A stretch of 53,298 bases of DNA, taken from positions 1 to 53,298 of the IMG/VR virus record IMGVR_UViG_3300032291_003809. The stretch is one strand, 5' to 3'. A program made the translations under genes and the position numbers. The notes beneath the pieces were generated by a model. The model had not been told where the DNA came from, did no database searches, and saw only the letters and a program-made list of their open reading frames with translations. Shown here one piece after another: positions 1 to 53,298 of the stretch (its first letter is position 1; each line of letters starts with the position of its first letter). Origin of the DNA: a virus. Lineage: Duplodnaviria > Caudoviricetes.

Positions 1-264
1 AAGCTGAAATTATTTCCTTTTGGCTCTTCCACAGCAGATTCGCCATCTTACCCTTCAGGTCATTGTATACAAGCAGCATTAATATGTTATGTTTTGGGTA
101 ACCATTTTCCTGAAAAATTTGACTATTTTCAGAATCTTGCAAAAGATATAGAATATAGTAGAATATTTTTAGGAGTACATTATCCCTCAGACAATGATTT
201 TTCTTTATATATAGTTGATACCATAATAAAAGACAAGGAATTTAAGGCGAAATATGGTTTATAA
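1..264 (+). CDS. PAP2-superfamily phosphatase / vanadium haloperoxidase-like protein, 5'-truncated
   Basis: Not in ORF track. Frame +1 reads ...SPSYPSGHCIQ...SRIFLGVHYPSDND...KYGL*; PSGH and SRxxxGxHxxxD are the PAP2 C2/C3 motifs; stop overlaps next ATG (TAATG). Confidence 0.85.
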   Translation, partial: KLKLFPFGSSTADSPSYPSGHCIQAALICYVLGNHFPEKFDYFQNLAKDIEYSRIFLGVHYPSDNDFSLYIVDTIIKDKEFKAKYGL

Positions 265-671
265 TGGAATTATCAGCTTCTTCCAACGCAAATCAAAGAC
301 AAACCTATAAAGGTTGGGTAACAATAGACAACAAAAGATATTATTATAAAAGTCTTTGGGAGTATAGGTATGCTATGTATTTAGACCTTATGAAAAGACA
401 CAATCATATAATTGATTGGTTTTATGAGCCCCATACATTTTATTTTGAAGGAATTAAAAGAGGTACAACTAACTATAAGCCCGATTTTAAAGTAATTTTC
501 CCAAGTGGAAATGAAGAGTGGATTGAGGTTAAAGGTTACATGGATGCTAAGTCTGCAACCAAAATAAAAAGGATGGCTAAATACTTCCCAAAAATTAAAT
601 TAAGGGTGATTGGAAGCGATTGGTTCAAGTCTAATGCCTTAATGTTAAAAAAAGTTATAAAAAATTGGTAG
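264..671 (+). CDS. PD-(D/E)xK endonuclease (DUF1064 / T7 endonuclease I-like), possible resolvase
   Basis: YKSLWE...YEP.F...YKPDF...IEVKG motif set. Confidence 0.75.
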   Translation: MELSASSNANQRQTYKGWVTIDNKRYYYKSLWEYRYAMYLDLMKRHNHIIDWFYEPHTFYFEGIKRGTTNYKPDFKVIFPSGNEEWIEVKGYMDAKSATKIKRMAKYFPKIKLRVIGSDWFKSNALMLKKVIKNW

Positions 672-689
672 AAAAACTATAATTATACA

Positions 690-701
690 TATATTTACAA
701 T
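690..701 (+). promoter_or_regulatory. Candidate promoter box TATATTTACAAT
   Basis: Identical 12-mer at 33483-33494; both intergenic and about 15 nt before an ATG; resembles Bacteroidota -7 box TAnnTTTG. Confidence 0.4.
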
Positions 702-716
702 GTGTAAAATTATACA

Positions 717-1148
717 ATGAACCAACAAAATGAAATTATATTACTTGAAGAGTTGATTTCTATAGTCAAAAACAAAGGATATACTAAAACTATCAATATT
801 CTTAAAAAGAATAACACATCTTTTTTTGAGCTAGATAATCCCTACGATAAATTTGTTGTTAATCTAATTGCTGATACTTTTGAAATAAACTCAAATGATT
901 TATTACAAAGCAGGTACAGCAGAGGCAATATGAAATATGCTATAGGCTTCTGTGTATATTATTTATATCAAGAGAAGACCCTCGGCTACATAGGTAAAAA
1001 TATATTTAAGGATAAGAATTTAACTTTGTTATCAAGATATAGACAAATGATATTTGAGTTAACTAAAAAGGATTTACCTTATTACGAAATAAAAGAAGAT
1101 TTAGATAAAAAAATAGAAAATTTTAAACTTAAAAATAAAGTTAAATGA
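717..1148 (+). CDS. Protein with DnaA domain IV-like helix-turn-helix
   Basis: IADTFEINSNDLLQSRYSR...YAIGFCVYYL...TLGYIGKNIF resembles Bac_DnaA_C pattern. Confidence 0.5.
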   Translation: MNQQNEIILLEELISIVKNKGYTKTINILKKNNTSFFELDNPYDKFVVNLIADTFEINSNDLLQSRYSRGNMKYAIGFCVYYLYQEKTLGYIGKNIFKDKNLTLLSRYRQMIFELTKKDLPYYEIKEDLDKKIENFKLKNKVK

Positions 1149-2299
1149 GTACTGAGCAAAACATAACCAATGAAGAAGTAAAACCAACCCCTTCTCCTTC
1201 CAATTATAATCCATTCTTGCAGTCAGTTAATGAAAAGCCATATTCTCAAATGAATGTTGGTGTTACTCAAGAACAAATGAGTGGTGCTATTCCTGAACCA
1301 ACCTTTTCTCCGCATACTATAGATTCAAATGAGAATCCATATAATATGTTGAATGGAGATGGCATACCTAGTGGAGGTGGAAATCAAAAAAGAGAGTCAG
1401 CACCTTTTAATCCAATGATGAATGATGTTCCTGATGGAGATAAGAAAATGGGAGCACAGCACATGGCTAAATTGTTGGTTGATGGTTATGAGCAATTACA
1501 TGTTTTTGGTAATAAAGCTTTACAAGTTCCTGAAAGAAAAATTAGAAAATTAGAGAAAGAAGGTCTAATAGATTTATCTATTCCTATTCCTTATGAATAT
1601 GGAAAGACTATTACTGCAGGAGAGTTTTTACAAGATTTTAACGAGCAAAATAAAGATGCTTTAACGGTATCAAAAGAATTTAAAAAAGAAGTTACTCCTG
1701 TATTAACTAGAGTATTAGAGAAAAGAGGTGCAGGTTTGACAGATGAACAATATTTAGGTTATTTAGTTGGGAAGGATTTAGTCGTTAAGTTAGTTATTGT
1801 TGCACAATTGCGTACAACTATGAATGATATGATTAATGTTATCAAAGATTATACTGAAGCTACGAGAGCAGGTGGCGGAGTCCCTCCTCAGCCTCAAGCC
1901 CCTAATCCTCAGCCTCAAGCTCCAACTCCAACAGCTCCTCAGTCAATGTATCAAGAGCCTGACCATTCAGCACCTGATTTTAACTTTCAAGATAATGAGG
2001 TTGTAATGAATAGTACAGTTCAGCAAATGAAAGTTCCTAATACAGGAAAAGCAAGAGTTATTGCACAAATAGAAAAAGAGAAAAAATGGAAGAGAGATGC
2101 GGAATCTGCAGGTGGAGCTTCTTCATACGAACAAGCTATGAGAGACAGAAAGAATAGTGGAAAAAGAGGAAGAAAAAAAGCTAAAGATTATATTCAAGAA
2201 GTTCAAATGGATGAAGAGCAAATAGCTGAAGCTATTATTTTGAATGAAACTTTGAATCAGCCAAAGAAAGAAAAAGACCCTTACGCTGATTTAGATTAA
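1145..2299 (+). CDS. Hypothetical protein, Pro/Gln-rich linkers and central hydrophobic helix, upstream of packaging ATPase
   Basis: 384-aa ORF overlapping upstream stop; PQPQAP repeats. Confidence 0.8.
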   Translation: MSTEQNITNEEVKPTPSPSNYNPFLQSVNEKPYSQMNVGVTQEQMSGAIPEPTFSPHTIDSNENPYNMLNGDGIPSGGGNQKRESAPFNPMMNDVPDGDKKMGAQHMAKLLVDGYEQLHVFGNKALQVPERKIRKLEKEGLIDLSIPIPYEYGKTITAGEFLQDFNEQNKDALTVSKEFKKEVTPVLTRVLEKRGAGLTDEQYLGYLVGKDLVVKLVIVAQLRTTMNDMINVIKDYTEATRAGGGVPPQPQAPNPQPQAPTPTAPQSMYQEPDHSAPDFNFQDNEVVMNSTVQQMKVPNTGKARVIAQIEKEKKWKRDAESAGGASSYEQAMRDRKNSGKRGRKKAKDYIQEVQMDEEQIAEAIILNETLNQPKKEKDPYADLD

Positions 2300-2300
2300 T

Positions 2301-2585
2301 ATGAAAGTAAAAAGTCCATATTGGATTGAATTTAAAAAAACAATAATCTCTTTCATAAAAATATTTGAAAAGGAGACAACTAAATTTGAGTTTCCTATTT
2401 ATGAAGAAGAGGACTTTACTATGCTCGTAGAAGAGTGTGAGGTATTTCCTGTGTTTACTAAAAAAGAAGATTTTTTAAAAGTTGAATATGACTTTAGCTT
2501 TTGTGATACAGTTATAAGAACTTTAAGTTTTTCTAAATATTTAGATGCTGTTAGAATTGAAATTACTTTAAAAGAAAAACATTAA
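2301..2585 (+). CDS. Hypothetical protein
   Basis: 94-aa ORF tiling operon. Confidence 0.7.
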   Translation: MKVKSPYWIEFKKTIISFIKIFEKETTKFEFPIYEEEDFTMLVEECEVFPVFTKKEDFLKVEYDFSFCDTVIRTLSFSKYLDAVRIEITLKEKH

Positions 2586-2590
2586 ATATT

Positions 2591-3412
2591 ATGGGAAGAG
2601 AACCAATGCTCATGGCAGCCTGTGGAAAGAAAGGTGTAGGTAAAAGCTATCAGCACATGATTCTTATGCAACAGTATGTTCAAGGAGATTATTATAATGG
2701 TGTTAAAGGTAGGAAATGTCTCATCATGGATGTTAACGATGAATATGGACATGGAACCTATTATGTACAAGCAATATCTTTAAAAGATGTTCCTTTATTT
2801 TCAGTTCATCCAAATATTGAAATTAGAAGGATAAGACCATTTCATCCTAATGGGACTAGAATGACCCTTGATGAATGGGCTCAAGCACTATTTTATGTTT
2901 TAAATAGATTTAGAAACGGTTTATTACTTATTGAGGATGTAAATAAATTTATTGGAGACCATTTACCAAATGACTTAGTAGGTTCAATTGCAACTAATAG
3001 ACATATAGGTTTAGATATAATTCTTTCTTATCAGTCTTTAGGTAGAATTAATACTAAAATATGGGGTAATTTAAACCAATTAAGATTTCATAAGAATAAT
3101 GAGAGTGTTGAAAGACATGCTTTAAAGTTCCCCGACAAAGCTGAATTTATGCGTATTGCAGAGATTATGGTTAATAATGAATATGCTAGAGGGAACGCAA
3201 GATTCTTTGTTTATGTTGATATGGATGAATCTAAAATTAGAGGTAATATTAGTGATGACTTGAGAGAAGAAGCTCTAAATCAGTATATAAACGAGAATTA
3301 CAATGCTTTATTAAAACCATTTTTAGTTCAAAGAGAAGGTAATAAAAAGAAACACACTTCAGATAGTGCTATTAAAGAAATAAAACAGAGGCTAATTTCA
3401 GCCTATTTTTAG
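2591..3412 (+). CDS. A32/FtsK-HerA-family P-loop ATPase, putative genome-packaging ATPase
   Basis: N-terminal Walker A GKKGVGKS, Walker B LLLIED, arginine-finger/sensor RHIGLDIILSYQ; size 273 aa matches PRD1 P9/A32-type enzymes. Confidence 0.8.
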   Translation: MGREPMLMAACGKKGVGKSYQHMILMQQYVQGDYYNGVKGRKCLIMDVNDEYGHGTYYVQAISLKDVPLFSVHPNIEIRRIRPFHPNGTRMTLDEWAQALFYVLNRFRNGLLLIEDVNKFIGDHLPNDLVGSIATNRHIGLDIILSYQSLGRINTKIWGNLNQLRFHKNNESVERHALKFPDKAEFMRIAEIMVNNEYARGNARFFVYVDMDESKIRGNISDDLREEALNQYINENYNALLKPFLVQREGNKKKHTSDSAIKEIKQRLISAYF

Positions 3413-3451
3413 CTTTTTGCCTGTAAATCAGGCTTATACACCCATCTAAAC

Positions 3452-3486
3452 ACCCCTTTTCTACCCCCATAGGAAGGGGTTTTTTA
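3452..3486 (+). terminator. Rho-independent terminator after ATPase operon
   Basis: ACCCCTTTTCTA...TAGGAAGGGGT stem followed by T run. Confidence 0.75.
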
Positions 3487-3578
3487 ATTTTCAGCAAATT
3501 GTATACATATAAAAGTAGCTATACAAAAAAGTTACAAAAAAGTAATTAATTTATTTCTATTAATGCCTAGTAATTAAC

Positions 3579-3586
3579 TAAATTTG
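3579..3586 (+). promoter_or_regulatory. Bacteroidota-type -7 promoter box TAAATTTG upstream of capsid operon
   Basis: Matches TAnnTTTG; same 8-mer at 4597, 18390, 20884 (+) and 53137 (-) upstream of genes. Confidence 0.5.
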
Positions 3587-3650
3587 ATGTGTCAATGCTG
3601 AATCTGTATTCACAATGACATATTCTTTAAAAAAATTAAATACTATTAAG

Positions 3651-3758
3651 ATGAATTTCAAAGCAATCGCAGGACAATTACTTATCGTTGCAGGTGGTGT
3701 TGCTCTTTACATGTTGGCTGTTAAGCCTATGTTAGACAAAGCTAATGTATCTAAGTAA
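3651..3758 (+). CDS. 35-aa single-TM membrane peptide (MNFKAIAGQLLIVAGGVALYMLAVKPMLDKANVSK)
   Basis: Below ORF-track cutoff; A-rich leader; hydrophobic core; TTC/ATC/TAC codons like the neighbouring capsid gene. Confidence 0.75.
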   Translation: MNFKAIAGQLLIVAGGVALYMLAVKPMLDKANVSK

Positions 3759-3815
3759 TCATAGAAGTAAATTGAATTAAAACCCCAATTAATTAAAAAT
3801 TAAAATTCATTCAAA

Positions 3816-4514
3816 ATGAGTAGTATTCAACGCTATTTACAAATGGCAAACCGTCAAGTGAACGAGCAGTTCATTGGCGTAGATGGTTTCGTAGACGATG
3901 ACATGTATTTTGCAGCAGGAGATAATTTCTTCGGTGCAGATGGTACAGAAGCAGCTCCAATGGCAGCTCCTGCAGTTATGCGTTCTCAACCTTACATCTT
4001 AACAGTTTCTAACGCTTCTAACGCTGCAGTTACTATTGATGTATTCGGAGCTTACATTTACTTGAACAACGCAGGTTTTTCAGGTGGTAGCTTAACAGTG
4101 AGCAATGTTACAATCACTTCAGGATTGTCTAATGTTACTTACTACAACTTATTGAACCAATCTTCTGTATCTCCATTCACAATTGGAAGTACTTTGATTT
4201 CTTCAGTAAACGGTACAACTAGCCAAGTGTTACAACCTTTAACACTTAGCACTTTAGATGCAAACGGTAACCAAGCAACTAAAATCTTAACTCCTGTTAT
4301 TGACCCGTATCAACAACAAAGTGGTGTTATTGAATTGAAACAACCATTCCGTATTGACGGTTTCACTAAGTTGACTTTCAGCATTTATGCTTCAACTTCT
4401 GTTCAATTCCAATTCTACCCTTCTGATACAATCAACATCGCAAGAGGTTTAGGTGGAAACCCTGTATCTAAGCAATATGGTAGTCCAAAGATTATCAGAC
4501 CTGCTTCTCGTTAA
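3816..4514 (+). CDS. Putative major capsid protein (beta-rich, possibly single jelly-roll) with acidic N-terminal leader
   Basis: Downstream of packaging ATPase; own terminator-bounded unit; C-ending codon bias (AAC, TTC, TAC, ATC); alternating beta-strand pattern; paralog at 36712. Confidence 0.6.
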   Translation: MSSIQRYLQMANRQVNEQFIGVDGFVDDDMYFAAGDNFFGADGTEAAPMAAPAVMRSQPYILTVSNASNAAVTIDVFGAYIYLNNAGFSGGSLTVSNVTITSGLSNVTYYNLLNQSSVSPFTIGSTLISSVNGTTSQVLQPLTLSTLDANGNQATKILTPVIDPYQQQSGVIELKQPFRIDGFTKLTFSIYASTSVQFQFYPSDTINIARGLGGNPVSKQYGSPKIIRPASR

Positions 4515-4540
4515 TCCGAGTAGATTAGGAAAAATATAAG

Positions 4541-4583
4541 AAAGGGGCGTGAGTGTGATTATATCTTACTCCGCCCTTTTTTT
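4541..4583 (+). terminator. Rho-independent terminator after capsid candidate
   Basis: GGGCGTGAGT...ACTCCGCCC stem followed by 7 T; A run on 5' side. Confidence 0.85.
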
Positions 4584-4608
4584 AATTAAAATTTAGTAAA
4601 TTTGTTTT

Positions 4609-5022
4609 ATGTCATTACCGAGAGTAAATATATTCAACTATACAGCAGCAGCTAATCCTTACTTTGTTAAGAGTTTAGCTCATAAGTATGGTTATGAATT
4701 TGATAAGGACCAACAATTAGATACTGTGTTGCAACAACTAGTAACTTATGAAGGGGAGCCTGTCATGATGGAAATAATTGAAAATAATCCTGATAAGGAA
4801 TTATTTATGGATTATTTTGAAAAAAAATATGGCAAAAAAGAAGATACCAAAAATGTAAATGAATTAAGTAATAACAAATTATTTGAATCATATATGAATT
4901 TTTCAGGTCAATTACAAACTGCACAATTAACTGCTGAAAATAAAAGTTTAACTACTCAAACAAGCGTTATGGTTCTTTTAGGTGCGGTTTTAATTTCATT
5001 CGCAATAATGTTTAAAAAATAA
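4609..5022 (+). CDS. Putative virion membrane protein, C-terminal TM anchor
   Basis: VMVLLGAVLISFAIMFKK tail; YMNFSG motif. Confidence 0.75.
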   Translation: MSLPRVNIFNYTAAANPYFVKSLAHKYGYEFDKDQQLDTVLQQLVTYEGEPVMMEIIENNPDKELFMDYFEKKYGKKEDTKNVNELSNNKLFESYMNFSGQLQTAQLTAENKSLTTQTSVMVLLGAVLISFAIMFKK

Positions 5023-5026
5023 AAAT

Positions 5027-5704
5027 ATGGCAGCCTTAAACGCATTAGAAACAGCTAGAGAATTAATATCTTATGCAGTAGTAACTAACAAAGATGGTTT
5101 AGTAAAATTATTAGATAGAAATGGCATACAAATGCCAAATAATCCATCTGATAATGAAGTAACTGTTGCAATATTAATGGCAAATTCAAAAAGCGGTGTT
5201 TTTAGAAATGAACTGCAAAAGTATTTATCATCTTTATTACCTGAAGTAGCAGAATATGCTGATTTTTTAGGTAATGGTTATGTAGACTTTACAGGAACTG
5301 ATGATTTTTCTTTCACAGCAGGTGGTGGTAGCTTAATACCTAAGTCGTATGTTCCTACAACTAATGTTCCATCTACAGCACAACCTGTAGGAACAAAAGC
5401 TCCTACAAAAGTAGGAAATGCTTTAAGAAGTGTTGGACAATTTTTGAAAAACAATGTCTTTACTCCTGAAAATATTAATGCAGGTGTTCAAATTGGATTA
5501 ACCTCAATGGCTAATAAAACGCAAACAAAGCAAAATCAAGTAAATGCAGAAGCGTTACAATTGCAAAACTATCAAGATACTTTGAGACAACAGTTACCAA
5601 ATGCAGCTAAAAAATCTAATACTATGTTATATGTATGGATTGGAGTAGGTGTATTAGCTGTTGGTGTGTTAGGATTTGTTTTATACAAGCAATACAAAAA
5701 ATAA
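5027..5704 (+). CDS. Putative virion membrane protein, C-terminal TM anchor
   Basis: MLYVWIGVGVLAVGVLGFVLYKQYKK; YADFLG/YVDFTG/FSFTAG motifs. Confidence 0.8.
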   Translation: MAALNALETARELISYAVVTNKDGLVKLLDRNGIQMPNNPSDNEVTVAILMANSKSGVFRNELQKYLSSLLPEVAEYADFLGNGYVDFTGTDDFSFTAGGGSLIPKSYVPTTNVPSTAQPVGTKAPTKVGNALRSVGQFLKNNVFTPENINAGVQIGLTSMANKTQTKQNQVNAEALQLQNYQDTLRQQLPNAAKKSNTMLYVWIGVGVLAVGVLGFVLYKQYKK

Positions 5705-5895
5705 TGATTAGTAATAAAAAAATATTATTAATCGGAAGTGCTCTAGTATTAGCATATATTCTATTAAAGAATAAAAAAAATACTAAAAAAAATGTAAGTT
5801 CTAAAGAAGAAGTAGTTCCTTTTGACCCAATAAATGTGCAAAAAATGCCATGGGTTGCAGTACCTAATTCTCTATCTCAAATAAATAACAATTAA
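5704..5895 (+). CDS. Small N-terminal TM protein
   Basis: Start reassigned to ATG 5704 (TAATG overlap); KKILLIGSALVLAYILLKNKK. Confidence 0.7.
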   Translation: MISNKKILLIGSALVLAYILLKNKKNTKKNVSSKEEVVPFDPINVQKMPWVAVPNSLSQINNN

Positions 5896-5906
5896 AAACT
5901 AAAATT

Positions 5907-6149
5907 ATGTTAAAAGGTAAAAATTTATGGATTTTATTAGGTGTAGGTGCTGTAGCATACTACTATTGGATGCAAAAGAAAAAGAAAGATACTACTTCTG
6001 CTCCTTCTGTTGCTTTCACAGGGGATTTAGGTGTACCTGAGTATCAAAATGCAGGTGGAAGATATGTAAAAACTCGTATTCCTTATGGTAGCCAATTTAA
6101 TAGAGCCGTTGATAAATTTAGTGGTCAAGAATATTACATACCTCGTTAG
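5907..6149 (+). CDS. Small N-terminal TM protein, paralog of 6184
   Basis: MLKGKNL...LGVGAVAYYYW...AFTGDL...YQNAGG. Confidence 0.8.
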   Translation: MLKGKNLWILLGVGAVAYYYWMQKKKKDTTSAPSVAFTGDLGVPEYQNAGGRYVKTRIPYGSQFNRAVDKFSGQEYYIPR

Positions 6150-6183
6150 TAAGAAAATTATTAAAATTTAAAAAAATACAAAT

Positions 6184-6438
6184 ATGTTAAAAGGTAAAAA
6201 TTTGTACTATGTATTAGGCATAGGTGCTGTAGCATACTACTTTTGGTGGATGAACAAAAAGAAAAAAGATGCTGCTTCTGCTGCTCCTTCTACTGCTAAT
6301 GCTGCATTTACAGGAGATTTAGATGTTACTCAGTATCAAAATGCTAATGGAGATACAACAAGAAAAAGAGTAGATACCATAAGTGGGTCTTCTCCTTTTA
6401 AACATGTTGTTTTAAAAGGTAACAAGCCAAAACAATAA
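6184..6438 (+). CDS. Small N-terminal TM protein, paralog of 5907
   Basis: MLKGKNL...LGIGAVAYYFW...AFTGDL...YQNANG. Confidence 0.8.
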   Translation: MLKGKNLYYVLGIGAVAYYFWWMNKKKKDAASAAPSTANAAFTGDLDVTQYQNANGDTTRKRVDTISGSSPFKHVVLKGNKPKQ

Positions 6439-6443
6439 TTAGT

Positions 6444-6830
6444 ATGACTAATACCAAAAAAATATTATTATACGCAGGGGCGGTTGTTTTAGGGTATCAT
6501 TTATGGAAATACTACAGTAAGCCTAAAAGCGTATTAGTAAAAGGTTCAGATGCTGATACTCCTGAAAAGGTAGAATATAGCACAGGAAAAGAAGGTATGT
6601 TAGGTTCAGATGGTACTTTAGATACAATGATTAATTTAAAGAAGCCTATCTACATTAGACCTCAAAATTCAATCCCTAATGTTTATGACAGAGGAATTGG
6701 ACAATATGTAAATTGTGGTGGTTATATGAACGCAACAGGTTTTGCAGATGATTTACAATATTCTTGTAATGCTAATGTTGTAAAAAACAAACAGACTTCA
6801 GCTTTAACAGATTTGCCTAAATTACCATAA
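6444..6830 (+). CDS. N-terminal TM protein
   Basis: KKILLYAGAVVLGYHLWKYY; YVNCGG/YMNATG motifs. Confidence 0.75.
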   Translation: MTNTKKILLYAGAVVLGYHLWKYYSKPKSVLVKGSDADTPEKVEYSTGKEGMLGSDGTLDTMINLKKPIYIRPQNSIPNVYDRGIGQYVNCGGYMNATGFADDLQYSCNANVVKNKQTSALTDLPKLP

Positions 6831-6831
6831 C

Positions 6832-6972
6832 ATGAATAAAACAGTAAAATATCTTTTGATTTATGCTGCAGTAGCAGGTGGGGCTTATTTATTATATAAG
6901 CAATATCAAGTGATGCAAAATAAATTAGATGGAGATGCCGCTTTAAAAAAGTGGAACGCACAACATAATTAA
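6832..6972 (+). CDS. 46-aa N-terminal TM protein (MNKTVKYLLIYAAVAGGAYLLYKQY...)
   Basis: Not in ORF track; fills gap exactly, same TM style as neighbours. Confidence 0.75.
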   Translation: MNKTVKYLLIYAAVAGGAYLLYKQYQVMQNKLDGDAALKKWNAQHN

Positions 6973-6982
6973 AATAAAAACA

Positions 6983-7219
6983 ATGGCAGAAGCAAAAGAA
7001 ATATTAGATAAGGTAAAACAATTAAAATCTAATTCTGATAGTATGGCATTAAAGAAAATGAAAGGTACTGTTTCAGGAGCCATGATTGGAATGGGTGGTG
7101 GATTATTGATTGGATTTACAAGAGGCTATAGTCTAGTCTCTTCTGCATTTGTAGGAGCTTTGATTGGTGGGGTTATTTCACAGATTCTTTTACCAAAATT
7201 AGATGATAGCAATGAATAA
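6983..7219 (+). CDS. Glycine-zipper two-TM membrane protein
   Basis: GAMIGMGGGLLIG...AFVGALIGGVI. Confidence 0.75.
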   Translation: MAEAKEILDKVKQLKSNSDSMALKKMKGTVSGAMIGMGGGLLIGFTRGYSLVSSAFVGALIGGVISQILLPKLDDSNE

Positions 7220-7883
7220 GAAATATATGAAATTAGCAGCTTTGGCTGCTATTGCTATTGGTGGTTATTTAGTTGTAAGAAACATTTTAGGTAAATCTAA
7301 GGGTTCTAATATTGAGTCCCCAATTCCTGATGCACCTAGCAAACTTAGTGCTCAAGACTTCCCAATTCAAAAAGGTAGTAAAGGGGAAAAGGTAAGAGAA
7401 TTACAATCAATTTTAATTGGAATTAATCCAAGTGCACTTCCTAAATATGGGGTTGATGGAGATTTTGGCTCAGAAACAGAATCTGCTCTTTTTAAATATT
7501 TGAATAAAAAGTCAGTAGACGGCCAAGATGATATGACTACTTTAAGAGGCTTAAAAGATGCAGCTCAAGCTACAGCTTTGCAAAATTCAGTTAATGATAA
7601 TAGAAATGTAGCAGCCAATCAAATTATTTCAAGTTGGAGGGCTAATAGAGGATTAAGTGTTTATGCCAAAGAAGTAGTGCAATATGCAGTTGGAAATTTA
7701 AGCTTTTCGGGGCAAGAAACAAATCTTGCTACTAAAAACGCAGGGACAGGAGCTTTAATTGTTAATGGGTTTGAAGTTAAAGATATGAGTGTATTGCCAA
7801 GTGGGTTTTTAAAAATTATTATTACAGGAGGATTAACGGGCAATTTTATAAAAATTAGTCCTTTTGCTGTAGTATTAAAATAG
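7203..7883 (+). CDS. Membrane-anchored peptidoglycan-binding (PG_binding_1) protein
   Basis: N-terminal TM; FPIQKGSKGEKVRELQ...GVDGDFGSETESAL. Confidence 0.85.
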   Translation: MIAMNKKYMKLAALAAIAIGGYLVVRNILGKSKGSNIESPIPDAPSKLSAQDFPIQKGSKGEKVRELQSILIGINPSALPKYGVDGDFGSETESALFKYLNKKSVDGQDDMTTLRGLKDAAQATALQNSVNDNRNVAANQIISSWRANRGLSVYAKEVVQYAVGNLSFSGQETNLATKNAGTGALIVNGFEVKDMSVLPSGFLKIIITGGLTGNFIKISPFAVVLK

Positions 7884-7911
7884 TAATTTTAAACAAAAAA
7901 TAACCATAAAA

Positions 7912-8202
7912 ATGGAAGAAGTAAATGTTGAAAAAAAGCTTACTGCCAACCAACTTTTTAAACAATATAAAGATGAAGGCGGCACATTAGCTTTTTCAGA
8001 TTGGCTAAGTAGAGAGAAAACTAAAGGAGTTTTCCCAATTAATAGTAACTTAAACAAAGAAATAGGCGAAAAATTGTTTATATTAAAAAAAGAAGAAATG
8101 GATAAAAAAGTATTAGGATTTCCCGTTAGTACACTTCTTATTGCAGGTGGTGTAATAGTAGTGGCAATAGTTGCTGTTAATCTGTTAAAAAAGAAAGCGT
8201 AA
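7912..8202 (+). CDS. Small C-terminal TM protein
   Basis: LLIAGGVIVVAIVAVNLLKKKA; AACCATAAAA directly before ATG. Confidence 0.75.
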   Translation: MEEVNVEKKLTANQLFKQYKDEGGTLAFSDWLSREKTKGVFPINSNLNKEIGEKLFILKKEEMDKKVLGFPVSTLLIAGGVIVVAIVAVNLLKKKA

Positions 8203-8489
8203 TGAAAAAAGATAATTTTATTTGGTGGGTACTAGGTGGTGTTGGGGCTGTTGCTATTTGGTATTATTATAAAAATAATAATAATAAAAAAAGTGTAACT
8301 ACTCAAGACTTAGTTGTAGATGTTCTTCAAGAAGAGCAAGACAAATATAGTACGCCTTTCCAAGCTGAATACAAGATTGTAATGCCATCAGATATGGTAA
8401 GTGCTAAAGTGAGAGCAAAAGCGGAAGCGTTAAGAGCAGGAAGATTTGCAATCCAACCTGAAAAGGTACAAGCACCGTTATACATCTAG
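8202..8489 (+). CDS. Small N-terminal TM protein
   Basis: FIWWVLGGVGAVAIWYYYK. Confidence 0.75.
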   Translation: MKKDNFIWWVLGGVGAVAIWYYYKNNNNKKSVTTQDLVVDVLQEEQDKYSTPFQAEYKIVMPSDMVSAKVRAKAEALRAGRFAIQPEKVQAPLYI

Positions 8490-8490
8490 T

Positions 8491-9297
8491 ATGCAGTATA
8501 AATTATGGACAAGGTATGAACCTGTAATGGTTAAGATTGTAGTGAAGACAAATTCGCCACAGCCAATTGTGTTAAAGGCATTTGACCCAACACAGGCCAA
8601 TACGGTTTTTATGGAAAGAGAAAAAACTGTTGATGGAGTACAAGAGTTGTATGTGAGGATGCCATTATCCCCAAATTCAACTGCTCTAGCAATTTATAAT
8701 AAAAAAAATGGCAACCTACCGAAAGGTCAGGACAGTTCTTTTGAAGTAGTGGAAATCAAAAAAGAAGACTTGGACATTACTTTGTCTAAAACAAAAATGG
8801 ACAATTCTTTAGTTAGAAACTTTGTTGCTTTTGCTCAAAAGTTTGCATACAATGCAGGTTGGGTTCAAGCTCCAAAAGATTATATAAGTTCCGTAGGTGC
8901 TTTTAAAATAGAATACCTACCTTATATAAGAAGTAACAAAACAGGAGAGAAAATGGCTACCCCTGCTCGTATAAGTACCAAAAATGGTCGTATACAAGTA
9001 TCTCAGGAATCATTTCTTCCTTTTACTATCCCTATGAGAATGGCAATTTTATTACATGAGTTTAGCCATTTTTATTTGAATAGTGATATTTCTAATGAGA
9101 CTGAAGCGGATTTAAACGGACTTACAATTTATTTAGGATTAGGCTACCCTATCAAAGAGGCCTATTCTGCTTTCATTGATACCTTTATAGGTTATCCAAC
9201 GGAGCAAAATAAAAGAAGATATGATATTATCAATAGGTTCATAAAGGACTATATTGAAGAATATAAAATTAAAGATGTCTACGCAGTAGGCGAATAA
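8491..9297 (+). CDS. Zincin-type (HExxH) metallopeptidase, candidate virion maturation protease
   Basis: AILLHEFSHF followed by ETEAD (third Zn ligand pattern); start reassigned to ATG 8491; embedded in structural operon. Confidence 0.75.
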   Translation: MQYKLWTRYEPVMVKIVVKTNSPQPIVLKAFDPTQANTVFMEREKTVDGVQELYVRMPLSPNSTALAIYNKKNGNLPKGQDSSFEVVEIKKEDLDITLSKTKMDNSLVRNFVAFAQKFAYNAGWVQAPKDYISSVGAFKIEYLPYIRSNKTGEKMATPARISTKNGRIQVSQESFLPFTIPMRMAILLHEFSHFYLNSDISNETEADLNGLTIYLGLGYPIKEAYSAFIDTFIGYPTEQNKRRYDIINRFIKDYIEEYKIKDVYAVGE

Positions 9298-9307
9298 AAT
9301 ATATGTT

Positions 9308-9835
9308 ATGGCAGAAAAAGGATTAATGAAAGTATATACAGAATTACCATCTTGGGCTAAGGGCGTAGTAGTCATAGGTGGATTAACTGTAACCTATTTA
9401 GCAGTAACAGCGGTACTTAGAAAATTTAAAGAGACTAAAGTTAAAAACGAGTCTTTAGCTGAAGTAAACAATGCTAGTAGTGAGTTGAATACCCAAATTC
9501 AAACAGGAAAAGGTCCAACCATCGCTAGAAGCCAAGCTGAAGCTATGTCAAATGCAATTGTTGCGGCTGCGAATGATTGTGGTACTGAAGAGAGACAAAT
9601 TTATGCTCAATTTGATAAGGTTAATAATCAAGCAGATATATTATTATTTGTAGATGTGTTTGGATTAAGAAAAAAAGTAAGGTGTCCTTTCTCTGATGAC
9701 CCTAGAGAATCATTTTTTTCAGCAAATACACCTCCAATGTCATTATCTGCTATGATTAATAGTGAGTTAGATGCAACTCAAATTGCAACAATAAATAATA
9801 AATTAGCAAGTAAAGGAATAACTTATAAATTTTAG
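9308..9835 (+). CDS. N-terminal TM protein with helical domain
   Basis: WAKGVVVIGGLTVTYLAVTAVL; GTEERQIYAQF is weakly annexin-like. Confidence 0.7.
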   Translation: MAEKGLMKVYTELPSWAKGVVVIGGLTVTYLAVTAVLRKFKETKVKNESLAEVNNASSELNTQIQTGKGPTIARSQAEAMSNAIVAAANDCGTEERQIYAQFDKVNNQADILLFVDVFGLRKKVRCPFSDDPRESFFSANTPPMSLSAMINSELDATQIATINNKLASKGITYKF

Positions 9836-9838
9836 TAT

Positions 9839-10459
9839 ATGGCAATATTTGAAAGTGAAAAGAAAAGAAAAGAAGAAGCAGCAAATTTGTATTCTCAAAA
9901 ATACCCTTTGAGTGATTCTATATCTTCTTTGCAAAATAGTTTGAATTTGGCTAATGTAGAGTTAGTTGGATTAAAGAATGATAAACCTGAAACTTCAGGA
10001 GCTATTCGTGTTAGACAAAGAAACATTACTGCTCTATCTAATAGAATAATGCAGTTACAAAATAAAATTAAAGATTTAAAAAGCGGAATGAGTGGTAATG
10101 ATATTTTAAGAATAGCAGCACCATCATTAACTAGACTTACTGATATTACTACTAATAAGATATTAAACGCTACCCCTTACAGCTTTCAAATACCTACTTA
10201 TAATTATCCAACTTCAAGTACTAACTTATTAGCTACTCCAAAATATGCTCCTGCAAAAACAACTGATGCTAGAGATTTGGCGGATTCAGTAGAAAATGGG
10301 CAAGGTCTTCCTGTAGATGGAGAACCTACGGGTGCTCAAGGAGATTATCCTCCTCCTTATGGAGTACAAGGCTCAAACACTAAGTCAATTTTGTTGTATG
10401 GTGGTTTAGCAGCGGTATTAGGTTTTACAGCTTATTATATGTTTATAAAGAAAAAATAA
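9839..10459 (+). CDS. KYP-family coiled-hairpin protein 1, C-terminal TM
   Basis: KYPLSD...GAIRVRQRNITAL; ILLYGGLAAVLGFTAYYMF. Confidence 0.75.
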   Translation: MAIFESEKKRKEEAANLYSQKYPLSDSISSLQNSLNLANVELVGLKNDKPETSGAIRVRQRNITALSNRIMQLQNKIKDLKSGMSGNDILRIAAPSLTRLTDITTNKILNATPYSFQIPTYNYPTSSTNLLATPKYAPAKTTDARDLADSVENGQGLPVDGEPTGAQGDYPPPYGVQGSNTKSILLYGGLAAVLGFTAYYMFIKKK

Positions 10460-10463
10460 AGAA

Positions 10464-10937
10464 ATGGCACTACCAAAATTAGGACCTACGGGTAAAAAAA
10501 TAGCAACAGGAGCAGCAGTTGCAGGGGTATTAACACTTGCAGGGATTGGCATATCAAAAAACGCAGAACGAAAAAGAGTTTTGTCTACTGAAGGAGATAT
10601 GGATAAAAAATATCCTTTCTCTGAAAATTGCTTAGAAATGCAAAATATCCTTAAATCTGCAAAATTGGCTTTGAGTCAAATGGAATCTGAATCAGGTGGA
10701 GATGCGGGTGCAAAAAGAGTGAGAGCAAGACAAATTGCTGCTTTAAAAGGAAGAATAGTTGAAATTGAGAAATATTCTTTAAGCTTAGATTGCTCAAATT
10801 TACTATTATCTAATGAAGGATTGGTCCAAGAATCTCCTGCTTCTACAACATCAAACACGACAAAGTACTTGTTATATGGAGTAGCGGGTGTAATTTTGTT
10901 AGTGGTATTTTCTAATTTAATGCGTAAAAAAGACTAG
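10464..10937 (+). CDS. KYP-family coiled-hairpin protein 2, C-terminal TM
   Basis: KYPFSENC...GAKRVRARQIAAL...LDC; KYLLYGVAGVILLVVF. Confidence 0.75.
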   Translation: MALPKLGPTGKKIATGAAVAGVLTLAGIGISKNAERKRVLSTEGDMDKKYPFSENCLEMQNILKSAKLALSQMESESGGDAGAKRVRARQIAALKGRIVEIEKYSLSLDCSNLLLSNEGLVQESPASTTSNTTKYLLYGVAGVILLVVFSNLMRKKD

Positions 10938-10939
10938 TT

Positions 10940-11737
10940 ATGGCAGTAAAAATATTTGGTACGACAATCATAGGAGGCGAAGCTCAAAGAAAAGAGGCCG
11001 CTTCTAATACTATGTCAGGGAAATACCCATTGACAAATGATTGTAATTTAATGAAGAGCACTATTGAAGCTGCAAAAGCTGAATTAGCTCAAATAAATGC
11101 TAGTAGACCTTCTACTGCGGGTGGTAAGCGTATAAAGGCAAGAAATTCAGATGCTTTGAAAGTTTGGATTAATGAAATGCAAAACTTTTTAAAGGATTTA
11201 ACATGCGGTATAGTATATACTCCTGAAGGAATTAAAGTAACTCCTGTTGCAGCTCCTTCTGCAGATGCTACTGTAACGCCTAGTCCTACAGCACCGACTC
11301 CTGTTCCACAACAGCCTACCATTTTTACCCCTGAAGTTGTTAAAAACTATGAACAACCAAGTATTAAATGTGCGGATGGTACTTATGATGTAGCTAATGG
11401 AGTTAATCCTCCATGTGCAAACAAAGGTGGGGTATATTTACCAAGTTTGCCATTACCTGCTCCTGCACCTGTATTACCAAGTGGTCAGTCAACAATAATA
11501 AGTGCTCCTGCACCTGTGAGTCAACCGTTGCCATCTGCATCTATACCTCCTACAGTAGATTATGCAAAACTATATGATACTGCAGCTTTAGGTACAGCAA
11601 TAGCACAATCTAATGGTTCTGCTCCTTCCCCTATTAGTGCACCTGCTGCTCAAGATGATACGCAAAAATATTTAATGTATGGCGGTATTGCTTTAATTGG
11701 TGTTTTAGTATTAAATTCATTAACAAATAGAGATTAA
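10940..11737 (+). CDS. KYP-family coiled-hairpin protein 3, Pro-rich stalk, C-terminal TM
   Basis: KYPLTNDC...GGKRIKARNSDAL...LTC; KYLMYGGIALIGVLVL. Confidence 0.75.
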   Translation: MAVKIFGTTIIGGEAQRKEAASNTMSGKYPLTNDCNLMKSTIEAAKAELAQINASRPSTAGGKRIKARNSDALKVWINEMQNFLKDLTCGIVYTPEGIKVTPVAAPSADATVTPSPTAPTPVPQQPTIFTPEVVKNYEQPSIKCADGTYDVANGVNPPCANKGGVYLPSLPLPAPAPVLPSGQSTIISAPAPVSQPLPSASIPPTVDYAKLYDTAALGTAIAQSNGSAPSPISAPAAQDDTQKYLMYGGIALIGVLVLNSLTNRD

Positions 11738-11748
11738 AAATATTAACT

Positions 11749-12432
11749 ATGGCTATAGATATGATTGAAAATAACGATTTAGGTGCTTTAGCCAAAGGAA
11801 GGCTTGGGGACTTAAATGGTTTTACAGATGAGAATAAAATCTATAAAAACTTTGCAGGAAATGAAGAAGTTTTTCAAAAAATAGATATTAACGAAGAATT
11901 TGAAAATCTTTTTGGTATCAATATTTTTGGAGATGAAACTTTTAAAAGAAACAAAGAAAAGGCAAAAACTGATGCAGAAACTTTTGTAAAAAAACTACCT
12001 AAGACTACTTGTGATGATTTAAAAAGTAGCTTAGATAAGTTAGCATTATATATTGAAGCTCAAACTAAAGAATTAGGATTAGCTAAAGGTCATGTAACAG
12101 AATATCCAAAAATTAGGTTGGGAATAGCTAGAACTGCAGAGGCTGAAATGAAAATGAAACAAGAAGAGAAGCAATGTATAGCTATAGCTCAAAAAATTGA
12201 AACTGAGCAAAAGAAAGCAGAACTTATAAAAACTTTAACTAATGTATCTGAAGCTAGTGTACAACAAGCTAAAACAGACTTATTTGGAGTTCCTAGTGGG
12301 CAACCTTTATATGCTCCTGCTTCACAAGGTGGCGGATTAACAGCGAGTTTGGGCTCTAATAAAAATTTATTAATTTACGGTGGAATTGGACTTGGTGCAG
12401 TTTTACTATTAGCAATGTTAAGAAACAGATAA
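11749..12432 (+). CDS. Divergent KYP-family protein with acidic leader, C-terminal TM
   Basis: KLPKTTC...KQC; leader with YKNFAG/FENLFG; LLIYGGIGLGAVLLLAML. Confidence 0.7.
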   Translation: MAIDMIENNDLGALAKGRLGDLNGFTDENKIYKNFAGNEEVFQKIDINEEFENLFGINIFGDETFKRNKEKAKTDAETFVKKLPKTTCDDLKSSLDKLALYIEAQTKELGLAKGHVTEYPKIRLGIARTAEAEMKMKQEEKQCIAIAQKIETEQKKAELIKTLTNVSEASVQQAKTDLFGVPSGQPLYAPASQGGGLTASLGSNKNLLIYGGIGLGAVLLLAMLRNR

Positions 12433-12923
12433 TGAAATACTTAAAACCCATATTAGTAGTTAGTGGATTATCTATAATAGGTTATGCTTTATATAATTAT
12501 TATAAAAAGCAGATAGACTTTTTAAAAGATATTAGCTATAAAATTACAGGTATAAGATTAGTTACTATCTCTCAAGGAGATGTAACAATAGAAGTTATCA
12601 TGGATGTTTATAATGCTTCTAATGTAGAGGCTACTGTTACTGAGATATTCTTAGATTTTACAATGAATGGTGTTAAAGTAGGAAGTATAAATGAATCACA
12701 AGAATTTGTAATATTACCTACAAAAACTAGTCAAGTAAGATATAATTTTACTTTCAATCCTAGTTTAGTATTTAAAAATATTGTTAATATAGCAACTTTG
12801 ACATTATCGTTAAAAGATGTTAAATTTGTAGCAGATGGATACATAAAAGTAAAAAGTTCATTCCTTTCAACGACTGTCCCTTTTACCTATGAAAATACTT
12901 TGAAAAATCTTTTAAAAAAATAA
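12432..12923 (+). CDS. LEA_2 (WHy)-domain membrane protein
   Basis: N-terminal TM; VYNASNVEATVTEIFLDFTMNGVKVGSI. Confidence 0.75.
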   Translation: MKYLKPILVVSGLSIIGYALYNYYKKQIDFLKDISYKITGIRLVTISQGDVTIEVIMDVYNASNVEATVTEIFLDFTMNGVKVGSINESQEFVILPTKTSQVRYNFTFNPSLVFKNIVNIATLTLSLKDVKFVADGYIKVKSSFLSTTVPFTYENTLKNLLKK

Positions 12924-12926
12924 CAA

Positions 12927-13202
12927 ATGGGAGCTACTAATATATGGTCTAAAACAATTACAGATACCTCTTTAACAATATCTGCTAGTCAAAATGTTGT
13001 TAGAATATCAGTTTTAGCAAGTCAAGGCCCTGTTACCATATTGGGTACATCAGTATTTAATGGAACTGCATCAGATGCTGTAACTTTTGCTACAGGTCAA
13101 GGTGTAACTTTAACTGCTTCATCTACAGCTAATCCTATAGATGGAGTTACAATTGCGTGTACAGGAGGAGGAGTCGCAGATATTGTATTATCTTATCAAT
13201 AA
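12927..13202 (+). CDS. Small all-beta structural protein
   Basis: 91 aa, Thr/Ser/Val/Gly-rich beta pattern. Confidence 0.65.
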   Translation: MGATNIWSKTITDTSLTISASQNVVRISVLASQGPVTILGTSVFNGTASDAVTFATGQGVTLTASSTANPIDGVTIACTGGGVADIVLSYQ

Positions 13203-13210
13203 AAAATAAA

Positions 13211-13654
13211 ATGGAAAATAGAGATATTGTATTATTATTAGGTTTAGGTGTTGTAGGTTACTATATATACAACAAGGCAAAAAGTGGTTCTGACTTAAAT
13301 GTAAAAACATTTGTAGAAGAAAATTTGTCTAGTGTTCCAACTAGTATTCCAACTAATGTTCCTGTGGCACCTCAAGAACCAACTGCACCTATCCCTATGC
13401 CAACTGCTGCACCTGCGACAACAACTAAATATACTTATCCTGAAGGGATTGGGAAAGATGGTAAGAAATTTGAATTAAATGATGGCGATTATGTAGCAAA
13501 TGGGGAAGAAACTGCTATTTTATATCAAGGTAAATTAAGACCTATGACTGCTGCTTATGCTAACAAATTTGCAGCGGGTACTTGGGAAAGAACAAAAATT
13601 TTAGATAATATAGTTTATAGCAGCATACCGAGAGGTGCTGTTTTAGATGCGTAA
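13211..13654 (+). CDS. N-terminal TM protein with Pro/Thr stalk
   Basis: Start reassigned to ATG 13211; IVLLLGLGVVGYYIY. Confidence 0.75.
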   Translation: MENRDIVLLLGLGVVGYYIYNKAKSGSDLNVKTFVEENLSSVPTSIPTNVPVAPQEPTAPIPMPTAAPATTTKYTYPEGIGKDGKKFELNDGDYVANGEETAILYQGKLRPMTAAYANKFAAGTWERTKILDNIVYSSIPRGAVLDA

Positions 13655-13683
13655 AAATATAAAAACAAAAAAAAATCATAAAA

Positions 13684-14082
13684 ATGGAAGAATTTATCCT
13701 ATCAGAAACAAGAGCAATTTTTAACAAAGCCATTAAAAGATTTGCTAAAGAGAATAAGAAAGACCAAAATGATGTGTCTTTTTTGTTGAAGTTGACCCCT
13801 GAACGAGAAGTTGGTTATCTGTATTGTCAAGACCATTCTCCATTCAGGGAAACTAGTATAAAAGAGATATTGAATGTTAGGGCTATTGATATGAAGGGTT
13901 ATACCGTATTGGTTCCTCCTCAAATCAAGAACATTATTGAGAAGTTAGAAGCTCAATTAAGCTCACAAAATGTTGAAGTATGTGTATATCTTGATAGAGA
14001 AGATGATGATGAAATTCGTTACTTTGTATATCAAGATGGTAAATATATAAAAGAAATTAGTTTACTTGAATTGATTAAATAA
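13684..14082 (+). CDS. Hypothetical soluble protein
   Basis: 132-aa ORF; AATCATAAAA before ATG. Confidence 0.75.
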   Translation: MEEFILSETRAIFNKAIKRFAKENKKDQNDVSFLLKLTPEREVGYLYCQDHSPFRETSIKEILNVRAIDMKGYTVLVPPQIKNIIEKLEAQLSSQNVEVCVYLDREDDDEIRYFVYQDGKYIKEISLLELIK

Positions 14083-14088
14083 TTTGTA

Positions 14089-17000
14089 ATGAGTAGTACA
14101 TTTTTAGGAGGAGATACTTTTAGTTTTATTAGTGGCGGCTCAGGTGGTGGCTCAGGAACTTCAGGTTCTGCGGGTACATCGGGCTTTTCAGGTACTTCGG
14201 GTACTTCAGGTACTCTTGGTACTAGCGGTATTAGCTATGGCTCTAGTGGAACTAGTGGTGCTAGTGGCTCTTCAGGTACATCAGGCTCAACAGGTTTAAC
14301 AGGTACTGCAGGTACTTCAGGTGCTGCAGGTTCAAGTGGAACTTCGGGAAATTCAACTGCAGGTACAGCAGGTACTTCAGGTTTTTCAGGCGTATCAGGT
14401 TCTAGCGGTTCTAGTGGTACTTCAGGTGCTCAGGGCTCTAGTGGTACATCAGGCTCTTCAGGTAATGCGGGTTCAAGTGGTACATCAGGTGCTGCAGGTG
14501 CTACGGGTAGCTCAGGTACATCAGGTAATGAAGGTACATCGGGTACATCGGGCTCTTCAGGTTCTACAGGAACTTCGGGTTCTACAGGAACTTCGGGTTC
14601 TTCAGGTTCAAGTGGTACTACAGGAACGGATGGTTCTTCAGGTTCATCAGGCTCAAGTGGTACTTCTGCAACAAGTGGTGCAAATGGTACTATGGGTACA
14701 AGTGGTGTTAATGGTACTAGTGGTATTAATGGTACAGCAGGTACTTCAGGAGCTCAAGGTTCTGCAGGTACTTCAGGTATTAGTGGTGCAGCTATCTCCA
14801 ATTGGTATGGTAGCTTTAGTGATAGTACAAATCAAACAGTTGATGGAGCTAATACTCCTACAATATGGACATACAATACAACTGAAATTTCAAATGGGAT
14901 TAGTATAGTTACAGGTTTAGATGGAGCTTCTAAAATAACTGTTGCTAATGCAGGTAAATATCAAATTGGATATTCTGCTCAAATAGATAAATCAAGCGGT
15001 GGTAATGACCAAGTTTCTATTTGGGCTAGAATTAATGGTGTAGATGAGCCAAGAACTAATTCTATTATTGAATTGATTGGTGCTGCGGCTGAATCATTAC
15101 CGTTTGTATCTTATATTTTTGATTTAGCTGCAGGAGATTATGTAGAATTTGTTTTTGCATCTGCTGATGCAACAGTTAGATTATTAGCTTCTCCTGCTAC
15201 AGTAACCCCTGCAGACCCTTATGATTCTCCTGCTGCTCCTTCAGTAATCATAGTAGCTTCAGAAATTGGCGTTGCTGTTGCGGGTACATCAGGAACAAAT
15301 GGTACTTCAGGAACATCAGGTTCAAGTGGTAGTTCTGCGACTTCAGGTGCAACAGGTACTTCAGGCACTAGTGGTTCTGCGGGTACTTCAGCTTCTTCAG
15401 GTTCATCAGGAACAGATGGTTCAAATGGTTCTTCAGGAACTGCGGGTACAGCAGGAACTTCAGGTTCTAGTGGTACAGCAGGTTTGTCAGGAGATAGATA
15501 TAGAACTACTTCAAGTTCTGAATTTACTTTAGCAGGTTCAGGTCAAATTACAATTACAGTAGGTACAGGTCTTTCTTATACAGTTGGACAAGCTGTAACT
15601 ATTGCTTACGATATTAGCAACATCCAATTTGGAGATGTTGTATCTTATAACTCAAACACAGGTGTATTTGTATTTAATGCAACTACATTCACAGGTTCAG
15701 GTACATATAACTTTTGGACTGTAAACTTATCAGGTTCTGCGGGTGGAGATGGCTCTTCAGGAACATCAGGCTCATCAGGTACTTCTGCAAGTTCAGGTTC
15801 AAGTGGAACTTCAGCAACTGCAGGAACTTCAGGTTCAAGCGGTTCTTCTGCAACTTCAGGTACTTCTGCAACAGCAGGTACTTCAGGCATTGATGGTACT
15901 TCAGGTACAGATGGTTCTAGTGGTACTTCAGGTCAAGATGCTACTGCAGGTACAAGTGGTACTAATGGTACTACAGGTACTTCAGGTTCAAGCGGAACTT
16001 CGGCTAGTTCAGGTTCTTCAGGTACAACAGGTACTTCAGGAGAAACAGGGACTAGTGGTACTTCAGGAGAGACAGGTACAAGTGGTACAGATGGTAGTTC
16101 AGGAACTAGTGGTACAACAGGTACAACGGGTACTTCAGGTTCTTCAGGAACTACAGGTACAAGTGGTACGGATGGTAGTTCAGGTACAACAGGAACGAGT
16201 GGTACATCTGCTTCTTCAGGAACTTCAGGTTCATCAGGAACTAGCGGTACTTCGGGTTCATCAGGTACAAATGGTTCTAGTGGTACTAGTGGCTCTTCAG
16301 GTACAACGGGTACAGCAGGTACTGCGGGTATTTCAGGAGATAGATATAGAACTTCATCTACTACTTCAGTAGCTTTAGGTGTTGGAGGTAGTATTACAGT
16401 TGGTACAGGATTAGCATATTCTATTGCACAGACTTTCATCATGGCTTATGATGATTTCAACTATCAAATTTGTAATGTATTAACTTATACTTCAGGTTCA
16501 GGATTCTTAACTTATACAGCTCCTATAGATGTAGTTGGTTCAGGAACTTATGACTTATGGCAAGTAAACCTTGCGGGTGCATCAGGAGGAGACGGTACTT
16601 CAGGTACAAATGGCTCTTCAGGTTCATCAGGTACAAATGGTTCATCAGGTACAACAGGTACTTCGGGTTCTAGTGGTACAGATGGTTCTTCTGCGAGTTC
16701 AGGTTCAAGTGGTACTACGGGAACTTCAGGTCAAGATGCGACTGCGGGTACAAGTGGCTCTACGGGTACATCGGGAACTTCAGGTCAAGATGCTACAGCA
16801 GGAACTTCAGGTCAAGATGCGACTGCGGGAACTTCAGGTTCTAGTGGTACTTCAGGTTCTAGTGGTACTTCAGGTACTAATGGTACTGCGGGTACTAGCG
16901 GTTCTAGTGGTTCAAGCGGTACTTCAGGGACTTCAGGTACTAATGGTAGCTCAGGGACTGATGGCTCTAGTGGAACTGACGGTTCTTCAGGTACTGATGG

Positions 17001-18381
17001 TTCTAGTGGAACTTCAGGTCAAGATGCAACTGCGGGTACAAGTGGCTCTAGCGGTACATCAGGAACTGCGGGTACAAATGGTACAGCAGGTACTTCAGGT
17101 TCTTCAGGTACAAATGGTACAAATGGCTCAAATGGAACTTCAGGTTCTAGTGGAACTGATGGTTCTAGCGGAACGGATGGTTCTTCAGGAACAAGTGGAG
17201 AAAATGGTTCTTCAGGAACTAGTGGTACTACAGGTACAACAGGAACTAGTGGTACTAATGGTACTGCGGGTACAACAGGAACTAGTGGTACTACAGGTAC
17301 ATCAGGAACAGATGGTTCTTCAGGAACGAGTGGTACAACAGGTACTGATGGCTCTAGTGGTACAAGTGGTCGTGATGCTACTTCAGGTACAAATGGTTCA
17401 TCAGGAACTAGCGGTACAACAGGTACATCAGGTTCAGCAGGTACTGCGGGTGTGTCAGGAGATAGATATAAGTCAGCTTCAATTAGTTCATATACAATTG
17501 GTGGAGTAGGTTCTTCAGGAACAATAACAATAGGTACAGGATTGCAATGGACAACAGCACAATCTGTTTTAATTGCTTACGATGCTTCAAATTATGTTCT
17601 TGCTGAAGTAAATTCATACTCTTCAGGTACAGGTGTAATGACTTTTACAGTAGTTGACCCTATTGGTTCAGGTACTTATGATTCATGGCAAGTAAACTTG
17701 GCGGGTGCATCAGGAGGAGATGGTACTTCAGGTACATCGGGTTCTTCAGGTACATCAGCGAGTGCGGGTACTTCAGGTAGAGATGCAACTTCAGGTTCAT
17801 CAGGTACTAGCGGTACATCAGGAACTTCAGGTTCTAGCGGTACTTCAGGCACTAGTGGTACAAGTGGTAGCTCAGGTACAAGTGGTACATCAGGTACTGA
17901 TGGCTCTAGCGGTACTAGTGGTACATCTGCTTCAAGTGGAACTAGTGGAACAAGTGGCTCTTCAGGTACTGCAGGTACAACAGGTACTTCGGCAACTTCA
18001 GGTGCAACTTCATTGTTTGCAGGTACTTCAGGTACAACTGAAACATTACCTTTAGTTGAAGCTACTACTACGACTAGTACAACAACTACAACTACAACTG
18101 TATCTTCTACTACAAGTACTACAACGACTACAACAACTGTATTATTTGCAGGAAGTATTGATTATAGTAGTAGTGCTATAAATATTTGTACTACACCTGA
18201 TGGTTCTTTTTTAGTAACAGGTGATGCTACTACATTCTGTACTTGTACTACATTATCAGGTGCAGGTTTTGCAGGTCTTGCAGCAGGAACTTGGTATATT
18301 AAGTCAGGAACAGATTATGTATCAGTAACAACAAATGGTAGTAGCGTAGCAACTATCACAAGTGGTTGTACTGCATGTTAA
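14089..18381 (+). CDS. Giant Gly-Ser/Thr triplet (collagen-like) fibre protein with C1q/BclA-CTD-like domain, three repeated beta domains, Thr tract and Cys-rich tip
   Basis: (G-T-S/G-S-S)n tracts; C1q-like ITVANAGKYQIGYSAQI...WARING at ~14790-15280; GDRY...W.VNL.G domains at ~15490, ~16336, ~17458. Confidence 0.85.
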   Translation: MSSTFLGGDTFSFISGGSGGGSGTSGSAGTSGFSGTSGTSGTLGTSGISYGSSGTSGASGSSGTSGSTGLTGTAGTSGAAGSSGTSGNSTAGTAGTSGFSGVSGSSGSSGTSGAQGSSGTSGSSGNAGSSGTSGAAGATGSSGTSGNEGTSGTSGSSGSTGTSGSTGTSGSSGSSGTTGTDGSSGSSGSSGTSATSGANGTMGTSGVNGTSGINGTAGTSGAQGSAGTSGISGAAISNWYGSFSDSTNQTVDGANTPTIWTYNTTEISNGISIVTGLDGASKITVANAGKYQIGYSAQIDKSSGGNDQVSIWARINGVDEPRTNSIIELIGAAAESLPFVSYIFDLAAGDYVEFVFASADATVRLLASPATVTPADPYDSPAAPSVIIVASEIGVAVAGTSGTNGTSGTSGSSGSSATSGATGTSGTSGSAGTSASSGSSGTDGSNGSSGTAGTAGTSGSSGTAGLSGDRYRTTSSSEFTLAGSGQITITVGTGLSYTVGQAVTIAYDISNIQFGDVVSYNSNTGVFVFNATTFTGSGTYNFWTVNLSGSAGGDGSSGTSGSSGTSASSGSSGTSATAGTSGSSGSSATSGTSATAGTSGIDGTSGTDGSSGTSGQDATAGTSGTNGTTGTSGSSGTSASSGSSGTTGTSGETGTSGTSGETGTSGTDGSSGTSGTTGTTGTSGSSGTTGTSGTDGSSGTTGTSGTSASSGTSGSSGTSGTSGSSGTNGSSGTSGSSGTTGTAGTAGISGDRYRTSSTTSVALGVGGSITVGTGLAYSIAQTFIMAYDDFNYQICNVLTYTSGSGFLTYTAPIDVVGSGTYDLWQVNLAGASGGDGTSGTNGSSGSSGTNGSSGTTGTSGSSGTDGSSASSGSSGTTGTSGQDATAGTSGSTGTSGTSGQDATAGTSGQDATAGTSGSSGTSGSSGTSGTNGTAGTSGSSGSSGTSGTSGTNGSSGTDGSSGTDGSSGTDGSSGTSGQDATAGTSGSSGTSGTAGTNGTAGTSGSSGTNGTNGSNGTSGSSGTDGSSGTDGSSGTSGENGSSGTSGTTGTTGTSGTNGTAGTTGTSGTTGTSGTDGSSGTSGTTGTDGSSGTSGRDATSGTNGSSGTSGTTGTSGSAGTAGVSGDRYKSASISSYTIGGVGSSGTITIGTGLQWTTAQSVLIAYDASNYVLAEVNSYSSGTGVMTFTVVDPIGSGTYDSWQVNLAGASGGDGTSGTSGSSGTSASAGTSGRDATSGSSGTSGTSGTSGSSGTSGTSGTSGSSGTSGTSGTDGSSGTSGTSASSGTSGTSGSSGTAGTTGTSATSGATSLFAGTSGTTETLPLVEATTTTSTTTTTTTVSSTTSTTTTTTTVLFAGSIDYSSSAINICTTPDGSFLVTGDATTFCTCTTLSGAGFAGLAAGTWYIKSGTDYVSVTTNGSSVATITSGCTAC

Positions 18382-18433
18382 AAAAGTTGTAAATTTGGTT
18401 ACTAAAAACTAACCATAAAATAATGAAAGAATT

Positions 18434-19678
18434 ATGCCGTATTCAAATATAACCTTTAATGTAAGCCAATTCTTGTCATTACAAGTTCACTCCTTTGTGA
18501 AAGTTAGTCATGATGCTAATAACTATATTTTAGGACAAGTTGTTACTTATAACCCCTCCACAGGGGTTTTAGTAATTACGCCTACTTCATCTGTGGGTAG
18601 TGGAACTTTTAATTCATGGACAGTTAGCTTAATTGGATATAGTGGCTCATCAGGAGCTAGTTCAAGCTCAGGGAATAGTACACAAGCAGGTACTAATGGT
18701 ACTGCGGGTACTGATGGCTCAAGTGCCTCTTCAGGTTCAACAGGTACTTCAGGTACTTCTGCAACAGCAGGTACTTCTGCTAGTTCAGGTTCCTCTGCAA
18801 CAGCAGGTACTTCAGCAACAGCAGGTACTGCGGGTTCAAGTGGTACTAGTGGTTCTAGTGGTACTTCTGCGACTTCAGGAGCTTCAGGCTCAAATGCAAC
18901 TTCAGGTACTGCAGGTACTTATGGTAGTTCTGCTCTTTCAGGAGCTAGTAATTCATCAGGTTCTTCAGGTACTTCAGGTTCATCAGGTGTAACAGGTCCA
19001 ACAGGTCCACAAGGTGCTACAGGTCTAACAGGCCCAACAGGAGGTTCAGGTTCATCAGGTACTTCAGGCTCAAGTGGTGCACAAGGTCCAAGAGGTCCAC
19101 AAGGTCCAACAGGTCCAACAGGACCTACAGGTATTCAACCCGCTTCAGCACCTACAGGAGCAACAGGTCCACAAGGTCCAACAGGTAGTTCTGCCAATTG
19201 GGGACAAGATTTGAATAGTGGTGGTTCAGGTGCAGTTTATGGTCCTCTAACAGGAAGCCAATATTTATTTACTTATGGTAGATATTATACAGCAGGAGAC
19301 CAAGGTAAGGGAATCACTAGTAATGTAGCTCCTGTTTGGCAAGGTTTTGGATTTGGATGGGCTAGTGATGCTGCTTTAGGAGGTACTTACTTTTATGGTA
19401 CATCTTTAAGAGAGACAAAAAAAGAAATTCAACCATTCACTAAATCAGCTATGGATATTATCAATAGAACTGAAATAGTGAGCTATAAGATGGATTCAGG
19501 GGTTCATGATGATACCACTTTAATTGGATTCGTTGCAGAAAATACTCCTGTAGAATTATCAACTGAAAAGCAAGATTCAATGGATAACACTAATACATTA
19601 GGTGTAATTTTAAAAGCAATACAAGAAATTGACGATAGAATAATAGCTTTACAAAATAAAAAAAATGCCATACGCTAA
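18434..19678 (+). CDS. Collagen-like fibre protein 1 with C-terminal S74-type intramolecular chaperone
   Basis: N-terminal beta domain, GTS then GPT/GPQ triplets, [10 protein letters not shown]...GFVAE...KAIQEI. Confidence 0.85.
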
Positions 19679-20894
19679 TATAAATATAACCACAACAACA
19701 GGATTATCTTTTGTAGCAGGAGATAATGTGCAGTTAAGTTATGATGCTAATAACTATATTATTGGTGTAGTTGTTTCTTATGATTCATTAACGGGTGCAA
19801 TGACTTTAGCTCCAACAAAATCTGTTGGTAGCGGTACTTATAGTAATTGGATAGTTTCATTAACAGGATTAAGCGGTTCTAGTGGTACAAATGGTACTGC
19901 AGGTACTTCAGGTACATCAGCTACAGCAGGTACTTCAGGACTTTCATATACATCGGGTACTAGTGGTACTTCTGCTAGTTCAGGTTCTTCTGCAACTGCA
20001 GGTACAACAGGAACTTATGGTTCATCTGCAACTTCGGGTACATCGGGGGAATCAAGTTCTTCAGCAAATGATGCAACATCAGGTAGCTCAGGCTCTAGTG
20101 GTTCTAGTGGTTCTAGTGCTACAAGCGGTACTTCGGGACTTTCTGCCTTATCGGGCTCTACAGGTACATCAGGAACTTCTGCTTCAACAGGTTCTAGTGG
20201 TACAAGTGGCGGTAGCGGTGTAAGTGGCGTAAATGGTCCTACAGGTGCTACAGGCCCTCAAGGTCCACAAGGTGCGTTAGGTGGCAGAGGTAGTTCAGGT
20301 GTTAGTGGCGTAAACGGTCCTACAGGCCCTCAAGGTTTTCAAGGTGGAACAGGTCCTCAAGGTCCTCAAGGTCCTACAAGAGTTGGTCCTACAGGTCCTA
20401 CGGGTCCTACGGGAGCTCAAGGTCCTCAAACGGTTTACAATCAGGCTTTGAATACTAATAGTAATGTGTATTTTTATTTCCTACAAGGTAGTGGTCCTTT
20501 AGTTTCTCCAATATTTTATGTAGCAGATGGTGCACAATTTAATGCTTCATTTGACTATTTGCCACATGGATGGATTGGGGATTCTGCCAATTGGTACACT
20601 TATGGTGGTGTTGGAGCTGCGTATTTTTATGGAACTTCTACTAGAGAAGCAAAAAAGAATATTGAGACATTTACTAAGTCCGCTATAGATATTATTAAGC
20701 AAACAGAAATAGTTTCATTTAAGTATGATTTTGATGATTTGGAACAAAGTGAAATTCCTAAAATAGGATTTATTGCAGATGATACACCAACTGAGTTATC
20801 AGGTTCTAAACAAGATATGATGGAAATAAATTCAACTATAGCCATTGCAATAAAAGCAGTTCAAGAATTAGATGAAAAAATTATAAATTTGTAA
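19665..20894 (+). CDS. Collagen-like fibre protein 2 with S74-type chaperone
   Basis: Same architecture; [10 protein letters not shown]...GFIAD...KAVQEL. Confidence 0.85.
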
Positions 20895-20909
20895 AATAAC
20901 AATATTACT

Positions 20910-21290
20910 ATGGCAATAACTTACACATGGCAAATAACTAAGCTTCAAGTCCAACCATCAAATAATGGACAACAAAATGTTTTATATAGAGTTCATTGGA
21001 GATTATGGGGTAAATTAGTAGATGAAACAGGAGAATATGAATCTCATATTGAAGATGTTACTACTTTAAGATTTAATCCTGATAATGGTTTTGTGCCTTT
21101 TGAAGATGTAATTCAAAATCATGAGCTTATTGTAAGTTGGGTTGAAGCAAGAGAAAATGAGAGACAAAGAAATATTGCTTGGAGAAAACAAAAAGTGGAT
21201 GAATTAGTTATGAAAAAGAAAAATCCTGATACGGTTGATTATCTTCCTAATGGAGACCAAATAATACCCCCACCAATAACATTGATTTAA
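20910..21290 (+). CDS. Fibre-associated small protein
   Basis: MAITYTWQITKL...VHWRL pattern typical of small proteins adjacent to phage fibre genes. Confidence 0.6.
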   Translation: MAITYTWQITKLQVQPSNNGQQNVLYRVHWRLWGKLVDETGEYESHIEDVTTLRFNPDNGFVPFEDVIQNHELIVSWVEARENERQRNIAWRKQKVDELVMKKKNPDTVDYLPNGDQIIPPPITLI

Positions 21291-21293
21291 AAA

Positions 21294-22517
21294 ATGGCTT
21301 ATTCTAATATAACACTTAATTGCAGTACTAACCTTTCATTTAGGGCAAATGATTTTGTGCAGGTTACTCACGATGAATTAAACTACTATGTAGGTAGAGT
21401 TGTATCTTATAATGCAGGTACAGGTGTTATGGTGTTAACCCCAACTCAAAGTGTAGGTAATGGAACATTTTCAGAATGGACAGTATCTTTAACGGGAGAA
21501 AATGGGACTAGTGGTACTTCAGGTACAAATGGAACTAGTGGTACAACAGGTGCTAACTCAACAAGTGGGACTTCAGGAACTAGTGGAAGTACAGGAACCT
21601 CAGGTACATCTGCTACAAGTGGTACTTCTGCTGTTTCAGGAACTAGTGGTACATCAGCAAGTGATGGCTCATCAGGAACATCAGGAACATCAGGAACTTC
21701 TGCTTCTAGTGGTACTTCAGGCACTAGTGGTTCTGCGGGTACAAGTGGTACATCAGGTTCTTCTGCGACATCGGGAACTTCTGCATTATCAGGTTCTAGT
21801 GGTACAAGTGGTAATGGTGGTGCTTCAGGTTCAAGCGGTTCTTCGGGCACTTCGGGTGGAACAGGTCCTCAAGGTCCAACAGGTCCTCAAGGAGCAACAG
21901 GTCCTGCAGGAAGTTCAGGTACATCGGGTTCTTCAGGTGTAAATGGTGGAACAGGCCCAATAGGTGCTACAGGTCCAACAGGTGCTCAAGGCCCTGCAGG
22001 TGCTGCAGTTACAGGTCCTCAAGGTCCAACAGGTCCTCAAGGTCCTGCTAATAGTAATAACCAAAACTTATCAGCAGGTCAGCCATTTACATTTAATATT
22101 TGTTCTTGGAATCAATTGTATTATGGTAGCCAATGTAATGCACAAAGTGGACAAGGTGCTAGAAGTAATAGTGGAATACAATTTATTACTCTTCCTAGTG
22201 TTTGGCAAAGTCCAAATGGAGGTATTGGTGCGGGAGGATTTTTCCCTACTTCAACTAGAGAATTAAAAACTGATATTACTCCTTTTACTAAATCAGGTTT
22301 AGATATACTTAATGCAACTACTATCGTTAGCTATGAATTTGATATTAATGGCATGGAAGGCGAAACAAAATATGGATTTATTGCAGAAGACACGCCTGAA
22401 GAAATTGCAGGTGTTACACATGATAGAATTATCATATCTTCAACTTTGGGTGTTATAATGAAAGCACTTCAAGAATTAGATGTAAAGCTAAAAGAAAAAG
22501 AAAAATTGTACTTATAA
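21294..22517 (+). CDS. Collagen-like fibre protein 3 with S74-type chaperone
   Basis: Same architecture; [10 protein letters not shown]...GFIAE...KALQEL. Confidence 0.85.
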
Positions 22518-22539
22518 ATTAATAAAACAAAAAATAACC

Positions 22540-23139
22540 ATGCAAATTCAACCAATTTTTGAGACCGAAGAATGTGATATGACAAATTATTACTTTTTTC
22601 AAAATGGGTTTAACCAACAAGAATTAGATAAAATTTTTAGTTCTATAAAAAATTTGCCAACAAATGATGGCTTGGTTTCAGGCGATGGAATACCTAATAA
22701 AGAAATAAGGTCTTCAACAATTAAATGGATTCCGAAGAATGATGGGTTCGGTTGGTTATATTTTAGTCTTATGGAATTTGCTGCCGAAGCTAATAAAAAC
22801 CTTTGGAATTTTAATTTATATTCAGTTATAGACAATATTCAATATACAGAATATCATGCAACTCAACAAGGTCATTATGGTTGGCATCAAGATGTAGGTG
22901 GAAGCTCTATGTCAAAAAGAAAACTTTCTATGGTTGTACAATTATCAGACCCAAGTGAATACGAAGGTGGTAATTTCCAAATATTTAAAGGGGGTAATCC
23001 TGAAAATGCAGAAATAGTTCCAAAAGACAAAGGATATGTATGTATTTTCCCATCTTATATGATGCACAGAGTTACTCCTGTTACAAGTGGAGTAAGAAAA
23101 TCTCTCGTTTTGTGGCTAGGAGGGGAACACTACAAATAA
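22540..23139 (+). CDS. 2OG-Fe(II) oxygenase, prolyl-4-hydroxylase/PKHD-like
   Basis: WHQD...RKLS...YEGG...FPSYMMHRVTPVTSGVRKSLVLW. Confidence 0.9.
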   Translation: MQIQPIFETEECDMTNYYFFQNGFNQQELDKIFSSIKNLPTNDGLVSGDGIPNKEIRSSTIKWIPKNDGFGWLYFSLMEFAAEANKNLWNFNLYSVIDNIQYTEYHATQQGHYGWHQDVGGSSMSKRKLSMVVQLSDPSEYEGGNFQIFKGGNPENAEIVPKDKGYVCIFPSYMMHRVTPVTSGVRKSLVLWLGGEHYK

Positions 23140-23766
23140 TTAATACACATCATTAATTTTTAAGTAGTTAGTCATATCATCAGCATATCCAATTTCTCCA
23201 ATCCAAAAAGAATTAAAAGCTAAACTTATCCTTGTTTTATCAGCTTCTACTTCAGGTACACCATGGTAAGTAGTAGATGGGAATAGTACGCAGTCTCCTG
23301 TCTTTACAGGTACATGATACAGATTACTATTAAAAGGATTTGATACTTCTGTATGAATATGCCATGGTTTTAAACTTGCATCTTGAAACTGAATTTGGTC
23401 CTTAAATTCACTTGCTTGAATATAGATAACCCCGCTTACTATACTATTAGGATGATAATGTAAATGATGATGACCTGATTTGTCAGTATAGTTTAACCAT
23501 GATTGAGTAATTCTTAATTTTACTGAATTTTCATAAGCGGGAGTTATTACTTTTTCAACCCATAAATCTAAACATTCTTGTGCAAATGCTTTTATTTCAC
23601 TAAAAGCAGGGTTTTCTATAACTCTTCTATTATTTGAGCTACTATTAGCAACGCTACTAGCTTTTTCTTCAGCTAATACTATGTCTAATTCTTCCTGTGT
23701 AAAATCTCTATGAAATTTTGCTTTTAAAATTGGAGTAGGGAATAATGAATGGATAATGTGTTGCAT
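23140..23766 (-). CDS. 2OG-Fe(II) oxygenase (TIGR02466-like)
   Basis: LFPTP...SWLN...HYHPNSIVSGVIY...FPSTTYHGV...RISLAFN. Confidence 0.9.
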   Translation of the reverse strand: MQHIIHSLFPTPILKAKFHRDFTQEELDIVLAEEKASSVANSSSNNRRVIENPAFSEIKAFAQECLDLWVEKVITPAYENSVKLRITQSWLNYTDKSGHHHLHYHPNSIVSGVIYIQASEFKDQIQFQDASLKPWHIHTEVSNPFNSNLYHVPVKTGDCVLFPSTTYHGVPEVEADKTRISLAFNSFWIGEIGYADDMTNYLKINDVY

Positions 23767-23767
23767 A

Positions 23768-24430
23768 TTATAATGGTTTGTTTTCTTTTTGGCTAGGTAA
23801 ATCTATTTTTACAAAATTAATTCCTTTTAATGGACCTTCAATAAATCCTATGTTTCCTGAGTAAAATGAATTAAAAGCTAAACTTAATCTATTTTCATCT
23901 TCAATCAAAGGAACGCTATGGGTTAAATTTGACGGAAATATTACAATATCCCCTGTACCTACAGATAGTTCAAATGTGTTACTGCTAAATATATTCTTTT
24001 GATTATTTGTTTGAATTTGCCAATTTTCTCCTGAATCCATTTTAGTAAATACAATCTTATCCTTTTCTTTATTAGCATTTACATATAAAACCCCACACAA
24101 TATACTATTATGATGAGTATGTGGTGGGTGGTATTGTTCTTTTTTTGTAAAATTAAGCCAAGAATGAGTAATTTTCAATTTTATGTCATTTGGGTTTATT
24201 GGCTTGTTTATTTCTAATAAATAGTTATTCAAAGCTCTTTCACATATATTCTTTAATTCAATCAATGGTTCGTTATCAAGAATATAAATATCTAAAGTAT
24301 TTGGATAAGTATATCTCAATTTATCTTTAAAAGACATAAAACAGTTCATTTCATCTTCTGTAAAATATCTTTCCATCTTATTCATAGTTACTACCGTAGG
24401 AAATATTGGTAGCATTAATCCTTTTTCCAT
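23768..24430 (-). CDS. 2OG-Fe(II) oxygenase (TIGR02466-like)
   Basis: SWLN...HTHHNS...FPSNLTHSV...RLSLAFN. Confidence 0.9.
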   Translation of the reverse strand: MEKGLMLPIFPTVVTMNKMERYFTEDEMNCFMSFKDKLRYTYPNTLDIYILDNEPLIELKNICERALNNYLLEINKPINPNDIKLKITHSWLNFTKKEQYHPPHTHHNSILCGVLYVNANKEKDKIVFTKMDSGENWQIQTNNQKNIFSSNTFELSVGTGDIVIFPSNLTHSVPLIEDENRLSLAFNSFYSGNIGFIEGPLKGINFVKIDLPSQKENKPL

Positions 24431-24433
24431 AAA

Positions 24434-25078
24434 TTATTTTTGATTTTTTAAATCTAATTTTAAATAATTAATTCCACTCATATCTCCATTTACAAATCCT
24501 AATTCTCCTGAAAAAAATGAATTAAAAGCTAAACTGACTCTTGTATAATCATGGTTTGTTTTAGGAACGCTATGAATTAAATTAGATGGAAATAATACTA
24601 AATCTCCTGTGTGTACAGGAACGGTAAATTCATTTGAATTAAAGGCTGTATATTCACTAGATTGTATTATAAAATTATCTCCTGTAGCCCTTTTTGAGAA
24701 TACAATACAATCAGATTCTCTATTTGCATTTATATACAAGCATCCACTAATAAAGCTATTATGATGGTTGTGTTTATGATGATATTGATTTTTATTTGTA
24801 TAATTAAGCCATGATATTGTGGGAACTAATTTTAAGTCATTTATTGGTTCGTAAACTTGTTGTAAATAGTCATTTAGTGCTTCACTAACCAATTGTTTGA
24901 TATTAGATAATTTTTCGTTTTCTAATACAAATACATCATTAGTAGTTATGTTACCTGTGTTTTTACGAACATCATTTTTATAATCTAAAATACAATCCAT
25001 TTCCTCTTTAGTAAAATCCCTGCCAATATTATTTAAAAGAATAGAAGTTGGAAACATCGGTACAATTTCGCCTTTCAT
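24434..25078 (-). CDS. 2OG-Fe(II) oxygenase (TIGR02466-like)
   Basis: SWLN...HNHHNS...FPSNLIHSV...RVSLAFN. Confidence 0.9.
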   Translation of the reverse strand: MKGEIVPMFPTSILLNNIGRDFTKEEMDCILDYKNDVRKNTGNITTNDVFVLENEKLSNIKQLVSEALNDYLQQVYEPINDLKLVPTISWLNYTNKNQYHHKHNHHNSFISGCLYINANRESDCIVFSKRATGDNFIIQSSEYTAFNSNEFTVPVHTGDLVLFPSNLIHSVPKTNHDYTRVSLAFNSFFSGELGFVNGDMSGINYLKLDLKNQK

Positions 25079-25081
25079 ATA

Positions 25082-26158
25082 TTATTTATTTTCCTTTATT
25101 AAATTAATTACCTTTTCAGCACTTATTGACTTATGACACTCAAATTGTCTTGGCGTATCTTCATGCTCAGGGCACCAATTCCAATCCCCCTTATTAAATC
25201 TAAATAAAGGATTATGCCAACATCCATGGCAAACAGACTCATTTGTAATTCTAATTGTGTTTTTACTAAATTCATGGTCAGCATTGGTAAAATTAGCTAT
25301 CATATAGACCTTTTTACGCATAGCCCACGATAACCACCCAAGTCCACTTGAAAGCCCAATAAAGAACTCCGAATGATGAATTACATTCATTGTATTTTCC
25401 ATTGACCTATCTTCTAACATTTCAATGTTATTTAATCCTTCAGTATCTTGATTTGAAATTTCAATTACTTTATAGCCTTCAGAAACCAACCAATCAACTA
25501 ATTCCTGCCAATAGTACCAATATTTAAGCTGTGCTGTGGAGTGTATTGAAATACATACATATTTTTGTTCGTATGGCCTTAATTTTGGAGTAAAATCCAA
25601 ATTAGGTATTATTTCTTCGTATAGCAAGTTAAGTATATTGGTAGCAGCTTTTTGTAAAGGAATTAAAATAGGATTTACAGGTTCTTTGCTTTTTTCCCAA
25701 AACCAACCTAATTCAAACATAGCTACTATATTGTTAACAACTTCGCCTCTACCTACAAATTCTAATTCAGGGTATTGATGTTCAAACAAGAAGTTTTTAA
25801 ATGTAGATACTATTACTTTACATTGGTAATGCTTTGCAAATTCAGCACAATAAGGCATCCAAGCTAATGTGTCTCCCAAAGCTTTACTTTCAAAAGATAT
25901 AAATACTCTTTTACCCTTTAACTCATCTAAAAAATTTATTTGTTTTAAAGTTCTTCCTTCATATTTGATTATTACAGCAATGTCAGAAAGGTATTTTCTA
26001 TCTAGTCTAGCCCATGAGCCTACTTTTAGTTTGGTTTCATATATTGTTTTAGACTCGGATTTATCAAAAAAGGAAATATCATATTCCCTATTCTTGCCTT
26101 CATCGCCTAAAATTTCAAAATATAAACCATTTACATGGTGTATGTTGTAAGTAATCAT
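25082..26158 (-). CDS. Aah/TibC-like (autotransporter) protein O-heptosyltransferase
   Basis: ALGDTLAW, FFIGLSSGLGWLSWA, Fe-finger-like CHGCW...WCP...FECHKSI. Confidence 0.8.
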   Translation of the reverse strand: MITYNIHHVNGLYFEILGDEGKNREYDISFFDKSESKTIYETKLKVGSWARLDRKYLSDIAVIIKYEGRTLKQINFLDELKGKRVFISFESKALGDTLAWMPYCAEFAKHYQCKVIVSTFKNFLFEHQYPELEFVGRGEVVNNIVAMFELGWFWEKSKEPVNPILIPLQKAATNILNLLYEEIIPNLDFTPKLRPYEQKYVCISIHSTAQLKYWYYWQELVDWLVSEGYKVIEISNQDTEGLNNIEMLEDRSMENTMNVIHHSEFFIGLSSGLGWLSWAMRKKVYMIANFTNADHEFSKNTIRITNESVCHGCWHNPLFRFNKGDWNWCPEHEDTPRQFECHKSISAEKVINLIKENK

Positions 26159-26160
26159 AA

Positions 26161-26697
26161 TTAATATTCTGTGTTAAAAAAGAATGTTTGAAATAATCTA
26201 CCCGTTTCTAAGTCCCTACCAAAATAATCAAGTGAAGTATGATACAAGTCTCCTCTATATAAAATGAGCCTATTGTAAACATTTCCTATTCTGTCTACTA
26301 AATCCCATTTTGTCATATCATAATAGTCAGAAGCAAAAACAGATTTATCTTCAGATTTGTCTTTTTTTCTAAATAATCCCGTACCTGCTGATAATGGAGC
26401 ATCAGGTGTCAAATAACAAACTCCCGCCCAATCTGTCTCATCTTGATGCAACCATGACCTATTTTGAGCAGTTGTATATTGAAAAGCCCCTGTATAATCG
26501 TTACCCCAAAAAGTTATATTACCCGCTAAAGGTTGAATAACATTTTGTATTACTTTTTTAAGTCCGTCATCTAAAAATGATTTAGTCCTCAAATTTGGGA
26601 AATTGCCATTTACTGAAAATTCTTGAGTAAGTGCAAATTTTCTAACTTCATCTACATTAGTATAAAAATCAGATATAATAATTGATTCAATTCTCAT
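26161..26697 (-). CDS. 2OG-Fe(II) oxygenase-like (DUF6445-like)
   Basis: DFY.N.D.VR...WLHQD...WAGVCYL.PD...YNRLILY...H...RLFQTFF. Confidence 0.75.
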   Translation of the reverse strand: MRIESIIISDFYTNVDEVRKFALTQEFSVNGNFPNLRTKSFLDDGLKKVIQNVIQPLAGNITFWGNDYTGAFQYTTAQNRSWLHQDETDWAGVCYLTPDAPLSAGTGLFRKKDKSEDKSVFASDYYDMTKWDLVDRIGNVYNRLILYRGDLYHTSLDYFGRDLETGRLFQTFFFNTEY

Positions 26698-26699
26698 GA

Positions 26700-27740
26700 T
26701 TAAATATTTTGATATACATTAACATATTTTTGTCTAATTACTTCTGAGCTAAAATTTTGAAATTGCTGAACTGCGTTATATTTCTTCTCTAGCTTTTTAC
26801 ATACATTTAACCAACTATAAGAACTTCTTTCTCTAGCCATATTGTCAACCATCCTTTCGTAATCATTCATTGCTACATGAATACCACCGATTACACTACT
26901 AGTAGATATTTCATAAATTTTAACCAATCCTGATATATTTTTGCTTCCCTGATATGTAGCAACCATAGGCATACAGCAACTAGCTGCTTCAAGTAAAGTC
27001 AAATTTGGATGTCCATATTCAAGATTAGATGGGTGTAAAAAAATGGTATGGTCTTTAAAAATATTTAATTTTTCCTCTTCAGTAGGATTAGTGTCAATCA
27101 CAGTTAATTTATCATATTCTAATAAATCTTTGTGTATCTCAAAGAATTTAGTATTAGCATCTGCACCAACTATTGTTATAGGTAGATTTAACATTTTAGC
27201 AGCTTCAATACCATATCTAAAACCTTTTCTATCAGCCCCATAATCTCCCGCCACGCCATTGTTTGCACACATCAATAGTTTATGTACAATTGGTCTATTT
27301 TTTACATCATAAAATGCTTTAGTTGGGGTGTAATAATCAGTATCTACTCCATGAGACAGGTAAAATAACTTATCAGTATCATCAAAATAGTCTACTACAT
27401 ATTCAGCAGGGGCCAAAGAGAAAATAGACTTTTTCATAGCTTCTAATTGCTCTTTATAGTTATTACTATTTTTACCATAATGATAGCTATGATGGTCATG
27501 AGTTGAATAAACATACTCAATACCCCTCTTATGAGCCTCTAAACAAAGATTAGCCACATGAATATGTACTATATCGTATTTTTTAGGGTCTACATCGTTT
27601 AAATACAATAAGTCTACTTCATGGCCTAATTTTCTTAGGTTTTTAGTGTACTCATCCATAATTAATTCAGTTGCACCCCAACCTCTTTGACCTGTTGGCA
27701 GGATTGGTAAATTGCTACTTATAACTTGTGCTATTCTCAT
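26700..27740 (-). CDS. GT4-family (GT-B) glycosyltransferase
   Basis: WGATE N-terminal motif, HGVDT, EYGHPNLTLLEAASC (Ex7E-like). Confidence 0.85.
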   Translation of the reverse strand: MRIAQVISSNLPILPTGQRGWGATELIMDEYTKNLRKLGHEVDLLYLNDVDPKKYDIVHIHVANLCLEAHKRGIEYVYSTHDHHSYHYGKNSNNYKEQLEAMKKSIFSLAPAEYVVDYFDDTDKLFYLSHGVDTDYYTPTKAFYDVKNRPIVHKLLMCANNGVAGDYGADRKGFRYGIEAAKMLNLPITIVGADANTKFFEIHKDLLEYDKLTVIDTNPTEEEKLNIFKDHTIFLHPSNLEYGHPNLTLLEAASCCMPMVATYQGSKNISGLVKIYEISTSSVIGGIHVAMNDYERMVDNMARERSSYSWLNVCKKLEKKYNAVQQFQNFSSEVIRQKYVNVYQNI

Positions 27741-30442
27741 ATAAATTTCTTTTCTTGTTTGTCAATTAATGAAAATCCTTCAGCTTGTGTTGTCAATCTA
27801 TTATGTACAATGCCAAACTTATAAGGGCTACCATAAAAAATATGATTAAAGAACATATCTGCGGCATCCCATTTTTCTGTTCTCAATCTTTCTAAAAGCC
27901 ATTTTTTAACGCTTTTAGGGAACCCAATACATTGTAATCCAATGATATGGTCTGTAATAAATAATAAATCTTGGTCAGGAATTACTTCTCTAACAGGAGA
28001 TTGTAGCCATCCATGTTCTAGTGTTTTTACATCTCCAAATGACATGTAACCAATTTTATTATCTTCTATAATTTGGAAAGATTTTTCAACCTTTTGTATA
28101 AATTCATGTAAAGGCACTTCAATGATACAATCCCCTTCGCATACTATTAAAAAGTCAATACTGTCATCAAATTCACTCATTATTCCGTTTTTGAATGATT
28201 CAAAACATCCGTAGTGTGAAGGTGTAAGGGCTGTTCCCAACTCACGAACTTGCTCGTCATTGAAGAGTTCCATTGAAACGCAATTGGGCCTTTGGCAGTT
28301 GTACTTAGGTGGTAAATCTCCGTATGGGACATTTGTGTGGAGGATATATTCCCACCCGTAGTCGGCCACATGCTTGAGTGATTCTCTACTTTTTTGTTCT
28401 CTTTCATCGTTTCTAGTTGTTTGAAGATGAACTAATCTTATTTTAGGTTTTCTATTCTTAATCTTGTAGTGTCCTATATGTTCGTATTTGTGTAATGTTT
28501 TTTCATTCAAAACATACTTTTCATTTTTATATACTCTATCTCCATCGTAAAAATCAAGCTCCAATTCAATTTCACGACCTTTATATTCAAATTCTTTTTT
28601 AAATTCTCTAGTCTTATCAATTTGCCATCTAAATACAAAAGAATCTGTTCCATCCTCTCTCATAGTTATATTAACCTTTCTGCTATCTACATTGTAAGTG
28701 TAGAAATAAAACATATAATTGTTCGGTTTCCCAACAATAGGTATTATAGAATAATATTCACTATTTGATGCAACTCCAAGACCGCTATGTTTTAATAATG
28801 TTTCCTCGTTATTATGTTCTATGTAATATTGATTTTCTAATCCAACTAGTTTTTTAGTTAAATAATCTTCAAGAAAATTTTGAGCACCTATATTTTGACA
28901 AATGTTATTATACTCTTCAGGAGTTCTCACATCATCAAAAGTATTTAAGAAGAAATCAATGTCAAAAGCCATTCCATTTGTTTGTATTCCTTTCCCAAAT
29001 GGAGTGTTCAAGCTTCCTAAATAAGCTTTATACATCATTGGGTCTTTGCCATTAATATCAAATGCTTTCTCAATTTGTGGTATATCTCTAGGGTCTAAAA
29101 CAACATCATAGGTAGTATAAAAGAAGGTTTCATACCCTAAAGCTTTTGCTGCTTTCGCACCATTAAATAGATTTGTCAATACAGTTAATGACTGATTGCT
29201 ATTCTTTAATCCGTTGATATTGATTTCAGCGTGGTAGTCATCTGTAAATCTATAAAACCTTGTATAATAAGAATGATGTGTTAACGGGTTATGCTCATCG
29301 TAAATGTAATAATCTACCATTCTTTGAATATCATCATCTACAGGATAATGAGACAATAGCATAATCTTTCTACCTAATGGCTTTAAGCTATTAATGGTAT
29401 CTTTTGTTAATTGAACTCTACTATCTAAATTAGGCCATGTACCTAATATGACTATTTCTGTCTTGTTATTTGTTGGCTTTGCTTCAGTCAATTGAATTAC
29501 TTTTTCAGCATCCTCTGTAAGGTTGCCCGTTAAATAATGGAAATCTTCATATCCATTCCATCTGTTTAAATAAACATCTAAATTGTAAATAAGCTTTGGG
29601 ATTTGCTTATATTCTGCAGCTTCTTTAATTACAATAGGGTTCAATTCTTTATTACCTCTATCTCCTTTAGATGGAAACAGGAACAGGTCAGCAGCTCTAA
29701 TAAAGTCCTCTGTATCGCTTCTTTCCCCCCAAATAATACAATTATCAGGTTTTTGGTCCATCAATGGTTTCCAATAATGCTCAAAATTACCCGCTTGATT
29801 TCCTAAAAAGTGAAGCTTTATTTTATAATCTTTAATTTTTTCGCCTAATTCAAAAGCATATTTTTGATTTTTTCTAGGAGTAAATAAACCTATAATAACA
29901 GCATGTTTATAGTCATGTTCTAGGCCTAATTTGTCTCTAGCTATTCTTTTATCAGAAATTTTAGTATCTATTGGGTATTCAATAATTTCTTGAGGTACAT
30001 CCAAATGGTCGTACTTCATCATATTGTAAGGACTAACAAAAACAAACTTATCAGGCATCCATTTTTTATGAGCAGGGTTAAAGCTGCTATCATGTGTGGT
30101 CTCTACAATTTTCCAACTTCTGCTAGGAGAATATAAAAAACTAGCCATAGCATCATCCATGAACATTTCGGGAAACTCTTCCATAGAAACTACATCAGGA
30201 CTAAAACTGCACATAATATTCATAAACTCTTTAAGCTTGTCTTCTCCTAAAGAATAAAAGTTTTTCTCTCCAACTAAATCAATAATTCTATTTCTTTGAA
30301 CTACAAAAGCCCATGCAACAAAAGCATGTTCAATAACTTTTATTTCAAAATCATCTTTTATTAGTGCAATTTTATTTACAGTAACTTGCGGAGCTCCTCC
30401 TGTACTTAAATGTGGTGTAATAATTAGTAGCTTTTTTTTCAT
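27737..30442 (-). CDS. Multidomain glycosyltransferase (GT4-like N-terminus plus GT-A-like domains)
   Basis: HLSTGGAPQ...RKNQ...ELNPIVIKEA; central YDVVL region; C-terminal GCFESF...CEGDC resembling GT25. Confidence 0.8.
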   Translation of the reverse strand: MKKKLLIITPHLSTGGAPQVTVNKIALIKDDFEIKVIEHAFVAWAFVVQRNRIIDLVGEKNFYSLGEDKLKEFMNIMCSFSPDVVSMEEFPEMFMDDAMASFLYSPSRSWKIVETTHDSSFNPAHKKWMPDKFVFVSPYNMMKYDHLDVPQEIIEYPIDTKISDKRIARDKLGLEHDYKHAVIIGLFTPRKNQKYAFELGEKIKDYKIKLHFLGNQAGNFEHYWKPLMDQKPDNCIIWGERSDTEDFIRAADLFLFPSKGDRGNKELNPIVIKEAAEYKQIPKLIYNLDVYLNRWNGYEDFHYLTGNLTEDAEKVIQLTEAKPTNNKTEIVILGTWPNLDSRVQLTKDTINSLKPLGRKIMLLSHYPVDDDIQRMVDYYIYDEHNPLTHHSYYTRFYRFTDDYHAEININGLKNSNQSLTVLTNLFNGAKAAKALGYETFFYTTYDVVLDPRDIPQIEKAFDINGKDPMMYKAYLGSLNTPFGKGIQTNGMAFDIDFFLNTFDDVRTPEEYNNICQNIGAQNFLEDYLTKKLVGLENQYYIEHNNEETLLKHSGLGVASNSEYYSIIPIVGKPNNYMFYFYTYNVDSRKVNITMREDGTDSFVFRWQIDKTREFKKEFEYKGREIELELDFYDGDRVYKNEKYVLNEKTLHKYEHIGHYKIKNRKPKIRLVHLQTTRNDEREQKSRESLKHVADYGWEYILHTNVPYGDLPPKYNCQRPNCVSMELFNDEQVRELGTALTPSHYGCFESFKNGIMSEFDDSIDFLIVCEGDCIIEVPLHEFIQKVEKSFQIIEDNKIGYMSFGDVKTLEHGWLQSPVREVIPDQDLLFITDHIIGLQCIGFPKSVKKWLLERLRTEKWDAADMFFNHIFYGSPYKFGIVHNRLTTQAEGFSLIDKQEKKFI

Positions 30443-31380
30443 ATCATTTCTATTAATTTATCTAATACTTGTTTTACTGAAGGATGACATTCATAACTTT
30501 CTTTGTTTTCACAGCACCCTATTAATGGCTGTACTCCTTGTATATTTCCCCATGTTTCAACACCATATTTCATATTAGAAGCACATTCTAGTCCACATCC
30601 ACCTCTAACATAACTATACTTGTAATCTTGTCTATTATCCCTATAAGGTATTCTAAATTCAGGTTTTATAGATGACCCTAAATGAATAATAGGAACATCC
30701 GTTGTACCTGCTAAGTGCAATAATCCGCTATCCATAGTTACAAACGCACTAGCATTAATCATAAGATGCCAACAATCTGAAATACTAGTTTTATTCATTA
30801 AATTAACTCCTTTCTCTATCTCAAAATTAAAGACAGGTTTTTGAACATTAAAAAATCCTGTTTCAGATGAGTCCTTCCCAATAGATACTACATTGTAACC
30901 CTTATCATTTAATTCTTTTGTTAAATTCATCCAATTTTCAGCAGACCAAGTTCTGCTAGGCCATGTACTAACGGGATGTATTAAAACATAAGGAGTTTCA
31001 GGCAGTTCAAATGATAATTCTGCAGTTGGTAAGTAAAAGCACTCCATCTCATCTTTTCCTAACATAAAACCAAGATTAATAGCGTGAAATTGTCTAATAT
31101 CTATTGTATTATGTTTATATTCAATACCTCTTTCGTTTTTCTTACCTACATTGTAAAATGAGTTATGAATCAAGTAATTTTCTTTAACATATCCCATATC
31201 AATAGAAGATACTTTTATGCTTTTATCCACATAAGGATTATGTTTAAATATTTCGGGCATTTTAGATATTACTAATATCTTTTTGTTATAAGCCTCGCTT
31301 ATTTTTTTAATTGCAGGAGTAGCACATATTAAGTCTCCTAATCCATTACATTCACTCAAGTCTAAACAAATATCTTTCAT
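30439..31380 (-). CDS. GT9-family heptosyltransferase-like protein
   Basis: GLGDLICATP, VLIHP, DSGLLHLAG, C-terminal Cys cluster. Confidence 0.85.
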   Translation of the reverse strand: MKDICLDLSECNGLGDLICATPAIKKISEAYNKKILVISKMPEIFKHNPYVDKSIKVSSIDMGYVKENYLIHNSFYNVGKKNERGIEYKHNTIDIRQFHAINLGFMLGKDEMECFYLPTAELSFELPETPYVLIHPVSTWPSRTWSAENWMNLTKELNDKGYNVVSIGKDSSETGFFNVQKPVFNFEIEKGVNLMNKTSISDCWHLMINASAFVTMDSGLLHLAGTTDVPIIHLGSSIKPEFRIPYRDNRQDYKYSYVRGGCGLECASNMKYGVETWGNIQGVQPLIGCCENKESYECHPSVKQVLDKLIEMI

Positions 31381-32028
31381 CTATATAATTTTTTTTGTAT
31401 CGTAATTTGGGTCTTTCCAAAAATTGTTTGGATTAAACTCCTGAGAGAAGTTAGTAGTTAAAACCCATCTTTTTTCATCAGAATTATTTATTTGAGTTCT
31501 ATGTCTAAGCCATGCAGGAAATATTAAAACATCTCCTGAAATTGTAGGTATCTCTTTCCACATCCACATTTGGTCATCAAAATAGTGTTCTCCTTTTACA
31601 TACTCAAGAGGGTCTTTACATTCAAAATAACCTCCATTTTCAGGCATGTTTAAATATGCTGCTGCAACTAGAAATGTATTTGAATGATTATGTGTTGATG
31701 TTACCCCGCCCTTGTCATGCACATTAACCCAACTATTTGTTATTTTATACTCATGATATACTTTTGAATAACCCATCCCATTAATTGCAACTTGAGTAAC
31801 CATTTCTTTCAGCCAATCAAAATAAGGTGCAAATTCTTTAATCTTGTGTGGTTGTCTTTTATTTTGATGAGAAGTATGTCCATTACTAACTAATGTCAAT
31901 CCATGAGGAGTTGTATCAATTAATTCGTTACAAATTGGCTCTAACAAATTCCAATCAAATTCAAAGTGTACCTTGTACATATAACTCGTGTGTGGAGTTA
32001 TTATGCTAATTTCATTACTTCCTCTCAT
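31381..32028 (-). CDS. 2OG-Fe(II) oxygenase (TIGR02466-like)
   Basis: SWVN...HNHS...FPAWLRHRT...RWVLTTN; paralog of 32015. Confidence 0.85.
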   Translation of the reverse strand: MRGSNEISIITPHTSYMYKVHFEFDWNLLEPICNELIDTTPHGLTLVSNGHTSHQNKRQPHKIKEFAPYFDWLKEMVTQVAINGMGYSKVYHEYKITNSWVNVHDKGGVTSTHNHSNTFLVAAAYLNMPENGGYFECKDPLEYVKGEHYFDDQMWMWKEIPTISGDVLIFPAWLRHRTQINNSDEKRWVLTTNFSQEFNPNNFWKDPNYDTKKII

Positions 32029-32629
32029 AAAATACTTTTTGCATTAAATTAGTAGTTAATACCCACCTATTTTCGTTTGATAAATTAGGCTGTGTTCTAT
32101 GTTTTAACCATCCATGAAAAACTAAAATATCTCCCGAAATAGTTGGTATCTGTCTCCAAAGATGAGCATTTGATATAGGTAACATATTTTTATGATATTC
32201 AAGGGGGTCTTTACATTCAAAATAACCTCCATTTTCAGGCATGTTTAAATATGCTGTAACTACTAAAGAAGTACAAGAATGACTATGTTCAGTTGTTATA
32301 CCATTTTTGTTATGGACATTTACCCAACTATTTGAAATATAGTAATCTAAATTATTTTCTTTAGTGTTATTATTTTGACCTACTGAAATATTACCAACAC
32401 TAGGAATACAGCTCATAAGCCATGAATAAAATGGTGCAAACTCATTCATTTGATGTGGCTTGAGATTATTGTATTGAGATGTTTTACCATCCTTTAATTG
32501 AGTTGCATCAGTATATTCGCTACCATTGATTAAATTCTGACAAATTGGTTCTAAATTTTGCCAATCAAAGTCAAAATGAAATTTAAAAAGATATGGGTCA
32601 AATGGATATAATATCTCAGCAGATTTCAT
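32015..32629 (-). CDS. 2OG-Fe(II) oxygenase (TIGR02466-like)
   Basis: SWVN...HSHS...FHGWLKHRT...RWVLTTN; shares YLNMPENGGYFECKDPLEY with 31381. Confidence 0.85.
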   Translation of the reverse strand: MKSAEILYPFDPYLFKFHFDFDWQNLEPICQNLINGSEYTDATQLKDGKTSQYNNLKPHQMNEFAPFYSWLMSCIPSVGNISVGQNNNTKENNLDYYISNSWVNVHNKNGITTEHSHSCTSLVVTAYLNMPENGGYFECKDPLEYHKNMLPISNAHLWRQIPTISGDILVFHGWLKHRTQPNLSNENRWVLTTNLMQKVFYERK

Positions 32630-33437
32630 AATTAAATTTTTTAAAGTACCAAGTATGATTTTTATATATCCAATTACAAGCCTCTTTGCCTAATATATCT
32701 TCAGCAACGGATTCATTTTTAGCAACAGTACTTTTTATTTGATGGCTATTAAAGTGAAGCATATCATTTTCAATAGTTGATTTTTGTACTAATTTAAAAT
32801 CATGTATAAAATGAGGTATTTCTAAATATTCGTATATTCTCTTCATTTCATAATCAGGATTTACACAAAAGTCTTCATACTTTATAAAAAGTATTTTAGT
32901 GTCATTTTCCCAATTTATAATCTCTTTTAGTCTTTCTAAATTCAAAGCCAAAGGAGGTTTTGTTGACCATTCAACAATCCTTTTCTCCATGGTTGTCATT
33001 TTTAATTCATTCCAATCAATGTGTGAATTTATTTTCAAAAAATCGGACCTAAAATTTCTTTCAAAAGAAGCAAATATGTCTCTCAGGTCTCTTACCATAA
33101 AAATAATCTTCGGGCTTTCATTGTTAATTTGATATAAGAAATCATAAAAGTAACCCCATGAGAAGTTCTTGTCTATGTAATATGGTTTGTCTGTTAAATT
33201 GCTTGTATATCCTTTTATACCTTCTCTCAAAAAACCATAAACTGATTTTTTTAATACTTGTTCTTGAGATGGATGCTGATATTGTAGGTTTTGTAAAAAT
33301 TCGTTTTTTGATGAAACCAACATTTCAAGTAAAGCCCCCATAGAAGGAGCATATATGTCATTATTTTGTGCAAGTATATTCTGTAAAAGAGTAGCCCCTG
33401 AACGAGGAAGGGAGGAATTATAGAAAATCTTTTGCAT
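32616..33437 (-). CDS. Sulfotransferase
   Basis: 5'-PSB LPRSGATLL, 3'-PB VRDLRDIFAS, IKYEDF. Confidence 0.9.
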   Translation of the reverse strand: MQKIFYNSSLPRSGATLLQNILAQNNDIYAPSMGALLEMLVSSKNEFLQNLQYQHPSQEQVLKKSVYGFLREGIKGYTSNLTDKPYYIDKNFSWGYFYDFLYQINNESPKIIFMVRDLRDIFASFERNFRSDFLKINSHIDWNELKMTTMEKRIVEWSTKPPLALNLERLKEIINWENDTKILFIKYEDFCVNPDYEMKRIYEYLEIPHFIHDFKLVQKSTIENDMLHFNSHQIKSTVAKNESVAEDILGKEACNWIYKNHTWYFKKFNYEIC

Positions 33438-33508
33438 GGTTATTTTTATTTTATAAAAGTAAGCTATTTTCTACATATTTTGTATATTTACAATCTAAAA
33501 TATTTTTT

Positions 33509-33886
33509 ATGATAATTGAAATTAGCATTGGAGAAGCATTTGACAGACTAACCATCCTCAAAATTAAATCAGAAAAGATTAAAGATGAAGCCAAACTGAC
33601 AAATGTCATGAAAGAGTACTTCTATCTACAAAACCTTTTAAGTGAAGAATTGGATGTTAATGAGGATAATGATGACTTTAAGAGATTGTTAGAAATCAAT
33701 CAAACATTATGGGATGTAGAGGATTTGTTAAGGGAGTATGAGGCTAAAAAAGATTTTGGTTCTAATTTTGTACAACTTGCTAGGTCTGTTTATGTATTGA
33801 ACGATGATAGAGCAAGAGTTAAAAAAGAGATAAATTTGGATTATGGAAGTCAATTTGTAGAAGAAAAATCTTATAACCAATTATAA
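33509..33886 (+). CDS. DUF6165-like coiled-coil protein
   Basis: EISIGEAFDRLTILKIK...LWDVED...ARSVY..ND.R...EEKSY. Confidence 0.75.
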   Translation: MIIEISIGEAFDRLTILKIKSEKIKDEAKLTNVMKEYFYLQNLLSEELDVNEDNDDFKRLLEINQTLWDVEDLLREYEAKKDFGSNFVQLARSVYVLNDDRARVKKEINLDYGSQFVEEKSYNQL

Positions 33887-33892
33887 ATCAAT

Positions 33893-34348
33893 ATGATAGT
33901 AGTTTTTTATGGTCAGCCTAGTTCAGGAAAGACTACATTAGCTAAATTGCTTCAAGAAAGAGTTTTTTTGCTAAATCAGCCAACCCCTGTAATAATAGAC
34001 GGAGATGAAATTCGTGCTATTTTTAAAAATACAGACTATTCTAAAGAAGGGCGAATAAATAATTTAAAAAGAATTAGTGATATTGCAACTTTTTTAAATA
34101 GCAAGTATAACATAGTGATTATCAGTGCAGTATATCCTTATCAAGAAGCTAGAGAATACTTAGATAGTATATGCAATGATGTGTTTTGGGTTCATTTATT
34201 CAATGTTGATTTTAGAGAAAGGCAAGAATTTCATGTAAAAGATTTTGACCTCCCTTATGTTGAAGCTAGAAAGAATTGTTCCATTAATACTACAAATTTT
34301 ACTCCTGAAATGTGTATTGACAGAATATTAGATTATATGTCTTTATAG
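33893..34348 (+). CDS. cysC: Adenylyl-sulfate (APS) kinase-like protein
   Basis: GQPSSGKTT, IDGDEIR, DYSKEGRINN. Confidence 0.75.
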   Translation: MIVVFYGQPSSGKTTLAKLLQERVFLLNQPTPVIIDGDEIRAIFKNTDYSKEGRINNLKRISDIATFLNSKYNIVIISAVYPYQEAREYLDSICNDVFWVHLFNVDFRERQEFHVKDFDLPYVEARKNCSINTTNFTPEMCIDRILDYMSL

Positions 34349-34426
34349 TTAATCATTAAATATTACTTAATTTTTAGTATATAAATGTAAAATTGTACTA
34401 TTTTTATACTAAATTTTGAACTAATA

Positions 34427-34729
34427 ATGGCAACTGCTACAAAGTCTACTACAACTAGAAGTAATTCAAATCCAAACGATTTAAGAAATCGTGTTAATCA
34501 TATTGAAAAGACTATGTTAAAAATTAGTCCTCAAATTGATGAAATTTATAAAGTTATAGTTGGAAATGAGGCTTTTCAGCAGGAAGGTTTAATTTCAAGA
34601 GTTAAGAAATTAGAAGATGCTAATGAAAAAACTAATGCTCTCAAAAATAAATTGATGGGAGCTTTTTTGGTTGGTGGTGCAGTATGGACAATAATTTGGG
34701 AAGTAATTAAAAATAGCTTTTTGAAATGA
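34427..34729 (+). CDS. Coiled-coil protein with C-terminal TM (holin-like)
   Basis: GNE...GLISRVKKLE...LMGAFLVGGAVWTIIW. Confidence 0.5.
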   Translation: MATATKSTTTRSNSNPNDLRNRVNHIEKTMLKISPQIDEIYKVIVGNEAFQQEGLISRVKKLEDANEKTNALKNKLMGAFLVGGAVWTIIWEVIKNSFLK

Positions 34730-35157
34730 AACTAAAAGGAGACCCTACAGCAGCAAATCCTATACAAAAATTGTTCTCAGAAGGGGACTTAAATAAAATA
34801 GGGAAAGCACAACAAATCGGAATGATTGTTGAAATTGGAGCTACTGTTGCAGGAGGTATTGCTGCCATAAATGATGCTAAAAAGGCTCAAGAGTTTAAAA
34901 ACTATTTGAGCAATCTTAGTGATGACCAACAACAAGCATTAGTAAATGCGATTGATAACGCAAAATCGGAAGAAGAGACTTATAGAATTATTGCTGCAGT
35001 AATTCAAAATGCACAAGCTAAAAGAGTAGAAAACTTAGCAGGTGTTTTGATTCAACAAGAGCAGATAAATAGGAATAAAAGAGTAGAAAAGATAGTTATT
35101 GTTTCCTTGTTAGCTGCTTTAGCTATAATTTTAGTCTATTCAAGAAAGAAAAATTAA
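34726..35157 (+). CDS. C-terminal TM protein, paralog of 35660
   Basis: GATVAGGIAAINDAK...LSDDQQQAL...AKSEE; IVIVSLLAALAIILVY. Confidence 0.75.
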   Translation: MKLKGDPTAANPIQKLFSEGDLNKIGKAQQIGMIVEIGATVAGGIAAINDAKKAQEFKNYLSNLSDDQQQALVNAIDNAKSEEETYRIIAAVIQNAQAKRVENLAGVLIQQEQINRNKRVEKIVIVSLLAALAIILVYSRKKN

Positions 35158-35657
35158 TGGAAAAAGAAACCATAAATAGGGAGAATGATAAAAGAATTGA
35201 TGAGTTAGAGGCTGCAATAGTTGATAACTTTGATTTGGTAGAGTGTCCTGTTGTACACAGATTTACAGACGGAATGTACATTAGAGAGATATTCATGCCA
35301 AAGGATTCTTTATTAACTAGTAAGATTCATAATACTAATCATCCATATACTATCTCACAAGGGGTAGCCATGGTACAAATTGATGCAGGAGAATGGATTG
35401 AGTTAGCTGCTCCTTATACGGGTATAACAGTAGCAGGAACGAGAAGAGTATTGTATATTGTAGAGGATTGTATTTGGACAACTTACCACCCATTAGAAAG
35501 GATGGAATTGTCTTTTAATGATTTGACAGAGGAAGAGAAGCAGAAAATAGTAGATGAAATTGAAAATGAAATAATAGAACCGCATCAAAATTGTATTACA
35601 GGTACTAATATTCATTTAGATTATAAAGAAAAAATTAATAAAAATAAAATTAGTTAA
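35157..35657 (+). CDS. Cupin-fold protein
   Basis: HRFTDGMYIREIFMP...SKIH...H...GTRRV...WTTYH. Confidence 0.75.
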   Translation: MEKETINRENDKRIDELEAAIVDNFDLVECPVVHRFTDGMYIREIFMPKDSLLTSKIHNTNHPYTISQGVAMVQIDAGEWIELAAPYTGITVAGTRRVLYIVEDCIWTTYHPLERMELSFNDLTEEEKQKIVDEIENEIIEPHQNCITGTNIHLDYKEKINKNKIS

Positions 35658-35659
35658 TT

Positions 35660-36013
35660 ATGGCTTGGTTAATGACAGGGGCAACAGTTGTTCAAGCAGG
35701 TACCGCAGTAGCAGGTACAATTGCAGGTACAAGGGATGCTAGATTAAGAACTCAGTATGAACAACAGTTAAGTCTGTTAGATTACGACCAAAAGAAACAA
35801 TTAAATGATACTTTATTAAAAGCAAACTCAGAAGAGGCAAGGCAGCAAATACTTGCAAACGCTTTAGGAGGTGTTAGTCAAGCAAGAGTGCAAACTTTTG
35901 GTAATATTGCTTTAGAAAGAGAAAAAACTAATCAAGTAGTTACTATTTTAGGAGTGATTGCAGGAATAGGCCTTTTGGGCTTCTTATTATTAACTCTAAA
36001 TCGTAAAAAATAA
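35660..36013 (+). CDS. C-terminal TM protein, paralog of 34726
   Basis: GTAVAGTIAGTRDAR...LDYDQKKQL...ANSEE; ILGVIAGIGLLGFLLL. Confidence 0.75.
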   Translation: MAWLMTGATVVQAGTAVAGTIAGTRDARLRTQYEQQLSLLDYDQKKQLNDTLLKANSEEARQQILANALGGVSQARVQTFGNIALEREKTNQVVTILGVIAGIGLLGFLLLTLNRKK

Positions 36014-36017
36014 AAAA

Positions 36018-36380
36018 ATGGCAATATTAGAAGGACAAATATTAACACCCGATAAAAAATTTATTTTAGCAGATGAGCTAAAAAGAGAACTTGATAGTTT
36101 AAATAAAACAATTGCTTTAGGAGGTATTACATCAGGTCAAAAACAAGCTGTTGAAGCAAGTAAAACAGCAGTACAAAAAATATTAAATAATATTTTAGGA
36201 AAGAAAGGGGTCGTTACTCCTGATGAAACTGATGATGCTTTAAAGAAACTTGATGAAGCTAAAAGAGCAAGATTACAAAATGATTTTTATAGCAGCATTA
36301 GAAAATATGGTACATACATATTATTAGCTGTTGCTGCAGGGGTAGGATTATATTATTATACGAAAAATAGTGCAAAATGA
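36018..36380 (+). CDS. C-terminal TM protein
   Basis: YILLAVAAGVGLYYY. Confidence 0.75.
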   Translation: MAILEGQILTPDKKFILADELKRELDSLNKTIALGGITSGQKQAVEASKTAVQKILNNILGKKGVVTPDETDDALKKLDEAKRARLQNDFYSSIRKYGTYILLAVAAGVGLYYYTKNSAK

Positions 36381-36709
36381 ACACGAATGTAAAAAAATTG
36401 TTATTAATTTTTGGTGGTGGATTTTTGCTTTTTTGGGCTTTTAAAAAAATAAAGCCCATTGATGTTAAAAAGAAGTCTACTTCTAAAGGTAAGTCAGAAG
36501 CTTCTGCTGATGGTAGCTCGGATGAGCAAATGAAAAATGCTAGAGTATGCTTAAAAGCATATTCAGAAGCTAAAAAAGCAGGAGAATCAAGAGACTTTTT
36601 GGCTGAGATGAATAGAGAATTTCAAAAAGAATATGGTTTAAAAGTAATGCCAAATAAATCAAATGGCAAACTTTTTGTTTCAGATGCAGATGGTAATAAA
36701 GTGTTATAA
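36377..36709 (+). CDS. N-terminal TM protein
   Basis: KKLLLIFGGGFLLFWAF; EASADG motif. Confidence 0.75.
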   Translation: MNTNVKKLLLIFGGGFLLFWAFKKIKPIDVKKKSTSKGKSEASADGSSDEQMKNARVCLKAYSEAKKAGESRDFLAEMNREFQKEYGLKVMPNKSNGKLFVSDADGNKVL

Positions 36710-36711
36710 TT

Positions 36712-37386
36712 ATGGCGGAACAAGTACAAGGTACGGCTCTATCACAAGAACAGCTACTGCAATTTCAAATCGTAAATAATGCAGCAGACCCTGTTCCCAA
36801 TATACCTTTTCTTACTCCCAATGTAAGTTTTAACGCTACTGTTCAATATCAATGGTTGTTACCTGCTAACTTAAATTCTAGCATAACGGTATCTCCTACA
36901 GTTACTACATTGTTAATACCAACTCTTCAGGTTGATGTTCCTGTTAATGTAGATACACCTACAGGTTTAACTTATAGTCAAGTACAAGAGAGTATCACTA
37001 CAAACAACTACGAGACTAATTTTATTTTCGCACAATCAAGCAATTGTAATCAGGTTGGTCAAGTTTTTACATATAACCAAGTTGATGTAGCAGGTAATGC
37101 AACAGTAAATGCCTTACCTTTTACAATTGACCCTTATCAAGCTCAATGTGCATCGTATTTCTATCCTCCTGAACATTCTGTAATATTTAGTGGAGAAAGC
37201 TCCCTTAACTTTACAATGTTGCCTGAAACTACTATGAATTTAAAAGTATTTTCAAGTACAGCTAGTGCAGCATTAATACAAGATGAAATTAGTGGTTTTA
37301 AAAACAATACCTATGTACAAGTTGAAAAAGACCTAGGAACTGATATATTCACAGATTATTGTAATTATTTAATAGACCACGAATAA
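36712..37386 (+). CDS. Capsid-protein paralog (minor capsid/vertex candidate)
   Basis: TY.Q...QV.Q...D.AGN...IDPYQAQ...L.F aligns with TY.N...QV.Q...DANGN...IDPYQQQ...LTF of 3816. Confidence 0.65.
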   Translation: MAEQVQGTALSQEQLLQFQIVNNAADPVPNIPFLTPNVSFNATVQYQWLLPANLNSSITVSPTVTTLLIPTLQVDVPVNVDTPTGLTYSQVQESITTNNYETNFIFAQSSNCNQVGQVFTYNQVDVAGNATVNALPFTIDPYQAQCASYFYPPEHSVIFSGESSLNFTMLPETTMNLKVFSSTASAALIQDEISGFKNNTYVQVEKDLGTDIFTDYCNYLIDHE

Positions 37387-37387
37387 C

Positions 37388-40300
37388 ATGCCACAGATAA
37401 CAATTAATGTTGACAGTATAAATTACACAGTAGGCTATGATGGAACTTTCTATAGCCCACAGGGTATGCTCGTTGCTTTAAATAATCTAGGTTTTGGTCT
37501 TTTTTACATAGCAACTGATGGTCTGATTAATTACTTAACCACTATTGATGATGATAATGTTTTTGGAGATATATCAACTTCTGCAGACCCAATATTACTC
37601 ACAACAAATTCAGACTGCTTAGGCACAGGATTTGATGGGGAGGGTTCTATTATTGCTAGTGCTTTTGTTGGAGGGGATGGTGTATACGAGTGGATAGCAA
37701 AAGGAACTAGTACAGGAGATGCAATAGCGAATGTTAACGGACTAGATAGGTTCTCAATCATAGGTCAATCAAGTTATCAATTTACTAATCTAAATAACGG
37801 AACTTATTATATAGCCATAAAAGATAATACAGGTAATGTAGGTGTATCTGTAGGTACTGATGTTAATTGTGCAAGTATTACTACTACTACTACTACTACT
37901 TTAGCACCTATTACATGGACTTCAACTCCTTCATGTGCGGGAAGTGGAATTTCGGGAACAGGTGTTATTACTTTAAGTGGATTCTCAGGAGGTAGCGGAA
38001 CTTATTTATATGCAGGTATTGGAAATACTCAAGAAGCTGCTGCAACTAATGTATTAAATCCTGCTACTAGAACTAATATAACAGGTCCTACGGTTCAATT
38101 TACAGGACTTGCAAATGGTATTTATTACACAGCAGTTGAAGATAGCGTTGGTGGTTTACATTTTTCTGCTCAAATAACTGTTTCTTGTAATGCAACTACT
38201 ACTACAACAACGACTACAACAACAATAGCTCCTACTAGTACTACAACGACCACAACAACAATAGCCCCTACTACTAGTACTACGACTACAAGTACAACTC
38301 AACCTATAACAACTAGTACTACAAGTACTACAACTTCGGTTATTGGTACTTATACATACTATGTTGCAACAAGATGTGATAACCCAATACTTGAACAATA
38401 TTTTAGAACAGTAAGTACATATAGTGTAGGGACTTCACTTAGATATAATGGATATTGTTGGGAAGTTCAAGCAGTACAAGGAGCATCAGGAGTAGATGCT
38501 GATAGTGCATACATTGATTGTACAGCTTGTAATGCCGCAAATCCTACTACAACAAGTACAACAACTACTACAACTACATTATTTGCACAAACTGTAACTT
38601 ATGCTATTAGTCAAGTTGATGCTTGTTTAAATCCTACGGGTAGTCAAAATGTAACAGGAAACTCTACTAGTTTCTGTACTTCTACTGTGTTTAATTCAGC
38701 GGGTTTTATAACATTGCCTAATGGAAATTATGTATTGGCTTACAACGGAGACACATTAAATGTAAATATTGCAGGAGCTCCAAGTACGACTGCAACAGTA
38801 TATAGTGGTGGATGTGGAGTATGTCCTTTAAGTACCACTACTACTACAACAAGTACAACTCAACCTACTTATACATATTATGTAGCACAAAGATGTGATA
38901 ACCCATTCTTAGAACAATATTTTAGAACAACAGGTTCATATAGTGTAGGTACTTCTCTTAGATATAATGGATATTGTTGGGAAGTTCAAGCAGTACAAGG
39001 AGCATCAGGAGTAGATGCTGAAAGTGCATATATTGATTGTACATCTTGTAATGGCTCAAATCCTACTACAAGCACTACAACATCTACCACATTAGCTCCT
39101 GTTACATTGTCTACTACACCTTCTTGTACAGGGGGTGGATTGAATGGAAATGGTAGAATTGTGGCAGATAACTTTGCAGGTGGTAGTGGAACATATCAAT
39201 ATGCGGGTATTGGCACATCTGAAGCTAACGCTATTTCTAATGCTTTAAATCCTGCTACTAGAGTAACCATTACAGGTTCTAGCGTAACATTTAATTCATT
39301 AACAAATGATAATTATTATGTAGTTATTGAAGATAGCTTAGGTAATTTTGGAATATCTGCTCAAACAGCAGTTTCTTGTAATGCTACAACAAGTACAACT
39401 ACAACTACTACAACATTAGCGGGTGTACAATTTGGAGTTTCTATAAATACAAAATATGCAACTGATTTCTTAGCATGTTCAGGTACAGTTACAGGAGTGA
39501 TATATCAAAAAGCTGAATTTGGAAATACTCCTACAGTTGGAGCTCAACTATATACATCTTCTACAACAGGTTCAGGAACTGAGTGGACACCTTCTGCAGG
39601 AATAGGTCTTTACTTAATGCAATTTGGTGGCAGCACTAAATGGTCTGTGTTAGTTGGTACTACGGGTGTTATCAATACAGTTACAAGTTGTGCAGGTGTA
39701 AGTACTACAACTACAACTACGACATTACCTGCTATTACGGTTACAGCAACACCTTCATGTGATGGGTCAGGATTAAGTGGTCAAGGTAGAGTTACTGCAA
39801 ACTTTAGTGGAGGTACAAGTTCTTATACTTTTGCAGCTATTGCAAGTTCAGAGGCTAATGCAATAGCGTGTGTGAATAATCCTTCTTGTCCTGAAAGAGT
39901 TACAGTTGCAGGTTCATCAAGTTATGCTTTCACTTCTTTACCGAATGGACCTTATTATGTAGCTGTTTTAGATAGTAATGGTAGTTTAGGCTATTCAGGT
40001 TTAGCAACTGTTTCTTGTAACGCAACTACAACTACAACTACAACAAGTTCTACAACTACTACTACTACATTAGCGGGTGTACAATTTGGAGTTTCTATTA
40101 CAACGAAATATGCAACTGACTACCTAGCTTGTGCATCAGGTACAGTTACAGGAACGGTATATCAAAAAGCTGAATTTGGAAATACTCCTACTGTTGGAGC
40201 TCAATTATATACATCTTCAACAACAGGTTCAGGAACTGAATGGACACCTTCTGCAGGAATAGGCCTTTACTTAATGCAATTTGGCGGCAGCACTAAATGG

Positions 40301-41482
40301 TCTGTGTTAGTTGGTAATACAGGTATTATTAATACAGTTACAAGTTGTGTAGGTGTAAGTACAACTACTACAACTACCACATTACCTGCTATTATTGTTA
40401 CAGCAACGCCTTCATGTGATGGGTCAGGATTTAATGGTCAAGGAAGAGTTACTGCAAACTTTAGTGGAGGTACAGGTTCTTATACATGGGCAGCCCTTGG
40501 AACTTCAGAAGCTAATGCAATAGCGTGTGTGAATAATCCTTCTTGTCCTCAAAGAGTTACAGTTGCAGGTTCATCAAGTTATGCTTGGACTTCTTTAGCG
40601 AATGGCCCTTATTATGTAGCTGTTTTAGATAATAATGGTAGTTTAGGATATTCAGGTTTAGCAACTGTTTCTTGTAATGCTACAACTACAACAACGACAA
40701 CGACAACAAGTTCTTCTACAACAAGTTCTACAACGACTACAACGACTCTTGCACCAACTAATGTTTGGTTTACAAATAATGCGGCTGTAAGTGCTTTTGC
40801 AGCTTGTTCTAATCCTAATGCACAATATGTGTGGACATACGGTAACGCATGGGGTGCAGGTATAGTATTTTATGCAGGTACGGCACTTGCTCCATTACAA
40901 CCAATACAGCCATTCTTAGGAGGAGGTTTCTTCTATGAAAATGGTGGCCAAGTATTAAATATAGATGACAATGGCGTAAGCTCAAACCTTCAAGCTTGTC
41001 CTAGCACGACTACAACAACTGCACCACCTGTTTACTCATATTATGTAGCACAAAGATGTGATAACCCATCATTTGAACAATACTTTAGAACAACAGGTAC
41101 ATATTTTGTAGGTCTTTCGGTTAGGTATCAAGGATATTGTTGGGAAATTCAAGCGTTACAAGGAGCATCAGGAGTAGATGCTGAAAGTACTTATAATAAT
41201 TGTGCATCTTGTTATGGAACATTCCCAACTACAACTACTACAAGTACAACTTCTACAACTACAACCGCTACACCTGCAGCTTGTACATCTTGGACTGTAG
41301 CTAATTTTAATGGATTTGGATTAGGAGATTATGTTGACTTTACAGCTTGTGATGGTAGTACTCAATCTCAATTTATTGCCGATAACACCCAATTTGATAT
41401 TTGTGTATTAGATTCAGCATTTCCTCCTCAAATGCAATTTGGATATGGTTCAGTAACTAGCAATGGGGTACCTTGTACTTAA
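37388..41482 (+). CDS. Modular Cys-rich adhesin/spike with poly-Thr mucin-like linkers
   Basis: Repeated Cys-bounded domains separated by TTTTT tracts; no signal peptide or TM. Confidence 0.8.
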   Translation: MPQITINVDSINYTVGYDGTFYSPQGMLVALNNLGFGLFYIATDGLINYLTTIDDDNVFGDISTSADPILLTTNSDCLGTGFDGEGSIIASAFVGGDGVYEWIAKGTSTGDAIANVNGLDRFSIIGQSSYQFTNLNNGTYYIAIKDNTGNVGVSVGTDVNCASITTTTTTTLAPITWTSTPSCAGSGISGTGVITLSGFSGGSGTYLYAGIGNTQEAAATNVLNPATRTNITGPTVQFTGLANGIYYTAVEDSVGGLHFSAQITVSCNATTTTTTTTTTIAPTSTTTTTTTIAPTTSTTTTSTTQPITTSTTSTTTSVIGTYTYYVATRCDNPILEQYFRTVSTYSVGTSLRYNGYCWEVQAVQGASGVDADSAYIDCTACNAANPTTTSTTTTTTTLFAQTVTYAISQVDACLNPTGSQNVTGNSTSFCTSTVFNSAGFITLPNGNYVLAYNGDTLNVNIAGAPSTTATVYSGGCGVCPLSTTTTTTSTTQPTYTYYVAQRCDNPFLEQYFRTTGSYSVGTSLRYNGYCWEVQAVQGASGVDAESAYIDCTSCNGSNPTTSTTTSTTLAPVTLSTTPSCTGGGLNGNGRIVADNFAGGSGTYQYAGIGTSEANAISNALNPATRVTITGSSVTFNSLTNDNYYVVIEDSLGNFGISAQTAVSCNATTSTTTTTTTLAGVQFGVSINTKYATDFLACSGTVTGVIYQKAEFGNTPTVGAQLYTSSTTGSGTEWTPSAGIGLYLMQFGGSTKWSVLVGTTGVINTVTSCAGVSTTTTTTTLPAITVTATPSCDGSGLSGQGRVTANFSGGTSSYTFAAIASSEANAIACVNNPSCPERVTVAGSSSYAFTSLPNGPYYVAVLDSNGSLGYSGLATVSCNATTTTTTTSSTTTTTTLAGVQFGVSITTKYATDYLACASGTVTGTVYQKAEFGNTPTVGAQLYTSSTTGSGTEWTPSAGIGLYLMQFGGSTKWSVLVGNTGIINTVTSCVGVSTTTTTTTLPAIIVTATPSCDGSGFNGQGRVTANFSGGTGSYTWAALGTSEANAIACVNNPSCPQRVTVAGSSSYAWTSLANGPYYVAVLDNNGSLGYSGLATVSCNATTTTTTTTTSSSTTSSTTTTTTLAPTNVWFTNNAAVSAFAACSNPNAQYVWTYGNAWGAGIVFYAGTALAPLQPIQPFLGGGFFYENGGQVLNIDDNGVSSNLQACPSTTTTTAPPVYSYYVAQRCDNPSFEQYFRTTGTYFVGLSVRYQGYCWEIQALQGASGVDAESTYNNCASCYGTFPTTTTTSTTSTTTTATPAACTSWTVANFNGFGLGDYVDFTACDGSTQSQFIADNTQFDICVLDSAFPPQMQFGYGSVTSNGVPCT
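39414..40680 (+). repeat. Near-identical ~655-bp tandem duplication of a two-domain unit inside the 1364-aa gene
   Basis: CATTAGCGGGTGTACAATTTGGAGTTTCTA at ~39414 and ~40068; units end GCAACTGTTTCTTGTAA. Confidence 0.9.
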
Positions 41483-41550
41483 AATTTAATAGTATATGTT
41501 CATAATTTAACATAAATGCCTTAATTTTATAATCTAAAAAAAACCATAAA

Positions 41551-42540
41551 ATGTACAAACATAAGACCCTAACACTAATGTGTGTTCAGCCTTGCATACA
41601 ATACTATGCTTGGCAAGTGGAAGTGATGTTAACCAATTTCAAAAACCTCAGAATACACGAAGAATTTAATGTTCAGACCCTTTGGGCGTTTAATAAGAAC
41701 GAATCCGATTGGGAAGAAAAAAGAGCCATTATCAAGAAAGTAGAAGATGCTTACTCAGATGTGGCTGAATTTCATTATTACGAGGACACTAGGGAATATC
41801 CTATCAGCTATATTAGCTCAATTAGACCCAATGTATTAAAACAGCACTTTGCAGCTTTTCCTGCACTTGGTGCTGAAACTATATTTTACCACGATTGCGA
41901 TGTGGTATTTTCTCGTTTCCCTTTATTCTTACACAATTATCAACAAGAAGATAATAATTGGTATGTATCAGATACAATATCATATATAGGGCATGATTAT
42001 ATCCTTTCTAAAGGAGAAGATGTTCTTAAAAAAATGTGTGATATTGTTGGTATTTACAAAGATGAAGTTAGACTAAGACAAGGGCAATCAGGTGGTGCTC
42101 AATATATTATGAAGAATGTAGACTTTAATTTCTTCCATAAAGTAGAAAAAGATGCAGAAAAGCTGTTTAAACAAATTACCGAACTAAATAATAAAAAGAA
42201 ACAAGCTGACCCAACACATCATGAATTACAGATTTGGTGTGCTGACATGTGGGCTGTTTTATGGAACGCATGGTTAAGAGGGTATAACACTAATGTTATT
42301 AAAGAAATGGATTTTTGTTGGGCTACTGATTTAGCTACAACATGGGATGAAAAGATAATATATCATAATGCAGGTGTAACAGGAAATGTTAGTGAAAGAT
42401 TATTTTATAAAGGAAAGTATATTAATCAATTACCTTATGAAGATGAAGGATTAGATTATGACCTTACAAAAGCTTCATATAAGTATTTTGAAATTATTAA
42501 ATCAATCGGTAAAAATTCATGTTTATATGGGACTATTTGA
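41551..42540 (+). CDS. GT-A glycosyltransferase resembling plant peptidyl-Ser/Hyp O-glycosyltransferases (GT95/GT96-like)
   Basis: YYAWQVEV, SIRP, YHDCD, WCADMWA pattern. Confidence 0.5.
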   Translation: MYKHKTLTLMCVQPCIQYYAWQVEVMLTNFKNLRIHEEFNVQTLWAFNKNESDWEEKRAIIKKVEDAYSDVAEFHYYEDTREYPISYISSIRPNVLKQHFAAFPALGAETIFYHDCDVVFSRFPLFLHNYQQEDNNWYVSDTISYIGHDYILSKGEDVLKKMCDIVGIYKDEVRLRQGQSGGAQYIMKNVDFNFFHKVEKDAEKLFKQITELNNKKKQADPTHHELQIWCADMWAVLWNAWLRGYNTNVIKEMDFCWATDLATTWDEKIIYHNAGVTGNVSERLFYKGKYINQLPYEDEGLDYDLTKASYKYFEIIKSIGKNSCLYGTI

Positions 42541-42757
42541 TAAAATAAATGAAATAGTTGTAGCATACTCAACTATGATGAATCCAACTGAAGAGCAAAA
42601 AGAAGTAGCCAAAAGAAGATTACAAATTTGCATGACATGTGAAGCATGGAGAAATGTTCCTATAGACCATTGCTCAAAGTGTGGATGTGCAACTAAAGCA
42701 AAAGTATTTACCCCAAAAGGACAGGAAGCTTGTCCTATGGGTAAATGGACAATTTAA
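42527..42757 (+). CDS. Small Cys-rich Zn-binding protein (DUF6171-like)
   Basis: RLQICMTC...CSKCGC...CPMGKW; start reassigned to ATG 42527. Confidence 0.75.
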   Translation: MGLFDKINEIVVAYSTMMNPTEEQKEVAKRRLQICMTCEAWRNVPIDHCSKCGCATKAKVFTPKGQEACPMGKWTI

Positions 42758-42766
42758 AATTATTTT

Positions 42767-43267
42767 ATGCCATACTCATATAACCTCTTTAAAGATGAGG
42801 TAAAACAAAATATTGTGAACACATTTCAACCCGATATTCAAATTTTAGATGTTGGGGCGGGATGTGGCACATATTCAAACCTATTAAAACATAATTTCCC
42901 AAACATGGATGGAATTGAAATTTTTGAACAATATGTTCACGATTTTGATTTGCGTTCAAAGTACAATAACTTATATATAGCAAACATATTAGACTTTAAT
43001 ATTGAGCCGTATGACTTATTTATTATGGGAGATATAATAGAGCATTTGGCTTTTTATGAAGCAAAAAACTTGATTGATAAAATTCACAGAGCAGATAAAT
43101 TTATGATGATAGCTGTACCTTATAATTATGAACAAGGTGCTGAATTTGGTAATGTATATGAGATACATAAACAGCCTGATTTAACAAAAGAATTGTTTTT
43201 AGAAAGATACCCTTGTATGAAATACTTAATCGGAGATGACCATTACGGTTATTTCATAAACTATTAA
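42767..43267 (+). CDS. Class I SAM-dependent methyltransferase
   Basis: ILDVGAGCG, GDIIEHL. Confidence 0.85.
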   Translation: MPYSYNLFKDEVKQNIVNTFQPDIQILDVGAGCGTYSNLLKHNFPNMDGIEIFEQYVHDFDLRSKYNNLYIANILDFNIEPYDLFIMGDIIEHLAFYEAKNLIDKIHRADKFMMIAVPYNYEQGAEFGNVYEIHKQPDLTKELFLERYPCMKYLIGDDHYGYFINY

Positions 43268-43269
43268 TT

Positions 43270-43977
43270 ATGAGACTTCCTACTGAATATGTAGAAACAA
43301 GAAAGAAGTATATACTTTTTAAAAATGATTGTGGAGTTACTGACATGACTCGTAGAGGGGGTGTTTATGAGCACTACATATTTGATTATATAAGAGAAAA
43401 GTTAAAAGTACAAGGCACTACAATCATTGATGTGGGTGCCAATTTTGGTTTTCATACTTTAGAATTTGCAGATTTAGTAGGGGATGAAGGAAAGGTGTAT
43501 TCTTTTGAGCCGCAAAGATTGGTGTATTATCAATTATGCGGTAATGTTATTTTAAATGGTAGGGGTAACATATATGCTAATAATGTTGCATTGAGTGATG
43601 AGAAGAATACTCTTAAAATGGAAAACTTGCAATATTATTCTGATGAACCAATTAATATTGGAAATGCACATTTAGATGCTTGTACCCATTTAGCTTACAA
43701 TATGGTAGATGTAAATACATTAGATTCTTTTGAATTAGATAATGTAAGCGTTTTAAAGATTGATGTGCAAGGATATGAGCCAAAAGTATTGGATGGGGCA
43801 AAAGAAACAATTTTAAAAAATAAACCTGTAATATTTATAGAAGTGGAAGCACCTCAATTAAGTATTTATGGATGGACAGAAAATGACATATTTAGCAGAT
43901 TACAAGCATTAGGTTATACTTACACAAAAGTATTAGATGCTGAACATTTAGTTGATTATGTTGCAATACCCAAATAA
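43270..43977 (+). CDS. FkbM-family methyltransferase
   Basis: IDVGANFG, SFEPQ, KIDVQGYE, KPVIFIE. Confidence 0.9.
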   Translation: MRLPTEYVETRKKYILFKNDCGVTDMTRRGGVYEHYIFDYIREKLKVQGTTIIDVGANFGFHTLEFADLVGDEGKVYSFEPQRLVYYQLCGNVILNGRGNIYANNVALSDEKNTLKMENLQYYSDEPINIGNAHLDACTHLAYNMVDVNTLDSFELDNVSVLKIDVQGYEPKVLDGAKETILKNKPVIFIEVEAPQLSIYGWTENDIFSRLQALGYTYTKVLDAEHLVDYVAIPK

Positions 43978-43979
43978 CC

Positions 43980-44630
43980 ATGATATTAGATTACTTTGAT
44001 GGAGCTTTCTATTTGAATTTAGATAATCGTATAGAAAGAAAAGAAGCTTTTGAAAAAAGAAGTGCTGAAATTGGAATACAAGCCGAAAGATTTTCTGCTA
44101 CTAAATTAAGTGAAGGAGATGTGCCTAATCCATTAAAAAATAAGGATTGGCATATTAAAATATCGTGCACCTATTCTCATTTTGAGATGATTAAAGAGGC
44201 TAAAAGAAGAGGATGGAAGAACTGCTTAATATTTGAGGATGATTGTGTTTTTGAGCCTAATTTCATTCAAAAAATGAAAGAATGTATTAAAGAATTAAAG
44301 AATATAGAATGGGATATTTTTTATATGGGTGGAGAGCCTAATTCAGAGTGTTATTCTATTACCAATAATCTTGCTAAATGCACTACAGGCCTATACGGTA
44401 CACATGCTTATGCAATTAATGAATGTTTTTACGATAAAATTTTAAGTATACCATTTACATCAGGTGTTATTGACACTTTATATTTGTTTTATGACAGAAA
44501 CAATAAAAAATATGTTATGTCAAAAGACTTATTGGTATTACAGGATGAGGATTTTGTAAGTGATTTGTGGCATGGTAAAATTAAAAGAACCGAACAATAT
44601 AAAGAAGCCTATAAAAAATGGATAATATGA
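43980..44630 (+). CDS. GT25-family glycosyltransferase
   Basis: YLNLDNRIER, SCTYSH, IFEDD, GTHAY. Confidence 0.85.
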   Translation: MILDYFDGAFYLNLDNRIERKEAFEKRSAEIGIQAERFSATKLSEGDVPNPLKNKDWHIKISCTYSHFEMIKEAKRRGWKNCLIFEDDCVFEPNFIQKMKECIKELKNIEWDIFYMGGEPNSECYSITNNLAKCTTGLYGTHAYAINECFYDKILSIPFTSGVIDTLYLFYDRNNKKYVMSKDLLVLQDEDFVSDLWHGKIKRTEQYKEAYKKWII

Positions 44631-45448
44631 AAAAATTAAGTTTTGTATGTACATCATACCGAAGATTTACATGTGTTGAAAGAATAGTAGCTCAATATCA
44701 TGCTCAAACATATCCTAACAAGGAATTAATCATTTTTAATACAGATGAAGAATATCCTTATACTTTGGGATTTGATGATAGCTCAATAATCATTGTAAAT
44801 AATGGCATTAACTATGAAACAGGTACTCCCTATGAAAATAGAGGACAGATATGTAGAGATGCAGTAACACACGCTACAGGGGATTATTTCATGTTGGCCG
44901 ATGATGATGACATATACTTACCATGGCACATGCAACAAGCTGTAGATGGTATTGAAGCTAATGGAAAAGATGCTTGGAAACCTGAAAAGAGCTTTTTTGC
45001 TACTCCTAATAGAATTGAAATGTGTATGAATACTCTTGAGGCCTCTGTGATTGTAAAGATGGAAAGAATAAGAGAAATAGGGTTTAGAAGTGATATTACA
45101 GGATATGAAGGATTAAGTTGGTATACTAAACTTAGGGATGAAAAACATTTGGATGAGCATAATAAGTATTATGTACCTTCTTATTGTTTTAATTGGTCTG
45201 ACCCACATGAAATTGCAGGTCATAAACAAAGTGGCTCTATTGGTAGTCCAAATAATTTTGAAAACCATAAAGAGGCATCAAAAGATTACGCTAAAAGACC
45301 TTTAGAGAAACTTTCTGAAGAAAAATTAAGGGAAACCTACAAACCATATTATCATTATTTAAGACAACATGTTGAAGATTTCCCCTTGGAGTTAGTAAGC
45401 AAGTATATCCCTACTCAGGTATTTCAGGTAGAGAATTTAGTGTATTAA
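44618..45448 (+). CDS. GT2-family glycosyltransferase
   Basis: QTYPNKELII, ATGDYFMLADDDD. Confidence 0.85.
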   Translation: MDNMKKLSFVCTSYRRFTCVERIVAQYHAQTYPNKELIIFNTDEEYPYTLGFDDSSIIIVNNGINYETGTPYENRGQICRDAVTHATGDYFMLADDDDIYLPWHMQQAVDGIEANGKDAWKPEKSFFATPNRIEMCMNTLEASVIVKMERIREIGFRSDITGYEGLSWYTKLRDEKHLDEHNKYYVPSYCFNWSDPHEIAGHKQSGSIGSPNNFENHKEASKDYAKRPLEKLSEEKLRETYKPYYHYLRQHVEDFPLELVSKYIPTQVFQVENLVY

Positions 45449-46442
45449 TTACAGAAGCTTGTTTTAAAGCTCCTACTTTCTTTCCGTCAATAATCTTAAT
45501 GTTATTGTCTTCATCTAAGCTTAGAATGGCACCACCCTCAAGTTGGCCATCCATCTCTACAGCTTTTTTACCATAAAAGTCTTTAGGTAACATTTTAGAT
45601 AATTGAATCAATGCAGTTTTTCTAACCATCCACATTTGGGGGTCTTTTTTGTCATTGAAGTATAAGTCATTATCATAGCGAGAGAGGGCTTTAATCTTTA
45701 AAATTTCGCCTTTTGACAATACTTGGAACTGATAATCCCCATTCTTTAATTTAGCCACCGCATAAACGAATTTAAGCGTGTTAGCAGACCTTTCTGCATC
45801 AAAGTTAGGTTTATGTATAATGTTCTGTTCAAGGCCGTAAATAGCCTCAAAATGGTCTCCTTCGTATACACACTCTGTATGTATCTTAGTAATCTCCCCT
45901 GACCTTAAAAGGATGCTTACAAGTCCTTTATAACCGATTAATGGGGTTACGGTCTGCTTACCATCAATTCTTCTAGGAATTAAATAAAACTCCCCTAACA
46001 TATCGCTAGGAATCAAACCAATCTCTGCTCCTGCCAAAATAGAGGCAAATAAGGAGCTAGGATTTTCTTTGAAAGCATCTAGCAGCTTTGGGTTCTTTTT
46101 AAGCTCAGAAACGACTATTTGTACGAATTGAGCAGGTTCTATGTTATGCTTAGATAACAAATTAGGTAAAACCTGTTTTTTGTAAGCTTCAAGACTATTG
46201 TTAAATAGTTGAATAGCTGTTAAAGGTTTAGCAGGAGGTGGTGGAGGTGCTACTTCTTTTTTTGGTTCAGGCATTACAGGAACTTCTTCATCTTTTCTTG
46301 CTCTGTTCTTTGCTCTGAGTTCCATTTCTTCTTTTGTAACAGGTGTTGTTGATTCTACAGATTCAGCCTGTGGCTGTGGTGCAACAGTTTCTTCAATGTT
46401 TTCGCTAGAAAAAATGTCTGTTTGCTCAAGTTTTGGTTTCAT
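45411..46442 (-). CDS. recT: RecT-family single-strand annealing recombinase
   Basis: AEIGL.P...LGEFYLIP...IGYKGL...VYEGD.F...M..KT. Confidence 0.9.
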   Translation of the reverse strand: MKPKLEQTDIFSSENIEETVAPQPQAESVESTTPVTKEEMELRAKNRARKDEEVPVMPEPKKEVAPPPPPAKPLTAIQLFNNSLEAYKKQVLPNLLSKHNIEPAQFVQIVVSELKKNPKLLDAFKENPSSLFASILAGAEIGLIPSDMLGEFYLIPRRIDGKQTVTPLIGYKGLVSILLRSGEITKIHTECVYEGDHFEAIYGLEQNIIHKPNFDAERSANTLKFVYAVAKLKNGDYQFQVLSKGEILKIKALSRYDNDLYFNDKKDPQMWMVRKTALIQLSKMLPKDFYGKKAVEMDGQLEGGAILSLDEDNNIKIIDGKKVGALKQASVINTLNSLPEIPE

Positions 46443-46444
46443 TT

Positions 46445-46732
46445 TTATGGTTTTGATTTTGATAAATTAGTTTTTTTAGGTCCAAAGTGATTCTTTAAAC
46501 CTTTTATAAATTGTTGATTGTTCGGTATTAATGGTTCTCCTGTAGTTGGATTACCATATATTTTGACATCATTTTGGTCTATTGTTCTAATATCCCCTGT
46601 ATCATATAATCTTATTATAAATTGAGGATTAGAGTGAATGGACCCTGCAATCATAAAGATTGCTACTCCATATCCCAATGGCGTTTCTACATCAAAAGGA
46701 TTAAGGATTTCGTGGATTGTTTGTACTATCAT
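46445..46732 (-). CDS. Hypothetical protein
   Basis: 95 aa, AACCATAAA before ATG. Confidence 0.7.
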   Translation of the reverse strand: MIVQTIHEILNPFDVETPLGYGVAIFMIAGSIHSNPQFIIRLYDTGDIRTIDQNDVKIYGNPTTGEPLIPNNQQFIKGLKNHFGPKKTNLSKSKP

Positions 46733-46739
46733 TTTATGG

Positions 46740-46859
46740 TTATTTTGTTCTATAAATTTTTGTGTATCTCTGTTTTACTTCGCACCAATATCTTACCCAT
46801 CCTTTATTAATAGGCAAATGTATTGTTTGTCCGCATAAGTAACATTTGTATTTAAACAT
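46740..46859 (-). CDS. 39-aa Cys-containing protein (MFKYKCYLCGQTIH...)
   Basis: Not in ORF track; tiles gap; CxxC motif. Confidence 0.55.
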   Translation of the reverse strand: MFKYKCYLCGQTIHLPINKGWVRYWCEVKQRYTKIYRTK

Positions 46860-47091
46860 AAGAGTCTACAATCATTTTTATTTGTTCTCTAGTTAACTTT
46901 TGAGTTATATCAATTTTCTCTCCGCTTTCTAATAACAGAGTAGCAGATTTGAATGTTCTACTAACTTCTTCACAATCATAGAAAGTATGAAACCCATGAC
47001 CTTCTTCTGTATTGTTTTCCTCTTCATACACTACATCAAACTCAAAATATACTTCTGCGTATTGACCCTCTTTTTTACTAATCTTTTTCAT
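46852..47091 (-). CDS. Hypothetical acidic protein
   Basis: 79 aa, tiles operon. Confidence 0.7.
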   Translation of the reverse strand: MKKISKKEGQYAEVYFEFDVVYEEENNTEEGHGFHTFYDCEEVSRTFKSATLLLESGEKIDITQKLTREQIKMIVDSYV

Positions 47092-47182
47092 TTTTTTCTT
47101 CAGATTTAACTATGAGCAACCCAATAAGAAATGCTATTACTAAGCAAAATATAGCTGCTCCCATTTTTAATAAATCATACAT
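47078..47182 (-). CDS. 34-aa single-TM peptide
   Basis: MYDLLKMGAAIFCLVIAFLIGLLIVKSEEKNEKD; not in track. Confidence 0.55.
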   Translation of the reverse strand: MYDLLKMGAAIFCLVIAFLIGLLIVKSEEKNEKD

Positions 47183-47195
47183 ATTAATAATCAAT

Positions 47196-48074
47196 TTAAT
47201 AATCAATTTGTTCTATTAAAGGTACATCTGCTTTTTTGTCGCAAGTATCATAAAATGGACATTCTAAGCATCTGATATAATTTGGTCTTGCTTCTAATTT
47301 TTCAGGGTTATTATAATGAAAATCAATATAGCTTTTCATCTTTGGAACAAATACATCTTCATGCAATTGTATATGTTCAGGCTGAATATTAGTTTTAATA
47401 ATCTTTGCCTTTTTAGGGTCTTTAGAAGAGAATATAAAATAGTAAAAAGGTATATCCTCAATACCCTTAGTTTTCTTAATCAAATATTTATAATGGATAG
47501 GCTGCAATAACTGCTTAGACTTATATACTAAGCTTTCAGTATGCCAACCATATTCATTCCATTTATCTTCAATTAAAGCACTATATTTCAAATCAATAAT
47601 ACATTCCTCTCCTTTCCATTTAGCCCTAATATCAGATATTCCACTACATCCATCGTGGGTCATGTACTCTCCAACCTTTAATATTTCAATATTGTGCTTT
47701 TTAACTATGTCTTTAAATAGTAATGCCGAATCTGCAGCTCTTTCATAATCTACAGCAAACTTTTCTTTTGCAGTACCTGCATATACCATTTTTGGCTGAG
47801 GTATTGGGTCTCCTTCTCTCACATAGTCAGTAGCTTTATACTCAAAATAAATTCCAAGTTTAGCAGCTTCACTAGATGGTGTTGGGAGCTTTTCAAAATA
47901 TTGTTTACGAATTTGTAATCCGCAACCTTTTACATTTTCATCGTAGTAATCCACATAAGCTTTTAATAAGCTTTGAGAAAGGTTTGGCTTTGGTTTTTTA
48001 GCAGGTTTGTTTTCTTCAAAGGTATCATTTGCTGATTCCTTCTCAAACTTTTGGAAGTCTAGGTTTTGTTGCAT
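47196..48074 (-). CDS. PD-(D/E)xK exonuclease, Cas4/AddB-like; likely RecT partner
   Basis: LSQS, GISD...IIDLK, Q...Y, C-terminal CLECPFYDTC. Confidence 0.75.
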   Translation of the reverse strand: MQQNLDFQKFEKESANDTFEENKPAKKPKPNLSQSLLKAYVDYYDENVKGCGLQIRKQYFEKLPTPSSEAAKLGIYFEYKATDYVREGDPIPQPKMVYAGTAKEKFAVDYERAADSALLFKDIVKKHNIEILKVGEYMTHDGCSGISDIRAKWKGEECIIDLKYSALIEDKWNEYGWHTESLVYKSKQLLQPIHYKYLIKKTKGIEDIPFYYFIFSSKDPKKAKIIKTNIQPEHIQLHEDVFVPKMKSYIDFHYNNPEKLEARPNYIRCLECPFYDTCDKKADVPLIEQIDY

Positions 48075-48217
48075 TTTTTATGGTTTTTTTTTATGGTTCT
48101 AATAATTCTTGAGAATACGAAACAAATACCACCCATTAAATATAACACAATAATCATTAATGGTACAGCTACGCACATTAAAAGAAATAATAAAGTTACT
48201 GTTATTGGGTCTGTCAT
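48059..48217 (-). CDS. 52-aa membrane protein
   Basis: MTDPITVTLLFLLMCVAVPLMIIVLYLMGGICFVF...; not in track. Confidence 0.55.
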   Translation of the reverse strand: MTDPITVTLLFLLMCVAVPLMIIVLYLMGGICFVFSRIIRTIKKNHKKCNKT

Positions 48218-48218
48218 T

Positions 48219-48524
48219 TTAATCATTTGAAAAGTAATCCCTTTTAATTTCTTTTAAGTTTTTAGCCTTGTCAATAACTTTCATCGCATCTTCAATTGAA
48301 TCATACTCTACAACAATCGCTTCTTCTCTCAATATCTCCTCATTCTTAAATTTGTGCCTTTCACAATATAAATTATCTCCTGTGGTCAAAAAAATGTTCT
48401 TTTTATAGTCAAAAGCATTAGTAACCCTCATCAGGGAGCAGCTTTTATAATCTTGATGGTAGAACCTGCAGCTAGAACACTTTCTTATCATCGGGAGGCT
48501 CTTTTGGTTTAAATAAAATTCCAT
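48219..48524 (-). CDS. Small Cys-motif protein
   Basis: CSSCRFY...C...YCERH. Confidence 0.7.
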   Translation of the reverse strand: MEFYLNQKSLPMIRKCSSCRFYHQDYKSCSLMRVTNAFDYKKNIFLTTGDNLYCERHKFKNEEILREEAIVVEYDSIEDAMKVIDKAKNLKEIKRDYFSND

Positions 48525-48533
48525 GTTTGTTTT

Positions 48534-48986
48534 TTAAAATAGGGTTATTTGTGGTGTTTCGTTGGTGGTTTCTTCTATTTTGTAAACCTCCTTATAGAAT
48601 AAAATTACTGAATCATTCACAATGTTCAAAAAATCAACCATATCATCTACCATAGTTGTTTTACCCTTTAAAACAGTTATTTTTCTATTTTCATCAAATT
48701 TCTTGGTTACAAAACCATTTGATTTGAAATTAGTTAAAACTCTACCCGTCTCCTTCTGTAACATATCAATATGCTTCTTAAACTGACCCCTGTGAGATTC
48801 ATGGCTAGAAGTCATTTCTGTAAGTTGCTGTTTAAGCCCAAGGGTGTTTTCTGCATAGATATTATATGCCTTATCCCCTAGTTTTTCAGCCAATCTTCGT
48901 CTTTTAGCCTCTGTCAGCTCAGGGTATTCCACCTCTAAAATTGTTAAAAAAGAGTGGAAAATATTTTCTTTTAAATGATTTTTCAT
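48534..48986 (-). CDS. Hypothetical protein
   Basis: 150 aa; ends QITLF, resembling a beta-clamp-binding QLxLF motif. Confidence 0.7.
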   Translation of the reverse strand: MKNHLKENIFHSFLTILEVEYPELTEAKRRRLAEKLGDKAYNIYAENTLGLKQQLTEMTSSHESHRGQFKKHIDMLQKETGRVLTNFKSNGFVTKKFDENRKITVLKGKTTMVDDMVDFLNIVNDSVILFYKEVYKIEETTNETPQITLF

Positions 48987-49079
48987 ATTATCTTTGGTTT
49001 ACGATTCACTTACTTCTAGTCCAAATTCGTGAAACTTCGTTACTGAGAGCAGTCTAGGTTTGAGCCATTCTGCTCTCTT

Positions 49080-49823
49080 TTAATTTATATCCTTTTCTTC
49101 TTCGTTTAATTTTGGTTTTTCAGGTTCTACAAGCTGCTTCCATTCAAGGCTAACAGTATCTAAATAAGTCTGTATAATTTCCCTGTTGGCAGGTGTATCT
49201 CTATAATAAATACAATCAGTCTTGTAGCATATAAAATCTTCTCCAAGCATTTTAGCCATAATCATCATGTGCTCGTAACAAGCATAACGAATATTATTGT
49301 ATACTTTTTGCAGAATAGGGTCAAATTTCAGCTCAATTGTTTTATTGGTCATTTCCCCATCCTTTATGACTATATACTCTTTATGGGAGGCTAAATTGGC
49401 AAGAGAGGCCAATCTAAGTGCTTTGTCCTTTAGTAATAATCCTTTTTGATAGGTTTTAGGCTTAATTATGCCCTCTAAGTATGCAATACGCCAATAAGCA
49501 TGGTCTACATCTGTAGCCGTTATTTTGCCTCTAAAACTGCGATTCTTTGCGTTCCAATAATTTACGGGGAGTTTTTCTTTTTCTCTGATTCTACGGTTCT
49601 CTATATAATCTTTCACATCGTTTTGAACGCTACGGAATATCCATACTCCTGTAGTAACCTTCTTTTTAGGAGAAGGAAATAAAAACTTTCTATTTTGCCA
49701 AATTAATTCATCGGAGAATGACCCTTTGCGGTAGTAAGCTATTCCTTTCTTTCCTTTAAGCTTATCTAGTATTATCTTTTGTTGGTCGTGTCTCAGTATG
49801 GTAAATCCATTTTGTAAAGACAT
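49080..49823 (-). CDS. Miniature family-B DNA polymerase-like palm-domain protein
   Basis: ATDVDHAYW (motif A-like), KALRLASLANL (B-like), ICYKTDCIYY (motif C-like). Confidence 0.5.
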   Translation of the reverse strand: MSLQNGFTILRHDQQKIILDKLKGKKGIAYYRKGSFSDELIWQNRKFLFPSPKKKVTTGVWIFRSVQNDVKDYIENRRIREKEKLPVNYWNAKNRSFRGKITATDVDHAYWRIAYLEGIIKPKTYQKGLLLKDKALRLASLANLASHKEYIVIKDGEMTNKTIELKFDPILQKVYNNIRYACYEHMMIMAKMLGEDFICYKTDCIYYRDTPANREIIQTYLDTVSLEWKQLVEPEKPKLNEEEKDIN

Positions 49824-49843
49824 ATTTTATGGTTTTTTTATGG

Positions 49844-50722
49844 TTATTTTTTATTCTTAAATGCTAATATACTCTTTTTTTGTTTTTCAAATTGTGCTTT
49901 AGTAATAACTTTTTGCTTTACTAATTCTTGTAAAGACTTAATTGCGTTTCTAACTGCTGCGTTCAATTCTTTCTTTTGCTCTGCAGGTTTCTTTGGAGCT
50001 GTCTTTTTTGCTATTCTTTTTCTCTTTCTTTTTTCCTTCTGCAACTCTTTAAACTTACCCGCTAAGTAATCATTAATTTGGTCTACTTTCTTTTGTTCTG
50101 TAGATGGCAAATCAAAGTTTACTGATTCATCATTAGCTTCAGGGACATCATTTATGTAAAGGATATATTCTACAAAGTAGTTATCAGGATTACCATTGTT
50201 CTTTTTATTATGTTTCAGCTTAACAACCCCACTAAAGTAAGCCATACCTGATTGGTTCTGTGCTAACTCTTCTCTGATGTTCTCAGTTATCTTTCTTACA
50301 CCATCTCCATAGTAGCTATAGTTTCTAGTATTAAATACTTTTGTTTTGCCTAAAGCCCCTGCATTAACTCTAACATCAAGGCAGTCAGGAAGTACAGTCC
50401 TGATATGGTTATCAATCTCATAGTATTCAACAAAAGCTAGATAAGCTTCAGATAGATATAAAGGATTACAAATTTCTTTTGGGGGAAGGGTCTTAACTAC
50501 TCTTCTAATATCTGTCCTAATCTCTCTTAAAGAAAGCTTATCTTTTGCTTTAAACTTTGGGTAAATAATATCGCTGACAATCTTCCTTCTCTTTGTAGCA
50601 CCAATCTTTTGCTGATTAGGTAGCTTATTGTTTGCCTCTCCTAATTCTCTCACTAAAAAGTTGTAAAGCTTTATTCCCTTCAGTTGGGACACATTTACTT
50701 TCTTTTTTTTGTTAGGAGCCAT
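49844..50722 (-). CDS. Basic (Lys/Arg-rich) hypothetical protein, probable DNA binder
   Basis: 292 aa with very basic termini. Confidence 0.7.
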   Translation of the reverse strand: MAPNKKKKVNVSQLKGIKLYNFLVRELGEANNKLPNQQKIGATKRRKIVSDIIYPKFKAKDKLSLREIRTDIRRVVKTLPPKEICNPLYLSEAYLAFVEYYEIDNHIRTVLPDCLDVRVNAGALGKTKVFNTRNYSYYGDGVRKITENIREELAQNQSGMAYFSGVVKLKHNKKNNGNPDNYFVEYILYINDVPEANDESVNFDLPSTEQKKVDQINDYLAGKFKELQKEKRKRKRIAKKTAPKKPAEQKKELNAAVRNAIKSLQELVKQKVITKAQFEKQKKSILAFKNKK

Positions 50723-50757
50723 AGTGGTTTAAATTTGGAAGGGGGACAACGAAAATA

Positions 50758-51087
50758 CTAAATAAATTTATAATAATCTCTGACAATTTCATTGAGTCTA
50801 ACACCTAATAGTTTTTCTCTAGTAGTTACAGTTAAATGGAACTCAATTCTTAATAATTTATCTATCAAAATGCTTGATACACAAAGTAATAGGTACTTGT
50901 CTCCACTTTTTATCCCTGCTCTATAAATATCCCTCCAATCCATTTTATGCTTTTCGGCTATGGTTGTAAAGACCTTTTCAAATACCTCATATTGATATTT
51001 GCAATCATGTATTTGTAGGCTGTAAATAAATTCGTTTTGTAGGTATTTATGCTTTCGTAACTTCTGCATAACTGAACTTGGTATCAT
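50758..51087 (-). CDS. Hypothetical protein
   Basis: 109 aa, tiles operon. Confidence 0.65.
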   Translation of the reverse strand: MIPSSVMQKLRKHKYLQNEFIYSLQIHDCKYQYEVFEKVFTTIAEKHKMDWRDIYRAGIKSGDKYLLLCVSSILIDKLLRIEFHLTVTTREKLLGVRLNEIVRDYYKFI

Positions 51088-51517
51088 TGTCGTTTCGTGG
51101 TTTTTCGTATGGTCTAATTAAGTTAAAATCTAAAAACTTTTGTAATTCAAATCCCTGTTGCTTAAAGTTTAAAAAGGTGCCTTTCTCTTCTATAAGCTTT
51201 TTTGGGAAAACATAAAGTTTGTCATCATCAACTCTTAAAGCTATGGTCTTTATATGGATAAGGTTGCTGCTAAGTATTTCCCAATTAAAGCCAAATCCTC
51301 CCGCTTTCCTGTGGTAGTGCTTGTCGCAATACCTAACGCAGTTAAATGTGGCTGATTGAACATCTACATAGCCTAATAAACGGGGTTTTCTGAGGTTAGC
51401 TAGTTTAAGGTGTATTGTGGCCCAAGTCCATTCCTTGTTTTCATCGTAGAATCCTCTAACGATAAGTGCATTACCTTGTTTGTCTTCTTTTCCAAATACT
51501 TTACTTCCGATGTCCAT
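51047..51517 (-). CDS. Hypothetical protein
   Basis: 156 aa; AACC before ATG. Confidence 0.7.
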   Translation of the reverse strand: MDIGSKVFGKEDKQGNALIVRGFYDENKEWTWATIHLKLANLRKPRLLGYVDVQSATFNCVRYCDKHYHRKAGGFGFNWEILSSNLIHIKTIALRVDDDKLYVFPKKLIEEKGTFLNFKQQGFELQKFLDFNLIRPYEKPRNDNDTKFSYAEVTKA

Positions 51518-51644
51518 GGTTCATTTTTTTTATGGTTTTATAAATATCAATTAAGCCCTGAAGTGTGATGGCTAAAACATATACTAAAATTCCTAGTGGA
51601 AGAGAGAAAAATAAGAATTTTAATAGCTGTAATATTGACCTCAT
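51501..51644 (-). CDS. 47-aa membrane protein
   Basis: MRSILQLLKFLFFSLPLGILVYVLAITLQGLI...; not in track. Confidence 0.55.
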   Translation of the reverse strand: MRSILQLLKFLFFSLPLGILVYVLAITLQGLIDIYKTIKKMNHGHRK

Positions 51645-51652
51645 ATCCAAAG

Positions 51653-51856
51653 TTAATTTCTAAATCTATAATGTGAACGAGGATTTCTTAAATGTTTATA
51701 ACTTTCGTATCTGTGTGGATATATCGGTCTATACTGATAAGGTCTGCTATAGTAATAAGCACGATTATAACCAACTCCGTAAGATAACAACGGGTCTACG
51801 ACTACACAACCTGATAATGATATTACAATAGCTAAAAGTAAAATAAGTTTTTTCAT
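51653..51856 (-). CDS. Small lipoprotein
   Basis: MKKLILLLAIVISLSGC lipobox; start reassigned to 51856. Confidence 0.75.
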   Translation of the reverse strand: MKKLILLLAIVISLSGCVVVDPLLSYGVGYNRAYYYSRPYQYRPIYPHRYESYKHLRNPRSHYRFRN

Positions 51857-51860
51857 AAAA

Positions 51861-52130
51861 TTAGTTTGCGTGATTAAAAATCCCTGCATTTCCATCTTCT
51901 AATATTACAGGGTCCTGCTGATTAATATACATAATCCAACCTTTAAATTTAGTTCTCATTAAAGACCTGTAACTAGCTTGGTCTTCTCTTGCTGCTTGTT
52001 CCATAATAGCCTTTTCAAGGTCTTCTATTTCTCTAGCTAATTTTAATCTAGCTACGATTATGTTGTCTGCTGAAACTACAAAAAAGTCTTGTGCTACATA
52101 AGCTGTGTCAGCCCAAATGTATGTTTTCAT
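51861..52130 (-). CDS. Hypothetical protein
   Basis: 89 aa, tiles operon. Confidence 0.65.
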   Translation of the reverse strand: MKTYIWADTAYVAQDFFVVSADNIIVARLKLAREIEDLEKAIMEQAAREDQASYRSLMRTKFKGWIMYINQQDPVILEDGNAGIFNHAN

Positions 52131-52135
52131 ATTTT

Positions 52136-52774
52136 TTAAATTAAAGGCATTGGAATAAAATTGTGAATTAAAGTGGGGTTTACTTCTAAATACAGAAACT
52201 TTTCATCAGATTTTAATACTTCAACAGGGATTAAGTCAAAAGCAATGGTTACTCTAAACTTTCCGTCATTAAGCCATTCTGAGCTCCTATGTCCATCTCC
52301 TTCAGATTTGCCTATTACACATAATCCGTCATGGCTAGGTATGGTTATTATATCAGATACATTTGGAATTTTATAGTCTGTATGGGATGGGTGCTCTCCT
52401 TCGGTATTAACACAATAAAAACCATGATATGTTTTATATCTAGGGTTCCAATGGCTGTGCCAATCAATATTCCTGCCCTTTTCAAAAAGGTTAACCCAAC
52501 AGCGTACATAGTACTCTTTCCCTGTATCAATTACTTGTGGGAATTGGTTAATCATATTCTTATATAATTTAGCCAAATTAGGACATGGGAAATTAAATAA
52601 GTTGTATTGCTGATGATAATAACTCGTAAAACTATTGTACTTATTATTTTCCTTAATTGGTGGATAAAACTTCTTTAAAGCTTCTTCTACATCAATACAG
52701 GTTTTATATAGCTTTTCATTATCAATACCATGGAAGTCAAATGTCCATAGGTAGTCTTTTACTATTTCTTTCAT
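52136..52774 (-). CDS. 2OG-Fe(II) oxygenase-like protein
   Basis: CWVN...WHSH...HGFYCV...HRS...RVTIAFD. Confidence 0.75.
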   Translation of the reverse strand: MKEIVKDYLWTFDFHGIDNEKLYKTCIDVEEALKKFYPPIKENNKYNSFTSYYHQQYNLFNFPCPNLAKLYKNMINQFPQVIDTGKEYYVRCWVNLFEKGRNIDWHSHWNPRYKTYHGFYCVNTEGEHPSHTDYKIPNVSDIITIPSHDGLCVIGKSEGDGHRSSEWLNDGKFRVTIAFDLIPVEVLKSDEKFLYLEVNPTLIHNFIPMPLI

Positions 52775-52779
52775 AGGTT

Positions 52780-52875
52780 TTATCTAAATATTTCATCTTG
52801 AAGTAATGCTGTAGCTATAAAGCACAATAATACTATAATGGCTGATTCAATGTTTGTTTTGGTTTGCTTATTCAT
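52780..52875 (-). CDS. 31-aa single-TM peptide
   Basis: MNKQTKTNIESAIIVLLCFIATALLQDEIFR; AACC before ATG; not in track. Confidence 0.5.
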   Translation of the reverse strand: MNKQTKTNIESAIIVLLCFIATALLQDEIFR

Positions 52876-53077
52876 GGTTATTTGGTTTTGAAAATCTATA
52901 AATAGTAGTTACAGTTGCTCCACCCATAAACCCATAAGCTAAAGAAGCGTTAATAGGGTACAGGAAGAAAAAACTAATTAAAGAACAAATAATAAAAAAG
53001 AATACTGCAAAAGCCCACTTATTGTTAATAAGGAAGTCTAATACATCATAAACGAAGTCTTCTAATTTTTCTTTCAT
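52868..53077 (-). CDS. Small two-TM membrane protein
   Basis: WAFAVFFFIICSLISFFFLY...LAYGFMGGATV. Confidence 0.7.
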   Translation of the reverse strand: MKEKLEDFVYDVLDFLINNKWAFAVFFFIICSLISFFFLYPINASLAYGFMGGATVTTIYRFSKPNNHE

Positions 53078-53136
53078 GGTTTGATAGTTTTATGGTTATT
53101 TGATAGCACTAAATTAGATTTTATTTACATACAACC

Positions 53137-53144
53137 CAAATTTA
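53137..53144 (-). promoter_or_regulatory. Bacteroidota-type -7 box TAAATTTG heading the minus-strand operon
   Basis: CAAATTTA on + strand, about 60 nt upstream of the first ATG. Confidence 0.5.
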
Positions 53145-53243
53145 TTTGTTAAAATTTTCTAAATACTTTTTATGTATACAATTCCCTGAAACTTCTCCTC
53201 TCTCCTCCAAAACGGCCAAAACCCCCTCACAATCTCACAGAAC

Positions 53244-53290
53244 CGCCCCAAATTTTAAATTTCGCCCCAAAACCATATCATTACCCCAAA
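53244..53290. repeat. CCCCAAA repeats at 19-nt period
   Basis: CCCCAAA starts at 53246, 53265, 53284. Confidence 0.7.
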
Positions 53291-53298
53291 AAGACCTT

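Follow-up and report, generated by a model that had tools for sequence, protein, structure and literature searches.

The window, the whole 53,298-nt stretch of DNA that was analyzed (IMG/VR record IMGVR_UViG_3300032291_003809, positions 1 to 53,298; Duplodnaviria; Caudoviricetes), comes from an uncultured, probably tailless phage of about 85-100 kb that is rich in membrane proteins. Genome size in its lineage is about 84-102 kb. Genes 3816-12432 are best explained as the virion-assembly module of this phage (Table 1), and we infer the labels 'capsid' and 'structural' used for its proteins. When 50,697 GenBank phage records were searched by tblastn with the capsid protein, the zincin and the ATPase, no match was obtained. 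The gene content of the window also included glycosyltransferases and several 2OG-Fe(II) oxygenases.

Table 1. Genes of the window and the motif copies that they encode. Motif copies with nucleotide positions were checked by translation.
Feature	Position	Strand	Description
P-loop ATPase, 273 aa	2591..3412	+	directly upstream of capsid gene; without motif
Putative major capsid protein, 232 aa	3816..4514	+	N-terminal leader 1-56 (nt 3816-3983); beta-rich core 57-204
FIGVDG	3870-3887		capsid leader, ORF 3816
FFGADG	3927-3944		capsid leader, ORF 3816
Tail-anchored protein, 137 aa	4609..5022	+	N-terminal domain, variable linker, YMNFSG, ~16 residues, C-terminal TM
YMNFSG	4891-4908		ORF 4609
Tail-anchored protein, 225 aa	5027..5704	+	YADFLG and YVDFTG; TM helix at residue 201
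YADFLG	5255-5272		ORF 5027
YVDFTG	5279-5296		ORF 5027
Two small tandem paralogues	5907-6149 and 6184-6438	+	identified from sequences and alignments
[AN]FTGDL unit	6015-6032		ORF 5907
YQNAGG	6042-6059		ORF 5907
YQNANG	6334-6351		ORF 6184
Small protein, 128 aa	6444..6830	+	N-terminal hydrophobic segment; YMNATG near C-terminus
YVNCGG	6705-6722		ORF 6444
YMNATG	6723-6740		ORF 6444
Neighbor of zincin gene	7203-7883		weak peptidoglycan-binding match
Zincin-motif protein, 268 aa	8491..9297	+	ATG at 8491
HEFSH	9055-9069		ORF 8491
ETEAD	9097-9111		ORF 8491
Tail-anchored coiled-coil protein, 227 aa	11749..12432	+	conserved N-terminal peptide, then YKNFAG, FENLFG
YKNFAG	11842-11859		ORF 11749
FENLFG	11899-11916		ORF 11749
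EASADG	residue 41 of 36377 ORF		
Capsid-core paralogue, 224 aa	36712..37386	+	without N-terminal leader; without motif

The putative major capsid protein was modeled by AF2 with a mean pLDDT of 61, and residues 13-56 and 205-232 on either side of the beta core scored below 50. Its Foldseek PDB top matches were jelly-roll-type sandwiches, none with E below 0.02. The 36712 protein matched it by BLASTP (E 3e-4 over residues 115-203) and fell into the same BLAST cluster. The 2591 ATPase, a putative genome-packaging ATPase, belongs to a core family present in 53 loci; its matches were weak (phrog_2666, 7.2e-5; phrog_197, Zot-like, 0.0082; AAA_22, 0.083), and a PDB sequence search gave no match. None of the 5 relatives searched gave an HK97 capsid or Terminase_6N match. 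A small ATPase gene that adjoins a small beta-sandwich capsid gene, followed by many small TM proteins, and a second capsid-protein paralogue are features shared with membrane-containing phages that lack a tail, of the PRD1, PM2, FLiP and sphaerolipovirus types. However, genomes of those types are 10-20 kb, far below the size found here, and the fibres of the present phage are collagen-like with S74 chaperone domains. Neither the sequences nor, with confidence, the folds of the phage's capsid protein and ATPase matched those of these viruses. In the portions of the literature on these types that were available, neither a maturation protease nor a common motif was found described. The polinton model, in the available part of its source, has the maturation protease gained in eukaryotes and describes a PRD1-like ancestor without one (PMC6260650).

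The sequence-only reading had quoted 12 six-residue strings as copies of one motif, and all 12 were present in the named ORFs. Eight of them fitted the strict expression [FY]x[NGDS][AF]xG, but FIGVDG, YVNCGG, FENLFG and EASADG did not. This expression matched 8 times in genes 3816-12432 (2,888 aa, 7/18 proteins) and once in the rest of the window (14,119 aa, 1/57 proteins). Within-protein shuffles of the same genes gave a mean of 0.49 matches, and 0/5,000 shuffles reached 8. The expression had been written after the strings had been seen, and this, with the four misfits, would suit a pattern fitted afterwards to a few strings, or one arising by chance or from composition. Two family-specific matches in relatives, YAGAVG (10/13 members) and FISFGG (5/11), lay in folded or hydrophobic segments and do look coincidental. 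However, in distant relatives (55 loci; zincin identity 31-54%) that were not used for defining the expression, 330 matches were found against 54.4 expected, a six-fold enrichment, and 54/55 loci exceeded their own expectation. The exception was the most divergent relative, L080, with 1 match against 0.91 expected. The shuffles, the 55-locus enrichment, the conservation islands in alignments and the leave-one-out specificity refute chance or composition, to which we assign a negligible probability.

Leave-one-out analysis showed specificity at every fixed position. Position 1 preferred F (8.5-fold) and Y (5.9-fold), position 3 preferred N (7.1-fold; 149/310, dominant) and then G (2.0-fold; 46/310), and positions 4, 5 and 6 preferred A (7.3-fold), D (6.0-fold) and G (8.5-fold), respectively. 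Across the whole lineage the consensus read [FY]-x-N-A-[DSG]-G. The clade of the window itself departs from it in that F or V often stands at position 4 and both capsid-leader copies have G at position 3. Capsid maturation in nodaviruses and tetraviruses proceeds by Asn-driven self-cleavage, the scissile bond lying between N and A or N and F, and a dominant N followed by A or F recalls these bonds. Chemistry at the Asn that needs no protease might therefore be considered, either self-cleavage or a modification (an N-x-S/T sequon or 2OG-Fe(II) hydroxylation), and the glycosyltransferases and oxygenases of the window would be in keeping with the latter. However, the second preference for G, also present in both capsid-leader copies, excludes Asn chemistry as a general mechanism. 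S or T stood at position 5 in only 69/268 contexts, so that most copies are not sequons, and PF13759 oxygenases occurred in 2/5 relatives and were absent from two 100%-complete motif-bearing genomes. Asn chemistry is disfavored and in our judgment very improbable.

The motif was carried by at least nine protein families without BLAST link, as conserved islands in variable linkers or termini, and lay in disordered leaders, linkers and terminal tails. The carriers had been described as otherwise unrelated, which was true of these families but not of 5907 and 6184, which are tandem paralogues. On the best explanation, the putative major capsid protein is among the carrier families, together with several membrane proteins that are tail-anchored and several that have a signal anchor. 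Of the protein clusters, 53 had 8 or more members; in 14 of these the motif was present in 25% or more of the members, and 32 lacked it altogether. It was absent from the core families of the zincin (0/56 members), the ATPase (0/53) and 1145 (0/50). Motif density peaked at 3.71 per 1,000 aa 2-4 kb upstream of the zincin gene and was 2.0 per 1,000 aa in the adjacent 2 kb, against a shuffle expectation of about 0.17. Enrichment in the window and its relatives, conservation islands and position specificity all bear out and strengthen the proposal of a common motif, and it is well supported that this is a real, selected short linear motif of unrelated virion-module proteins.

Conservation differed among the quoted copies: YMNFSG, YMNATG and YKNFAG were kept in orthologues, but YADFLG and YVNCGG were not. 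Both capsid-leader motifs were kept in close relatives and took the form F-x-N-A-D-G ... F-F-N-A-x-G in distant ones; 51/72 members of the capsid-protein cluster had the strict motif. In the 4609 protein, which has a conserved N-terminal domain and a TM helix at residue 117, YMNF[ST]G was identical in 10/10 distinct close orthologues. Across 48 distinct members of this family the motif columns scored 7,5,8,7,4,9, compared with 0-4 for the linker that comes before them and 1-3 just after the motif, and 42/54 members of the cluster carried it. The YVDFTG copy of 5027 kept an FTG-x-DD-[FY] core, with [MVF][NDG]FTG[TIL]DD[FY] in the alignment of 10 distinct orthologues, and the strict motif was present in 24/95 cluster members. 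The 5907 and 6184 proteins each consist of an N-terminal hydrophobic segment, a Lys-rich stretch, an [AN]FTGDL unit and YQNAGG or YQNANG; the number of units differed between relatives, and the L002 orthologue had NFTGDL twice and YQNGSG. In 6444 orthologues, [YFD][MA]NA[TSAD][GA] was found in 9/9 distinct sequences (29-79% identity), and in 11749 orthologues [YF]x[NGC]F[ASTV][GA]x[EDQ][ED]xF was found in 11/11 (31-81% identity); the TM helix of 11749 is at residue 206.

HEFSH and ETEAD were located in ORF 8491-9297, as claimed. The HExxH protein proposed to sit in the operon proved to be a conserved core gene of the same module, single copy in 5/5 relatives, with invariant zincin residues, and no other core family was recognizable as a protease. 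Its N-terminal part is a beta-sandwich (residues 1-95), after which comes a small HExxH catalytic-type domain (AF2 mean pLDDT 86). There were 1,199 homologues (550 representatives at 50% identity). In 45 sequences with 29-47% identity, P58, H189, E190, H193, E203, D207 and R243 were invariant, and both the H193-to-E203 spacing of 10 residues and the fusion to the beta-sandwich were constant. A Pfam search of these 45 members gave no family over cut-off; sub-cut-off matches were to PF18894 (6/45, best E 0.0044), SprT-like (2), M78 (1) and M48 (1), and NCBIfam SprT matched 5/45, none reaching the curated cut-off. Foldseek found a putative Zn peptidase (3c37_A, E 2.6e-3). The protein resembles small clan MA gluzincins (M48-like 'minigluzincins', M78 ImmA/IrrE, U49 Lit, PF18894 PhageMetallopep, SprT-like) in its HExxH helix, a downstream acidic ligand candidate (E203 or D207) and a catalytic domain of about 150 residues, and differs from them in the curated cut-offs not reached, the beta-sandwich and the constant spacing.

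The zincin might have nothing to do with the motif, which would then be handled otherwise or by nothing. It could be a virion-borne or early enzyme on host material, acting on a cell-envelope or surface protein as the phage enters or leaves the cell (enhancin/M60-like) or else on a regulator of the host (M78/U49-like). The top BFVD matches were baculovirus enhancin/VEF proteins (E 3.5e-4 to 1e-3), the N-domain matched CBMs and Ig-like domains in the PDB, and both kinds of match would also be in keeping with an enzyme that attacks material of the host surface. Among named Atlas clusters, those of M48/M78/U49-like type were nearest (score 0.92; a lead only), and the neighboring gene 7203-7883 had a weak peptidoglycan-binding match. 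However, the fold matches were weak over the whole protein (TM 0.2-0.28, 0.25 for the enhancin match at E 3.5e-4; rmsd about 20 Å), and no signal peptide or TM segment was found in the zincin. Its gene lies amid the capsid and membrane-protein block, right beside the motif-density peak, and is as conserved across the lineage as the capsid protein. We regard a host-directed zincin as unlikely.

The reading that we prefer, tentatively and at a little under an even chance, is one of the two options of the sequence-only reading: that the motif copies are cleavage sites of the co-encoded zincin, a candidate processing protease, by analogy with prohead processing in T4 and phiKZ. The motif would be the P3-P3' recognition site of the enzyme. 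The cut would fall inside the motif, and a plausible place for it is the bond that joins position 3 (N or G) to the hydrophobic residue at position 4 (A, F or V), which would agree with the S1' preference usual in HExxH proteases. We infer the activity, its action on the motif and the bond cut. During particle maturation, a capsid-protein leader of about 40 residues would be trimmed off, membrane proteins would lose short N- or C-terminal peptides, and soluble domains would be freed from membrane anchors. Of 265 distinct motif contexts, 133 start in the first 40 residues and 15 lie in the last 25, the usual positions of propeptide cuts, and we counted this for cleavage. We also counted for it the capsid leader, predicted to be disordered, which bears two copies and stops some 14 residues short of the beta core in the AF2 model, and the standing of the zincin as the only recognizable core protease, in single copy and with invariant HExxH, E203 and D207. 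Against cleavage we counted the position of the zincin outside every curated protease family, the 118/265 contexts away from termini, and L080, which kept the zincin with hardly any motif.

The same enrichment, conservation and localization would also be expected on the other option, if the motif were an uncut docking or assembly element, a small aromatic-flanked turn or hairpin binding one common partner. This partner could be, for example, a scaffold, the 8491 beta-sandwich or the capsid lattice on its inner side. Membrane proteins and capsid-protein N-arms would then be tethered into the particle, and the zincin would have another or a partly related job. The N-A-[DSG]-G core resembles what we take to be a common four-residue hairpin turn, which would favor such a structural role, and multiple, variable copies (two in the capsid leader, as many as three units in the 5907 orthologue from L002) suit avidity binding. 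In carriers predicted to have just one TM helix, the motif lay N-terminal to the helix in 119/161 contexts; since the segment N-terminal to the helix of tail-anchored proteins stays cytoplasmic, these copies should lie on the cytoplasmic side, which faces the capsid. Where the motif lay C-terminal to an N-terminal TM segment, the positive-inside rule weakly pointed the same way (cytoplasmic 22, other side 9, ties 11). Peptides N-terminal to the motif were conserved too, in the capsid protein and the 11749 family, which is compatible with a propeptide and equally with a permanent structural arm. However, docking motifs common to many virion proteins are, to our knowledge, far less documented than cleavage motifs, and docking leaves a catalytically intact zincin as a core gene of the module unexplained. 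The zincin N-domain had no profile similarity to the capsid protein (hhalign probability 0.2%). Docking, the main rival, is a possibility that we take seriously and yet hold to be somewhat improbable.

For cleavage by the zincin, known systems offer analogies. The prohead proteases of T4 (gp21) and phiKZ (gp175) have short consensus cleavage motifs; they and the SPN3US enzyme are serine proteases, and their phages are tailed and have HK97-fold capsids. The adenovirus protease (AVP) and the core-protein proteases of ASFV and poxviruses act on Gly-containing motifs with a hydrophobic residue a few positions upstream. The sequence-only reading had drawn its comparison with adenovirus, poxvirus and ASFV, which holds as an analogy: many virion proteins bear a short Gly-containing motif, and the viruses are non-HK97 and some are membrane-containing. 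However, theirs are cysteine proteases of eukaryotic viruses, in contrast to a zincin, a prokaryotic virus and another motif here. T4, phiKZ and SPN3US are closer analogues: their head module contains a single protease gene, and many unrelated head proteins repeat a short consensus, with sites mostly near N-termini, sometimes several in one propeptide. They differ in enzyme and capsid type, as the present candidate is an HExxH zincin and 5/5 relatives lacked HK97 capsid or Terminase_6N matches, and its putative motif has six residues, four of them specific, in carriers that are mostly small membrane proteins. In the available part of the source on SPN3US, gp245 cuts 9 head proteins, after AXE, at 14 sites in all (PMC10052503), and this precedent of one protease with many substrates was counted for cleavage.

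All twelve motif strings listed in the sequence-only reading, and the HEFSH…ETEAD signature of the zincin (ORF 8491-9297, the candidate processing protease), were found at the positions reported for them. The strict regular expression, [FY]x[NGDS][AF]xG, fitted eight of the twelve strings, but four did not conform to it, and YADFLG and YVNCGG were unconserved among orthologues. The carriers had been described as otherwise unrelated, and they do fall into several unrelated families, except that 5907 and 6184 (ORFs are named by their start coordinates) are paralogues of each other. The motif had been expected to be commoner in virion-module ORFs than in others, and this was borne out: eight strict matches occurred in the 2,888 aa of the region (genes 3816-12432) in comparison with one in the remaining 14,119 aa of the window. 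Within-protein shuffles gave 0.49 expected matches in the region, and none of 5,000 shuffles reached eight. The sole strict match outside the region, YGNAWG at residue 1151 of the 37388-41482 protein, is probably due to chance.

Loci of relatives were retrieved via the capsid protein (14 loci) and via the zincin (69 loci). The 55 distant loci, whose zincins were 31-54% identical to that of the window and none of which was used in defining the regular expression, contained 330 strict matches against 54.4 expected, and 54 of the 55 were above their own expectation. Coincidence has next to no probability as an explanation of the motif. Leave-one-out analysis of the distant loci showed enrichment of F (8.5-fold) and Y (5.9-fold) at position 1, N (7.1-fold) and G (2.0-fold) at position 3, A (7.3-fold) at position 4, D (6.0-fold) at position 5 and G (8.5-fold) at position 6, and Glu stood two residues before the motif in 35% of cases (6.2-fold). 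The motif was cleaner in distant relatives, the window clade being a variant in which position 4 is often F or V and position 3 is often G.

Among close relatives, the motif formed a conserved island amid variable linkers. The form YMNF[ST]G was present in all ten distinct orthologues of 4609, FTG-x-DD-[FY] in all ten of 5027, and [YF]x[NGC]F[ASTV][GA] in all eleven of 11749, these three being families of tail-anchored proteins, and F[IV]G[VA]DG was kept in the capsid leader. In an alignment of the 4609 family (48 distinct members), the columns of the motif scored 7, 5, 8, 7, 4 and 9 on a 0-9 conservation scale, in comparison with 0-4 in the preceding linker and 1-3 in the columns immediately downstream. 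In the most divergent relative (L080, a 69-kb IMG/VR contig; zincin 31% identical), the strict motif was at the chance level (1 match against 0.91 expected) and looser forms remained, such as Y-H-N-V-D-G, H-S-N-A-D-G and, in the capsid leader, W-S-N-D-G-G. Drift of the motif may have occurred in this locus, which offers a possible handle for co-variation of the motif with the zincin.

We clustered every ORF of the 55 distant loci and the window by BLASTP, and 53 clusters had at least eight members. The motif was absent from 32 of them, including the clusters of the zincin (0/56), the ATPase (0/53) and the 1145 family (0/50). It was present in at least 25% of the members of 14 clusters, about nine of which showed the clean [FY]xNAxG form, and two of the 14 (YAGAVG and FISFGG) look like coincidental matches within folded or hydrophobic segments. 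The carriers were mostly small proteins with a tail anchor or a signal anchor; a positive-inside topology test of them was weakly informative. Among 265 distinct motif contexts, 133 started in the first 40 residues, 15 lay in the last 25, and 118 were internal. Motif density peaked at 3.71 per 1,000 aa in the bin 2-4 kb upstream of the zincin gene, against a shuffle level of about 0.17, and was 2.0 per 1,000 aa in the next 2 kb. The zincin gene is situated between the capsid gene and those of the membrane proteins, an order kept in all 55 anchored distant loci.

Features of the window and occurrence of the motif in protein families
Feature	Coordinates	Motif carriers	Remarks
P-loop ATPase, 273 aa	2591-3412		Opens the region of the sequence-only reading; PHROG and Pfam matches weak
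Capsid protein cluster (putative)	3816-4514	51/72	
4609 family		42/54	
5027 family		24/95	
7912 family		17/51	
Families without a window member		21/44, 10/37, 8/16, 9/13, 9/9, 4/10	
Collagen-repeat fibre proteins	18434-19678, 19665-20894, 21294-22517		C-terminal Peptidase_S74 chaperone domain
Capsid-core paralogue	36712-37386	Motif absent	Leaderless

Other genes in the region were also noted. The 7203-7883 product, a membrane-anchored protein of 226 aa with a weak match to PG_binding_1 (E 0.03) and matches to endolysin PHROGs (E 3.7e-5), may bind peptidoglycan, either in association with the virion or in lysis, and the motif was found in none of the 42 members of its family. Three consecutive tail-anchored proteins (9839-10459, 10464-10937 and 10940-11737) share, by eye, an N-terminal module consisting of KYP[LF][ST], a Cys or Ser, a helix and G-x-[KR]-[RV]-[IRV]-x-A-R, and look like tandem paralogues.

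Comparison of orthologues placed the start of the zincin at the ATG of ORF 8491-9297. In its AF2 model (mean pLDDT 86), residues 1-95 form a beta-sandwich at the N-terminus and a mixed helical domain follows, and the HExxH residues H189, E190 and H193 lie on a predicted helix at 180-196, as expected of the zincin (clan MA) motif. Seven residues (P58, H189, E190, H193, E203, D207 and R243) were invariant in 45 members with 29-47% identity; E203 and D207 are candidates for the third zinc ligand. No Pfam or NCBIfam model exceeded its cut-off against these 45 members, and the family matches below the cut-off were all to zincins: PF18894 (6/45, best E 0.0044), SprT-like, M78 and M48. A profile search of PDB sequences gave nothing under E 0.33. 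Foldseek matched the model to the putative Zn peptidase 3c37_A (E 2.6e-3, probability 0.69), the N-terminal domain to CBM or Ig-like folds, and the whole protein to baculovirus enhancins at low TM. In the Atlas, the closest clusters bearing a name were M48/M78/U49-like, which serves as a lead only. The family has no curated annotation and comprises 1,199 clusters at 90% identity, so that the lineage is abundant in metagenomes; one cluster is named 'Zn-dependent protease with chaperone function' by one source. At 50% identity the family has 550 representatives, and of the 150 listed almost every one is 240-310 aa long. The gene is single-copy in all five relatives searched, and among the core families no other product is recognisable as a protease. 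A predicted complex of the zincin with capsid-leader residues 1-60 had a best score of 0.17 against a mark of 0.32, in a run that had no controls and that has no bearing on binding either way, and hhalign of the zincin and capsid families showed no relation (probability 0.2%).

The best-supported reading of the motif, to which we give just under an even chance, is that it is the putative recognition and cleavage site of the zincin. The enzyme would cut the six-residue code [FY]-x-N-A-x-G between Asn and Ala during particle maturation, and the code would sit in the capsid-protein leader and in a dozen membrane and minor proteins. Zincins in general have a hydrophobic S1' pocket; on these general properties, the six residues would span P3 to P3' and position 4 would enter that pocket. 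Cleavage is favoured because one short consensus recurs in unrelated virion proteins, within disordered leaders or tails, as in known maturation systems, and because the zincin is an intact, conserved core gene adjoining motif-rich genes. However, the peptides upstream of the motif are themselves conserved and nearly half of the sites are internal, which argues against cleavage. The motif could instead serve in docking or have a structural role; its N-A-[DSG]-G core is similar to a widely found hairpin turn, and we regard this alternative as possible, if on balance unlikely. The zincin is also unclassified, and its sandwich domain would also suit a host-directed enzyme, which weighs against cleavage too; that the role of the zincin is unrelated to the motif, a possibility that overlaps with docking, seems rather improbable.

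Chemistry or modification at the Asn of the motif is very improbable. Self-cleavage at Asn, as in the capsids of nodaviruses and tetraviruses, where Asn is obligatory at the scissile bond, is disfavoured because Gly is tolerated at position 3: of 310 contexts, 149 had Asn there and 46 had Gly, and both capsid-leader copies of the window carry Gly. An N-x-S/T glycosylation sequon is disfavoured because position 5 was S or T in only 69 of 268 contexts, the commonest residue being D (72/268), and oxygenase-dependent modification because PF13759 was found in only two of five relatives. A calcium-binding loop of the EF-hand or DxDxDG kind was likewise rejected: Asp is expected as a metal ligand at its position 1, and F or Y stood there in 149 of 245 contexts, in which Asp was not among the residues seen at least three times.

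In function, the putative system comes closest to the prohead proteases of T4, phiKZ and SPN3US; the adenovirus, ASFV and poxvirus proteases are looser analogues. The T4 gp21, phiKZ gp175 and SPN3US gp245 proteases are serine-type enzymes of the herpesvirus-assemblin/S77-S80 group, and the adenovirus protease is a Ulp1-like cysteine protease acting at (M/I/L)xGx-G sites. As in the prohead systems, in which the protease is encoded in the head or virion module and a short consensus occurs in several unrelated virion proteins, the zincin gene lies in the corresponding module and the motif recurs across unrelated proteins (14/53 clusters). In contrast, the candidate here has an HExxH motif and is neither a serine nor a cysteine protease; it would therefore be an analogue of the prohead proteases at most, and, having another catalytic type, the locus belongs to none of these systems. 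SPN3US gp245 cuts after AXE at 14 sites in nine head proteins (PMC10052503). Literature searching turned up no paper on this lineage, this motif or phage maturation by a metalloprotease.

The record is linear, 47% complete according to CheckV and about 31% G+C, with a phage-like layout of short, densely packed ORFs. Few functions were recognised in it, among them a RecT-like annealing protein, an exonuclease, a DUF1064/resolvase-like nuclease, glycosyltransferases and several 2OG-Fe(II) oxygenases. The capsid gene is followed by an extended series of small proteins, many of which contain a single hydrophobic helix; a Kyte-Doolittle segment of at least 1.6 was present in 10 of 20 genes in 3816-13654 in comparison with 9 of 55 elsewhere in the window. 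In the AF2 model of the capsid protein (mean pLDDT 61), residues 57-204 form a beta core and the ends are disordered, and the top Foldseek matches of the model were jelly-roll-type sandwiches (CPMV S, STMV, nucleoplasmin, TNF and ConA), all at E of at least 0.02. Neither the HK97 capsid (Phage_capsid, PF05065) nor Terminase_6N (PF03237) was found in five relatives (84-102 kb), of which four were at least 90% complete; this is a weak negative for divergent genes. Searches of GenBank phages by tblastn gave no match for the capsid protein, zincin or ATPase; in Pfam and PHROGs the capsid protein, 4609, 5027, 11749 and the 36712 paralogue had no matches, in the Atlas the capsid protein gave no useful lead, and a PDB sequence search with the ATPase gave no match.

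Given the ATPase, the beta-rich protein, the run of transmembrane proteins and the absence of HK97, terminase or GenBank phage matches in these searches, the region is probably the virion module of a membrane-containing phage that is uncultured and probably tailless; the labels 'capsid' and 'structural' are putative. The Varidnaviria-like tailless membrane phages have a jelly-roll major capsid protein and an FtsK/HerA-type packaging ATPase, in comparison with the beta-rich capsid model and the weakly matched P-loop protein here; their combination of many small membrane proteins and no HK97 capsid or large terminase is also seen in this lineage, as a weak negative. PMC6260650 reviews a model of evolution in which the PRD1-like ancestor has no maturation protease described for it and such a protease joins this virus world only in eukaryotes, and the word 'protease' is absent from the main text of a census of prokaryotic double-jelly-roll viruses (PMC5894146). 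Five relatives (L085-L089) were binned with MAGs that bear the labels Gammaproteobacteria, Bacteroidota, Chlamydiales, Sediminibacterium (a 132-kb contig) and Alphaproteobacteria. Most simply, these are probably mis-binned viral contigs, so the labels do not identify the host; freshwater Bacteroidota, to which two of the five labels point, are no more than a guess.

The motif is real and lineage-wide, in a lineage itself undescribed in the literature searched. Tentatively, and at rather less than even likelihood, we propose that widespread uncultured phages of about 85-100 kb, probably tailless and rich in membrane proteins, mature their particles with a zincin that would cut [FY]-x-N-A-x-G between Asn and Ala. 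If true, maturation by a protease would be seen for the first time in a prokaryotic non-HK97 virus, and a metalloprotease would be seen in this role for the first time; the system would extend proteolytic maturation to a tailless, non-HK97 phage lineage through a third catalytic class and would be convergent with the serine-protease (T4, phiKZ) and cysteine-protease (adenovirus, ASFV, poxviruses) systems. A direct and cheap test of the cleavage hypothesis would need no cultured host. Regardless of mechanism, the motif is a practical annotation tool that marks virion-module proteins in a lineage without database annotation.

A second, smaller virion-like block was observed, in which small transmembrane proteins (34427-36709) precede the capsid-core paralogue; it includes a match to the 'short tail fiber' PHROG 12032 (35157-35657, E 1.3e-28). 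No protein of this block carries the motif, and EASADG at 36497 lies outside the regular expression. In a 102-kb contig of a relative, a 397-aa ORF (L014:9824-11017) is a tandem duplication of the capsid core without the motif-bearing leader: window capsid residues 57-206 matched its residues 60-205 (E 5e-22) and 239-394 (E 1e-24). The same contig also has an ordinary single-domain capsid gene with a leader (L059:4057-4752). This ORF may represent the fusion of a single into a double beta-sandwich capsid gene, caught in a living lineage.

In 14089-22517, a 1,430-aa protein of Gly-Thr/Ser triplet repeats is encoded ahead of the three collagen-repeat fibre proteins (about 410 aa each); the other-frame 'ORFs' over these repeats are artefacts of repeat composition. 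A large block (22540-33437, 41551-45448 and 52136-52774) encodes glycosyltransferases together with 2OG-Fe(II) oxygenase paralogues, of which at least two are confirmed and more are apparently present. Because this block adjoins the collagen-like fibre genes, hydroxylation and glycosylation of the fibres are suggested. The 1,364-aa product of 37388-41482, which has repeated Thr-rich linkers, several pairs of modules (about 100-150 aa) that are near-identical and no Pfam match, is likely a host-recognition or fibre protein.

What the first reader, a model, noticed from the sequence alone, without database searches (positions are those of the whole stretch)
3816..4514. Capsid candidate sized for a single jelly-roll, isolated as its own highly expressed unit
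Seen: the gene lies between two intrinsic terminators, after a TAAATTTG box, and prefers C-ending codons (AAC, TTC, TAC, ATC) unlike its AT-ending neighbours. After a ~45-55 aa acidic/Ala-Pro leader only ~180 beta-rich residues remain. Inference: it is the major capsid protein, too short for a double jelly-roll and so possibly a single jelly-roll capsid (as in Halopanivirales/portogloboviruses) or a new fold.
Basis: partly seen in the sequence, partly recalled or inferred. Interest (0 to 1): 0.85.

Follow-up and report, generated by a model that had tools for sequence, protein, structure and literature searches.

The report
Jelly-roll capsid candidate, large phage
This gene encodes a small beta-sandwich (jelly-roll) protein that is probably the main shell protein of a previously undescribed group of unusually large, apparently tailless freshwater phages.

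Summary
ORF 3816-4514 (232 aa) has by far the strongest C-ending codon bias in the window (40/68 against 867/4199 pooled). It ends at a strong terminator, but it shares its promoter-to-terminator unit with a 35-47-aa membrane ORF (3615-3758). The box, small ORF, gene and terminator layout recurs in 56-59 of 57-59 distinct related loci.

AlphaFold gives one jelly-roll sandwich behind an N-terminal helix and a disordered acidic arm. Foldseek matches only generic jelly rolls.

The upstream gene folds like the STIV B204 genome-packaging NTPase (E 1e-8) and matches the P23-77 packaging ATPase by profile. It lies upstream in 68 of 69 loci. Relatives of 100-132 kb show no HK97 capsid, portal or large-terminase signal.

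A three-copy model supports self-association (0.71 against 0.00), apparently as an open chain.

[quoted passage not shown] The capsid role is inferred, not shown.

The parts
3816..4514 (+). Jelly-roll protein gene (232 aa): N-terminal helix 3-19, disordered acidic/Ala-Pro arm about 20-55, single beta-sandwich about 56-206, C-terminal tail. This is the putative major capsid protein.
   Evidence: ORF. AF2 model pLDDT 86.8, pTM 0.75. Foldseek. Codon bias. Family of 566 clusters at 50% identity.
3615..3758 (+). Small hydrophobic ORF (47 aa; 35 aa from the ATG at 3651) co-transcribed with the jelly-roll gene. It is a putative single-pass membrane protein.
   Evidence: Hydrophobic 19-mer. C-ending codons 5/10. 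A 34-57-aa hydrophobic ORF sits at the same place in 56 of 57 distinct loci.
3579..3586 (+). TAAATTTG box, a TAnnTTTG-type (Bacteroidota -7-like) promoter element of the two-gene unit.
   Evidence: Present at the same relative position in 59 of 59 distinct loci against 23% of random windows. The link to Bacteroidota promoters is recalled knowledge.
3452..3486 (+). Intrinsic-terminator-like hairpin plus T-run after the ATPase gene.
   Evidence: dG -12.3, z -2.2; 4 of 200 shuffles fold as well.
4537..4584 (+). Strong intrinsic terminator closing the unit.
   Evidence: dG -26.8, z -5.5. A hairpin plus T-run lies within 110 nt of the stop in 56 of 57 distinct loci.
2591..3412 (+). FtsK/HerA-superfamily genome-packaging ATPase (273 aa), B204-like.
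   Evidence: AF2 pLDDT 89.4. The first 11 chains listed by Foldseek (ranks 1-13) are all STIV/STIV2 B204, E 1.2e-8, TM 0.67. hhalign to the P23-77 packaging ATPase gives 86%, E 5e-6. It lies upstream of the jelly-roll gene in 68 of 69 loci.
1145..2299 (+). Conserved 384-aa protein of the same module, function unknown.
   Evidence: Found in 65 of 69 loci, always upstream of the ATPase. No Pfam or PHROG family.
4609..5022 (+). Conserved 137-aa tail-anchored membrane protein, first of a run of small membrane-protein genes up to about 13.6 kb.
   Evidence: Found in 66 of 69 loci directly downstream. Has a C-terminal hydrophobic segment. 10 of 19 ORFs in 4609-13654 have a hydrophobic 19-mer.
36712..37386 (+). 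Paralogous jelly-roll protein (224 aa) directly upstream of a 1364-aa repeat adhesin. It is a putative vertex (penton-like) protein.
   Evidence: hhalign to the family profile gives 96%, E 4e-9. Orthologs occur in all 8 relatives' records searched. Codon usage 18/61, moderate. The vertex role is inference.

Best explanation
ORF 3816-4514 encodes the major shell-forming (capsid) protein of a so far undescribed lineage of large (about 100-132 kb) dsDNA phages, probably of Bacteroidota. These phages appear to build a tailless virion of the PRD1/STIV/P23-77 type, with an internal membrane.

Proposed mechanism:
- A late promoter with a TAnnTTTG box drives a short, very strongly expressed two-gene transcript. 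It encodes a roughly 35-aa membrane protein and the 25-kDa jelly-roll protein, and it ends at a strong terminator.
- The jelly-roll domains pack side by side, head to tail, into ring-shaped capsomers of more than three subunits.
- The N-terminal amphipathic helix and acidic arm reach under the shell, towards the membrane or minor proteins.
- A paralogous jelly-roll protein (36712-37386), with the collagen-like and Thr-rich fibre proteins, forms the vertices and spikes.
- The B204-like ATPase encoded just upstream pumps the genome into the preformed shell.

Shown by computation: the fold, the codon bias, the conserved unit and synteny, the kinship of the ATPase, and predicted self-association.

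Inferred: the capsid role, ring size, membrane, vertex role of the paralog, host and taillessness.
For: 1. Fold. One jelly-roll sandwich after a helix and a disordered arm. The best PDB matches are single-jelly-roll coat proteins: CPMV small subunit E 6.8e-4, STMV, picornavirus VP.

2. Expression signature in the window. C-ending codons 40/68 against 867/4199 in the rest (p 1.2e-11), the highest of 73 ORFs.

3. Expression signature in relatives. The gene ranks first in 52 of 57 distinct related loci. It ranks first of 135 genes in the 102-kb relative G005.

4. Conserved unit. TAnnTTTG box in 59 of 59 loci. Small hydrophobic ORF in 56 of 57 and terminator in 56 of 57.

5. Neighbour. The upstream ATPase model matches the STIV/STIV2 B204 packaging NTPase (the first 11 listed chains, ranks 1-13; E 1.2e-8, TM 0.67). 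It also matches the P23-77 packaging ATPase by profile (86%, E 5e-6).

6. Synteny. The ATPase lies upstream of the jelly-roll gene in 68 of 69 viral loci. The same holds in all 7 further loci that have enough upstream DNA, out of 10 examined. P23-77 has the same order: ATPase, small ORFs, capsid genes, small structural proteins.

7. No tailed-phage hallmarks. 39 proteins of G005 and G006, including every G005 ORF of 305 aa or more but one, gave no major-head, portal or large-terminase PHROG. The remaining one is the 380-aa ORF, whose window ortholog was scanned without result. PF05065, PF03237 and PF04860 matched 0 of 5 records, while the controls rang in 4, 6 and 4 of 14 genomes.

8. Self-association. 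Three copies of residues 52-232 scored a median ipSAE of 0.71 (runs 0.71, 0.82, 0.20) against a best control of 0.00. The runs agree in at least 86% of contacts, and partner pLDDT is at least 79. The mark was reached by 20 of 30 solved pairs and 1 of 23 single chains; these counts hold only roughly, since my own alignment and three copies were used.

9. Geometry hint. In the best run, copy 1 uses only surface A, copy 2 only surface B and copy 3 both. That is an open chain, not a closed trimer.

10. Membrane context. 10 of the 19 ORFs that follow have a hydrophobic segment. One carries a peptidoglycan-binding, endolysin-like domain.

11. Conservation. In the 13 closest loci the protein is more conserved than the ATPase, 79-100% against 68-99%.

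12. Weak hint from RNA. Contigs of 4 metatranscriptome runs from 4 studies cover the gene. Single contigs there have depth 5-114, against 2-6 for contigs with 0-1 mismatches on neighbouring genes. The tool warns that contig depth cannot rank genes.
Against: - There are no virion, proteome or microscopy data. The capsid role is inference.
- Foldseek matches are marginal (E no better than 1e-4, TM 0.16-0.47). TNF, C1q/collagen-head, concanavalin and CBM jelly rolls score about as well.
- No P23-77, SPV1, PRD1 or PM2 capsid chain is among the 50 best PDB matches.
- The family profile shows no similarity to P23-77 VP16/VP17 or to 28 SSIP-1 proteins (probability 0.8% or less).
- A shell for a genome of 100 kb or more made from one 25-kDa single jelly roll has no precedent.
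- An HK97-fold or double-jelly-roll protein too divergent for HMMs could be hidden among the many unannotated ORFs. Only two proteins were folded. The two double-jelly-roll Pfam searches had weak or silent controls.
- The window is only about half a genome (CheckV 47%).
- In G007 the gene is not among the 8 most biased of 130 genes (28/71). In G006 it ranks 5th of 216.
- Predicted interface residues are not significantly more conserved than the rest (0.471 against 0.436, permutation p about 0.16).
- One of the three complex runs scored only 0.20.
- The same domain occurs in 1-4 other proteins per genome, near fibre and adhesin genes, so it is a reusable module.
Confidence: 0.6

Rival explanations
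1. The protein is an abundant virion surface component (spike head, turret, decoration or lectin-like adhesin, possibly a filament of jelly-roll subunits), not the shell itself. The true capsid protein is another, unrecognised gene.
For: - Foldseek finds TNF, C1q-like heads of collagen-like proteins, concanavalin A, CBM22, a phage tail-fibre domain and Ena fibre subunits at scores similar to the coat proteins.
- The phage encodes four collagen-repeat proteins and large adhesins.
- Paralogs of the domain sit beside fibre and adhesin genes.
- An open head-to-tail contact pattern would also fit a filament.
Against: - It is the most codon-optimised gene, and it is more conserved than the ATPase among close relatives.
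- It is fixed next to the packaging ATPase rather than in the fibre module.
- No member is fused to a collagen or other stalk. Most of the 150 best family representatives are 200-260 aa, and no relative of 407-2000 aa was found, which is weak evidence.
- The three-copy model is not a closed trimer, as TNF/C1q heads are.
- No other capsid candidate was detected.
Confidence: 0.2
2. The phage is a tailed (HK97-type) phage whose capsid, portal and terminase are too divergent for HMMs. This protein would then be a head-decoration or other accessory structural protein, and the ATPase would have another job.
For: - Very divergent phage groups have escaped HMM annotation before (recalled knowledge).
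- Several genes carry tail-fibre-type families: Peptidase_S74 chaperone domains and phrog_12032 'short tail fiber' at E 1e-28.
- RecT and an exonuclease are typical of tailed phages.
- The ATPase has a weak hit to a PHROG labelled large terminase (E 7e-5).
Against: - No HK97, portal or large-terminase signal in the 39 proteins scanned or in 5 records searched in six frames, with controls that rang.
- The 1364-aa protein is a Thr-linker repeat adhesin, not a tape measure.
- The ATPase is a 273-aa single-domain B204-like fold without a nuclease domain.
- The long run of membrane proteins is not typical of a head module.
Confidence: 0.12
3. The protein is a highly expressed non-structural protein, for example a secreted or membrane-associated carbohydrate-binding factor made during infection.
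For: The jelly-roll fold is shared with lectins and CBMs. It is co-transcribed with a small membrane protein.
Against: - No signal peptide or hydrophobic segment.
- Predicted homo-oligomer.
- Fixed place in the module with the packaging ATPase and membrane proteins.
- Strong conservation across a family of 566 clusters.
Confidence: 0.05

Closest known systems
Helvetiavirae / Halopanivirales (Thermus phage P23-77, VP16 and VP17 capsid proteins with the ORF13 packaging ATPase)
   Same: - Single-jelly-roll capsid-type fold.
- Gene order of packaging ATPase, small ORF(s), capsid gene(s), then small structural or membrane proteins.
- The ATPase is homologous by profile (86%, E 5e-6).
   Different: - Only one jelly-roll gene in the unit, not two adjacent ones.
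- No profile similarity to VP16/VP17 (0.5% or less).
- Genome at least 100 kb, against 17 kb for P23-77.
- Bacteroidota-type promoter boxes.
- Whether the jelly roll stands vertically in the shell could not be tested.
STIV/STIV2 (Turriviridae) B204 genome-packaging NTPase, and the double-jelly-roll lineage in general (PRD1, PM2, FLiP)
   Same: The ATPase fold is closest to B204 (E 1.2e-8, TM 0.67). A packaging ATPase next to a jelly-roll capsid gene, with many small membrane proteins, is the layout recalled for this lineage.
   Different: - The capsid candidate has one jelly roll, not two.
- Prokaryotic double-jelly-roll viruses found by Yutin et al. 2018 have genomes of roughly 7-18 kb (PMC5894146, passages seen). 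Here the genomes are 100-132 kb.
Portogloboviridae (SPV1): single-jelly-roll VP4 hexamers with a jelly-roll penton protein (recalled, not from a call)
   Same: The proposed architecture is alike: one single-jelly-roll major protein forming rings, plus a second jelly-roll protein at the vertices.
   Different: SPV1 is an archaeal virus with a small genome and, as recalled, no packaging ATPase. No SPV1 chain is among the 50 best Foldseek matches. No direct comparison was possible.
[quoted passage not shown]
   Same: A membrane-containing tailless phage of a Bacteroidota host with an orphan genome. A review describes it as having PRD1-type architecture (PMC6356626, passages seen).
   Different: SSIP-1 is 43.8 kb and is said to have two capsid protein types. 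None of the 28 of its 57 proteins that I compared resembles the jelly-roll or ATPase profile (7.5% or less).
TNF/C1q-like trimeric head domains of collagen-like proteins
   Same: Jelly-roll topology. Foldseek lists TNF, EDA, BclA and giant-virus C1q-like proteins.
   Different: No collagen or coiled-coil stalk. The protein stands alone, with an N-terminal helix and an acidic arm. The three-copy model is open, not a closed trimer.

Membership tests
Varidnaviria-type morphogenesis module (jelly-roll capsid protein plus FtsK/HerA-type packaging ATPase) | [quoted passage not shown] | tested here: met
   Foldseek: the first 11 chains listed (ranks 1-13) are B204, E 1.2e-8. hhalign to the P23-77 ATPase: 86%, E 5e-6. 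Adjacent in 68 of 69 loci.
Varidnaviria-type morphogenesis module (jelly-roll capsid protein plus FtsK/HerA-type packaging ATPase) | Major capsid protein with a jelly-roll fold | tested here: met
   AF2 model with one beta-sandwich, pLDDT above 90 over the core. Jelly-roll matches only. That it is the MAJOR capsid protein is inferred.
Varidnaviria-type morphogenesis module (jelly-roll capsid protein plus FtsK/HerA-type packaging ATPase) | Jelly-roll strands perpendicular to the capsid surface (vertical) | not testable with these tools
Varidnaviria-type morphogenesis module (jelly-roll capsid protein plus FtsK/HerA-type packaging ATPase) | Internal lipid membrane | not testable with these tools
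   Only indirect evidence: 10 of 19 downstream ORFs have hydrophobic segments, and a small membrane ORF is co-transcribed.
Helvetiavirae (two single-jelly-roll capsid proteins) | Two different single-jelly-roll capsid genes, adjacent, both major | tested here: not met
   There is one jelly-roll gene in the unit. The next gene is a 137-aa tail-anchored protein. The paralog lies 32 kb away and has ordinary codon usage.
Helvetiavirae (two single-jelly-roll capsid proteins) | Detectable kinship to VP16/VP17-type proteins | tested here: not met
   hhalign of the family profile against P23-77 VP16 and VP17 gave a probability of 0.5% or less. None is among the 50 best Foldseek PDB matches. A structural superposition was not done.
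Bamfordvirae (double-jelly-roll capsid protein) | Two jelly rolls in one chain | tested here: not met
   A single sandwich of about 150-170 residues. A tandem two-domain paralog exists only in relative G005, and it was not folded.
TNF/C1q-like head domains | Closed homotrimer | tested here: inconclusive
   In the three-copy model, copies 1 and 2 each use only one of the two surfaces. The tool states that residues it does not name are uncertain.
TNF/C1q-like head domains | Sits at the end of a collagen or coiled-coil stalk | tested here: not met
   No stalk is present. Most family members are 200-260 aa. No longer relatives were found, which is weak evidence.
HK97-type (tailed phage) virion module | HK97-fold capsid protein, portal and large terminase in the genome | tested here: not met
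   0 of 39 scanned proteins. PF05065, PF03237 and PF04860 matched 0 of 5 records, with controls ringing. This is sequence-level only; folds were not examined.

The most novel reading that the evidence does not exclude
These contigs represent the first tailless, internal-membrane phages with genomes above 100 kb. That is 2-3 times SSIP-1 and 5-15 times other jelly-roll phages.

Their shell would be built from hexamer-like rings of ONE single-jelly-roll protein of a new sequence family. A paralog would sit at the vertices and carry glycosylated collagen-like and mucin-like fibres.

They would be a new high-rank taxon, at class level or above, beside Helvetiavirae. They appear common in fresh water and would infect Bacteroidota.

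One member (G005) carries a natural tandem duplication of the same domain. That would be a living example of the single-to-double jelly-roll transition.
Probability: 0.4. Interest if true: 0.9.

Novelty: new variant of a known kind. Interest (0 to 1): 0.8.

Why it matters
If the reading is right, three things follow.

1. The jelly-roll plus B204-type-ATPase way of building virions is not limited to small phage genomes. It would scale to 100-132 kb in bacteria, as it does in giant viruses of eukaryotes.

2. A large, widespread group of freshwater phages has probably been filed as unclassified or tailed. The capsid family has 566 clusters at 50% identity, and there are 69 viral contigs.

3. It would give a directly testable system for long-standing questions: how single-jelly-roll shells relate to double-jelly-roll ones, and how big membrane-containing capsids are measured and assembled.

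In practice, the protein and its ATPase are good marker genes for finding this lineage.

Tried and rejected
Searches that found nothing
- Pfam and PHROGs on the protein: no family.
- tblastn of the protein and of the ATPase against 50,697 phage records: no match.
- PDB sequence searches with the family profile and the ATPase: only noise or Walker-A-level hits.
- ESM Atlas: nearest clusters are all unnamed, with scores of 0.89 or less, so they are leads only.
- Search for longer, fused relatives: none, which is weak evidence.

Locus searches
- Alignments A1 and A4 had no conserved stretch to search with.
- Three single distant members found nothing in viral contigs.
- The narrower alignment A2 worked.

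Checks with poor controls
- The double-jelly-roll Pfam families PF04451 and PF09018 matched 0 of 5 records. Their controls rang in only 1 and 0 of 14 genomes, so this says nothing.

Ideas dropped
- That conservation marks the predicted interface: not significant (p about 0.16).
- That the 1364-aa protein is a tape measure: it is a Thr-linker repeat protein.
- That the TAnnTTTG box is enriched in the window as a whole: it is not. Only its position is conserved.

RNA data
- The low cover of neighbouring genes, and the apparent start and stop of cover near 3650 and 4770, are therefore not counted as evidence.
- Adapter-like loose ends at 3630, 3656 and 4472 were not interpreted.

Tool availability
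- The look-up of sequencing runs was unreachable five times before it answered (then 111).

Literature
- Five full-text searches found no paper describing this group.
- Only search listings and abstracts were seen, apart from passages of PMC5894146 and PMC6356626.
- Supplements are closed, so contig lists in the supplements of metagenomic surveys could still hold these sequences.
Full report
WHAT THE WINDOW IS

The window is a whole IMG/VR virus record of 53,298 bases, linear, estimated 47% complete. It has about 31-34% G+C and no tRNA.

It carries phage genes:
- RecT and an exonuclease;
- a DUF1064 resolvase-like gene;
- a peptidoglycan-binding, endolysin-like protein;
- Peptidase_S74 fibre-chaperone domains.

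It also carries a striking set of fibre genes and modification enzymes: four collagen-repeat proteins, six 2OG-Fe(II) oxygenases, many glycosyltransferases and a sulfotransferase. No tailed-phage head, portal, terminase or tail-tube family was found in it.

THE OBSERVATION

ORF 3816-4514 (232 aa) exists as described.

Codon usage. Its preference for C-ending codons is real. It uses 40 C-ending against 28 T-ending codons for Asn, Phe, Tyr, Ile, His and Asp. The other 72 ORFs pooled use 867 against 3332 (Fisher p 1.2e-11). This is the highest value of 73 ORFs. CGT is also preferred for Arg, 4 of 7 against 29 of 443 elsewhere.

Terminators. A hairpin plus T-run follows the upstream gene (3452-3486; dG -12.3, z -2.2). 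A much stronger one follows this gene (4537-4584; dG -26.8, z -5.5).

Promoter box. The TAAATTTG box is at 3579-3586. It stands in front of a small hydrophobic ORF (3615-3758), so the unit holds two genes.

Comparison with relatives shows the layout is not chance. One search returned 69 related viral loci, which hold 59 distinct gene sequences; 10 duplicates were dropped.
- All 59 have a TAnnTTTG box 182-296 nt upstream of the gene. Only 272 of 1180 random windows of the same size have one.
- 57 of the 59 have a whole ORF (L068 and L106 are cut). Of these, 56 have a 34-57-aa hydrophobic ORF just upstream, and 56 have a hairpin plus T-run within 110 nt downstream.
- In 52 of the 57, this gene is the most C-biased gene of the locus.

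TAnnTTTG is, as I recall, the -7 element of Bacteroidota promoters. Of the five metagenome-assembled-genome contigs that carry the gene, two are binned as Bacteroidota and one as Ignavibacteria. The other two are binned as Gammaproteobacteria and Chlamydiae, so binning is no proof of host.

THE PROTEIN

It has no Pfam or PHROG family and no relative in 50,697 deposited phage genomes. It nonetheless heads a large family: 346 clusters at 90% identity and 566 representatives at 50% identity with E of 0.001 or better. Almost all members are 200-260 aa, and no longer fused forms were found (weak evidence).

An AlphaFold model from 74 sequences (pLDDT 86.8, pTM 0.75) has three parts:
- a helix at 3-19;
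- a low-confidence acidic/Ala-Pro stretch to about residue 55;
- one beta-sandwich with the strand order of a jelly roll.

Against the PDB, the best matches are single-jelly-roll coat proteins (cowpea mosaic virus small subunit, satellite tobacco mosaic virus, picornavirus VPs). TNF, concanavalin A, CBM22 and others follow closely. All have E of 7e-4 or worse and TM 0.2-0.4. The viral library gives the same mixture of capsid proteins and C1q-like heads.

The fold alone does not say 'capsid'.

THE NEIGHBOURHOOD

The gene upstream (2591-3412) has a Walker A motif and only weak HMM hits. Its model (pLDDT 89.4) matches the genome-packaging NTPase B204 of STIV and STIV2 in all of the first 11 chains listed (ranks 1-13; E 1.2e-8, TM 0.67). 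HerA and the Zot N-domain follow. A profile of 31 orthologs aligns to the packaging ATPase of Thermus phage P23-77 (86%, E 5e-6, 157 columns).

The order is conserved:
- the 384-aa protein in 65 of 69 loci;
- the ATPase in 68 of 69;
- the jelly-roll gene in all 69;
- the 137-aa tail-anchored protein in 66 of 69;
- an HExxH protein further on in 60 of 69.

The ATPase also lies upstream in all 7 of 10 further loci that have enough upstream DNA. P23-77 shows the same logic: ATPase, small ORFs, capsid genes, small structural proteins.

Downstream of the gene, 10 of 19 ORFs up to 13.6 kb have a hydrophobic segment.

IS THERE ANOTHER CAPSID GENE?

Relatives reach 100-102 kb in three records that CheckV calls complete. 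One 132-kb contig looks viral from end to end.

I scanned 39 proteins of G005 and G006 against PHROGs. These included every G005 ORF of 305 aa or more except the 380-aa one. Its window ortholog had already been scanned without result. None of the 39 matched a major head, portal or large-terminase family.

Six-frame searches with PF05065, PF03237 and PF04860 found nothing in 5 records, while the controls rang.

This is sequence-level evidence only. A very divergent HK97 or double-jelly-roll protein cannot be excluded.

SELF-ASSOCIATION

Three copies of residues 52-232 gave a median score of 0.71 (runs 0.71, 0.82, 0.20) against 0.00 for the best of three controls. Contacts agree in at least 86%, and partner pLDDT is at least 79. 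In the calibration, the mark was reached by 20 of 30 solved pairs and 1 of 23 single chains. Those counts hold only roughly here.

In the best run, copy 1 contacts only through one surface: 79-81, 117-122, 147-153 (the DANGN loop) and 179-183. Copy 2 contacts only through the other: 57-60 (the SQPY motif), 104-116, 202 and 207-214. Copy 3 uses both.

That is a head-to-tail chain that does not close at three. It would suit rings of five or six, or a lattice, better than a TNF-like trimer. The tool warns that residues it does not name are merely uncertain.

Ten of the 20 most conserved core residues lie in this interface. Overall, however, the interface is not significantly more conserved than the rest (p about 0.16).

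PARALOGS

A 224-aa protein at 36712-37386 shares the domain (96%, E 4e-9). It sits directly before a 1364-aa protein made of Cys-containing repeats joined by poly-Thr linkers. A 'short tail fibre' family protein lies nearby.

A paralog match of 154-225 aa was found in all 8 relatives' records searched. Where I mapped the context (G005, G006), it is the ortholog of 36712-37386 and again precedes large, variable, repeat-rich proteins. Its codon usage is ordinary.

I read this paralog as a vertex protein that carries the fibres. This is inference.

G005 alone has a 397-aa protein with two tandem copies of the domain.

RNA

Four metatranscriptome runs from four studies hold contigs on the gene. 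Contigs with 0-1 mismatches on neighbouring genes show that the same or a near-identical phage is present in those runs. Single contigs on the gene have depth 5-114, against 2-6 on the neighbours.

Conserved genes also collect several strains. I count this only as a weak hint.

VERDICT

The best-supported reading (about 0.6) is that this is the major capsid protein: a single jelly roll of a new sequence family. It would belong to large, probably tailless and membrane-containing phages of Bacteroidota that package DNA with a B204-type ATPase.

Rivals:
- an abundant surface or fibre component (0.2);
- an accessory protein of a cryptically tailed phage (0.12);
- a non-structural lectin-like protein (0.05).

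It works like the capsid module of P23-77, STIV and PRD1. It fails the membership tests for Helvetiavirae (one gene, not two; no profile kinship) and for double-jelly-roll viruses.

I found no description of the group in five literature searches. Known prokaryotic double-jelly-roll viruses are about 7-18 kb (PMC5894146, passages), and SSIP-1 is 43.8 kb. Supplements could not be read.

Noticed in passing
window 14089-22517; 22540-33437; 43270-45448: A fibre island. It holds four collagen-repeat proteins (1430, 414, 409 and 407 aa), three of them ending in Peptidase_S74 chaperone domains. Beside them are six 2OG-Fe(II) oxygenases, at least six glycosyltransferases, a sulfotransferase and an FkbM methyltransferase. 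This recalls the modified fibrils of giant viruses, which is unusual for a phage.
   Followed up: partly
window 37388-41482: A 1364-aa protein built of Cys-containing beta-rich repeats joined by poly-Thr linkers, probably a glycosylated adhesin. It directly follows the jelly-roll paralog 36712-37386.
   Followed up: partly
window 9839-12432: Four consecutive tail-anchored proteins share an N-terminal motif (KYPL...C..M...) and a C-terminal hydrophobic anchor. This was seen by eye; the anchors are. They look like a paralogous family of membrane proteins.
   Followed up: no
G005:C1:17225-18418 (L026/L029): A 397-aa protein with two tandem copies of the jelly-roll domain (E 4e-21 and 4e-24). Its codon usage is average (38/125). 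It was seen in 1 of 8 relatives' records searched. It may be a natural single-to-double jelly-roll duplication.
   Followed up: partly
window 51047-51517 (-): The second most C-biased gene of the window (24/48). It has no PHROG family and is perhaps another highly expressed protein.
   Followed up: no
G006:C9 (L118-L124): A 132,486-bp contig binned with a Sediminibacterium MAG. It is colinear with the 102-kb relative and shows only small phage-like ORFs at both ends. The lineage's genomes may therefore exceed CheckV's 'complete' 100-102 kb.
   Followed up: partly
window 8446-9297: A conserved protein of 268-283 aa with an HExxH motif, present in 60 of 69 loci. It has no family and may be a virion-associated metallopeptidase.
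   Followed up: no
G005:C1:41987-45526 (L037): A 1179-aa protein with LPD11 and DUF2958 domains, a 'large polyvalent protein'. Beside it are ORFs of 1681 and 2267 aa with almost no annotation.
   Followed up: no
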